Assembly (NCBI GenBank): GCA_002269645.1
Contig: NIVC01000961.1
Coordinates: forward strand, 1 to 33,415
Source of the DNA: Macrostomum lignano
Taxonomy: Eukaryota
DNA: 33,415 nt
Reading direction: 5' to 3'
Shown: positions 1 through 33,415 of the stretch, one piece after another
Layout: each line of letters starts with the position of its first letter
How positions within the stretch are numbered: position 1 is the stretch's first letter
Made by a program: the position numbers and the translations under genes
The notes under the pieces: generated by a model
What the model was told of the DNA's origin: nothing
The model's input: only the letters and a program-made list of their open reading frames with translations
The model's database searches: none

Positions 1-1067
1 TTTAGTTTTTAAATAGGCATTTTAATAGGCATTAGGTTATGCTGTAATGTAATTCGTTGAAACGAAATATTTTAAACGCTGTGGTAACGCTTATAGTAAT
101 TGCTAGAGTTGATTTTTACTATTTTAGACATTTTTCTTGGTTATTTTTCGTTTTTTACTTGTATTTTGTATTTTATTTTTTGGTACTGGTTCTGGTACTG
201 GGAGTATAGACGTCTTAGAATTGAATACTATTCATTAAATTCTATTGAATACTATTCATTGAATACTAATTCCTTAAATTACATTAATTAAGGATTAAAA
301 AAATTACTGGCTAATTCTAAGATACGAAGTTACAGACTTAAGATGTCCATGCATAACACTAAATTGTGAAATCCGCATCACATCCTTCCAAAAAATTCTG
401 GTGCGCTTTTCACACCCTGAGTCAAATTTCAGGGTGCAATTTTTAAGACCAGGATGCTATTTGCATCCATTCACACAAAAAACCCAGCAATAGGCTAGAC
501 CTAAATTGAATTGAATAGAATGACTCAGTTTAATTGTCACTGCGGCACTGCCATAGTCAGATTCCAAAGACAAAGTTTATACACTTGGAAAAACTGAGGT
601 ATTTGCAATTGGGTACAAGAATTGACTATGGCAGATTGCAAGCACTTGTTGCTTGGCACTAATGCACTGAACGTCTTTAGGCCTAGCCAAATAGATAGAA
701 AAAATGAAGATGTCAATAATAGCAAGCTAGTCCAACATAGGCCTAGGAAATGGTTGGGCAAAGTAACAGTTTGAGGCAATCAAAAACAGAAGATGTTGCA
801 TCCTTGAGTAGATTCAATAGATATTGCTGTCATTGACAAAAGCAGTTGCTTCATTTGTGGTTAATTTTGTCTATCCTTCTAGTTTGCAGCTGACTTTGGT
901 AGGAGTCTGAGCATTTGTAAGCAATGATAAGGCTACTTGTTCTTGTTTGGTTACGAAATAAAAAAAATTTTGTCCAATCTATCTGAATATTCTATTAGAG
1001 AAGGGTGTACACAAAAGAGAAATGCAGTATATACCCATAGTTGATATGCTTGTAGCTATCCTACAAC

Positions 1068-1362
1068 CCTATTGCAGCGCATGGCTTAAGTACGCCAGAC
1101 GCCTACACAACCTGTGCACGCTGTGAAATGACTTACCTGTGAAAGAAACCCTAAAGCAAAATTAGTGCAGTTTTGGGTAAACGGCAAGAGTAACTATGAC
1201 TGTCTTATCAAGCCTAAATGCCTCGGCATCTAATTAGTACTATGTCCATATTCTATGGGGTGGCATTTTTGCGACTTACCCCTGGTCCACCACCAATGCT
1301 GCACCGTGCAGGCTGATCCGCGCCGGACGCCGTCCGCCAAAATGCCATGCGCTGCAATCAGG
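1068..1362. mobile_element. Non-autonomous DNA transposon (MITE), 295 bp, 9-bp target-site duplication
   Basis: Left end CCTATTGCAGCGCATGGC (1068-1085) versus the reverse complement of the right end, CCTGATTGCAGCGCATGGC (1344-1362), differing by one indel. Direct repeat TCCTACAAC flanks both ends (1059-1067, 1363-1371). No ORF. Confidence 0.8.
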
Positions 1363-2399
1363 TCCTACAACAACTAAACTTTTAGACAATAAGTTGATAA
1401 GATAAAGCATACAATACTAATGCAATAGTTCAGTTTGTTCAAAGTCTGCTTCTTCTCTACTGCTAGCCAACATGTCTTCTATAGCTAATAGTCAATAAAA
1501 GAGCTGACTTACCCAACTGAGTCATTAGCTATTAGCATGGCTAGCACGTTGAACAATGAGCTCTTCCTTTTTGGAAAGAAGCTTTCATCTGGCCTATAGC
1601 CAGGAGTCTGAAATAAAGAATGTGGAAGGGCAATAACTATCACATTCAACAGTATAATACACAAATTTTGAGATCAATAATATCTTAGTAAATAAATAAA
1701 ATTAGTACCTAACTATGTGCATACTAATAATAAAATTAATGATTATAATATGATCATTGTCTATTCACTTACTGGGATTTAGGTGCAGATGGTGCATTCC
1801 AATTATGTGTGCAATGAGAATATGCCCAAATGGTCTTAGAAATGAAAAAAATCTGCTCACAGATCTCACATCAATGATGCCCATTCCAGATGCAATGTAG
1901 ATAGAGTTGTTCAACTGAGATAAAAACAAAATTTCTGCTAAATGGTCTCTATGATATAGGGTATTGCTATATGTATTTGTATATACAGTTGCAATAAGCA
2001 TGAAGATAATAATTTACACATTGCAGTTATCATGCAATAAGTGTTTGTGGCAGGCTAACTGTCCTTATAAAATAAACAATAGGAGTACCAACAGGGATTC
2101 ATCCTTTTGGAATGTTAAAGCTAGGCTGTTTTTCTAAGCCTTGACTAAGTAATGCAGACATACAAAATTCAATAATAGAACTTTCTATTGTGCACTTTAT
2201 AAAAAACCATGTTGCAACCATCCAGGCTGTTGACATATTTCATGATTCTGACAAGGTCAAAGGGGCTAAAGGACTTGATATACCTACTGTTAAACATTTA
2301 AAGGAAATCCCATGCATGGTTAATACTATTTACCCAACATTTTGACTCATGGCCATAGCCATGAAAAATGGGCACTGCTAGATTAGCCTTCACTTGGTT

Positions 2400-2560
2400 G
2401 CCCAGCTTGTATACAACATTGTAGACAAAGGTAACAGACTCTTCTGGAACTCCAATATGCTGAACCCCCGATTGGAGAAGAGTCTTTGGGTAGATGAGAC
2501 TGAAATGTGACAGGGATGGTATTGAGACATTGTATCAAAATATCTCAACTCTTAAACCAG
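2400..2560 (-). pseudogene. Possible decayed hAT-transposase dimerisation-domain relic
   Basis: Minus strand reads CLNTIPVT then, after a frameshift, SVSSTQRLFSNRGFSIL, resembling the hAT motif iPaTSvsSERlFS. Stops and frameshifts present. By-eye match only. Confidence 0.3.
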
Positions 2561-3733
2561 AGCCTTTCTGTTAGTCTATTAAAGGTTCAGTTAATTTTTA
2601 TACTTAAAATTCCTAGGAATGCAAATGTCAGAGCATGCCAAATGAAGCTGTGATGACAGGCAATAATGAAAGAGCTTGCCTGCCATCTAATTAAAGCAAG
2701 CGCCACAGGTAGGCGCGATCTCTAATGAGATATCGATGTGTGAAAATTGAAATGGCAGGCTAGGCTTGGCAATCAAACCAGAAGCAACGGAGGCTCTTCA
2801 CCTCTAGCCCATTAGAGCGTCTCTGTAGGTTGGTCAGTCTCATTGCTCTTGTGCAGTTATGCTTCTTGCCATGGCCAATCTCTAATTGACAGAAAGAGCT
2901 AATGAGCTGTGGTTATGCTGCATCAGTTGCTGATAGTGGATGTTCTCAAGATCAATCTAGACAAAATTCAGCAGCGCCAGTACTATAATTGATAATGGAA
3001 GTGTCACCTTGCTGTTGTTCTTTGATCTGCTAAGTTTGCACAGTTGCAAGAGCAATATGGGTTATTTCTCATTGATGGGGGTAGACTGCAGGCCAGCTAC
3101 CATCTGCTCCTAGTGATGAAATGATGCTTAATTAAGGATTATAATCCTTAGCACAAAAATTGGCTACCAAACAAATTTAGTACAAGGCTTTCTACAAAGC
3201 AGACAGACTTTTTCTGCACTCTACATGTGATTTTTTTTCCATTTGGCATATTTCTAAAATTGGCTAGATTGGTAGCCACTGACACAAGTAGAATGCAAGA
3301 ATCAAAATAATTTGGCCCTGACTTGATTGAGTGTTGGTTGCAATATTGAGTTAGCTATAAAAGTAGCAATCAATGTACATCTCTGACAGTCCAAAGCATA
3401 TGTATATAGCACAGTATGAATGTATATCCAAATGCTAATTTCAATCTTAGGTAGACACTGAGTGAGATCTAGAGTACAACAGTTTAATATCCAAGCTCCA
3501 GCATTATGCATAACATATCTATTTTAGCAAAATAATTGCCTGTTTTGGCAAAAATACTTTTTGGCTATTACTATGAACTATGCATAAAATTTTAAGCGAT
3601 TTATAATATTTGTATTTGTACTGGAATGGGTAGAAATAAACAAGACTAAGATATTCAATATAACTCAAGGGATGGGACTAAATCGTTAGCTGCATTCTGT
3701 TTATTGATTAAATTATTGCATGCCAGCACCAGT

Positions 3734-5885
3734 ATGCTGCGCCGGCAGAACCGACTCAGGCGTGAGTTCGTCTACAAGAAGAGCATTGAACAGCGGGACC
3801 AGCAGATTGCCGAGAGGAAACAGAAGCTGCGAGAGACTCTGGCGGCTGGTGGCAGCTCCCAGCTTCCTGACGCCATGAAGCGGCAGGCCCTGCGCCTGCA
3901 TCGGTGAGTTAATGACTCAATTTTGTAATTTAAATACATTCCCGTATTTGGCTTATCAACTGAACTTGAACACCGTCACCAATCTGCTGCACACTCGCTA
4001 AACACACCGTCACCAATCTGCTGCACACTCGCTAAACACACCGTCACCAATCTGCTGCACACTCGCTAAACACACCGTCACCAATCTGCTGCACACTCGC
4101 TAAACACACCGTCACCAATCTGCTGCACACTCGCTAAACACACCGTCACCAATCTGCTGCACACTCGCTAAACACACCGTCACCAATCTGCTGCACACTC
4201 GCTAAACACACCGTCACCAATCTGCTGCACACTCGCTAAACACACCGTCACCAATCTGCTGCCACTCGCTAAACACACCGTCACCAATCTGCTGCACACT
4301 CGCTAAACACACCGTCACCAATCTGCTGCACACTCGCTAAACACACCGTCACCAATCTGCTGCACACTCGCTAAACACACCGTCACCAATCTGCTGCCAC
4401 TCGCTAAACACACCGTCACCAATTTGCAGCCACCTGGACTGGGACGGAGCAGGCGGCGAAGACGCGGACCCGGACCTGGAGCAGAGCAGCCAAGATGACG
4501 AGTACCGCTGGGCCGGCGTAGAAGACCCCAAGCTGGTGCTGACAACGTCGCGCGATCCCAGCTCCAAGTTGAAGCAGTTCGCCAAAGAGCTGCGCTTCCT
4601 ATTCCCAAACTGTCAGCGAGTCAATCGGGGCAATTATCAAACTGCCGATCTGGTCAAAGCCTGCAAAGCCAACGCTGTCACGGATTTGCTGTTGGTTAGC
4701 GAGACACGCGGCGTCCCAGACGGTCTGATTGTGTCCCATCTACCGTTCGGTAAGCGCAAGTCTTGTGCTTCATTTTCCTATTTAAGACGATCCCGATCCC
4801 GGCCCAGCCCAAAAAAGGTCCCAAGATCACTTGCATCGCCCCAGACTCGTAAGTAAAATAGCAGAAAAGTAGTGACTCTCAAGATGTTAAAACGAGATGT
4901 CACAGTACAAAGAGTCGTCTAAGGACCTTTTTAAAGCGTTTTACTGTCGGAGACTCTGAAACGACTCTGGGGCCGTAGAGTCGCATCTTCGGCGTTTTAG
5001 TGGCACTCTTCCGTCGCTAAAAAGTTGCAGAAAAAGCGCTTTAGCGTCACTTTAGAATCGCTTGCACGTCACTTCTGAGACGCTCTGGACGCGTTTCAGT
5101 CAGAGTTACAGCCTACTCAGTGTAGCCTACTGAGTTACGAGTAGTAGAAAGTTAGGCGCCAACATATCGTTTCTTGGACAATTCTTTTGCGGCTCTTACG
5201 ATTTTACAACTTGCGTGACGTGATTGTGACGCAACAGTCGCCTCTCCGCCGCATTAAGCACGTTTGAGTCGTTAAAAAGTCACAAGAGTCGCACAAAAGT
5301 CCATAGACTGATGGTTAGACTTTTTAACAATTCTTGTCCCGATATGGTTTGGGATCCAATATCATTGAGTTCCATTGTTTCCCCGACTGTTAAGTTTTTT
5401 GAGCCAGTGATAATTGAAAAATGCAACAATTCATGCTCTGATCTGTGTTGCCCAATTGCACAGGCCCCACAGCGTTCTTCTCGCTGCACAATGTTCTCAT
5501 GCGTCACGACATGCCCGGGGTGGGCCACCAGCCGCAGGAGCTGCCCCAGCTGGTCATGCACGGCTTTGGCAGTAAGCTGGCCCAACGACTGGCCTCAATT
5601 CTCAAGCACCTGTTCCCGGTGCCCAAGCCCGACTCGCGCCGGGTCTGCTCTTTCACGATTGTTCAGCACGACTATGTAAGCTTCAGGCAGTACAGCTATA
5701 AGACCGTTTCTGGTCAACCTGAGCTCACTGAGCACGGTCCAAGGATGGAGCTGCAGTTGTACCGTATCGTCCAAGGACCGCTAGACGAGGTGGACACAGC
5801 TGAGACCGAGTTCGTTGCTAGGCCTTACATGAATACAGCTAAGAAGAGGCGCCTCATGGCGGCGGCTGAAGAGGCAGCTGCCTGA
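3734..5885 (+). CDS. IMP4: U3 snoRNP protein IMP4 (Brix-domain ribosome biogenesis factor), 3 exons
   Basis: Exons 3734-3903, 4430-4749 and 5464-5885 with GT-AG introns in compatible phases. The joined translation contains [77 protein letters not shown] and GPRMELQLY, collinear with IMP4. AATAAA at 5952-5957. Confidence 0.96.
3971..4423 (+). repeat. 34-bp minisatellite, 13 units plus a partial unit, in IMP4 intron 1
   Basis: Unit CACCGTCACCAATCTGCTGCACACTCGCTAAACA starts at 3971, 4005 ... 4378. Two units are 33 bp. The partial unit at 4411 runs into the acceptor TTGCAG (4424-4429). Confidence 0.98.
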
Positions 5886-6767
5886 TTTAAGACTCCCTGA
5901 TTCGCTGACATTCTTAGCTTATTGTCTTGGTTTCAATGCGCTTTTGCAGTCAATAAACGATTGTTTTTAAATAATGATGACAGCATTTTGTTTGATTGCC
6001 TTCATCTCTCTTTCTTAATTAAAATGTTCATGATACAGCCTTGTTTTTTATTATCATTTTGTGCTTTTAAGCTGTTTTTAGGGTCAGTGCGGTAGTGGCT
6101 CACCAAAGGGTTGTCAATGAGGTCATCTTGATAAGCAAACTGGATGTACTCCGTCCGGCTCCGTCCTAAACGCAGCTCCGTTCCTGCCGACATGGTCAGC
6201 TGGGCTGGCCATAGACTATAGCTAGAATCTTAATGCGCCTCTGTGCAAAGCCTTTCTAGCCGAGAAGGGAGCATTTTATACTACTCGGCTTGGACAGATC
6301 TAGCTAGGGTCGAAAAAAGCAGTTTCAAAGTGCATTTCACTTAATGCTCACTATCTAGATTATGCAGTGTGTACACTCGATATCTAGCAATAGACACTAC
6401 AGTTCACTTTAAAATCTGCAAACAGGCCTTTTTGAAATAGAACGCACTGCACTTCCTTAATACGAGTAGTGCATCATTTTATTGAAAAGTAAATCAGCTA
6501 CAACCATGAAAATTTTGCATACATCGGATTATGAGACTGGCGATGTCATCACAGAGAATGCTGAAACCGAGTCGCTGCATTCCATTGCAGATAAGTATGA
6601 CTTTTTTCACGCATTTTTCGTATGACCAGCGCTGCTGATCATGCTCGGCAGGAGCGGCTACTGTGCAGCTCATAACTTTTCTTTTACCATAGACTCCAAA
6701 AAATTACCATCAGTAAAGGTTGTTGGTCCATGGTCAGCTCTGCTGACTATCCGGCAGCTTACCACGT

Positions 6768-7717
6768 AGCATCCCATGCAGCAGTCTTGCAATCAGAAGC
6801 CAGTCACAGTCCACCACATAGCATCCCATGCAGCAGTCTTGCAATCAGAAGCCAGTCACAGTCCACCACATAGCATCCCATGCAGCAGTCTTGCAATCAG
6901 AAGCCAGTCACAGTCCACCACATAGCATCCCATGCAGCAGTCTTGCAATCAGAAGTCAGTCACAGTCCACCACATAGCATCCCATGCAGCAGTCTTGCAA
7001 TCAGAAGCCAGTCACAGTCCACCACGTAGCATCCCATGCAGCAGTCTTGCAATCAGAAGCCAGTCAGTCACAGTCCACCACGTAGCATCCCATGCAGCAG
7101 TCTTGCAATCAGAAGCCAGTCACAGTCCACCACGTAGCATCCCATGCAGCAGTCTTGCAATCAGAAGCCAGTCACAGTCCACCACGTAGCATCCCATGCA
7201 GCAGTCTTGCAATCAGAAGCCAGTCACAGTCCACCACATAGCATCCCATGCAGCAGTCTTGCAATCAGAAGACAGTCACAGTCCACCACATAGCATCCCA
7301 CGCAGCAGTCTTGCAATCGGTAGCCAGCCAGTCACAGTCCACCACAGCATCCCATGCAGCAGTCTTGCAATCGGTAGCCAGCCAGTCACAGTCCACCACA
7401 TAGCATCCCATGCAGCAGTCTTGCAATCGGTAGCCAGCCAGTCACAGTCCACCACATAGCATCCCATGCAGCAGTCTTGCAATCGGTAGCCAGCCAGTCA
7501 CAGTCCACCACATAGCATCCCATGCAGCAGTCTTGCAATCGGTAGCCAGCCAGTCACAGTCCACCACAGCATCCCATGCAGCAGTCTTGCAATCGGTAGC
7601 CAGCCAGTCACAGTCCACCACATAGCATCCCATGCAGCAGTCTTGCAATCGGTAGCCAGTCAGTCACAGTCCACCACATAGCATCCCATGCAGCAGTCTT
7701 GCAATCGGTAGCCAGTC
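6768..7717 (+). repeat. 52/56-bp minisatellite, 18 units, ending just upstream of the FMO start codon
   Basis: Unit AGCATCCCATGCAGCAGTCTTGCAATCAGAAGCCAGTCACAGTCCACCACAT in the 5' part. The 3' eight units carry CAATCGGTAGCC and are 54-56 bp. Confidence 0.98.
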
Positions 7718-7735
7718 AAAGTCTGAAACTCAAAC

Positions 7736-9808
7736 ATGCAGCAGTCGCAACAGCAGCCCAAGTCGGTTGCCATCATTGGCGCCGGAGTCTCAGGCCTGGC
7801 GGCGGCAGCCAGTGCCTTGCGCGAGGGCCTGGCGCCAACCGTGTTCGACTCGGCGCCAGGCCTAGGCGGCATGTGGGACCCCGACCTGCGGCCTTGTTGG
7901 CAGTCGATGCGAGTCAACGTGTCCAAGTTCAGCACGGTGCTGTCTGATTATCCATGGCCGCGAGAGGCGCCACTGTTCCTTAGTCAGGTGATTGTATATA
8001 TTTAATACGCCATGTATATCACGGCAGTTTAAGCAGGAGCCAAGGTGTGGTTTGAGCTTACGTCGTTGCCCAAAATGTTCCCCATTAGAGTCAAGTACAA
8101 AAAAGCGCTGTATTTTAACCAAACAGCGTACTTATTTAATAAAATGATTCACCAAATCAGTGTCTAAAAGTTCGGGGTCGGGTCGGGTTTTGGTACCGTG
8201 TTCGGGTTTGAAAAAATGTTCGGGTCGGGGTTTGGGGTTAACCGTCCCGAACACCCCTACTTTTGAGTTGGAACTAAAAAAGGTTTAGCATGGCTTTGTT
8301 TTAACCATTCTATCGCTACCTAGGCACACGTGTTTCTCCATCTCAATTCTAGAGACAATTATTTAAGTAGTTACGAGTATCGTGCTTCGATTGCGTTGTT
8401 TTGCAATCGGTTGTTTTATAACGCAATCCTGTTGGCAGTCGATGCTTGACTTACCAAGAACTCCGCTCCGAATTCCTTAGTTATTACACTTCTGACAGCA
8501 AAGTTTATGCACTTCGTATCATTACGCACTTCGCAGGCTTCGGTGCACGCGTACTTAAGAGAGTACGCCCGAACTCGAATCCCGGCCGACGTTATGCGGT
8601 TTGGAGTTCGCGTCGTCCGGGTTGAGCGCAACCCGAACGGCTCCGGCTGGTTGTTGCAGACGACAGCCGCAGGCGATGCTTCTGCAACCACCCGCCTGTT
8701 CGATTTCGTCATCGTGGCGTCGGGCTTCTTTGCCGAGCCGTCGCTGCCGGCTGGCCTGGAGCAGCGGCTTCATCAAGCTGGGGATGGCCTCGTCAAGGGC
8801 GTCCTGCACAGCAGCCAGTACCGCGGCAACTTCCAGGTGGCCAATCGTCGAGTTGTAGTTGTTGGCAGCTCGCTGAGCGCGTCTGAGATCGCCGCGGACG
8901 CGGCTCTGACAGCTAGCGAGCTGGTGCACATCGCGCCGCACGGATTCTGGGCGTTGCCGCGCATCATCGTGGCTCAAGCCAGCGACAGCTGCCCCGCTGC
9001 ACCAGATTTTGTGCCGCTTGATGTGGCGTTCTACCGGGCTGTTGAGAGGGAAACCATTGGCGAAGTCGTGAGTACAAAGCGATGAAAATTGAAAGTACAG
9101 TATACATGTAAGCATTAGACCAAGACAAACCTACTTACACTTGGTACTGAATATTAAGAAATTAGTTACCGCATAACCTGTTGTTATTCATCGTTATTAG
9201 CACGTAGTGCATCTTTTCGCGATCATTTTTCAACCTGTATAAGGGTTGGAAGTCTGAAAAGAAAACTATAGAGCTCCAGATCAGCCTGAGTACAAGAATA
9301 AGTGTAGTATTCTGACTTGGTCTAAACCAAGCATATAATGTACAATAGTTAGACAGCCAAACGTCCACGGGCGAATTTCGTAGACCCTTAAAGTCGCTTG
9401 CAAGTCACAAGGGCAAATGAAATTTGCATCTTCAGAAAATCCGCACCCCGGGGAACTGGGCCAAGATGTCGGCTTTCTTCGAGTCCGTCTGCGGTGACCG
9501 GCGTCAGCTGTGCTGCGGGTCCGTCACTGCCGACTCGCCCCAGTGGATTACCATCTCGGATCTGTACCACCAGCTGCTGGCCGCCGGCAAGATTCGACTC
9601 GTCTTCGGCCGAGTCGCTAGCCTGAGCTCTGACCGCCTGCGGCTGTTGAACTCCAGCGAGCCAATCGAGCTCGGGCCCGATGATGTCGTCATCCTGTGCA
9701 GCGGCTACCGGCCTCGACTGGACTTTTTGGCGCCTGACGTCCTGGCCGAGCTGCTACAGGCCAACCAAGGCCAAGGTGACTAACTGACTAACTAGCTACT
9801 GTAACTAT

Positions 9809-9906
<98 letters not shown>

Positions 9907-10298
9907 GACTAACTAACTGACTAACTAACTAAGTAACTATCTAACTAACTAACTAACTAACTAACTACTAACTAGGTAAATACTTTGGCTCAGACCTTGT
10001 CGCAACTCTTCAGACGATCGTCAATTAAATGACACCTTCTGCCCGCTGCTGCTGCACCAGTGCATTCTGCACCCGAACTTGCCGGGCCTCGCCTTCGTCG
10101 GGATGTACCGCGGTCCCTTCTGGTCAGTCATCGAACTGCAGGCCCGTCGCGTGGCCGCAGTCTTTTCCGGTTCGGAGCCAGCCCCCAGCCAGGCCGAGAT
10201 GGCCGCTGGGGTGGCCTCGGAGCTGCTGGTTCGGGACCAGCGGCCCAGACCGCAGTTTCCGCACCCAGATCTGGTGGGGATGTGCAACGATTTGTTTG
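7736..10298 (+). CDS. Flavin-containing monooxygenase (FMO-like, class B flavoprotein), exons 1-4
   Basis: Exons 7736-7987, 8537-9067, 9436-9775 and 10014-10298 join in frame through GT-AG sites. Motifs: FAD site IIGAGVSGLAAA, GLGGMW, FDFVIVASGFF, FMO-type GVLHSSQYR, NADPH site VVVVGSSLSASEIA, VILCSGYRP, LHPNLPGLAFVGMYRGPFWSVIELQAR and QFPHPD. Without further splicing the frame stops at 10324. Confidence 0.9.
9115..9325. mobile_element. Degenerate MITE-like element in FMO intron 2
   Basis: TTAGACCAAG (9115-9124) and CTTGGTCTAA (9316-9325) form a perfect 10-bp inverted pair that extends imperfectly inward for about 35 bp. TA lies at both termini. Confidence 0.45.
9778..9974 (+). repeat. (CTAA)n microsatellite with CTGA variants in FMO intron 3
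   Basis: Directly visible. It begins at the donor GTGACT (9776) and fills most of the 238-bp intron. Confidence 0.98.
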
Positions 10299-11054
10299 GT
10301 GAGCGAGACAGTGGGGCAGCATAGGGTTGATTCGGACTCGAGTCTGAGTATAAGTGAGGCCTGTTCTGAGCAGATAAAGTGCTCCGGATTCGAACCAGAA
10401 AACACCGGGCTCGAGGTCCAGGTGTGGCCGCATTTTTGATGCCTGGGGGAAGTGAGTAACTTTCCGGAGCAACAAAATAGAGCAGAAGCTACTGGTAAAG
10501 AAAACCCAAGTGAACTTGATTCCTTAGAGTCTCGAAATAAACGAATTTTGGAAGGTTCTCGCATTTTACTTGCCTGTAAAGGTGAAGACGACTCAGGCAA
10601 CGAGAAGCATTTGCGGTTGCTATCTAACTTCATTAACGGAAGCTCGGCCACATTACTTTGGAGTTCGTGCGCAGGTTCGCTTTCACAAGCTCGGAATGTC
10701 ACATTGTCGAAGAGACTAACTTCATAAGATCTAAAACCAAAAAATTAATAAACTTGAAAGCGATTAGCCATGAAAATTTCTACTATTGTTTCACACTGGC
10801 CCTACAAACCTGATTTTCATTCGATTTATCAAATTTAGTGAGTCATAAATTAATTTATTTCGCCAAAAACCGCTCCCTGAGCCCATTTGGGCGCACAGAC
10901 TTGATGAGAAACAGAGTTTCACAAAAAAGTAGAGGCCAAAAAGTTTTCGACGATTGGATTGCTTGTGCAACGCCTTGAGATTTTTCTTAAGACTCAAAGC
11001 GAAATTGGCGTTGCGTAACAATTGCCTCCTCCCTGGCTGCAGGCTGAGCGTCCA

Positions 11055-12680
11055 AAGCCCTCTGGGACCAACTAACTTAAGTAAGCATTCATTGAGCTTT
11101 CTGGAGATAATGAAGTTCAAGATCGAGCTGAAAAGGATCTGTCCAAGCCAGAAGCAGACCGAGGAACTGTTTACTGGTAATAAATTCTAGCCTCGACCGA
11201 TTGGCATTCTGCATACAGTCAAAGTCCATCGGCGGGGCGGACAACAAAGGATTTCACAGCGCAAACAAAAATAAATGGCGTGTTGACCCTATGTGAATTG
11301 AGCTAGAGTTTTCAGTCCGAGCCATTTCCCTTTACGTTGGGACTTACACGTAGAACTTTGAAATTCCTAGACTGCTGTGAACTGTTTATCGGCGCACCCC
11401 TTCTGAAGCTCACGAGTCGCTATTGTTCTTCAGGTCACGCTGTCTGGCTATCTGGCTAGAACTGCCTAGCGGTAGCCTTGCAGAACGGTTTTCTAGAAAA
11501 GCCTTCTAGAAAAGCCTTCTATATAGAACCGGGACGCTTCTATTAACCTGAGACCATCAAGAAAAAAAGTAAAGTGACAGTCTGAAGCGCAGCTAATTTA
11601 ATTGGATTAAGAAAGCCAAAAAAGTCTCAGAAATCTTCCAACTTTCGCTCGCTCGTACATATGAGTTGTGGGGACTTACTACTGGCGGGGGCACAGACGC
11701 GATTTGGCCGCGTGGCCCATCAATACTATGTCTCCAAGAAGTCCAACAGACCTGGAGAAAGCATGCAAAACTCAGCTTTTGAAGTTTCGAGCTTGTAAAA
11801 CGCCCCCCCCCGTATCCGGAAATAGGCCGGAGGCTTGTCGTGCGATTTTGCGATTGTGTGCCAAACCACAAGGCACAGAATGTATAGGAGCACACGCCTT
11901 AACATGAGAAAGTCAGAGCTGCTGTATGAGCTACTCTACGTGAGCGTGTGCCTACTACGTAAACACTTGCATGCAAAATGCTTCGAAAGCCCCCTCTGCG
12001 ACTTACTAATTTCAGTAAGCATCCATGAAGGTTTTTGAGGCTGGCGAAGTTCAAGATCGAACTAAAATGAATCTGTCCGAGCCAGGAGCTGACGGGAAAA
12101 CAGTTAACTGGCTTTTAAAAGCAAGTCTCAAGCAATTGGCATACTGCATCCAGTCAGAATCGATCGATCGCCTAGGTCAGACTTATGGCGGGGCAAACAG
12201 CCAAGGGTTTCGCACAGCGCAAACAAAAATAAATGGCTTTGACTATGCAAAAGTCGAGTTTTCAGCCTGCTGTGACGAGACACTTCCCTTTATAAGTTGG
12301 GACTTACATGATGAACTTTGAAATTCCCTTGCTTGTGAGTTACTTATCAATGCACCCCTTCTAAAGCTCACGAGTCTATTGTTCTTCGGGTCACGCCGTC
12401 TGGCTAGAACTGCCTTGCAGTAGCTTTTCAGTTATTGTTTTCTTAGAAAGCCCTTCACTCTAATCGAGATATGTCTGCAAGAAAACTTTAGCAGGTCTCT
12501 TTTAAAAAGAATACAAGGTACTTAGTACTCAGTCGAGTAGGTGATTTAAAAAGTCAGTTAAAAGTCGTTTTCTTTGTTTGCTTTTCAAAATGAAAGACCC
12601 ATCACAATATCAATAGTTATATTTCTCCAAAACCAAAACGCTTCTTTTAATCTGAAACCAGCAAGAGAAAGTCAAATGTT
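11055..12680 (+). repeat. Diverged direct duplication (about 11055-11580 versus 11987-12680)
   Basis: Shared collinear blocks include GAAGTTCAAGATCGA, CACAGCGCAAACAAAAATAAATGGC, TTGGGACTTACA, GAACTTTGAAATTCC, AAGCTCACGAGTC, TATTGTTCTTC and CTGGCTAGAACTGCCT, separated by indels. Confidence 0.85.
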
Positions 12681-13602
12681 TTAGAATAATGTGTTGCGGG
12701 GGTGTGCCCCTCTGACGATGATTATGATCGTTGATGTTTCTGTTGAATCAAATAAGTCGGAGGTTCGATTTGTTTCTCTCGATCTCTAACCTTCAACAAG
12801 ATTTTTATTACTAATCAATGTTAGTAGCAATTCCTAATAGGATATTGATCACGCAATTACGCAAATTTGTTAAGCAATTCAGTGAAAATGGAGCCACAGG
12901 CTACTTATCGATATTGTTGCACGAATTGACGTTTGTCCGGATTTATCTCTGTTAAATCAGGATATTAGAGTTCAGGCCGATTGTTGGGGCAAGCTAGCGG
13001 CGCAGTTGAGGAGGCAAAGAGGCGGAGAGCCGAGAACCGGGAAAAACTGGAGAGAGGCTTCATTCTCACTGAACGCTAGTATATATATGATTTCTATAAC
13101 GCATTTCATTGGTGTTCGCTTCACGCAATAGGATCTTTACTGGTGCACAAGCATGTGCTGTACTTTCCTGATAGAAAAACCTTCTGAAGTTCGCATTAGA
13201 CTAAAAAATAACATTGGGCATAACATGCTTAAATTAAGATCACTTCAAAAGGAAATTGACAGTCTGGAATGCAGAAAACTTTTTCGATTAAAAAAGCCAA
13301 AAAACAGTTTTAAAAATTTGCCACCTTACTAAGGAATACGAGCTAAAAACCCAAACAGTTTAAGAAATTTTCTAATATAATATTCATTGCAATGTCAAAA
13401 AATAAATTTCTGAAGAACCAATGCATCTCTCCTAAATGGATCATAAAACTATCAAGCAAATTAAAGTGAGGAAATAGAAACCCAAACGATGAAAGAGGAA
13501 AAGCACAGTATTCAGCTGTTAGCCTAATTGACCGACTCCATAGTCAAGAGCGATTGAACACTCGAAAAATTGTGTCTTGTATCTTCAAACTGCCTCCTTG
13601 CT

Positions 13603-15698
13603 TCACGCAGCCTCACTTGAAGGGCTGCTCAGTCCATTGCGGTTCAGTCTACGAAGGAATTGCTGCCTGCGAGCTGCCAGTTGCCGTAGCCGCCTGTTGT
13701 GCACTCGAATTCGGCACCGGATTGCCGTGGCCCGCTGAGCGAGGCGTCGGCGCTTCGCCGCGATGGCGCGGATTCGACTGACCAGATTGTCGCGTTGAAT
13801 ACGCAAACTGGCGTTGGTAGCGTTGACTCGGGCGCCTCGCTTTATGGCTTTTGATGAGGGCACCTTTGGAAAATGGATAGTTAATCATTTTCGAAAAATG
13901 AAAACTCCGACTTGTAAGCTCCTTATTGACAAGCGAATTCTGTATTGCCAAAGTTCAGCTAGCTAATGCTCAGTGCAACTCGGAAGGCTCCCTCTTTGCA
14001 ACACGTACCGTAAACAAAAAATTAAAAGTATTAGAACCAAAACTGTTGACGCATTTTTTCGACTAAAAATGGTCATCGTCAGAGCAAACCTTCTACTAAA
14101 TAGCATAATATGCTACGAGTATGTCTAGATACGTTTTTGGTTTTCTTGGGTGAAAATCGCGCCATTTCGTCCTGATAGTGGTCGAAATGCATTGATAATG
14201 AGGTGAGCAGTCTGTTTGGTCGGGAACTTTACTTCGGCTACTATTCAGGATCTTGCTTCGACATAAACTTAAAAGATGAGGGACAGAAGCTATCGGTTTG
14301 CAACATTTTAACGACCTCACGCACCTGTTTCTGTTTGGGTGCTTTGGTAAAAACTATGAAGCTTCCCAAAGTCCTCCTCTGTCCTGTCTCCGTTGCGTCA
14401 ATTAGCCGTTCAAGTTGTCGACGTCTTACGCGGAGTCGGAACAGCCTACGCCGCAAACGAAACTGCCGATGCCGGATGTAAATCTTGCGGGTCTTAAGTA
14501 TGTCTATTTTCTTATATTCGTAGCGCAGATGCGATTCAATGTGTTTCATTCGATTGTCGATTCGGTCAGCTAATGTCATGTGGGTTTTAACCTTTGGTTT
14601 CGGAGCAATCTTTAGCAATTCTACGTGTTCACGCAGCCCAAGTCTGGACAAAAGAGTACTGTACCTTGTTACTGCCTTGTGCATTTCTTTGTCATATTTT
14701 TTCTGATTAATCAACTCATGAGTCTTCATGGCGTTGAGCCTTTTCTGCCCAATGTTTTTCTTACTCTGTCGCAGTCGCGCAAGTTTTGTCTCGATATTGG
14801 CTACTTTGCGTCGAGAAAGCAGCATAGCTCTTATAAAATGCCTGAAATCAGCCATATAGGTATAAATCCGAGTAGCAAAGCGCGTCACATCCGCTCGGCT
14901 AGTCACGTCCAGGTGCCGACGACTGGAAATCGGATCGTCTTTTATGCTAAACCTGGCGAGCCGTCGCAAGTCGTATGGCTTCCATCTCTCTATGAATTGT
15001 TCCATGGGCCAGTATCGCTCATTGCTATCTGCCAGCTGAAGACGAACCCGCTTTTTGAGCAAAGCGATTCGTCTCCGAAAAATTTGCCGCCTTTTCGACA
15101 GTCGCCTAATGCGACGGCGCAGCGCTGCCTGTTGAATAAGCAGAATGCGCTTGGACGGCTGCTGGGAAGTCCGAACCTCAGTCTTTGTGATATTGGCAGA
15201 CTTACTCTCACCCAGCTTCATGCGAGCTCTCTCTGTCTGAGCAATGCTACTATGTTTAGCCAGAGCTGCCATTCGAATTTTGAGCTGTTTCAACCGTTCG
15301 TCCACGACTTGTTCGTGTCTTTTAATTCGATTGATCCGGAATCTGAAAAGCAGGGATCGCCTCATGTCGCGCAACCACGCTCTCTCCCCTTCTCGGAAGC
15401 GTTTGTTCCACTCGGTGACGGATTGGCTTCTGATGTGTAGCTTTCTTGGCTTGATGACCCCGTTTTGCTTGCGATAGCTGCTAGCTGCTTTGGTGCCTTT
15501 CAGCTGCTTCTCCAGCATATTTCTGAGCTGCGTTATCTGTCCCAGAAGATTCCTGTTTTGCTCAGAGGCTTGAGATCGGGCTTTCCTGAATTCCCGAATC
15601 AGCACTCGAAACTGATTGTTTGCCTGCACTCCATTCGACTCTGGAAAGCAGTGGTGCGGATGGCCATCTAGGATTAATTTCGTATTTTTGTGCCTCAT
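13603..15698 (-). CDS. Unknown ~544-aa highly basic (Arg/Lys-rich) predicted coiled-coil protein, nested antisense in FMO intron 4
   Basis: Open frame of about 1.5 kb (14241-15755) with first ATG at 15698. A phase-0 donor CAG|GTGCGT at 14325/14324 joins a phase-0 acceptor (ATTAAC...TATCCATTTTCCAAAG|) at 13864/13863, adding an 86-aa exon of the same Arg-rich character. About 127 of 504 residues of the long ORF are R or K (hand count). No recognisable family. Confidence 0.75.
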
Positions 15699-16346
15699 AT
15701 CTATACCGTCTGAAGAGTTGATTCGGGAGGTGATCAGTCTCCCGAAAACTCCCACTTCCAGACACTTAAGCCTGGGAACAAAATAAAGTGATCACTTACT
15801 TTTGCGGGCTCCTCTTCTGTGTAGTGCAGGTTCTCCGAGCTCGTTTCTTCTAATCTTCTTCTTCTCCGGAGGAATCTTCTTGAAGTCTCGAATCGGCCGA
15901 ATGAGAGCGTGACGATCAAATCAGGCGACGTCGCAGTATTTCTCGAATGCAAATCAATATAGGCCTTAAGCTCAGTAATCAATATCAACGATGCGCCCTT
16001 GTAATAAAATCAACTTTCTGTAATAATCACGAGGACCTCCAAGAGGGGCGTCTTCTTCTAGATCTAACGGAATCGGAGTCGTGTGCTCCTATCGGTTAAT
16101 CTAGGATAACCAAAATCAATCAATCGATAATCCTCTAAGGGTATCGGAATCGGTCCGCCGATCCTATCCAATCCCTTAGGAAAATGGGAGGCCTCAAATT
16201 CAATGAACTCAGTCCAAACGACTGGATAGTAGCGGCCGGCAATAAATCGCTCTCAAAATCAATAACAAAGGCTCGAGCAACGGCTCACCAATTGGTTTAT
16301 CTCTCTCTCTCAGAGATGTAGCCTCGCTTAGCTGTTCCAGCAAGCT

Positions 16347-16402
16347 CCAAGATCTTTAGAGGCTGCTCCGAGTCCCAAGATCTTTTGAGGCTGCTCCGAG
16401 TC
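16347..16402. repeat. 28-bp tandem duplication just downstream of the proximal minus-strand TATA box
   Basis: CCAAGATCTTTAGAGGCTGCTCCGAGTC (16347-16374) and CCAAGATCTTTTGAGGCTGCTCCGAGTC (16375-16402), one mismatch. Confidence 0.9.
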
Positions 16403-16430
16403 TGAGATTTTTAGCTCGGATTTTGGCTTG

Positions 16431-16438
16431 TATTTATA
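16431..16438 (-). promoter_or_regulatory. Candidate proximal TATA box (TATAAATA) of the nested gene
   Basis: TATAAATA on the minus strand. There is no ATG on that strand in the roughly 730 nt down to ATG 15698. Plausible UTR donors lie at 16288 (G|GTGAGC) and 15799 (A|GTAAGT). Confidence 0.5.
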
Positions 16439-16823
16439 GGAAACCTTCTTGAAGAACAGATTATTTTTAGTAGGTGACAGTTTAGCGCTTTGGAAATTTG
16501 ACCCCTATGGAATACATTAGGTTTGAGCGTCAATACCATATTCGGAGTTCTAAATTTAAGTGTTGCAAAAGGTGGTCATTTGTTGCTTTCGTGGTCTTTA
16601 AAAATAGAGTGTGACAATTTGCAGTTTTTACAACATTCAAGTTTTTCGCATTTTTATGTTTCTACTTACAGTAGTCTGCTTGTAATGCCTCTGGAGATCT
16701 CTACACGTCCGTATATAATCAATAGCAATTTTTTTATGAGACTGAGATGACTTAAATGGGTCCAGTCGCAGTAAAAATCGAAAAAGGATATATTGCGAAA
16801 GTTCAAGCAAGTTGAAAATTTAC

Positions 16824-16932
16824 CAGAACGTTTGCCGTGTTTAATGGCTGCTCCGCTGCAAAACTGGAAAATCTCTCCGAAAATCAGCAAGCCAGCGAAA
16901 ATCAATAGATGAGCTGCTCTAATCTGGACCAT
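16824..16932 (-). CDS. Signal-peptide-encoding exon (MVQIRAAHLLIFAGLLIFGEIFQFCSGAAIKHGKRS)
   Basis: ATG at 16932, hydrophobic core LLIFAGLLIF, small-residue cleavage region CSG/AA, then a GKR site. Phase-1 donor G|GTAAAT at 16824/16823. The downstream partner exon is uncertain. Confidence 0.55.
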
Positions 16933-17080
16933 CTCAACTCGTTTTGTTTAGCAGCTCAATACGCAAAGTAAATGTAGAGTCAATTCTTCCACTTTCTTCA
17001 GTTTTTCCACTTTTGCACACTGCTGGGAAATTAAAGCTAAAGAGTCTGAGTTTGGGCAGTTCTACTTTATTCGTTATGGC

Positions 17081-17137
17081 TATTTATACACGGCGAGGAT
17101 CGGGTGGAAGCGCAGGGGGTGTAATTCATTTCATTGG
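17081..17137 (-). promoter_or_regulatory. Candidate distal promoter: CCAAT box plus TATAAATA
   Basis: Minus-strand CCAAT at 17137-17133 and TATAAATA at 17088-17081, about 150 nt upstream of ATG 16932. Confidence 0.55.
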
Positions 17138-17462
17138 TTGACTGAGTTGATTAAAATACTAATACTGCTGGAAGGGTAGCTGCTCGTAGCTTTATCCAGT
17201 TTTAAATATTGACATATTTTGGAGTTTGAAATTTTATCTTTACAAATTTCGCACATACATGCATATGGGTTTAAGTTACGCTACGAGCGTATCTCCTTGT
17301 ACGCTCGTAATTTGATTTCTGAATACGTGTAGGTTGTGAAAACATTTTCAGAGCGTTTACACAGCCTTTATTTTTTATTTTTCCAACTGAATTTACTTAC
17401 AAATACTTTAATTTCCACCCTCTATCATCCCCTCTGACCAAACTTTCCTCACCATCTATAAG

Positions 17463-18019
17463 GCAGTCAGCCCGCCTTCAGCAGCCACCTGCTGGCCAAC
17501 GCGTACCGCCGCGGCGGCCCAGACCCCGACGTGTCGGCGGAGCTGGCCGCCGTCTGCGCCGACCCGGACGGCAGCTTAGCGGCCTCAGCCATCGCTCGGG
17601 CGCTGCACTCGACTCGCTGGCAGTTCTGTCGACGTCGCCAATCAGACGGTACGGTTACAGAGGCCGAGAAAGAGGAAGGCACGGCGGAGTTTTTCGGCTC
17701 TCTGGACGATGATCCGGGACGCGGACTGACGCTGCAGTACCGAGAAAGTCGTCCCGCTGGCCAGTGGCTCTTCCAGTTAGCATTCAAGAAGCTGCAACCA
17801 GCCAGCACGCTGAGCCTGTTGAACAAGCCGGAGGGACTGCCACTCTGTCTCCGACTGAGCAGATCGACCGAGGGCTGGCTGGCCGAGGCCTTTGGCTGGC
17901 GGTTCTGCTTCGCTTTCCGGGGAATACAGCTGGAGAGGTTCTCGCTGCTAAGGGAAGAGGCTGAGGGCTACTGCAGGCTAGCTGAGTACCAGCCAATGGT
18001 GTTACTGAGGAATATCTGA
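17463..18019 (+). CDS. Terminal exon 5 of the FMO gene, DUF6314-like C-terminal domain
   Basis: GC-rich 185-codon exon with no ATG near its 5' end. It is preceded by CTGAC, a long pyrimidine tract and AG (17461-17462). Its phase 1 matches the FMO donor at 10298. The five exons total 1965 nt, or 655 codons. AATAAA at 18134-18139. The domain assignment comes from recalled motifs only. Confidence 0.7.
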
Positions 18020-18212
18020 TGGCTAGGTTCGTGGATAGACTAAATGGACCAATAGGGTAGCATACTTTTTTGTTTTTTTGATTAGTAGCTACAGAACTTT
18101 TCCGCGATATCACTACCTTTCTTTTGATTAGTCAATAAATTAAGAATCGGTGATTGATAAATTTGTCGTTCGAAACTGCATCTTTCGCGTGTTCGGTGTG
18201 TACCCATGATTC

Positions 18213-19088
18213 TATGAGGACAAGTGAAAAAGCTAATCAGATAGTAATGTCACAAGCTTCAAGCCTCCTCCCAGATCAGGCACTTCTTCATGCACCATTG
18301 CCCTCCCTCCAGGTCGTTCGTGTGGAATGCAGGAGGCTGCGCAGCAAGCCACCTGCGCGGCAACCTTCTTGGTAGCCTCTCTGCAGTCGAGTCGGATTCC
18401 CTTGATCGCCTCCTTTAGTTTCGGAAAGAAAAAAGGCTCGTAACAAATGATGTTTGATAGATTTTGGGTTAGGAAGTCAACCATCACAACTCCCGCATAA
18501 TCCCAGAAGACTGCAGACTCTTTGACACGGAACTTCTTGCAAGGGCCCGCTGATCTGAACATCGTAGCATCCACTAATTGAATTGTACTTACATGTAGGA
18601 GTAATATCGATGCATTATCACTGCATGGTCACCAAGCGCTGGTAGAGTCTTTGGAGTCGGCGTTCACGCAGTTAGATTGTCAGACTGACGGCACATTCAG
18701 TGCGCTGAACCCGATGTTCAGGCCTCAACCGGCGCGAGAGGCCCAACGGGCTTTCAGCTTGTTCAGACCAAGAGTGTCGGTCTGAACAAGATACACAAAA
18801 GAGAGTGAGCACTTCAGAGAGATGCCCATTTGAGCAAAAATCTGGTCTATGGTCACGCGGCATTCCTGCTCAATCATGTACTGCACAGCTGCCACGGTTT
18901 TCTCTGTGCGCGGTGTTGTTAGTGTTCCAGATCATATTGAGCATCTACGAACCATCGGCCCTACTAAAGTGCCTGAATCGTTCGGTGAACTGTCGGATCT
19001 GGTAAAACCAAATGAAACCATTTGCACGTCAATACATCATATATTTTAGAGTTTCAAAAAATTATTACTTCTTTACTTCGCTCTCGTA
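18213..19088 (-). mobile_element. Decayed Tc1/mariner element (mariner-type transposase pseudogene, 3' part missing)
   Basis: Minus-strand frames give EKTVAAVQYMIEQECRVTIDQIFAQMGIS, LGLNKLKARW and KKFRVKESAVFWDYAGVVMVDFL...KLKEAIK, matching the mariner HTH, ARWVP and VFWD regions, with stops and frameshifts. Termini are tentative: TATGAGGACAAGTGAAAAG at 18213, and TACGAGAGCGAAGTAAAG read inward from 19088. Confidence 0.85.
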
Positions 19089-19602
19089 TTTTTACTATTA
19101 GTAAAGATTTCAAGTAAACAGATCGATTTTTTAAATTTTGCTTAATATAGCATGGCTATTTTACTGCTCCATTGCCTTCCGTAAACCTTTGTCTGCAAAA
19201 ATAAGTGATTTGTACAATCTAAACCAAGCTAATATTCGATTAAATTTACTCTCCAGTTAAATCAAATTCCATTTAAGATTTGTATTTGTCTAATTTCCTT
19301 CGAAGCCGAAGCCACAAGTAGAAACTTGCGTTTGCTGCTTGAGAGCAAACGGTATTGTTTAGCGTAAAAGTATTGCTTCAAATTATAGCGTTTTTCATAT
19401 TTTACATAGTAAAGTATTGTAGTTTTGTTTTACAAAAAGGTTTGTTTTATTGAATAATGATTTAGTTTTCCTCGCACCAAATTTAAAACTTTATTTACTT
19501 CACAAATTTTACTTACGCTGATTACTTGCGCGGCAATATTTATTTGTATTGTAACTTACTGTATACTTATCAACTCCTTACGGTACCAGTAAACTTGTAA
19601 AG

Positions 19603-22600
19603 ATGGTGAGTTGTCTGTCTTCTTTTGAAATGATACAATCTGATGTTTTTTTTCAACTTAAGCTTAACAGTACCGTTGTAAATTATGTGGGCCAGGCCTC
19701 AGGCCAGGAATTTTGTCCCTATCTATAGTAGGCCTAGGCTATTATGATCAAGTCGTCAAGAGGTTGTTTTTGAATATGGCATTCTGGCAGCTGGCACAAC
19801 AAGCATTAAGTTTCGGCAGCAAAAAATGATCATGTTGGGGAGTAGAGATCTATGACATGTTAAGATAGGCCTAGGTCTGCAAAAAAGCTTCAGTGTAAAT
19901 TTGGGTTTTTTAAGATTTCTCTCTTCTCTCCTCCTTTATCTCTATCATCTTCTCTTGTCTCTTCCCTCTTTGTTCCTCTCTCCTCTTGTCTCTGCCCTCT
20001 TCTCCTCTTTCCTTTCTCTTGTCTTTGCTCTCTCAGTTCTCTTCTTTTATCTTTGCTCTTTACTCTCTCTTCTCTCTCCTCTCTTCTCACTCTACTTTCC
20101 TCTCTCTTAACACTTCCCTCTTCTCTCCTCTTTCCTCTCTCCTATCTACTCTTTCCTGTCTCATCTCTTCTCTCTCATCTCAAATTTATACTCCTATTTA
20201 TTATTTCTCTTCTTTTCTCTTTTCTATCAATTCTCTTGTCTTTTCTCTATTCAGCTATTCTCTTTACTTTCTCTTCTTACTCTCTCATTTGTCATGTTAT
20301 CTCTATGCCCTCTTATCTCTCTTTTCTTCCTTCCTTTACTCTTTCCCCTCTTCTCTTTTCTCTTTTTCTCTCTCCCTTTTCTCTCCTCTCTTGCTATTCT
20401 CTTCTTCCTCTCCCATTTCTTCACAATTTTCTTGTGATTTAAATTCACTATTTAAATTTAAACTTATATAATTATAAAATAAATTAAACTTAATGTGAAA
20501 ATTTCCATTGTGTGACTAATTTAGTAGGATTGTATTGCATTGAATTACTTTTTTATAAATCTTGCTTTTACAAACCATGTTGCATTGCCTTGATTTGCCA
20601 ATTGCCACCCACTATTAAACTGCTACAAAGTTTGCCTATACAGAGGGCCACACTCAGGAAGGTGTACATTATGGCGGAAAATTCCGGCGCACATCCATGA
20701 AAAATATGCGCAAAGTGGTGCACACGGCGCACAACAAAGGCTTAGCAAAAGTTTTTAGCACATAATGGTGCATAGCAAAACCTGATTAGAAAAATTTAAC
20801 TCACAATGAGTCACCTAAATGTATAATCTGCATATGCAGTGCATAAAATATGCTTTAAGATTACATTTTTCTAAGCATATCAATAAAAATTGTTGTTTCT
20901 TGGTAAGTGAAACAAATAATAAAATTCAAAATGGGATTTTAACGTAAAGTTAAAGCTATTTTTTTTGAGAATTTTCTACGTGAGCTAAAAAAAGCAAAAG
21001 TTTTGAGTTAAAAAAAGCCTACATGAGATACAAAAATTTATCCGTTTTTTAGTTTTGTTTTAATTGGACTTTTACCGAGTTTTTAGTGCTACGGCGCATT
21101 AGTTAGCGATGTATTTGTCAATAAATGAATGTACACCTCGGCGCACAAATTCATATTTTAGCTTCGTGCACAGCGCACACCAAAAATACGCTAAAATATG
21201 TTCCCGCGCACACGTGACACCTTCCTGAGTGTGGACAGAGGGCAGGGGTTAGAATTTTTCACTAAACTGTCATGGCTTAATGTAGCACATGCTATCTATA
21301 AATAAAGTTATTCTAAAACATTGTCATATTGCCATATAAAGAATTGTTAAGATATTATAACCTAGAGAAGAATTGCTAAGAAGTCTGCTTATAAGAGGTC
21401 AAATCATAGGATAAATTACTAAAATATCAAGACTAAGAGGTCAGAGGCTGTGTTGTCTTTAATTATTCAATTCTTTCTTGGCTTCCCAATATTGCATTTT
21501 GCAATTAAATTAAGTTTGAATTTACCTAGTTTATACATTTTGTCATGTCTACTATTATTAGTACATTATTTATATCTAACAAATGATAAGGTGTTTAAAA
21601 GTGAGAAAAAAGAATAGCCTTACAGTCTGATTTTATGCTAGTAGCATATATTGTTTATTGTAGCAACTATACTAACATGTATCCTACCTACCTATGGCAG
21701 CTACCAATATGCCTATAGGAAACAGCTGCTCCAATGGCTAAAACCATTGAAATATAAAGATGTAAAAAAAGAAGCCATTGTTTTGCTAAAAAAATTGAGA
21801 CAAGGTCAAAAAGCTTTCAACCCCTGTACCCTGCATTGAAAAGTGAAAAATTCATCTTAACTTCAGCCTCTACTATCCAACCGCAGCGTGGGAATCTTGT
21901 TGAAATTGCTAAAAGCATACTAGCAAACCTAAACCTATTGTAAACCTGTATTGTACTGTATTGCAAACCTATTCTACATTGGATATTAATGATGAAAGCT
22001 TTAACACTTTGCCCTACAATATCATGGGGGAACTTTTGCTACTAGATGGACTGAATTATAAAACATTTCCAATATGTACAGCACCTGTCGAATCGCAGAC
22101 TGCGCAACTCAACCAACCACTCTATGGCACCAACCGCACAACTAGGTGAACTTTACTGTTGGCCAAATTCGCTCCATGATGGACAACAAGCGGAACATCC
22201 GCAACATGTCCGTCATCGCCCACGTCGACCACGGCAAGTCGACGCTGACTGACTCGCTGCTGTCCAAGGCCGGCATCATCGCCTCGGCCAGGGCTGGCGA
22301 GACCAGGTTCACGGACACGCGAAAGGATGAGCAGGAGCGGTGCATCACCATCAAGTCGACTGCCGTGAGCATGTACTACGAGCTGAGTGAGCCTGACGTG
22401 AATTTTGTCAAGACCCTGCAGGAGGTCTCGAAGCGCAGCGACGGAACTGACGAGTGTGGCTTCCTGATCAACCTCATCGACTCGCCCGGCCACGTGGATT
22501 TCAGCTCGGAGGTAAATTGGCTTTTTCATTTTCCTTACACCTCGTTGGACCACGAAACCTTATTACTTTAACTCCTGCAGGTGACGGCCGCTCTGCGTGT

Positions 22601-25600
22601 CACCGATGGCGCCCTGGTCGTCGTGGACTGCAACTCCGGCGTGTGCGTGCAGACGGAGACGGTGCTTCGGCAGGCCATCGCCGAGCGCATCAAGCCAGTG
22701 CTGTTCATGAACAAAATGGACTGCTCGCTGCTGACGCTCAAGAAAGGCAAGGAGGATCTGTACCAGCAGTTCCAGCGAGTCGTGGAGAACATCAACGTGA
22801 TCATCGCCCAGTTCGGCGAGGAGGGCGGCCCCATGGGCAACATCTTCGTGTCGCCGGAAAAGGGCACCGTCGGCTTCGGCTCCGGCCTGCACGCTTGGGC
22901 CTTCACGCTGAAGCAGTTCGCCGAGATCTACGCCTCCAAGTTCAAGATCGAACCGGAGAAGCTGATGAAGCGACTGTGGGGCGACAACTTCTACAACACG
23001 GAGACGAGGAAGTGGGTGAAGACTCAGGAGAGCGACAAGTGCGTCCGGGGCTTCATCCAGTTCGTGCTGAACCCCATCTACCAGGCAAGTGTTGCTTCAG
23101 TACACCTTTCATATTATTGTTAATGGCTTGACAGTATGATCACTTTATACTGAACCTGATGATCTAGCTTTTCTGGCGGAGATTACTTTGTATTATTTAT
23201 TATCGAAAGTTTTCATTTTCTCGCTCCGTCTGTAAAACCTGCGCATGATGACCTTATACTGCCCCAGGCTGAGAGAAATCTTACTTAATGAGGATTCAGT
23301 CTGTCTGATTCGCAGCAGGTAGTTATTGTTAGTTTGAGCTTTGCGAATACTTTTTTATTGCATGGTTTCGGTCAGTTCTCTGGGATTGCTTCTCCGCGAT
23401 AGCGAAAATTCACTTTGTGCCATCTGCTCCACAGATGTTCGAAGTAGTGATGGACAAGCCTATCGAGGAGGGCCTGAAGCTGGCCGAAAAGCTCGACATC
23501 AAGCTGGACGCTGAGGAGCGCGAGCTGAGCGGCAAGCCGCTGCTCAAGGTGATGATGCGCAAGTGGCTCCCAGCTGGCGACACCCTGCTGCAGATGATTG
23601 CCATCCACCTGCCGTCTCCCGTGACCTCTCAGCGCTACCGCATGGAGCTGCTGTACGAGGGACCCCATGATGACGAGGCCGCCATCGGCATCAAGACATG
23701 CGATCCGAAGGCGCCGCTCATGATGTACATCTCGAAGATGGTGCCGACCTCCGATAAGGGCCGATTCTACGCCTTCGGTCGGGTGTTCTCCGGAGTTGTG
23801 AGCGCCACCAAGGTGCGAATCATGGGCCCCAACTTCGCGCCGGGCAAAAAGGATGACCTGTTTGAGAAGAGCATCCAGCGCACCATCCTCATGATGGGCC
23901 GCTACACCGAGCCTATCGAGGATGTACCTTGCGGCAACATCTGCGGTCTCGTCGGCGTCGACCAGTTCCTGGTGAAGACCGGCACCATCACCACCTACGC
24001 CGCTGCGCACAACATGCGCGTCATGAAGTTCAGCGTGTCGCCCGTCGTTCGCGTCGCCGTCGACTGCAAGAATCCGTCCGACCTGCCGAAGCTGGTCGAG
24101 GGTCTGAAGCGCCTGGCCAAGTCCGACCCCATGGTGCAGATCTACAACGAGGAGTCCGGCGAGCACATCGTTGCTGGCGCTGGCGAGCTGCACCTGGAGA
24201 TCTGTCTGAAAGATCTGGAGGAGGATCACGCCCAGATCCCGATCAAGACCGGTGATCCCGTTGTGTCTTACCGCGAGACTGTCACTAACGAGAGCAACCA
24301 GGTTAGTGGCCTAGATCTTCTGTGTAGTAGTTAGACCATTAGCTACTGACTGTCAGAATTAGCTACTGACTGTCAGCATTAGCTACTGAGTACATGAGCA
24401 TTAGCTACTGAGTACATGAGCATTAGCTACTGAGTACATGGGCATTAGCTACTGAGTACATAAGCATTAGCTACTGAGTACATGGGCATTGGCTACTGAG
24501 TACATGAGCATTGGCTACTGAGAACATAGGCATTGGCTACTGAGTACATGAGCATTGGCTACTGAGAACATAGGCATTGGCTACTGAGTACATGAGCATT
24601 GGCTACTGAGAACAAAGGCATTGGCTACTGAGTACATGAGCATTAGCTACTGAGTACATGAGCATTAGCTACTGAGTACATGAGCATTAGCTACTGAGTA
24701 CATGAGCATTAGCTACTGAGTACATGAGCATTTACTACTGAGAACCTAGGCATTGAATACTAAGTCAGCATATCAATAACCGTCGTCTCTTGACCCCTCT
24801 AGACCGTGCTGTCAAAGTCGCCCAACAAGCACAACCGGCTGTACATGAAGGCCCGCCCTCTGGACGAAGATCTCTGCAAGGACATTGACGATGGCAAGAT
24901 CGCGCCCCGCCAGGACGCGAAGGACCGCGGCCGCATCCTTGCCGACACCTACAGCTGGGACGTGACCGAGGCTCGCAAGATCTGGTGCTTCGGGCCGGAC
25001 ACCAACGGTCCCAACCTGGTTGTTGACGTCACCAAAGGTGTGCAGTACCTGGCTGAGATCAAGGACAGCGTTGTAGCCGCTTTCCAGTGGGCCACCAAGG
25101 AGGGCGTTTTGTGCGACGAGAACATGCGCGGCTGCCGCTTTGACATCTGCGACGTGACGCTGCACACCGACGCTATCCATCGCGGCGGCGGCCAGATCAT
25201 CCCGACTGCTCGGCGCTGCTTCTACGCCGCCGTGCTGACCGCGGAGCCGGCCCTGCTAGAGCCGGTGTACCTGTGCGAGATCCAGTGCCCGGAGAACGCT
25301 GTTGGCGGCATCTACGGTGTGCTGAACCGTCGGCGCGGTGTTGTGTTCTCCGAGGAGCAGGTGAGACTCTTCACACTTGTTAATGGATCTTCTCGTTAAT
25401 CTTCATATCATCTAATTCGTTGTGAGCTTGGCAAAGTGACTGGTCGTTTTTTTTGGACAATCTGAAGTTTCCTGCTTGAGCAGTTTCGAGCTTGTGAAGT
25501 ATCGAGCTTGAGCAGTTTCGAGCTTGTGAAGTATCGAGCTTGAGCAGTTTCGAGCTTTTGAAGTATCAAGCTTGAGCAGTTTCGAGCTTGTGAAGTATCG

Positions 25601-25984
25601 AGCTTGAGCAGTTTCGAGCTTGTGAAGTATCGAGCTTTTGAAACGCCCCTCATAGACTGAGAGTGCAATTTTTTGTTAGTGGCGTCCTATTCCGATTTCC
25701 AATCGATCCCCTCCACAACCTCCCTCTGCCAGGTGTCCGGCACCCCGATGTTCATCGTGAAGGCCCACCTGCCAGTTAACGAGAGCTTCGGCTTTACCTC
25801 GGACCTGCGCCAGGCCACAGGCGGCCAGGCCTTCCCGCAGTGCGTGTTCGACCACTGGCAGGTGATGCCTGGCGACCCCCTGACCGCCGGCACCAAGCCC
25901 AGCCAGATCGTGCTGGACACCCGCAAGCGCAAGGGCCTGCAGGAGGGCATCCCGCCGCTGGACCGCTTCCTGGACAAGCTGTGA
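19603..25984 (+). CDS. EEF2: Eukaryotic translation elongation factor 2, 6 exons, about 849 aa
   Basis: Exons 19603-19605 (ATG only, inferred), 22146-22511, 22581-23084, 23435-24301, 24803-25360 and 25733-25984. Motifs [47 protein letters not shown], the diphthamide loop [15 protein letters not shown], and a C-terminus ending FLDKL. AATAAA at 26408-26413. Confidence 0.98.
19917..20430 (+). repeat. Degenerate CT-rich low-complexity tract in EEF2 intron 1
   Basis: About 510 bp that is almost entirely C and T on the + strand. The overlapping L/S/F-rich and R/K/E-rich ORFs are compositional artefacts. Confidence 0.95.
20648..21234. mobile_element. MITE, 587 bp, perfect 18-bp TIRs, 8-bp TSD, in EEF2 intron 1
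   Basis: TIR CCACACTCAGGAAGGTGT (20648-20665) and its reverse complement (21217-21234). ACAGAGGG is duplicated at 20640-20647 and 21235-21242. GCGCACA motifs recur near both ends. AT-rich core with no meaningful ORF. Confidence 0.9.
24337..24772 (+). repeat. 22-bp minisatellite (about 20 units) in EEF2 intron 4
   Basis: Unit GCATTAGCTACTGAGTACATGA with variants. The first two units are about 20 bp. Confidence 0.97.
25474..25639 (+). repeat. 32-bp tandem repeat (5 units, 16+16 dimer) in EEF2 intron 5
   Basis: GCTTGAGCAGTTTCGA plus GCTTGTGAAGTATCGA, with units at 25474, 25506, 25538, 25570 and 25602. Confidence 0.97.
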
Positions 25985-26658
25985 GCCGGCAGGATCAGCG
26001 AATGCGATCTGACAGGCTGACTGACCAAACTCTTGCTTTATCCCGATGCGCGGACCCTCTGTTCTTGATAATTTGCCTAACAATCTAAGTTAATTATTGT
26101 ACTATTGTGCTCTGTTCTGTGCGGATGCGAGCGGCAGAGCAGCTCCGGGTGCGGGTCAGCCCTAGTAAACAGATTGTTAGACTCCATCATTTTGCATCCC
26201 AAAATATGCAATCCACCTTAGCTGCTCTGCCCTCCAGTTCCGATAAAAGATAATTATTATACTAAACTAGATAACTAACAGCCGCTGCAAGATTCTCCCG
26301 CTGCCGTGTTTTTCATTTTCGACACGTTCGTGTTACGCTTTTAGACTCTCCAACCAACCTCTGGCTCGCTGAAATTTATTGACTCAAATTATTTCTATAA
26401 TTATGAAAATAAATATATAAAAAACCCACGCGCAGTGAAGTGAAGCTCGATTGCTTGGAATTTTGGACTAAAATCATTTCAAGCTTGTGGCCTGACGCGA
26501 GTGTGCGAGTAGCTGTGTGCTCTCTACTGTCTGTCTGGCAGCGCGCGTGAATTTAAATTGATTAACAAAAAATATGAAAAATTATTGACGCAATTTTTAG
26601 TTCGATGTTGAGTTTCTACAGATTTTTTTATTTTCATTCTACCATTGCATGCATCTCC

Positions 26659-27413
26659 ATTCCCCTGATTATCACCCACAATTCCCCTGATTATCATTCA
26701 CGATTCCCTGATTATCACTCACAATTCCCTGATTATCACTCACATTTCCCCTGATTATCACCCACAATTCCCCTGATTATCACTCACAATTCCCTGATTA
26801 TCATTCACGATCCCCTGATTATCACCCACAATTCCCCTGATTATCACTCACAATTCCCCTGATTATCATTCACGATCCCCTGATTATCACCCACAATTCC
26901 CCTGATTATCACTCACAATTCCCTGATTATCATTCACGATCCCCTGATTATCACTCACATTTCCCCTGATTATCACCCACAATTCCCCTGATTATCACTC
27001 ACAATTCCCTGATTATCATTCACGATCCCCTGATTATCACCCACAATTCCCCTGATTATCACTCACAATTCCCCTGATTATCACTCACAATTCCCCTGAT
27101 TATCACCCACAATTCCCCTGATTATCACTCACAATTCCCCTGATTATCACCCACAATTCCACTGATTATCACTCACGATTCTCCTGATTATCACCCACAA
27201 TTCCCCTGATTATCACCCACAATTCCCCTGATTATCACTCACAATTCCCTCGATTATCATTCACGATTCCCCTGATTATCACTCACACTTCCCCTGATTA
27301 TCGCCCACAATTCCCCTGATTATCACTCACATTTCCCCTGATTATCACTCACAATTCCCCTGACTATCACTCACATTTCCCCTGATTATCACTCACAATT
27401 CCCCTGATTATCA
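26659..27413 (+). repeat. 21-23-bp minisatellite (about 35 units) downstream of EEF2
   Basis: Unit ATTCCCCTGATTATCA followed by CCCACA, CTCACA or TTCACG. Confidence 0.98.
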
Positions 27414-29567
27414 AACAAAATTCGTAATCCGCTTCTAAACTGCTTTGAGAACAAATTTATCCCAAATTATTGAAATGGCAACTGAAGTTGTGATTGTACT
27501 TCATAATGTCAAACATGCAGAAGTACAATAATTACCGCAGAGTCATGGCCGGCTGCATGGTAAAAATTGCAGCAGTCTGACCAAATAGCGGAAAACTACT
27601 GTACTCTCGGCTTACTGCAACGCTTCTCCTACGATTCTACAGGGCCTCGTGTGTGAGCAGTCAAAATGCAAGTACAAGTGCACCGGGTCTTTTCTATCTG
27701 GTTTCCAGCTTATGCTTGTGGAGAGGAAAGGGACGAGAATCCAGTTTGGCTGCGGGCTGTATCGGTGCGCAGCATTACTTGGCAATATTTTAGGGCTAGC
27801 CGTCACTAGAGTTCTATTTTTAGAACACTGGTGCTGTCCCGCAAGGCCGAACGCAGATCCACTGCGTGATTGTTTTCAGTGGTCGTCACTGAGGAGGCCC
27901 GGTTGTGCAATATTTCTTAATTCTGCTGGCTTGGCTTCAGTTTTGCCAGAGTTTCTCAACTTCATTTTTTATCTGGCTATTGCTAGTTTCTGTCTTATGA
28001 TTTCCGTACAAAACTAGCTATTGCGATTGCAACAACGGGTGCAATTTCACACGGTATTATGCAAATTATAATTACATTATGTCTGCAGTCTACTGTGAGT
28101 AAAAAGTAACGAAACATGTTAGCCATAGTAAACGCTTCTTGCAGAACTGCTTCTCATTTGACAAAACCGCAGGAACTACCAATTATTTTTACCCTTTACT
28201 CGTCTGTCCACAATCTATTCACCCTACTCTCAGCAGCCCAGTGGTCCAGAGCGGCGCTCTGGTGTGCCAACGGCTCAGGCTCGATTCGACGTGCAGTCAC
28301 ATTAATTTGGAGCTAAACTGGAATCTCGACTTGCAATTAACCAACCCCCAAGGCGCAGTGAAGTGTACTTGCCTTAACGATAAGTTAGGGCCGCTGTACA
28401 CTCCTGTGTCAGTGTGTGCCTGTGCGTATGACTGCGTACGTATCCGCGCGCTTGTGTGCCTGCTCAGGGGAGTCGGCGGAATGGGCAGCAATGCCTCTCG
28501 CCGGTTGTGTGACAATGTCGCTCAAAGTGCGCCAGGGTGCACACAGCCCCCTGCTTCTAAAAAACGTCGGTCGCGCCGTCCTTGCCTGTAGGGGGCCTAC
28601 GACGACGTCAGCAGCTCCTGCATCGGTCGTGGGAAGTACGACTCGATGCTGATAATGTGGCCAGCTGGAGTCCACCAGGTCGCTTGGATGGGCCGGGCCG
28701 GCGCGGCGATGCAGCGATTCTCTTGTCGCAAATCTCGAGAGGCAATCCAGAGGTGCTGTGCCCCAATCCTCTTTCCAGCTCTGAAACCCCCATTCTACGC
28801 TTTTATTGATAGTAGCTCGTAATTGCAGGAGCGGCTGCGGGCACCCTGGCGCCAACGCGACACCGTCCCACAACCAGCACTTACGGCAATCCTTCCCATT
28901 CCCCCAGTGGACTCCTGAGAACATACAAAATCTCTATAGCCAGCGTGGGTCGTTCGAGTGTTCAGGCTCTGTTTGAAAGCATCAGGTTCCGTTCTAATTA
29001 GAGAGATTTTTTTCTTGAACGGGATCACAGAAAGCCTTGAGAAACTGCCCAGTCTGCGCCCATACTTGTTCAGTTCGTTTAGCAGTCCTTGACGTCAACT
29101 GCGCTTCATCAACCTATGCATAAAACGGTTGCTGCCCGTTCTACTGAAGCCAAATTGCACTTTTTCTTCTATGTCTGCCAGTCAAGAACGACAGATGAAT
29201 TATTCTATTTTTAGCTGCTCAGAGGATGAACCCCCAGGCTACAAGGTGGACTCACAGCTGCTTCTCGTGTTGCTACATGCACCCATAAGTACACCTTTTG
29301 TCGGAATATGACTTGTGCTCACACCCGCCCTCCTTGCTTTCGCCCAAACCCCCCGGAAGCACGACAATATTGTTAAAGCTCAAACTGCTTCGGCATCAAT
29401 AGGCTTAACAGGCTACTGCGGTTAGTAAGCAAGTAAGGATTATTTTCTGACTTTTTTGATTGGAAGATTTTTATTTAGAAACTGCTGTGTGGAAGCCACT
29501 TGGCCCATAGACTGCACATCGGGTGCGTTGTATTGTTTTATCGCCGCACTTACAATCTGATCTCGCC

Positions 29568-31201
29568 ATGCCGGATCTGTCAAAAATGCCGACCCAAACC
29601 TTCAACCGGGTTGCCGGAGTTTGCAAACGGAGCAGACAGCCGGGCGCGATGGAGAGGCCGGAGTCGCCAGTCGAGTTGGACAACAACCATTACAAGCAGA
29701 AGCCGAAGGCCTCCGTCTCGCGAACGAATCTGCAGCAGGTGCCCAATTTGCTCAACACCGCCGCCATAACCAGCAGAGTTTACTCGCTTAGCCTGGAGGA
29801 AAACAAGAAGATGGCCATCAAGGAAGTGATGTACGTCGATCTGTCCAGGTCAGCCAACTACACTGGCAGTCAGAAGGCCGCCTTGGCAAGGCCATTTTGG
29901 GTGCCGGCGCACATCCAGCAGGGCTGCTGGAGCGAGCAGCCGCCGTGCTACTGGAAGGTGGACATCCACTCAATGCAGGTGAGTGAGTCACTTGAGTTCC
30001 TGGCAATCTTGTGTCAGTTTGTTGTAGCCTGACTTCCTGCCCTGAGCACTATGTAGACCACAGGACCGAAAGGTACATGCATAAATTGTGGTAAGTTCTT
30101 AAAACTTCTGTGAGTCTTGGTATCGATAGTTATGAAACAGCTTTGCTCATTTATACCTTAAAAATATAAAAACTACAAAAATGACTGTACTCAGTAGCTA
30201 TCAGTCATTTAACTTCTAACGAAAAAGACACAAATATTTTTAGGAACTGGACAACGGAGCGGGCAAGCTGATTTACAACCCTCTGGCTGACTACACCCTG
30301 GAACTTATGCGGTTCTACCGGCCAGACTTGTTCGAGCACATCTTCCACTTGTTCCGGGTGAGATAAGCGACTTTTGGTTGAGCTTAGTTAATTAGTTAGT
30401 TAGTTAGTCAGTTAGTCAGTTAGTCAGTTAGTCAGTTAGTCAGTTAATCAGCTAGTCAGTTAGTCAGTTAGTCAGTTAGTCAGTTAGTCAGTTAGTCAGT
30501 CAGTCAGTTAGTCAGTTAGTCAGTTAGTCAGTTAGTCAGTCAGTCAGTTAGTCAGTTAGTCAGTCAGTCAGTCAGTTAGTCAGTTAGTCAGTTAGTCAGT
30601 TAGTCAGTTAGTCAGTTAGTCAGTTAGTCAGTTAGTCAGTTAGTCAGTCAGTCAGTTAGTCAGTTAGTCAGTCAGTCAGTCAGTTAGTCAGTTAGTCAGT
30701 TAGTCAGTTAGTCAGTTAGTCAGTCAGTCAGTTAGTCAGTTAGTCAGTTAGTCAGTCAGTCAGTCAGTTAGTCAGTTAGTCAGTCAGTCAGTTAGTCAGT
30801 TAGTCAGTTAGTCAGTTAGCAGTTAGTCAGTTAGTTAGGCTGTCGGGCTTACGTAATTTTTAGGCACATGAATTCTGCACAAAAAGAATTTTTCGAATCA
30901 CGCTACTGCTACAAAGTACATCAAGTGCAGGTCACGTGACTGCCTCTCGCATTCCTCCCCCCAGGTGTGGTGCAAACGGCTATACAACGATCGACAGGTG
31001 AGCACAATAAAGGAGATAATCCAGGCCGAGAAGCTCCCTCTGGAGGACTTCTCCGCACACTTCAGCCAGACCAGCCCCGTGGTGCCCACGCTGAGGTCGG
31101 CAACACTCGCCGACGACATTCTGCCAGAAATTGAGCACTATCTCGCCCTGCTGAGCATTCGCGCCTATTTGCTGAGGGACACCCTGATGCACATTCGCTG
31201 A
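29568..31201 (+). CDS. Unknown 253-aa protein, 3 exons, with a C-terminus resembling a degenerate hAT dimerisation domain
   Basis: GCCATG start at 29568. Exons 29568-29978, 30244-30357 and 30965-31201 are all phase 0 with strong GT-AG sites and GC-rich codons. AATAAA at 31255-31260. Confidence 0.8.
30384..30838 (+). repeat. (TTAG/TCAG)n compound microsatellite in intron 2 of the 253-aa gene
   Basis: Mostly GTTAGTCA units, which read (TGACTAAC)n on the minus strand. Confidence 0.98.
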
Positions 31202-31853
31202 GGCGGCAGCGAAACTTTCACTTTTTTGTTTTTATTTTCATGTTCAAACGAGCAAATAAACAAATTAATGTGGACATTCTTTCAGCTGCTGTTCATTTCT
31301 GTTTCATATTGGTGGATTACAAAAAGATAGGTCTTTTTTGTAAAACGTAAATCTTAGTGAACAGCGAGATTTTGTTCAAGAACTCTTGCGGCATGTTAGC
31401 TAAAAAAATCGTGGACTTCGATACAGTAAAATAGCGATTTCCACATAATGAAGTTCTAAAAAGCTAAAAGATGCACATGCAAAGTAAACAGTTGATCGCT
31501 AATACGCTCAATATTTTCTCCGATTGGAGTGCAAAGCTACAGGGTCTCTAAAACAGCAACTTTCCTACTCGTTGAGCCACTGAGTCCAAGTACTGGTCTG
31601 GTCCATACTTGGACGTCGCCCTACCAACGACCGACCAACCAACCGACCAACCTCCAGCCAAAACCAGCACTAATCCTTTGGAATGCTAACCCCATGCAGT
31701 GCGCGCCCACACCCACGCTTCAATTGTAGGAAGCCCTCGGCAGTCTTATTCTGCCGATCAATTTGGCTAGTAAAAATCAATAGCCCTTTTTGCATGCGTT
31801 TTGCTATATCGATTGTTCATGACGGTTGACTTGGGCGCAAGGATTTTCAGCTT

Positions 31854-31855
<2 letters not shown>

Positions 31856-31941
<86 letters not shown>
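31856..31941 (+). repeat. Pure (CT)n microsatellite, about 43 units
   Basis: Directly visible, and followed by TTTCTCTATTTCTCCCAG. Confidence 0.99.
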
Positions 31942-31947
<6 letters not shown>

Positions 31948-32244
31948 ATTTCTCCCAGAGCAGCTCTATACTAACAGCTGTAAAACACTGTGCTTGCCTG
32001 GCTCCTTCCACATTCCTATCCGGCCATATCCATAGAAATCTAATCGCTTTTAAGCTCCCACAGCTTACGTTTCTGGGAGCGTTCTACACTGCGCAGCGAG
32101 CCTTTTAAAATAGAAATTTCAGGTTCCAAAACGGTTGAACGGTGAGAAAGTTGCTCAAAATTCCGGATCTAAAAGAGCTGCTTCAGATTTGCTCCGATTC
32201 AGCGTAATCCTTCGCAGCTGCAAACACTACAAGGAAGAAGCAGC

Positions 32245-33415
32245 ATGTCTGAGAGCAGCAAAGGCGGAGGACTCACGATAGACGCCGCCGTGGAACAGAT
32301 CGGCTTCGGCCGGTTTCAGATCGGCCTGGTGGCCGTCTGCGGCACCGTCCAGGCCGCGGACGCCATGGAGATGGTCCTGCTGTCGTTTCTCGGTCGCAGC
32401 GTGCAGTGCCAGTGCACCTGTCGTCTCAACAGATCGCCTGGCTGGCAACCTGCGTCTTCATCGGGACAATGATCGGAGCTCCGATTCTGGGAGCGATCTC
32501 CGATCGGTACGGCCGGTGGAACGCACTGCTGCTGAGCGCATGCCTGATCGCCTACTACGGAGCTCTGTCAGCCGCGTCGCCCAGTCTGCCTTGGATTCTC
32601 ACTCTCCGAGGCTTCGTCGGTTCGCCATCGGCGGCCTCATCCGCTGACGTCGACCCTCACCGGCGAGTTTCTCCCAGTAAAATTCCGAGCATCCTTCCTC
32701 ATCGTCATGATGTCCTTCTGGACGCTGGGCGGCCTTTTCGAGGTCCTGATAGCCTGGCTGTCACTGGGCTCCGACGGCACCCTGAAACCCAACGGATGGC
32801 GGTTTATGTTGGCCGGCACCTCCGTGCCGCTGTTTCTCATCCTGCCGATGTTCTTCTGGCTGCCTCGGTCGCCCAGATTCCTGCTGGCATCCGGCCGACC
32901 CGAAGAGGCCCTGACGCAGCTCAATCGAGCAGCCAGGAGCAACAAGAGGCCGGAACTGACGGGACCTCTCAGCAACACCGCGCGCCAGGGGTGAGCGGGC
33001 CAGCCTGAAGGGCCTGTTCGCGCAACCCGACCATGACCAGGTAAGTCGCAGATGCTGTCCTAAAAGCACTGATTGACCATTTCTGACCGATGCTCAAAAT
33101 GACAATTCCAGACTCACCCTACTATCCATTGTGAACTGGATTGGGTGGATTCGCTCTACTACGGCCTGGTGCTGCTGAGCACAGAGCTGCCCGGCCAGCC
33201 GCACAGGTGCCTGCAGAACCTGCACCAGATGAGCGCGGCCTCGTCCGACAAGTCCAGCACCGAGTGCTGCCAGGCTTGAGCAGCGAAGATTATGCAACTG
33301 CCGCTTTCGCTACTCTCGGAGAGTTCTTTGGCTACCTGATCATCATCTGTTCATTGATACCTGCGGCAGGCGGCCGTGATCGCGTCCAAGTACGGGGTGC
33401 TCAGCGTCCTGCTCG
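32245..33415 (+). CDS. SVOP: SV2-related MFS transporter (SVOP-like), 5' part, interrupted by multiple 1-nt frameshifts; runs off the window
   Basis: Pieces in successive frames: DAAVEQIGFGRFQ, ADAMEMVLLS, GAISDRYGR, YYGALSA...WILTLRGFVG, TLTGEFLP, FWTLGGLFEV, GWRFML, FWLPRSPRF and YYGLVLLSTEL, collinear with SVOP. GT-AG intron at 33041-33111. Confidence 0.88.

Follow-up and report, generated by a model that had tools for sequence, protein, structure and literature searches.

A contig of Macrostomum lignano, analyzed here in its entirety as a window of 33,415 nucleotides, raises the question of where a flavin-containing monooxygenase (FMO) gene ends, given that four FMO exons are followed at a distance by a further open exon on the same strand. 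An earlier note on this DNA had proposed that the distant exon completes the gene, yielding an FMO fused to a DUF6314-like domain, with an architecture of microbial type and a possible horizontal origin. The explanation that we consider probable is a native, multi-copy, five-exon M. lignano FMO gene with a C-terminal DUF6314-derived domain, in which position 10298 is joined to 17463 and whose origin is shared with rotifer genes. What results is a sound correction of the gene model and an evolutionary curiosity of modest weight, and not the description of a new kind of system.

Gene model and the junction of exons 4 and 5

The proposed donor at 10298, acceptor at 17462, phase 1 and 7164-bp intron were all recovered as described in the earlier note, and the five exons (1965 nt, with GT..AG at all junctions) encode a product of 654 aa with no internal stops, in which the strings LLANAYRRGG, AIARALHSTRWQFCRR, GTAEF, LQYRE, FCFAFRG, LHPNLPGLAFVGMYRGP, and QFPHPD were located. 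The elements of this model are as follows:

7736–7987, + strand: exon 1 (aa 1–84), with the ATG at 7736 and, at aa 15–20, the Rossmann motif for FAD binding, GAGVSG; rotifer tblastn E 7e-27; donor CAG/GTGATT, phase 0
8537–9067, + strand: exon 2 (aa 85–261), the FMO core, with HSSQY (a remnant of FxGxxxHxxxY) and GSSLSA (aa 194–199); acceptor ...CGCAG/G, donor GTC/GTGAGT
9436–9775, + strand: exon 3 (aa 262–374 plus 1 nt), in which LCSGYRP is a variant form of ATGY; acceptor CTTCAG/A, donor AAG/GTGACT, phase 1
10014–10298, + strand: exon 4 (to aa 469 plus 1 nt), containing LHPNLPGLAFVGMYRGP, ELQAR, and QFPHPDLVGMCNDLF; donor TTTG/GTGAGC, phase 1, ending at 10298
10299–17462, + strand: intron 4 (7164 nt, GC 0.43), holding a nested antisense gene, a direct repeat, and a read-through stop
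17463–18019, + strand: exon 5 (aa 470–654 plus TGA), encoding a linker and a predicted diverged, eroded DUF6314 barrel; stop TGA at 18017–18019
18134–18139, + strand: candidate poly(A) signal AATAAA of the full-length mRNA, 115 nt past the stop codon, recognized by pattern only

Splice sites in M. lignano have the donor consensus GT[G/A]AG and acceptors enriched for CAG (PMC8629364). The exon 4 donor fits this consensus, and the exon 5 acceptor (...CTTTCCTCACCATCTATAAG/GC) uses the first AG past the pyrimidine tract (17461–17462); it reads AAG as opposed to the enriched CAG (PMC8629364), and two CAGs occur within the next 8 nt. Agreement in phase alone would arise by chance in 1 of 3 cases, and at 63% GC an open frame as long as 185 codons has p ~0.005. 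The strong evidence comes from homology; rotifer homologues are collinear with 98% of the 654-aa model. Exon 5 requires an upstream exon, because it contains no in-frame ATG ahead of its last 8 codons and an in-frame TAA lies immediately 5' of its acceptor. Its GC content at the three codon positions (0.64/0.52/0.74) is the same as that of exons 1–4, with the introns at 0.31–0.43. The mRNA most likely joins 10298 to 17463, to judge by a fused-family HMM in which this junction scores 510.4 bits, an alternative junction 495.0 bits, and the truncated FMO-only product 493.0 bits.

The alternative junction would preserve the same fusion by removing a slightly different intron:

10274–17470, + strand: alternative in-frame intron, with donor CTG/GTGGGG (10273) and CAG acceptor GTCAG/CCC (17470/17471)

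The resulting protein of 643 aa would lack VGMCNDLFGSQ, and we consider it unlikely. The 10273/17471 pair is in frame, its acceptor fits the enriched CAG motif (PMC8629364), and among the UniProt models P0001 ends precisely at 10273 and P0189 uses the upstream donor; however, the UniProt models, which were made on an older assembly, may be artefacts of the predictor, and the donor, GTGGG, deviates from GT[G/A]AG (PMC8629364). The 25 nt skipped by this donor are open and encode VG..NDL, which corresponds to the conserved YVGxxNxLA of the relatives. Keeping 10274–10298 as coding adds 15 bits in the fused-family HMM, and the 10273/17471 model scores 15.4 bits under the 10298/17463 model.

The content of intron 4 bears on a further alternative, in which the locus makes two products:

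10322–10324, + strand: read-through stop TAG if the exon 4 donor is unused, giving a 477-aa FMO-only product that ends in GERDSGAA
13606–15518, − strand: nested antisense gene BOX15_Mlig010351g1 (NCBI), encoding a K/R-rich product of 484 aa; exons 15518–14322 and 13866–13606

Exon 5 sits 7.16 kb past exon 4 because this nested gene and repeats filled the intron; a diverged direct repeat of ~450 nt occurs at 11058–11500 and 11992–12440. No Pfam domain was found in the 484-aa product. If two products were made, a 477-aa FMO mRNA would end in intron 4 (an AATAAA occurs at 10536, beyond the TAG), and exon 5 would be either a decaying relic of an earlier fusion or separately trans-spliced to the spliced leader (SL), a scenario that we regard as quite improbable. 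The 7-kb gap with its independent gene would be in keeping with it, as would the heavy erosion of the barrel, the absence of exon 5 from three of four UniProt models, and the many bacterial relatives that consist of an FMO alone (~490 aa). In M. lignano the SL has ATG as its last three letters and is added at a [T/C]TNCAG motif (PMC8629364), and this ATG joined to the AG at 17469–17470 would read M-PAFSSHLL... in frame; however, AGTCAG (17465–17470) mismatches this motif, while CTTCAG (17476–17481) matches it but is out of frame. Exon 5 is moreover open over 185 codons with host-like GC3 both here and in paralogue P0189, a strong consensus donor is present exactly at the phase-compatible place, and the P0189 model itself connects the FMO exons to exon 5.

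UniProt contains at least four near-identical M. lignano copies of the FMO gene, and in the models of all four the weaker donor upstream, 10273, and not 10298, is either where the model stops or the donor used; in P0189 it is paired with an acceptor at 17466/17467, in a copy with a 1-nt frameshift. The join between the FMO exons and exon 5 is not new, because model A0A1I8H8E1 (534 aa, "Flavin-containing monooxygenase"), a near-identical paralogue or allele, already connects the DUF6314-like exon with the exons of the FMO. This entry is a fragment, without exon 1, the last 8 aa, and some of exon 2; its exon 4 seems to be frameshifted by 1 nt, its donor/acceptor pair is another one, and it carries no DUF6314 annotation. 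No NCBI (Mlig_3_7) protein for the FMO gene appeared in the homologue search, whereas the nested gene of the same contig has one; low expression may account for this.

The monooxygenase half and the DUF6314-like barrel

The Pfam profile for FMOs, PF00743, matches aa 9–228 at 111.3 bits (cut-off 22); in the relatives, matches to this profile reach ~aa 450, and over their whole extent the flatworm protein can be aligned with the relatives. The N-terminal FAD-binding GxGxxG is present as GAGVSG, while the second (NADPH) dinucleotide motif reads GSSLSA, as compared with the textbook GxGxxG/A. This GxSxSA variant (e.g., GGSMSA, GDSLSA) occurs in most of the aligned fusion proteins and is thus typical of the clade. 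FMOs are also identified by the motif FxGxxxHxxxY/F and by an ATGY linker. In the first of these, the flatworm protein keeps the invariant His175 and Tyr179, with F replaced by L and Gly shifted by one residue (LVKGVLHSSQY vs. FPGKIIHSSDY), and the linker reads CSGY. By sequence criteria the FMO half is intact, with 64 of 70 conserved positions retained, and the encoded protein is predicted to be a class B flavoprotein monooxygenase, FMO-like and dependent on both FAD and NADPH. This half would be catalytically competent, forming a C4a-hydroperoxyflavin to oxygenate a small substrate of nucleophilic or hydrophobic character.

When the last exon was checked against Pfam DUF6314, nothing was returned at E ≤ 1 with either the full protein or exon 5 alone (the gathering score of PF19834 is 23.1 bits); the five closest fusion relatives scanned score 52–102 bits to PF19834, and the three Adineta and Rotaria proteins scanned score 92–102 bits. 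With clade-specific DUF6314 HMMs, built from relatives with the query left out, exon 5 scores 22.0 bits with one and 31.1 bits with the other (single-sequence E 6e-9 and 1e-11), as compared with best shuffles of 8.0 bits (2000 shuffles) and 9.6 bits (5000 shuffles). The C-terminal 180 aa of the rotifer proteins match 17489–17998 (+) alone in the window (tblastn, E 3e-8 to 2e-6). These similarities indicate that the last exon is a real, diverged DUF6314 despite the Pfam miss, although judged by standard criteria its membership of the family is weak. The fusion suggested in the earlier note is also borne out by the relatives aligned over 98% of the protein, which have PF00743 and PF19834 in the same order.

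Exon 5 keeps W, R, G.A.F, and Y.E, which are invariant in the family, and the suspected erosion of its HxC and GPxKDY motifs is confirmed: an 8-residue deletion has removed GEHLCxxD from the HxCxxD.Y signature, and GPxKD of the GPxKDY signature is changed to EEAEG. When conserved positions are defined as those at least 80% conserved, the barrel half retains 12 of 27, as compared with 27–29 of about 30 in controls.

The predicted structure of the A. vaga DUF6314 (pLDDT 91.8) has 2 helices and 10 strands. The best fold matches of the rotifer model are the 10-stranded calycin barrels of nitrobindin and CpeS (S-type phycobiliprotein lyase), with TM 0.54–0.57, 7–12% identity, and a Foldseek E of ~1e-3, which is a likeness of fold and no demonstration of family membership. 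The AF2 model of flatworm exon 5 has the same topology, at a pLDDT of only 40–76 and from a 9-sequence alignment. A calycin-type fold suggests a pocket for a small hydrophobic ligand in the intact DUF6314. Because the signature residues of the family are lost in the flatworm barrel (the His, Cys, and Asp of HxCxxD, as well as GPxKD), the ancestral ligand-related role would no longer be performed, and the barrel may be kept as a structural appendage or be under relaxed or changed constraint. The erosion could also mean that exon 5 is decaying and is perhaps no longer a functional part of the protein. The literature searched for DUF6314 contained no mention of it.

Relatives and origin of the gene

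Among 1.84 billion representatives, the closest relatives have at most 43% identity to the flatworm protein, and the fusion is present in 46 of the top 150; its named carriers are bdelloid rotifers, green algae, a liverwort, and fungi. The bdelloid proteins (Adineta vaga I4U23_000478, 655 aa; A. steineri; A. ricciae; Rotaria sordida) are equal to the flatworm protein in length and domain order at 33–41% identity, and have, like it, one inserted residue ahead of the invariant DUF6314 Trp; however, the bdelloid genes are intronless and their DUF6314 is intact, with 27–29 of about 30 conserved positions kept, as against four introns and an eroded barrel in the flatworm gene. The "DUF6314 domain-containing" FMOs of fungi (Botryobasidium BOTBODRAFT_59266, Jaapia, Laetiporus, and Morchella) and of the green lineage (Closterium, Chlamydomonas incerta, Mesostigma, and Calypogeia) share the two-domain architecture at 30–36% identity, but are without the animal-clade insertion, keep HxC and GPxKDY, and have different intron positions or none. 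Describing this architecture as microbial-type is too narrow, since the fusion is also found in streptophytes/green algae and in bdelloid rotifers.

Canonical animal FMO1–5 (e.g., ancestral mammalian FMO2, PDB 6SEM) have the N-terminal FAD/NADPH module in common with the flatworm protein (96 bits, aa 9–227) and end in a membrane anchor, in contrast to its predicted beta-barrel domain. Ancestral mammalian FMOs score 82–96 bits over the first 227 aa only, as compared with 415 bits over the full length for A. vaga. The last 185 aa of the flatworm protein contain no C-terminal hydrophobic anchor (maximum 19-residue Kyte-Doolittle mean 0.91), and no canonical animal FMO occurs among the named matches listed in either of the two homologue searches, where most matches carry no source name. 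The view that this is not a canonical animal FMO therefore holds, with mammalian similarity that stops at ~230 aa, no anchor, and full-length matches elsewhere. In a neighbour-joining tree on simple distances, for which the raw identities of rotifers and of fungi/algae given above are close, the flatworm and bdelloid proteins form a clade with a bootstrap of 192/200 (96%), and the next neighbours of this animal clade are green algae at only 45/200. The gene would thus lie outside the canonical animal FMOs and inside the fungal/green-algal/rotifer fusion clade, as sister to the bdelloid rotifers.

The alga and the liverwort have no intron at any of the four positions found in the flatworm gene, and the fungal gene has no resolved intron; with the rotifer genes being single-exon, this upholds the description of the flatworm gene as intronised. 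The alien index is approximately −89 when bdelloids are counted as Metazoa (E 1e-118 vs. 4e-80) and approximately +134 without them, the latter on a rescaled PDB E-value for mammalian FMO and with most database matches unnamed. Compositional foreignness is absent (GC3 0.75 vs. 0.70–0.86 in neighbours), and the gene is physically integrated, with EF-2, a Brix-domain gene, and an MFS transporter on the contig, spliceosomal introns, and a native gene nested in intron 4. Outside the animals, the nearest named relatives belong to the fungi, algae, and bacteria, as would be expected if the FMO exons were a microbial contaminant or a freshly transferred fragment. Contamination or recent transfer is excluded, and has in our estimate a vanishingly small probability, given the four lineage-specific introns (which have splice sites of the M. 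lignano type and contain flatworm microsatellites), the host-like GC3, the native neighbours, and the near-identical UniProt copies.

Host-like GC3 and four introns imply that horizontal transfer, if any, took place only as an old event. Horizontal acquisition is possible, and would then be old and of common origin with the rotifer genes. Vertical descent is a serious contender, if somewhat disfavoured: an old eukaryotic FMO-DUF6314 (at least opisthokont plus Viridiplantae) would have been lost in nearly all animals except Macrostomum and bdelloids. Carriers of the fusion are known from fungi, chlorophytes, streptophytes, and two lineages of spiralian animals that cluster together, and host-like codon usage and the four introns also agree with vertical descent, an argument already made for other patchily distributed animal class B monooxygenases (PMC4498894). 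However, many independent metazoan losses would be demanded, the rotifer copies are intronless and come from animals in which foreign genes are well known, no intron position is in common with algal, liverwort, or fungal genes, and the animal clade is placed, with weak support, beside green algae and not fungi. Under the preferred reading of a native five-exon gene with a rotifer-shared origin, the gene would have entered, or stayed in, the flatworm lineage long ago, and would later have gained its four introns and host codon usage.

Immediately upstream of the gene lies a repeat:

6761–7723, + strand: tandem array of 18 units of 52 nt, directly adjoining the FMO start codon

Every unit of this array has CATGCAGCAGTC, a 12-mer identical to the genuine start, which results in 17 upstream mini-ORFs that read MQQSCNR followed by a stop.

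Gene model and the join to exon 5

Five exons, rebuilt from the sequence, make up the FMO-DUF6314 gene:

7736-7987, forward strand, exon 1
8537-9067, forward strand, exon 2
9436-9775, forward strand, exon 3
10014-10298, forward strand, exon 4
17463-18019, forward strand, exon 5

All exon boundaries are of the GT..AG type (phases 0, 0, 1, 1), and the exons sum to 1965 nt, encoding 654 aa with a TGA stop at 18017-18019. An earlier note had joined the donor TTTG|GTGAGC at 10298 to the acceptor ...CTTTCCTCACCATCTATAAG|GC at 17462|17463, and both occur at exactly these positions. If the exon 4 donor is not used, translation stops after seven more codons (TAG, 10322-10324), giving 477 aa. Exon 5 is coding-like (GC1/2/3 = 0.64/0.52/0.74) and open over 185 codons, and the paralogue P0189 (UniProt A0A1I8H8E1) likewise keeps this frame open. 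The in-frame codon directly 5' of its acceptor is TAA, and its first in-frame ATG falls within the final eight codons, so that exon 5 cannot be a free-standing conventional ORF. Production of the barrel encoded by exon 5 as a separate, spliced leader (SL) trans-spliced protein is arithmetically possible, given that the M. lignano SL ends in ATG and an AG at 17469-17470 is in frame with the barrel, but this AG lacks a trans-splice motif; trans-splicing onto 17462|17463 would put the barrel out of frame, and the AG at 17469-17470 alone would fit. Searches with nine relatives and the model itself (tblastn) matched only the five exons, with no second FMO/DUF6314 copy or missing barrel segment in the window, intron 4 included. 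Exon 5 is probably part of the FMO gene.

The FMO part can be joined in frame to exon 5 in two ways (options A and B), which were compared with the unspliced form using a fused-family HMM built from 33 fusion proteins with the query left out:

Candidate structures at the end of exon 4 (forward strand)
Option A (the join of the earlier note), 10298>17463: 654 aa; donor GTGAG; acceptor AAG; 510.4 bits
Option B, 10273>17471: 643 aa; donor GTGGG; acceptor CAG; 495.0 bits
Read-through, no join: 477 aa; 493.0 bits

In M. lignano, the donor consensus is GT[G/A]AG and CAG is enriched at acceptors (PMC8629364). The option A donor fits this consensus while its acceptor differs from the enriched CAG; option B has the weaker donor and the enriched acceptor. 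The 25 nt separating the two donors code for VGMCNDLF, corresponding to YVGxxNxLA, a conserved stretch in relatives. Existing annotation instead favors the upstream donor over 10298: the UniProt models P0001, P0187, and P0188 finish at or beside 10273, and P0189 (534 aa) has a frameshifted exon 4, a donor at 10273, and an acceptor at 17466|17467. On balance, we lean toward option A as the exact junction.

P0189 is an independent annotation (of another assembly or copy) which shows FMO exons tied to exon 5, and the join is therefore no new discovery. Compared with the window, it shows 6 differences in 357 aa for the FMO part and 6 in 175 aa for exon 5. Across 10240-10273, the paralogue has QRPSRSFRTRIC where the window has QRPRPQFPHPDL, the pattern of a 1-nt deletion with a compensating alternative donor/acceptor; either this copy is truly frameshifted, or the gene predictor has worked around an indel of the assembly. 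A collection of 15 billion proteins contains neither the 654-aa nor the 477-aa sequence, and no NCBI protein was found for the FMO gene of the window, only UniProt fragments from another annotation. Because the M. lignano models in public databases are fragmentary, the 654-aa model is a concrete annotation correction, and illustrates that a terminal exon can stay hidden behind a long intron with a nested gene.

Intron 4 spans 7164 nt, compared with 549, 368, and 238 nt for introns 1-3, and owes this unusual length to a nested antisense gene and a direct repeat inside it. The nested gene is described by an NCBI record:

13606-15518, reverse strand, BOX15_Mlig010351g1 (product P0190, 484 aa), exons 15518-14322 and 13866-13606

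P0190 is very K/R-rich and coiled-coil-like, has no Pfam domain, and the only relatives found for it are M. lignano proteins, one of which UniProt labels 'CHAD domain-containing'. The direct repeat is diverged, with two copies of ∼450 nt (11058-11500 and 11992-12440; 76-94% identity in blocks), and is probably a dispersed element.

The degenerate DUF6314 domain

The earlier note's reading of the protein as an FMO plus DUF6314-like fusion is borne out by several comparisons, though the Pfam DUF6314 model has no match at E ≤ 1 in exon 5 alone or in the full protein. The 654-aa model is covered to 98-99% by alignments with proteins of three bdelloid rotifers (Adineta vaga, 655 aa; A. steineri; Rotaria sordida), and in each of these proteins, PF00743 (FMO) is followed by PF19834 (DUF6314) where exon 5 sits. 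The C-terminal 180 residues of these rotifer proteins match the window (tblastn) at 17489-17998 on the forward strand (E 3e-8 to 2e-6), with no other match in the window or the intron. Clade-specific HMMs, constructed only from the C-terminal domains of relatives, were used in place of the Pfam model: exon 5 scores 22.0 bits with a 9-sequence HMM (single-sequence E 6e-9; best of 2000 shuffles, 8.0) and 31.1 bits with a 39-sequence HMM (single-sequence E 1e-11; best of 5000 shuffles, 9.6). The confident part of the match comprises the linker helices and first strands (AIARALHSTRWQF...GTAEF...LQYRE), and the match is weak at FCFAFRGIQLERF.

Of the residues conserved at 80% or more among relatives, 64 of 70 persist in the FMO half and 12 of 27 in the barrel, whereas rotifer, fungal, and algal barrels used as controls keep 27-29 of about 30. 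The HxC and GPxKDY motifs, described as eroded in the earlier note, are indeed so: an 8-residue deletion takes GEHLCxxD, and EEAEG stands in place of GPxKD. The FMO-like module is intact (GAGVSG; His175 and Tyr179 of the FMO motif; GSSLSA; SGY; ELQAR; FPHPD), and at the genome level it is shown to be joined to a degenerate DUF6314. An intact oxygenase beside a decayed barrel indicates that the two domains are separable, and the flatworm enzyme may serve as a natural 'barrel-dead' control for characterizing the still-unstudied DUF6314 family; a literature search found no paper mentioning DUF6314, and none for PDB 8Z12, the best solved-structure match.

The intact A. vaga DUF6314 is predicted by AlphaFold2 (pLDDT 91.8) as two helices followed by ten antiparallel strands. 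The top PDB TM-scores are for CpeS, an S-type phycobiliprotein lyase (4TQ2; 0.56), and nitrobindin (2A13/3WJE; 0.54-0.57), with Rv2717c, the OssO spirocyclase, and lipocalins next. CpeS and nitrobindin resemble DUF6314 in barrel fold, but identity across these matches is just 7-12% (Foldseek E about 1e-3), and the comparison assigns DUF6314 to the calycin-type ligand-binding barrels at the level of fold, short of family membership or ligand. The full-length flatworm model, from a 9-sequence alignment, is poor (mean pLDDT 65), and residues 491-647 are predicted at pLDDT 40-76 with the same helix-helix-10-strand layout. The flatworm protein would be an oxygenase that depends on NADPH and FAD and takes a small substrate. 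The barrel of intact family members probably binds or presents a hydrophobic ligand, a role that has probably been lost or changed in M. lignano while the oxygenase was conserved.

Relatives and origin of the fusion

An exhaustive scan of 1.84 billion representatives yielded 331 proteins at E ≤ 1e-30, with an identity ceiling of 43% outside the gene's own cluster; a second search with an alignment profile left the set essentially unchanged, adding one protein. DUF6314 adjoins the FMO domain in 46 of the best 150 representatives, and many bacterial and metagenomic relatives are FMO-only. Named fusion members include the following:

Bdelloid rotifers: Adineta vaga, A. steineri, A. ricciae, Rotaria sordida
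Green algae/streptophytes: Mesostigma, Pleodorina, Chlamydomonas incerta, Closterium, the liverwort Calypogeia
Fungi: Botryobasidium, Jaapia, Laetiporus, Rhizina, Morchella

Among the animals seen, only M. lignano and bdelloid rotifers have this fungal/algal-type fusion. A JGI metagenome protein (P0015, 651 aa) has the reversed order (DUF6314, aa 11-146; FMO, aa 154-634), and the pairing of FMO and barrel therefore arose or was rearranged more than once. Canonical animal FMOs differ, matching the flatworm protein only in its first about 227 residues (82-96 bits); this, with the missing C-terminal anchor in the flatworm protein, rules out such an identity.

Neighbor joining of 147 FMO domains places the flatworm protein as sister to a clade of eight sequences that includes all the bdelloids, a grouping recovered in 192 of 200 bootstraps of a 72-sequence subset (the 47-member fusion clade and 25 others). 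A one-residue insertion before the invariant Trp of the barrel is common to the flatworm protein and all eight clade members; it also occurs in two rotifer-like fragments and, independently, in P0054, and is absent from about 27 fungal, algal, and other sequences. Raw identities to rotifers (33-41%) and to fungi/algae (30-36%) are close, and the flatworm-rotifer tree is thus to be confirmed by better models. In two presumed rotifer sources within this clade (L002 and L003; ENA ERZ25071726 and Logan SRR23617210), an RRM_1 gene (5315-5656 and 3895-4977, respectively, reverse strand) lies on the opposite strand directly upstream of an intronless FMO-DUF6314 gene, suggesting conserved local synteny between them; this arrangement is not among the genes called at the A. 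vaga locus.

Rotifer FMO-DUF6314 genes are single exons, those of Closterium and Calypogeia have one intron each at positions unlike the flatworm's, and no intron was resolved in Botryobasidium by tblastn. The four flatworm introns (after aa 84, 261, 374, and 469) all lie at unshared positions, and vertical descent thus gains no support from intron positions, a test to which the relatives' few introns lend little power. The alien index is about -89 with rotifers counted as Metazoa and roughly +134 without them.

On our reading, the flatworm gene is not a canonical metazoan FMO, shares one origin with its bdelloid counterparts, and has a long history in the flatworm lineage. The data fit ancient horizontal capture, the possibility raised in the earlier note, and differential loss of a gene that eukaryotes have had for long alike, and the two are inseparable here; an equal ambiguity is argued in PMC4498894 for other class B monooxygenases of animals. 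A single ancient event common to the macrostomid flatworm and bdelloids, after which the flatworm copy gained four introns and its ligand-binding barrel decayed while the oxygenase was kept, is a rather unlikely scenario. It would entail a foreign gene captured once by a spiralian ancestor of both and later lost almost everywhere, or transfer between the two animal lineages, and if true, would be an unusually old and traceable case in which an animal used as a regeneration model domesticated a foreign gene and lost the function of one of its domains. The derived indel and fusion provide a tractable test case for ancient transfer versus differential loss. Overall, the observation of the earlier note is confirmed and its interpretation supported, with caveats on the Pfam-silent exon 5, the exact junction, and the mode of origin. 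The gene joins a known but uncharacterized family and is partly in UniProt already; its significance is modest (a gene-model correction, a flatworm-rotifer link, and domain-specific decay), and none of the gene-model, evolutionary, or functional points opens a major question by itself.

Genomic setting and tandem repeats

The top protein match to the gene is an M. lignano UniProt entry (A0A1I8J6U0; 100% identity across exons 2-4), and native genes lie on either side:

about 5445-5885, forward strand, Brix-domain gene (ribosome biogenesis)
22146-25399, forward strand, elongation factor 2 (EF-2), several exons
32406-33008, forward strand, MFS-type transporter fragment at the contig end

Codon usage of the FMO gene is host-like (GC3 of 0.75, compared with 0.79-0.86 for EF-2 and 0.71 for Brix), and its four introns have a GC of 0.31-0.43 with microsatellites inside. 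Genomic context and composition together rule out contamination and recent insertion or transfer.

A 52-nt tandem array at 6761-7735 (18 copies, 95% matches) reaches the FMO start codon. Within the array there are 17 occurrences of the 12-mer CATGCAGCAGTC, and one more forms the true start of the gene (7735), so that the first codons (MQQS) belong to the last repeat unit; in a long 5' UTR, if any, as many as 17 MQQSCNR* mini-ORFs would precede the start. Short tandem arrays are abundant in the introns and intergenic DNA of the window:

3970-4427, 34-nt unit, 13.5 copies
9779-9974, (ACTA)49, in FMO intron 3
24375-24742, 22-nt unit, 17 copies, in the EF-2 gene
25463-25642, 32-nt unit, 5.5 copies, listed with the EF-2 gene
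26659-27413, 22-nt unit, 35 copies
30386-30835, (AGTTAGTC)58

Follow-up and report, generated by a model that had tools for sequence, protein, structure and literature searches.

The nested locus and its host gene

The window analysed here is a stretch of 33,415 nt, positions 1 to 33,415 of Macrostomum lignano contig NIVC01000961.1. Its forward strand carries a flavin-containing monooxygenase (FMO) gene, identified by Pfam matches to FMO-like PF00743 in exon 1 (E = 2.8e-12, with the N-terminal GxGxxG FAD-binding site as IIGAGVSG) and exon 2 (E = 1e-11) and by matches to FMOs in the PDB down to E = 3e-30. The last exon of this gene aligns with the homologue P0005 (BLASTP E = 2e-6, 74% query coverage); the C-terminal extension is annotated as PF19834 in P0005 and P0007, and Pfam finds no domain on the window exon at 17463-18019. 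The in-frame GT-AG join 10298/17463 is stop-free and defines a 7.2-kb last intron (10299-17462) with coding exons on both flanks, which confirms the antisense nesting in an FMO intron proposed in the preliminary description. The host gene is absent from the GenBank annotation of the contig part examined (3603-25518), and scanning the whole window for Rfam families and tRNAs revealed no RNA genes.

The nested gene is a genuine, protein-coding and uncharacterised gene. It is not new, having been deposited previously as a hypothetical protein: it corresponds to locus BOX15_Mlig010351g1 (GenBank PAA74279.1) and is also found in UniProt as A0A1I8HE24 and A0A1I8H792, with an identical 14325/13863 junction. 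This junction is used by all three independent database gene models, P0001, P0002 (A0A1I8H792, automatically named CHAD) and P0003 (A0A1I8HE24, automatically named WW). P0002 represents a near-identical second copy of the gene and is a fragment in UniProt. A full-text literature search for Mlig010351, Mlig032363 and the protein accessions yielded no papers, and the paper supplements searched, some for Mlig010351 only and others for both Mlig010351 and Mlig032363, contained no expression entry.

The two exons described previously, of 458 and 86 codons with consensus phase-0 splicing, were reproduced on the minus strand (15698-14325, 1374 nt, and 13863-13603). Their splice signals (donor CAG/GTGCGT, acceptor TTTTCCAAAG/G) follow the GT-AG rule, and the joined product has 544 aa. 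At the stop-codon frequency of 0.049 observed on the minus strand of the host intron, a run of 504 stop-free codons has a probability of ~1e-11, and therefore the reading frame is not a product of chance. Codon usage unlike that of the flanking genes was likewise recovered, with a GC3 of 0.54 in the nested gene versus 0.71-0.86 in the FMO and EF2 exons. Exon 3 carries the most conserved Arg-rich helix as well as the mature protein's one conserved Cys. The GenBank start codon, at 15518, lies too far downstream, since residues upstream of it are conserved in a paralogue, P0011. The features of the locus are collected in Table 1.

Table 1. Features of the host FMO gene and of the antisense gene nested in its last intron (window coordinates; putative elements are marked as candidate or inferred)
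Feature	Position	Strand	Remarks
Host FMO exons 1-4	7736-7990, 8525-9067, 9436-9780, 10013-10298	(+)	Donor TTG/GTGAGC at 10299
Host FMO last exon	17463..18019	(+)	C-terminal extension also in homologues P0005, P0007
TATA box 1 (TATAAATA), candidate upstream promoter	17083..17088	(-)	TATAAA-N20-40-CAGAC pattern
Initiator-like 9-mer CTCAGACTC, inferred transcription start 1	17042..17050	(-)	38 nt downstream of TATA-1
Candidate exon 1: ATG + 36 codons + 1 nt, encodes signal-peptide-like MVQIRAAHLLIFAGLLIFGEIFQFCSGAAIKHGKRS	16824..16932	(-)	Donor G/GTAAAT, phase fits exon 2
Candidate intron 1, GT..AG, 1183 nt	15641..16823	(-)	No intron here in paralogue; holds second candidate promoter and ATG-free leader
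ATG-free stretch, candidate long 5' leader of signal-less form	15699..16516	(-)	819 nt between A of ATG 16517 and A of ATG 15698
TATA box 2, that of the preliminary description, candidate internal promoter	16433..16438	(-)	TATAAA-N20-40-CAGAC pattern
Initiator-like 9-mer CTCAGACTC, inferred transcription start 2	16398..16406	(-)	32 nt downstream of TATA-2
Small GT-AG intron in leader (AAAA/GTAAGT ... CTCTTCAG/A)	15710..15799	(-)	Used by UniProt model P0003
Exon 2, core coding exon	14325..15640	(-)	tblastn of P0011 aligns 15635..14325, E = 7e-70
Intron 2, GT..AG, 461 nt, phase 0	13864..14324	(-)	Junction in P0001/P0002/P0003; paralogue intron homologous
Exon 3, 86 codons + stop, 261 nt	13603..13863	(-)	TGA at 13605-13603

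The upstream exon, the leader and two candidate promoters

A signal-peptide-like exon with its own TATA box, situated 1.2 kb further upstream at 16932-16824, was missed in the preliminary description. This exon begins at the first ATG after TATA-1, closes at a GT donor and is in frame with exon 2. It shares the pattern IxAxHLxxxxGLLIFG with the N-terminus of P0011; the Smith-Waterman score of 44, obtained over 16 aligned residues only, compares with 26.7 +/- 3.4 for shuffled sequences and was reached by 1 of 1000 shuffles. Its hydrophobic core has a mean Kyte-Doolittle value of 2.11 over 15 aa, both proteins giving 2.0-2.1. Removal of intron 1 yields a 561-aa protein that is colinear with P0011 and has a pI of 11.9 and a net charge of +105, and P0002 starts at SNGVQ, the first full codon past acceptor 15641. 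From the paralogue and these sequence signals, we infer that the full protein is encoded by three coding exons, namely exons 1, 2 and 3 of Table 1. Two database models count against this arrangement: P0003 reads across acceptor 15641, and the GenBank model opens at 15518. The 5' joins 16824/15640, 16824/15709 and 15800/15709 are putative splices.

The 561-aa form probably begins with a hydrophobic signal peptide. In P0011, the N-terminus MNIIISAVHLCWLPGLLIFGLTSEAEA leads straight into the conserved region, and the next in-frame Met after the start is residue 112; the paralogue therefore necessarily carries this putative signal peptide. Inspection by eye according to the -3/-1 rule gave fitting sites in both proteins, AEA/V in P0011 and CSG/A in the window copy. 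The basic stretch KHGKRS stands just after the hydrophobic segment of the window copy and, given this flank, the segment could be retained as a signal anchor instead of being cleaved off.

The identical 9-mer CTCAGACTC follows both TATA boxes of the nested gene. The pattern TATAAA-N20-40-CAGAC occurs in three copies in the window against 0.37 expected, and the third copy is the promoter of EF2. Transcription of the signal-bearing form would start from the TATA/initiator pair at ~17088-17042, and the 115 nt from initiator 1 to ATG 16932 are free of ATG. The second pair, located in intron 1, probably gives rise to a signal-less form starting at AUG 15698, which lies 58 nt upstream of the exon 2 acceptor. 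A TATA box followed by about 730 nt without ATG had been reported, and both elements were found again, with TATAAA at 16438-16433 and an ATG-free stretch of 819 nt that is the longest such gap on the minus strand. ATG is the sole absent trinucleotide of the 64 in this stretch; a first-order Markov model predicts 11.3 occurrences (P ~1e-5), and none of 20000 mononucleotide shuffles (0/20000) was ATG-less. Because introns have no reason to be free of ATG, the signal-less form appears to be real and may even be the main one. The gene model that places AUG 15698 behind TATA 16438 stands as at best one of two forms, and the paralogue and exon 1 point to a signal-bearing form that it leaves out. A 28-nt tandem duplication at 16347-16402 adjoins the inferred start site 2.

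Within the leader, an 87-nt segment (15886-15800) is set apart from the main exon by the small GT-AG intron; exon 1 is in phase with this segment as well as with acceptor 15709. The published SL trans-splicing motif [T/C]TNCAG (PMC8629364) is matched by the acceptors at both 15641 and 15710. Trans-splicing alone as the source of the start codon was rejected, as the SL-terminal ATG would be out of frame at both positions.

Protein composition, family and selection

The product is extremely basic, as the preliminary description had stated: R accounts for 17.8%, K for 8.8%, R+K for 26.7% and D+E for 7.5% of the 544-aa product, with a pI of ~12; the 561-aa model has 17.5% Arg and 2.9% Gly. All three Arg-rich segments quoted earlier are present in the translation. 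Their interpretation as mutual repeats was not supported, their similarity not exceeding that expected from composition (81, 17 and 265 of 500 shuffles reach the respective scores). A helical, heptad-like character is borne out by hydrophobic power at period 3.5, which is 5 sd above shuffles, and by structural modeling. In the single-sequence AlphaFold2 model, the chain forms six long helices, each 34-72 residues in length; block pLDDT reaches 94, but the pTM is just 0.33.

The protein remains unclassified, having no sequence relatives in Pfam or the PDB. A Pfam scan of the 544-, 561- and 576-aa versions and of P0011 gave no match even at E <= 10, PDB sequence searches with the single sequence and with a profile found no similar chain, and Foldseek against the PDB returned generic long-helix matches only, none at E <= 0.001. 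The CHAD identity of A0A1I8H792 and the WW identity of A0A1I8HE24 were rejected, the profiles PF05235 and PF00397 being unmatched at E <= 10; both names seem to have arisen as artefacts when profiles were matched automatically to a biased sequence. Three inconsistent database gene models are corrected, with respect to the start of PAA74279.1, the spurious CHAD and WW names and the missing host FMO gene.

An exhaustive phmmer search, which covered 1.84 billion representatives, recovered no relatives other than P0002 and P0011, both from M. lignano, in agreement with the lineage specificity suggested before; as far as the databases go, the gene is restricted to Macrostomum. Word-indexed protein searches returned only models of the gene's own locus and missed the paralogue, and they say little about the absence of relatives because their 8000 scored candidates were probably filled with Arg-rich low-complexity proteins. 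The family thus consists of the nested locus, its near-identical copy P0002 and the paralogue P0011 at an unrelated locus.

This paralogue (PAA58034.1 / A0A267EAW3, BOX15_Mlig032363g1), an M. lignano hypothetical protein, is the sole divergent homologue found. The two proteins are 44-46% identical over their full length (E = 8e-77), and P0011 likewise has a pI of 12, the conserved single cysteine and the Arg-rich helices. Its only intron (L002 11510-12066) is homologous in position and phase to intron 2. The paralogue differs in lacking intron 1, its signal peptide being encoded on the main exon, and in that no FMO gene lies within +/-10 kb of it; since it is not nested, the nesting is not tied to the function of the family. 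Being uncharacterised itself, the paralogue gives no function.

Nucleotide identity between the two genes is 62%, 67% and 42% at the first, second and third codon positions, and 134 of 242 identical residues are encoded by different codons. The estimates of dN (0.48-0.59) and dS (0.86-1.58) correspond to a dN/dS of ~0.3-0.7. Composition alone does not account for the similarity, since 37% of the non-R/K positions are identical; non-basic motifs such as KDDPxSSRR and STLxSRLGL are conserved. Despite a dS of ~1 or more, neither frame is interrupted, over 561 codons in the nested copy and 582 in the paralogue. Judged from this alignment, the divergence is of the coding type.

Interpretation and comparison with known systems

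In our best reading, the product of the nested gene would be a polycationic coiled-coil protein that is lineage-restricted and belongs to the secretory pathway. We assign a probability of roughly 0.55 to this reading as a whole, i.e., a Macrostomum-restricted nested gene with a signal-bearing form, a probable signal-less form and a product acting as a secretory-pathway polycation. The signal-bearing form would enter the secretory pathway in a specialised cell that belongs to a gland or forms granules, where its long amphipathic, heptad-patterned helices could pair into coiled coils that the single conserved C-terminal cysteine may cross-link. The ~100 excess positive charges could then bind polyanions and condense them, the possible partners including sulphated glycans, acidic proteins and nucleic acids, and the protein might be the polycation that packs a secretion or makes it cohere, e.g., seminal fluid, an adhesive or another gland product. 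The preliminary description had offered a sperm-nuclear, sperm-accessory or gland/adhesive product. Among these, the gland or secreted option is favored because the paralogue carries a signal peptide and exon 1 of the window encodes a homologous candidate, and a sperm-nuclear role is argued against for the signal-bearing form. A more far-reaching version, which we regard as speculative and rather improbable, would be a Macrostomum family of Arg-rich, signal-bearing coiled-coil proteins with charges of +105 to +125, in which tandem TATA/initiator promoters yield secreted or granule-stored and intracellular forms and which would represent an undescribed helical polycation condensing or gluing a polyanionic flatworm secretion.

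A possible, if doubtful, alternative is that the gene is transcribed only from TATA 16438 and translated from AUG 15698, lacks a signal peptide and encodes an intracellular nucleic-acid-binding polycation of sperm chromatin or an RNP, the upstream signal-peptide ORF being either a remnant that an insertion of 1.2 kb has detached or a small gene in its own right. The ATG-free stretch does stop exactly at the in-frame AUG behind the TATA/initiator pair at 16438/16406, P0003 contains the small leader intron, the 1183 nt resemble an insertion because the paralogue is intronless there, and the extreme basic charge suits nucleic-acid binding. However, the paralogue contains a counterpart of exon 1 but none of the 19 residues MRHKNTKLILDGHPHHCFP; moreover, exon 1 is intact, with a promoter-like pair of its own and a correctly phased consensus donor, and the other family member is necessarily signal-bearing. 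The family's signal peptide also speaks against the cytoskeletal location implied by a filament-forming coiled-coil protein of sperm or cilia, e.g., one resembling microtubule inner proteins. This reading is very unlikely: the top Foldseek matches are indeed filamentous helical proteins of axonemal doublet microtubules, but none reaches E <= 0.001, TM-scores are 0.2-0.27 at an rmsd of ~40 A and 12-13% identity, such matches are generic for any low-pTM long-helix model, and no PDB chain is similar in sequence.

An origin from a transposable element, as a retroelement gag or LINE ORF1-like basic coiled-coil protein, would accord with a basic, coiled-coil-like product, a repeat-rich genome and a GC3 below that of the neighbours. 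A clear match to gag or ORF1 was looked for by profile search, and neither the three protein versions nor the paralogue matched any Pfam family at E <= 10; the few neighbouring ORFs of at least 60 aa (12500-17500) that were tested against Pfam did not match either. With no LTRs, TIRs, other copies or terminal repeats around the gene, just two divergent loci in the proteome search and a spliceosomal intron conserved between paralogues, such an origin is not supported and appears extremely improbable. Equally little credence can be given to a functionless locus, whether a pseudogene in decay or an ORF that arose by chance on a non-coding antisense transcript. A fairly high dN/dS, up to ~0.7 by one method, would fit decay, but the intact frames at this dS, the far greater divergence of third than of first and second codon positions and the conserved non-basic motifs contradict it.

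If the secretory reading is true, a gland secretion of Macrostomum may count this small family among its components. M. lignano serves as a model in studies of bioadhesion, seminal fluid and sexual conflict, and many of the genes tied to reproduction in this species are, like the nested gene, orphans that evolve rapidly. A helical protein of ~560 residues with ~100 excess positive charges and a signal peptide would be unusual and could serve as a natural polycation. Otherwise, neither the taxonomic restriction of the gene nor its nested position is out of the ordinary. Antisense genes inside introns are a common animal arrangement, and the present case, in which a complete gene with a candidate promoter of its own runs opposite to the host inside an intron, has nothing unusual compared with other genes of this kind.

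With protamine-like and other sperm nuclear basic proteins, the protein shares a high arginine content and charge-based binding of polyanions. These proteins are small, much richer in Arg, nuclear and without a signal peptide, and a profile search for protamine-like families, suggested earlier, gave no family match. An identity of this type was rejected in view of the length of 561 aa, 17.5% Arg, the heptad helices, the N-terminal hydrophobic signal of the family and the lack of a Pfam match. LINE-1 ORF1p and retroviral Gag are similar in basicity and coiled-coil character; unlike them, the nested gene has no RRM/CTD or capsid match and no adjacent reverse-transcriptase ORF among the few neighbouring ORFs tested, and it combines a low copy number in the protein search with a conserved spliceosomal intron. 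CHAD domains, which are helical bundles of basic character, bind polyphosphate, and their likeness to the protein is loose and compositional.

Mlig-ap1, an adhesive protein of Macrostomum, runs to thousands of residues. An identity of the nested product as a protein of this type was rejected, as the latter has only 2.9% Gly, Leu/Ile-heptad helices, no known domain and no sequence similarity to Mlig-ap1, whose basic parts are glycine-rich low-complexity repeats flanking a core of known protein- and carbohydrate-binding domains of the EGF, lectin and vWD types (PMC8621496). Nevertheless, Mlig-ap1, with its Lys/Arg-rich ‘GRK’ regions, is likewise strongly positive, is secreted and comes from the same animal (PMC8621496); polycationic gland products therefore do exist in this animal.

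Reading frame and host intron

The minus strand of the window carries a gene that the preliminary description had correctly recognised and located, while missing a putative upstream exon that encodes a predicted signal peptide. The phase-0 GT-AG join between its two exons (donor CAG/GTGCGT, acceptor TTTTCCAAAG/G) was reproduced, giving a product of 544 aa with 17.8% R, 8.8% K and 7.5% D+E; the R+K content of 26.7% agrees with the earlier estimate of about a quarter. Because the stop-codon frequency on the minus strand of the host intron is 0.049, an open frame of 504 codons has a P of ~1e-11. GC3 is 0.54 versus 0.71-0.86 in the adjoining FMO and EF2 exons, bearing out the codon usage described as unlike that of the GC3-rich flanking genes. 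Three Arg-rich segments reported as recurring are all present in the translation, but could not be demonstrated to be repeats of one another. Single-sequence AlphaFold2 modeling predicted six long helices (block pLDDT as high as 94), with a pTM of 0.33 and without a defined tertiary fold, and the period-3.5 power of hydrophobic residues lies 5 sd over shuffles. A Ser/Leu/Pro-rich, nonsense-like plus-strand ORF (271 aa) antisense to exon 2 returned no matches and has the appearance of a coding-strand shadow ORF.

The host exons gave Pfam FMO-like matches (E = 2.8e-12 and 1e-11) and matched PDB FMOs down to E = 3e-30. Two FMO homologues carry a C-terminal extension beyond the FMO core, with which the plus-strand ORF 17463-18019 aligns (BLASTP E = 2e-6). 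Splicing from the consensus donor TTG/GTGAGC (10299) to the acceptor (17462) links both parts in frame and stop-free; the intron is therefore 10299-17462 and encloses the whole minus-strand gene, so that the antisense nesting is real. This FMO gene (7736-10298 and 17463-18019, +) is not among the GenBank calls in the contig part examined (3603-25518), and the UniProt FMO fragment A0A1I8J6U0 lacks the N-terminus and last exon. Directly before the FMO gene's start codon (7736), a long tandem array (period ~52 nt, 56 nt near the 3' end) appears as a ladder of 49-aa ORFs that are nearly identical (MQQSCNQKPVTVHHIASHAAVLQSEASHSPP...) and overlaps strongly negative GC skew. The intron also holds a ~430-bp segment twice (76-100% identical, ~950 bp apart), both upstream of the 3' end of the nested gene, which could reflect either duplication in place or a short repeat element present in two copies.

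Features and database models of the window (NIVC01000961.1 end to end, 33,415 bp, Macrostomum lignano assembly GCA_002269645.1)
Feature	Position	Strand	Details
TATA 1, TATAAATA	17088	-	CTCAGACTC 38 nt downstream
TATA 2, TATAAATA	16438 (TATAAA 16438-16433)	-	identical 9-mer 32 nt downstream
Exon with first-proposed AUG	15698..14325	-	458 codons
Last exon	13863..13603	-	86 codons plus stop
PAA74279.1, 'hypothetical protein BOX15_Mlig010351g1'	15518 (start)	-	484 aa; starts at internal Met
UniProt A0A1I8H792			422 aa fragment
UniProt A0A1I8HE24			576 aa fragment, same 90% cluster
Antisense ORF	14625-15440	+	271 aa
FMO exons	7736-7990, 8525-9067, 9436-9780, 10013-10298	+	Pfam, PDB matches
Tandem array	6730-7650	+	upstream of FMO
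~430-bp segment pair	11058-11483, 11992-12431		in FMO intron
Brix-domain gene	3725-5885	-	306 aa, called in GenBank
EF2 gene	~22146-26000	+	849 aa
TATAAA-N-CAGAC promoter of EF2	22057-22100	+	form like the nested gene's two
ORF near contig end (…GAPILGAISDRYGRW…)	32406-33008	+	resembles a transporter of major-facilitator or SV2 type

A divergent paralogue and a proposed corrected 5' end

The gene was already in the databases, labelled a hypothetical protein, and its family is very small and seen in Macrostomum only; no mention of the gene's identifiers was found in the literature or paper supplements searched. In line with its description as lineage-specific, phmmer against all 1.84 billion representatives retrieved only two proteins: A0A1I8H792, 98% identical and probably the second copy expected in a recently duplicated genome, or an allele, and PAA58034.1 (BOX15_Mlig032363g1; 582 aa, E = 8e-77), a paralogue on a different contig. 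A word-indexed protein search returned M. lignano entries only and missed this 46%-identical paralogue even with the paralogue inside the query profile; such negatives are unreliable for Arg-rich low-complexity queries. The 14325/13863 junction is common to all three database models, whose 5' ends differ.

Aligned end to end, both loci share 44% identity, and the paralogue's sole intron is homologous in position and phase (11509/12067 in its own contig region; KKKQQ/ATMKG vs KQKQ/VPSSK). Divergence is of the coding type: identity at codon positions 1, 2 and 3 is 62%, 67% and 42%, different codons are used at 134 of 242 identical residues, and the frame is undisrupted with dN/dS below 1 (~0.3-0.7; dN 0.48-0.59, dS 0.86-1.58). 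Since identity is 37% at non-R/K positions and conservation includes motifs that are not basic, for example KDDPxSSRR and STLxSRLGL, the similarity is not compositional. At the level of sequence comparison, the paralogue shows selection on the reading frame. Its locus also has a TATAAAG ~90 nt ahead of the ATG and a (GTA)n microsatellite of ~260 bp (9400-9660 in that contig region), 340 bp upstream of the start codon.

The paralogue begins with a hydrophobic predicted signal peptide continuous with the conserved region (MNIIISAVHLCWLPGLLIFGLTSEAEA/VRASYSNGF...), its next in-frame Met being residue 112. A same-strand ORF that begins at 16932 (-) and precedes the main exon by 1.2 kb (MVQIRAAHLLIFAGLLIFGEIFQFCSG/AAIKHGKRS) aligns with this N-terminus (IxAxHLxxxxGLLIFG) at a score reached by 1 of 1000 shuffles (2.4 kb upstream, three frames), and the two segments are alike in hydrophobicity (2.11 in the window vs 2.02). 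It closes at the donor G/GTAAAT (16824/16823); joining to the acceptor CTGCTTTCCAG/AG (15641/15640) restores the frame and yields 561 aa, colinear with the paralogue, and all three acceptor candidates (15886, 15709, 15640) are in phase with this exon. The first whole codon past the 15641 acceptor is the start of A0A1I8H792 (SNGVQ), and the first in-frame AUG beyond this acceptor is the GenBank start 15518, which together suggests transcripts with a mapped 5' end at 15641/15640. Conservation in the paralogue extends over the residues encoded between 15640 and 15518, which places the GenBank start too far downstream; for the 19 residues after the AUG at 15698 (MRHKNTKLILDGHPHHCFP), the paralogue has no counterpart. 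The SL trans-splicing acceptor motif (PMC8629364) fits 15641 and 15710, and trans-splicing at either is possible, with the SL-end ATG out of frame at both. A proposed corrected gene model with its predicted signal-peptide exon, the confirmed host FMO intron, the paralogue with its sign of selection on the reading frame and the evidence for two candidate promoters are new here.

Candidate promoters and ATG-free leader

The window contains three copies of the arrangement TATAAA-N20-40-CAGAC versus 0.37 expected; with the third copy immediately upstream of the EF2 gene, the two nested-gene sites thus resemble functional core promoters. Promoter 1 leads into a 115-nt ATG-free leader up to the signal-peptide AUG, and promoter 2 into a long ATG-free leader up to the AUG at 15698, as first described. 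On the minus strand ATG is absent from 16517 down to this AUG (819 nt), being the sole missing trinucleotide of 64, with a first-order Markov expectation of 11.3 and no ATG-free sequence among 20,000 shuffles. The leader holds a small consensus intron (15799-15710) used by A0A1I8HE24. Since introns have no reason to be ATG-free, the second promoter and leader are probably functional too, and the gene would make two forms, with and without the signal peptide. A 28-nt tandem duplication (16347-16402, -; GACTCGGAGCAGCCTCTAAAGATCTTGG, two copies, 96% matches) starts from the initiator-like 9-mer of promoter 2. CT-rich low-complexity tracts at 19900-20500 and 26000-27500 show extreme skew, both GC (minima -0.41 and -0.58) and AT, and one of them explains the other very long ATG-free gap (plus strand).

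Identity and proposed role

A transposon protein was rejected on the missing profile match (including gag or ORF1), the lack of terminal repeats, low copy number among the protein representatives searched and a conserved intron; the few neighbouring ORFs tested against Pfam gave no match. UniProt's automatic names, 'CHAD domain-containing' and 'WW domain-containing', find no support, Pfam being empty for any version of the protein even at E <= 10, as befits one described as unclassified. A protamine-type protein is disfavoured by the length of 561 aa, 17.5% Arg and a family with a predicted signal peptide. Foldseek matches to axonemal filament proteins were generic (E 3.7e-3 or worse, TM 0.2-0.27, rmsd ~40 A).

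The most economical reading is a coiled-coil polycation of the secretory pathway. The mature protein carries a net charge of +105 (+126 in the paralogue) at a pI of ~12, and its single cysteine is conserved in the last helix (AIRCRIRV vs AARCRVRR). We hypothesize that the protein would enter the secretory pathway, that its long amphipathic helices would form coiled coils, possibly disulphide-linked, and that the polycation could bind and condense polyanionic partners in granules or secretion; the form lacking this signal, should it be produced, would encounter nucleic acids instead. Orphan genes nested within other genes are common, which makes the interest of the locus modest. The adhesive protein Mlig-ap1 contains Gly/Arg/Lys low-complexity regions (PMC8621496); unlike these, the nested-gene protein has 2.9% Gly and is predicted to be helical.

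Follow-up and report, generated by a model that had tools for sequence, protein, structure and literature searches.

The window analyzed here, a 33,415-nt stretch of Macrostomum lignano DNA (positions 1 to 33,415 of contig NIVC01000961.1, Mlig_3_7 assembly), contains the Mlig010351 locus, all features of which lie on the minus strand. The coding body of this gene comprises a main exon encoding a basic helical protein (14325-15640), intron 2 (13864-14324; GTGCGT...CCAAAG, phase 0) and a last coding exon that includes the stop codon (13603-13863). In the NCBI annotation, the coding sequence (PAA74279.1) spans 15518-13603 and begins with the start codon at 15516-15518 (MLEKQ...), which yields a protein of 484 aa, and no gene is called in the region 15519-19602. 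There are also two UniProt models. P0002 (SNGVQ...) begins at the first full codon past an acceptor at 15641 and derives from a 98%-identical copy with the same exon start, and A0A1I8HE24 (P0003) is the exact translation of 15884-15800, 15709-14325 and 13863-13603. Pfam lends no support to the UniProt names "WW domain-containing" and "CHAD domain-containing", and searches of Pfam and PDB sequences returned nothing meaningful. Rfam, tRNA and spliced-leader (SL) sequence scans of the window were empty, and no SL RNA gene was present in it.

Among 1.84 billion representative proteins scanned in full with HMMER, only P0002 and P0004 emerged as relatives, and both are from M. lignano. P0004 is the product of Mlig032363.g1 (PAA58034.1, UniProt A0A267EAW3), the sole detectable paralog, with 46% identity over query residues 22-478 (E=8e-77) and 44-46% identity over the body as a whole. 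When the two-member alignment was used as a profile, the search recovered P0001 and P0002 alone. No candidate scored in a word-index search with a chimeric N-terminal query, even though more than 100 of its residues are identical in P0002; this is a limit of the tool. Residues 1-503 of the paralog, comprising its signal peptide (MNIIISAVHLCWLPGLLIFGLTSEAEA|VRASYSNGF at the N-terminus) and its basic body, are encoded by one continuous exon. A phase-0 intron near the 3' end, after KQKQ/KKKQQ, is common to both genes at essentially the same position. The net charge is approximately +106 for the Mlig010351 body and approximately +106 to +127 in the family, with a pI of 12; the AlphaFold model is all helical and of low confidence (pLDDT 63, pTM 0.32). 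Neither gene ID (Mlig010351 or Mlig032363) is mentioned in the literature full text and supplements that were searched.

Upstream of the annotated start lies a 109-nt exon (16824-16932) that opens with an ATG at 16932 and contains 36 codons plus one base (MVQIRAAHLLIFAGLLIFGEIFQFCSGAAIKHGKRS). It ends in phase 1 at the donor G|GTAAAT, whose GT occupies 16823-16822. The first-pass annotation had proposed that this exon supplies the basic protein with a signal peptide, and its coordinates were found to be right except for one acceptor, the G of which is at 15668 rather than 15670. The exon aligns with the N-terminus of Mlig032363 at the same position (BLASTP E=6e-4 in a single comparison), and the hexapeptide GLLIFG is identical in the two. 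The amino acid is kept in 11 of the 20 aligned codons, and seven of these 11 carry synonymous differences, which points to selection on the signal peptide. Hydrophobicity peaks in the N-terminal segment of both proteins, which has small residues at -3/-1 (SGA|A in this gene and AEA|V in the paralog). Such hydrophobicity and -3/-1 residues, together with the homology and the TATA and CCAAT boxes upstream, characterize it as a putative 5' exon with its own promoter, coding for an ER signal peptide. When it is joined to 15640 by way of acceptor 15641, collinearity with the paralog is restored: the alignment then starts at residue 1, and the SNG that follows the junction aligns with SNG of the paralog. 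From the N-terminal signal peptide onward, the two proteins are then homologous and collinear throughout. Since the exon is both homologous to and collinear with the signal peptide of Mlig032363, its proposed membership of the basic-protein gene is upheld.

Three acceptors may connect the signal exon with the coding body, namely CAACTCTTCAG| (CTTCAG, G at 15710), which is the exon start in P0003, TTAATCCTAG| (G at 15668) and CTGCTTTCCAG| (15641-15646; TTCCAG, G at 15641), which opens the exon from 15640, coincides with the start of P0002 and gives the best match to the paralog. As had been claimed, all three continue the frame of the signal exon in phase 1, and joining the exon to 15709, 15667 or 15640 leaves one open frame to the natural stop in each case. 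Only four YTNCAG sites occur from the signal exon to the ORF; the nearest two (15710 and 15641) are in frame with the signal exon and are independently marked as exon starts by P0003 and P0002, respectively. In silico, both first exons share acceptors and keep the frame. The proposed intron 1 (15641-16823; 1183 nts, GT...AG, phase 1), which holds the proximal promoter and the leader exon described below, is of typical length for M. lignano, in which introns average 1.1-1.4 kb (PMC5730564). A route from the signal exon through a GAG acceptor at 15887 (exon from 15886) and the leader donor to 15709 is in frame, yet it was rejected as unlikely because this acceptor has neither a pyrimidine tract nor the CAG consensus. 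Neither the unspliced ORFs and an 88-aa read-through ORF nor any of five spliced models (15 billion proteins for the latter) had an exact match. Had the main transcript of the gene included the signal exon, an ORF caller would have been expected to pick the longer ORF.

Candidate promoter motifs precede both first exons. On the distal side, a CCAAT box (17133-17137) lies 45 nts upstream of a TATAAATA box (17081-17088), and an initiator-like CTCAGACTC (17042-17050) is found 30 nts past the latter. The presumed distal 5' leader (16933-17047; 115 nts) is ATG-free, which alone is not significant (P=0.21), and CCAAT is a common motif, with 33 copies on the minus strand of the window. The proximal TATAAATA box (16431-16438) lies within intron 1 and has a second CTCAGACTC (16398-16406) 24 nts past it, and two tandem copies of a 28-nt unit (GACTCGGAGCAGCCTCWAAAGATCTTGG; 16347-16402) stand at the start of the presumed leader. 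Four copies of TATAAATA are present on both strands of the window vs 0.83 expected, a number reached in 2 of 100 shuffles. The composite of the TATA box and CTCAGACTC occurs twice vs 0.00 expected, in a pattern that was defined after seeing the data and whose spacing is unequal (30 nts distal vs 24 nts proximal). A promoter duplication was considered and rejected, as the local alignment of the two promoter regions falls within the shuffle range and there is no similarity between them apart from the motifs. The paralog has TATAAAG 88 nts upstream of its ATG.

Downstream of the proximal box, the minus strand has no ATG between 16517 and 15698, a gap of 819 nts that is the longest on this strand in the window. 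We read this ATG-free zone (15699-16516) as a 5' leader that was probably selected against upstream AUGs. ATG is the sole trinucleotide missing from 16403-15699, and none of 2000 dinucleotide-preserving shuffles of this region was devoid of it (mean 10.4 copies); with the stretch taken as 705-818 nts, again 0/2000 shuffles match (mean 10.4-11.5). Elsewhere in the window, long stretches without ATG coincide with tandem-repeat arrays, whereas 15699-16516 is unique sequence. The reported lack of ATG before ATG 15698 is, by these shuffles, statistically real. The 3' part of the leader exon is represented in A0A1I8HE24 (15800-15886), with a consensus donor GTAAGT at 15799, and a 90-nt intron (15710-15799) leads from this donor to the CTTCAG acceptor. 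When the leader is joined to 15709, the first ATG is that at 15696-15698, giving a signal-less form (MRHKN...) of 544 aa with exon 3. When it is joined to 15640, there is an in-frame stop at 15923 and the first in-frame ATG is 15518, which is exactly the NCBI model. The 15800-to-15709 junction in P0003 fits an internal transcription start that would lead to a signal-less protein from ATG 15698. P0003 itself begins at approximately 15885, about 520 nts downstream of the proximal TATA box, and does not tie the box to the leader. The features that suggest a second start are the ATG-free stretch of 705-818 nts, the splicing of the leader to 15709 in P0003 and the TATA box at 16438.

On this basis, we consider it moderately probable that Mlig010351 is one gene with two alternative 5' ends, from which secretory and signal-less products would arise. 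The distal TATA/CCAAT promoter near 17088 would direct transcription of a short leader and the 36-codon ER signal-peptide exon, which would be spliced across the 1183-nt phase-1 intron to acceptor 15641 or, alternatively, 15710. The product would be a precursor of approximately 561 aa, collinear with Mlig032363 over its whole length, and cleavage near SGA|A would deliver an extremely basic, all-helical protein into the secretory pathway. The second TATA promoter, near 16438 and inside intron 1, would give rise to a long ATG-free leader exon with its donor at 15799. Splicing of this leader to 15709 would place the first AUG at 15698 and yield the 544-aa protein without a signal peptide, and splicing to 15640 would have translation start at Met 15518 and yield the annotated 484-aa protein. 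The architecture is well supported, and its interpretation as a secreted and an intracellular form is partly supported. Of the original proposal that alternative first exons produce two isoforms, the membership of the signal exon in the gene and the ATG-free leader stand, and the GKR site that was part of it does not. What the analysis shows are the sequence features themselves, the relationship of the signal exon to the paralog, the depletion of ATG and the 15800-to-15709 junction in the independent model P0003; that the distal donor is used today, where the TSSs lie, what becomes of each protein form and any switching between the forms are inferred. Because the NCBI model opens at Met 15518, PAA74279.1 is probably missing its true 5' coding exon.

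The signal exon is absent from all three existing models (one from NCBI and two from UniProt, representing two annotation efforts), so the distal form may be minor, tissue-restricted or missed by assembly. The same absence would be expected if the exon were a relic, with only the internal promoter and leader in use, signal-less proteins made from 15698 or 15518, and the distal TATA box and exon simply undecayed. The NCBI start at 15518 is the outcome of a leader-to-15640 transcript, as this explanation would have it, and a 109-nt exon can survive intact for a while by chance. In addition, the distal donor GTAAAT is sub-consensus, deviating from the GT[GA]AG motif that is enriched at cis donors and was found in 122,399 of 187,627 regions (PMC8629364). 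However, the ATG, the frame, the phase-1 GT donor, the TATA box, the CCAAT box and the ATG-free leader are all intact, and the peptide has been conserved through synonymous change since the duplication. Moreover, P0002 comes from a 98%-identical copy in which the exon starts at the same place, which implies that the intron arrangement is not brand new, yet the exon here is undecayed. We regard a relic exon as unlikely.

Assuming that both 5' ends are real, the comparison with the paralog bears on how they came about. Mlig032363 resembles Mlig010351 in its homologous signal peptide with GLLIFG, its pI of 12, its 3' phase-0 intron and the TATA box upstream, and differs from it in having neither intron 1, the internal promoter, the leader and the GKR motif nor a counterpart of 23 residues (DGIDMRHKNTKLILDGHPHHCFP) of Mlig010351. 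It is conceivable, if doubtful, that intron 1 represents approximately 1.2 kb of promoter-bearing DNA inserted into a once-continuous exon, which is still continuous in the paralog (the family having two members). If so, one event would have created both a spliceable phase-1 intron, placed exactly at the boundary of signal and mature protein, and an internal promoter with an AUG-free leader, and would have turned a purely secretory protein into a dual-destination one. Intron 1 was compared with the remainder of the window and with the paralog locus, and neither matched it; noteworthy terminal repeats were not found either. Within that comparison, a dispersed repeat or transposon was rejected as its source. 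Reverse-transcriptase-mediated intron loss is usually 3'-biased. The paralog keeps the 3' intron and is without the 5' one, the opposite of that bias, which may be taken as a weak hint of insertion.

The preferred model of a secretory distal product also has to be weighed against the possibility that the hydrophobic N-terminus is an uncleaved anchor, in which case the distal form would be membrane-tethered, with a possibly cytosolic body, and would not be secreted. The hydrophobic stretch of about 19 residues is followed by K, K, R and by a body with a net charge of approximately +106, and the positive-inside rule disfavours translocation of such a polycationic body. The signal peptide of the paralog, on the other hand, is a textbook one (its n-region bears no charge, its h-region spans 19 residues, and acidic residues come after AEA|V), the SGA|A of Mlig010351 likewise has small residues at -3 and -1, and N-x-S/T sequons are present in both proteins. 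A membrane anchor appears quite unlikely to us.

Spliced-leader trans-splicing, which affects 30-39% of M. lignano genes (PMC8629364, PMC5730564) and was overlooked in the first-pass annotation, offers another explanation for the exon starts. According to it, 15641 and/or 15710 would be trans-splice sites, everything upstream, including the signal exon, would be an outron or a separate cistron, and only a signal-less protein would be made. Both CTTCAG (15710) and TTCCAG (15641) fit the trans-splice acceptor motif YTNCAG of this species (PMC8629364), and an mRNA starting at 15640 would be consistent with P0002 and with the NCBI model. The locus thus resembles M. lignano SL genes and operons in having YTNCAG just before the coding region and models that begin exactly at the acceptor. 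It differs from them in that two cis donors lie upstream, at 16823 (GTAAAT) and 15799 (consensus GTAAGT), whereas trans-splicing is favoured where an upstream cis donor is absent (PMC8629364); in that P0003 is cis-spliced into 15709; and in that both acceptors would put the ATG at the end of the 35-nt spliced leader out of frame. Besides, the long ATG-free zone would be unexplained if it were discarded as an outron, and trans-spliced genes are mostly conserved (69.9%; PMC8629364), in contrast to the orphan Mlig010351 family. Trans-splicing at these sites is, in our estimation, quite unlikely.

The GKR motif encoded by the signal exon had been viewed as a convertase/amidation site, and this view was not borne out: the paralog has ...EAEAVRASYSNG at the corresponding place, and 38 dibasic sites are spread across the protein. 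Mlig010351 does resemble neuropeptide and prohormone precursors in having GKR a few residues past the signal peptide; unlike them, it is a 561-aa, helical protein with its dibasic sites dispersed and no repeated peptide units, and a Gly-dibasic site with a conserved flanking peptide is not found in the paralog (VRASYSNG). It is exceedingly improbable that the signal exon constitutes a tiny gene of its own, for a secreted peptide with no relation to the basic protein: the CAG ending at 16742 does, as first reported, yield ...GKRSVS-stop (a 38-aa product with GKR after the signal), and an 88-aa read-through ORF is the other candidate product, but the exon is homologous to the paralog N-terminus, which a single exon there encodes together with the body, the GKR is not conserved, the 88-aa product is absent from the protein collection, and no AATAAA or ATTAAA occurs in 16845-15326, a weak point since the 3' end of the gene itself is also without a nearby canonical signal.

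These results have several consequences. The gene model needs correction, as PAA74279.1 probably lacks the signal-peptide exon. The extremely basic helical proteins form a family specific to Macrostomum; entering the secretory pathway as predicted, they would be an unusual cargo, for which gland secretions, granule packing and polyanion binding are candidate roles. Should both 5' ends be in use, the locus, compact at about 1.5 kb, could serve as a model of how alternative promoters control the destination of a protein; transgenesis is established in M. lignano. The absence of AUG over approximately 700-800 nts could also help to find internal promoters elsewhere in the M. lignano genome.

If it makes both secretory and signal-less forms, Mlig010351 would follow a gene design that is already known. 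Gelsolin (plasma vs cytoplasmic), IL1RN (secreted vs intracellular IL-1Ra) and the yeast SUC2 invertase all have secreted and intracellular isoforms that arise from alternative promoters or first exons. Similar to these genes, Mlig010351 would have an upstream first exon that supplies the signal peptide only, a downstream start from which the first AUG lies past the signal, and a common body. It differs from them in that the protein is an orphan with both isoforms predicted from sequence, and in that the internal leader is unusually long (approximately 600-700 nts) and wholly AUG-free.

The long basic ORF at 14241-15755 (minus strand) matched PAA74279.1 ("hypothetical protein BOX15_Mlig010351g1", Macrostomum lignano) with 100% identity. 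The window covers the whole of contig NIVC01000961.1 (assembly GCA_002269645.1, Mlig_3_7). Within 3603-25518, three genes are annotated by NCBI: a Brix-domain gene, the Mlig010351 gene (coding sequence 15518-13603, minus strand), and an EF-G/EF-2-type GTPase gene (from 19603 onward, plus strand). No gene is annotated by NCBI in 15519-19602; therefore, the candidate signal exon (16932-16824) and both TATA boxes sit in unannotated DNA. Two other unannotated regions were observed. A 192-aa ORF at 8507-9085 (+), where NCBI places no gene, matches flavin-containing monooxygenases (Pfam FMO-like, E=1e-11, profile positions 84-224 of 532) and may be a fragment of a gene or an exon missed by the annotation. 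The second, a block of higher GC content (about 0.52) at 17467-18574, sits between the EF-G/EF-2-type gene and the distal promoter and contains overlapping ORFs (109-162 aa) on both strands, none with Pfam matches.

The first-pass annotation had proposed that two TATA promoters and a signal-peptide exon switch the basic protein between secreted and intracellular forms, and all of its coordinates proved correct when the window sequence was re-read. Two TATAAATA boxes are present on the minus strand at 17088 and 16438, together with a CCAAT at 17137 on the same strand. By itself, TATAAATA is mildly enriched (4 copies vs 0.83 expected). A 9-mer common to both promoters, CTCAGACTC, follows each box by 24-30 nt, and the composite pattern, which was defined after being seen, was found twice against 0.00 expected. 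Apart from these motifs, the two promoter regions show no similarity, and simple duplication of the promoter was thus ruled out. Four copies of CTCAGACTC occur on the minus strand (17050, 16406, 10348, and 911) and none on the plus strand (about 0.13 expected per strand); those at 10348 and 911 have no upstream TATA box. The signal exon comprises 36 codons from ATG 16932 (MVQIRAAHLLIFAGLLIFGEIFQFCSGAAIKHGKRS) plus one base, followed by G/GTAAAT, which gives it a phase-1 end. The last G of the three acceptors falls at 15710, 15668, and 15641, and in silico joins of the signal exon to any of them gave a single open frame to the natural stop, as had been claimed.

On the minus strand, 16517-15698 contains no ATG. 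In 2000 dinucleotide-preserving shuffles of 16403-15699, ATG was always present (mean 10.4), and ATG alone is missing there among the 64 trinucleotides. The other long ATG-free stretches in the window are tandem arrays (3970-4427, 34-mer x13.5; 26659-27413, 22-mer x35; 30386-30835, 8-mer x58); the Mlig010351 zone is unique sequence, save for a 28-nt unit repeated twice (16347-16402). Because purging of AUG is expected in 5' untranslated regions and not in introns or outrons, we read this zone as a long 5' leader serving ATG 15698. The zone starts 79 nt ahead of the proximal TATA box, consistent with a transcription start near 16405. Both repeat copies, with which the internal leader opens, hold a 10-mer, CGGAGCAGCC (16355-16370 and 16383-16398), which also occurs in the signal exon at 16840-16855 (CGGAGCAGCCATTAAA, minus strand, encoding SGAAIK); chance may account for this sharing, since 1.8 kb should yield about 1.5 10-mer pairs of this kind. 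The three ATG-free arrays also explain the GC-skew anomalies of the window. Additional arrays are found at 6761-7723 (52-mer x18) and 24375-24742 (22-mer x17), and some arrays lie inside the Brix and EF-G/EF-2-type gene spans, presumably in introns.

Existing gene models bear on the acceptors. The NCBI protein, PAA74279.1, starts at Met 15518. A 98%-identical second copy (UniProt A0A1I8H792) begins with SNGVQ..., the first complete codon past acceptor 15641. Translating window 15884-15800 + 15709-14325 + 13863-13603 reproduces UniProt A0A1I8HE24 exactly; thus, in an independent model, a leader exon that has the consensus donor AAAA/GTAAGT is joined to acceptor 15710. Two of the three proposed acceptors are therefore independently supported, with the leader donor and not the signal-exon donor as their partner. 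A transcript joining the leader to 15640 would contain an in-frame stop at 15923, no leader ATG, and a first in-frame ATG at 15518, and would thereby encode the NCBI protein. The signal exon appears in none of the three models, which argues that the distal form would be minor, tissue-restricted, or missed. Between ATG 15698 and Met 15518 on the minus strand, two out-of-frame ATGs (15634 and 15667) open short ORFs that close at one common TGA near 15600; were the mRNA to start or be spliced at 15667 or 15640, they would precede the annotated start as upstream ORFs. Compared with window 14325-15640, a continuous exon, A0A1I8H792 lacks about 100 internal residues (...SRADV/KTHMT...); either this copy carries a deletion, or its model includes an intron that is not real. 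The UniProt names are "CHAD domain-containing" for A0A1I8H792 and "WW domain-containing" for A0A1I8HE24; Pfam scans of the same sequence found no domain at E<=1, save a sub-threshold LPP20 match.

In M. lignano, 30-39% of genes receive by trans-splicing a 35-nt leader whose last three bases are ATG, trans-splice acceptors carry the motif YTNCAG, and cis donors are enriched for GT[GA]AG (122,399/187,627 regions) (PMC8629364; PMC5730564). Acceptors 15710 (CTTCAG) and 15641 (TTCCAG) both match the trans-splice motif, of which there are only four copies from the signal exon to the ORF, and trans-splicing at these sites, instead of cis-splicing from upstream exons, is therefore a real rival. However, cis donors are present upstream, A0A1I8HE24 displays cis-splicing, the ATG of the spliced leader would be out of frame, and the ATG-free zone would be left unexplained; we consider trans-splicing here quite improbable and favor cis-splicing from the upstream exons.

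When 1.84 billion representative proteins were scanned in full with HMMER, only two relatives were returned, both from M. lignano. The distant one, PAA58034.1 (Mlig032363.g1; 582 aa, 46% identity), has the N-terminus MNIIISAVHLCWLPGLLIFGLTSEAEAVRASYSNGF.... At its locus, one uninterrupted exon encodes residues 1-503, TATAAAG lies 88 nt before the ATG, and the only intron, in phase 0 and close to the 3' end, occupies essentially the same place as intron 2 of Mlig010351. A long (TAG)n/(TTG)n microsatellite is located at about 9380-9660 of this locus, about 340 bp upstream of the start codon. The signal exon aligns with the paralog N-terminus at the same position (BLASTP E=6e-4 in a single comparison), GLLIFG being identical. 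The amino acid is kept in 11 of 20 aligned codons, and 7 of these 11 differ only synonymously, indicating selection on the predicted signal peptide. Past the junction at 15640, SNG aligns with the paralog SNG; the paralog has nothing that corresponds to the 23 residues gained by joining at 15709. Hydrophobicity is highest in the N-terminal segment of both proteins, with small residues at -3 and -1 (SGA/A in Mlig010351 and AEA/V in the paralog). From these comparisons, we conclude that 16932-16824 is Mlig010351's own, unannotated, predicted signal-peptide exon. An origin of both the intron and the internal promoter in one insertion into a previously uninterrupted exon seems rather unlikely. A separate tiny-peptide gene is disfavored by the homology of the signal exon to the paralog N-terminus, and the suggested GKR convertase/amidation site is unsupported because the motif is missing in the paralog.

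With a pI of about 12, a net charge of about +106, and 17.5% Arg and 8.6% Lys, the mature protein is extremely basic. No relatives were found in Pfam or PDB, and AlphaFold gives nine long helices with modest confidence (pLDDT 63). The secretory form may be a polycationic cargo binding polyanions in granules or outside the cell; the signal-less form has numerous Arg clusters and on that basis would be predicted to localize to the nucleus/nucleolus or to RNA. The predicted architecture is well supported: a distal promoter with the signal exon, a candidate internal promoter with the AUG-free leader, and common acceptors; switching between secreted and intracellular forms is what this arrangement would allow. 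Signal-plus and signal-minus isoforms produced through alternative first exons are well known from gelsolin, IL1RN, and SUC2. Mlig010351, with its two predicted isoforms, would be a further case of this gene design, in an orphan flatworm gene family.
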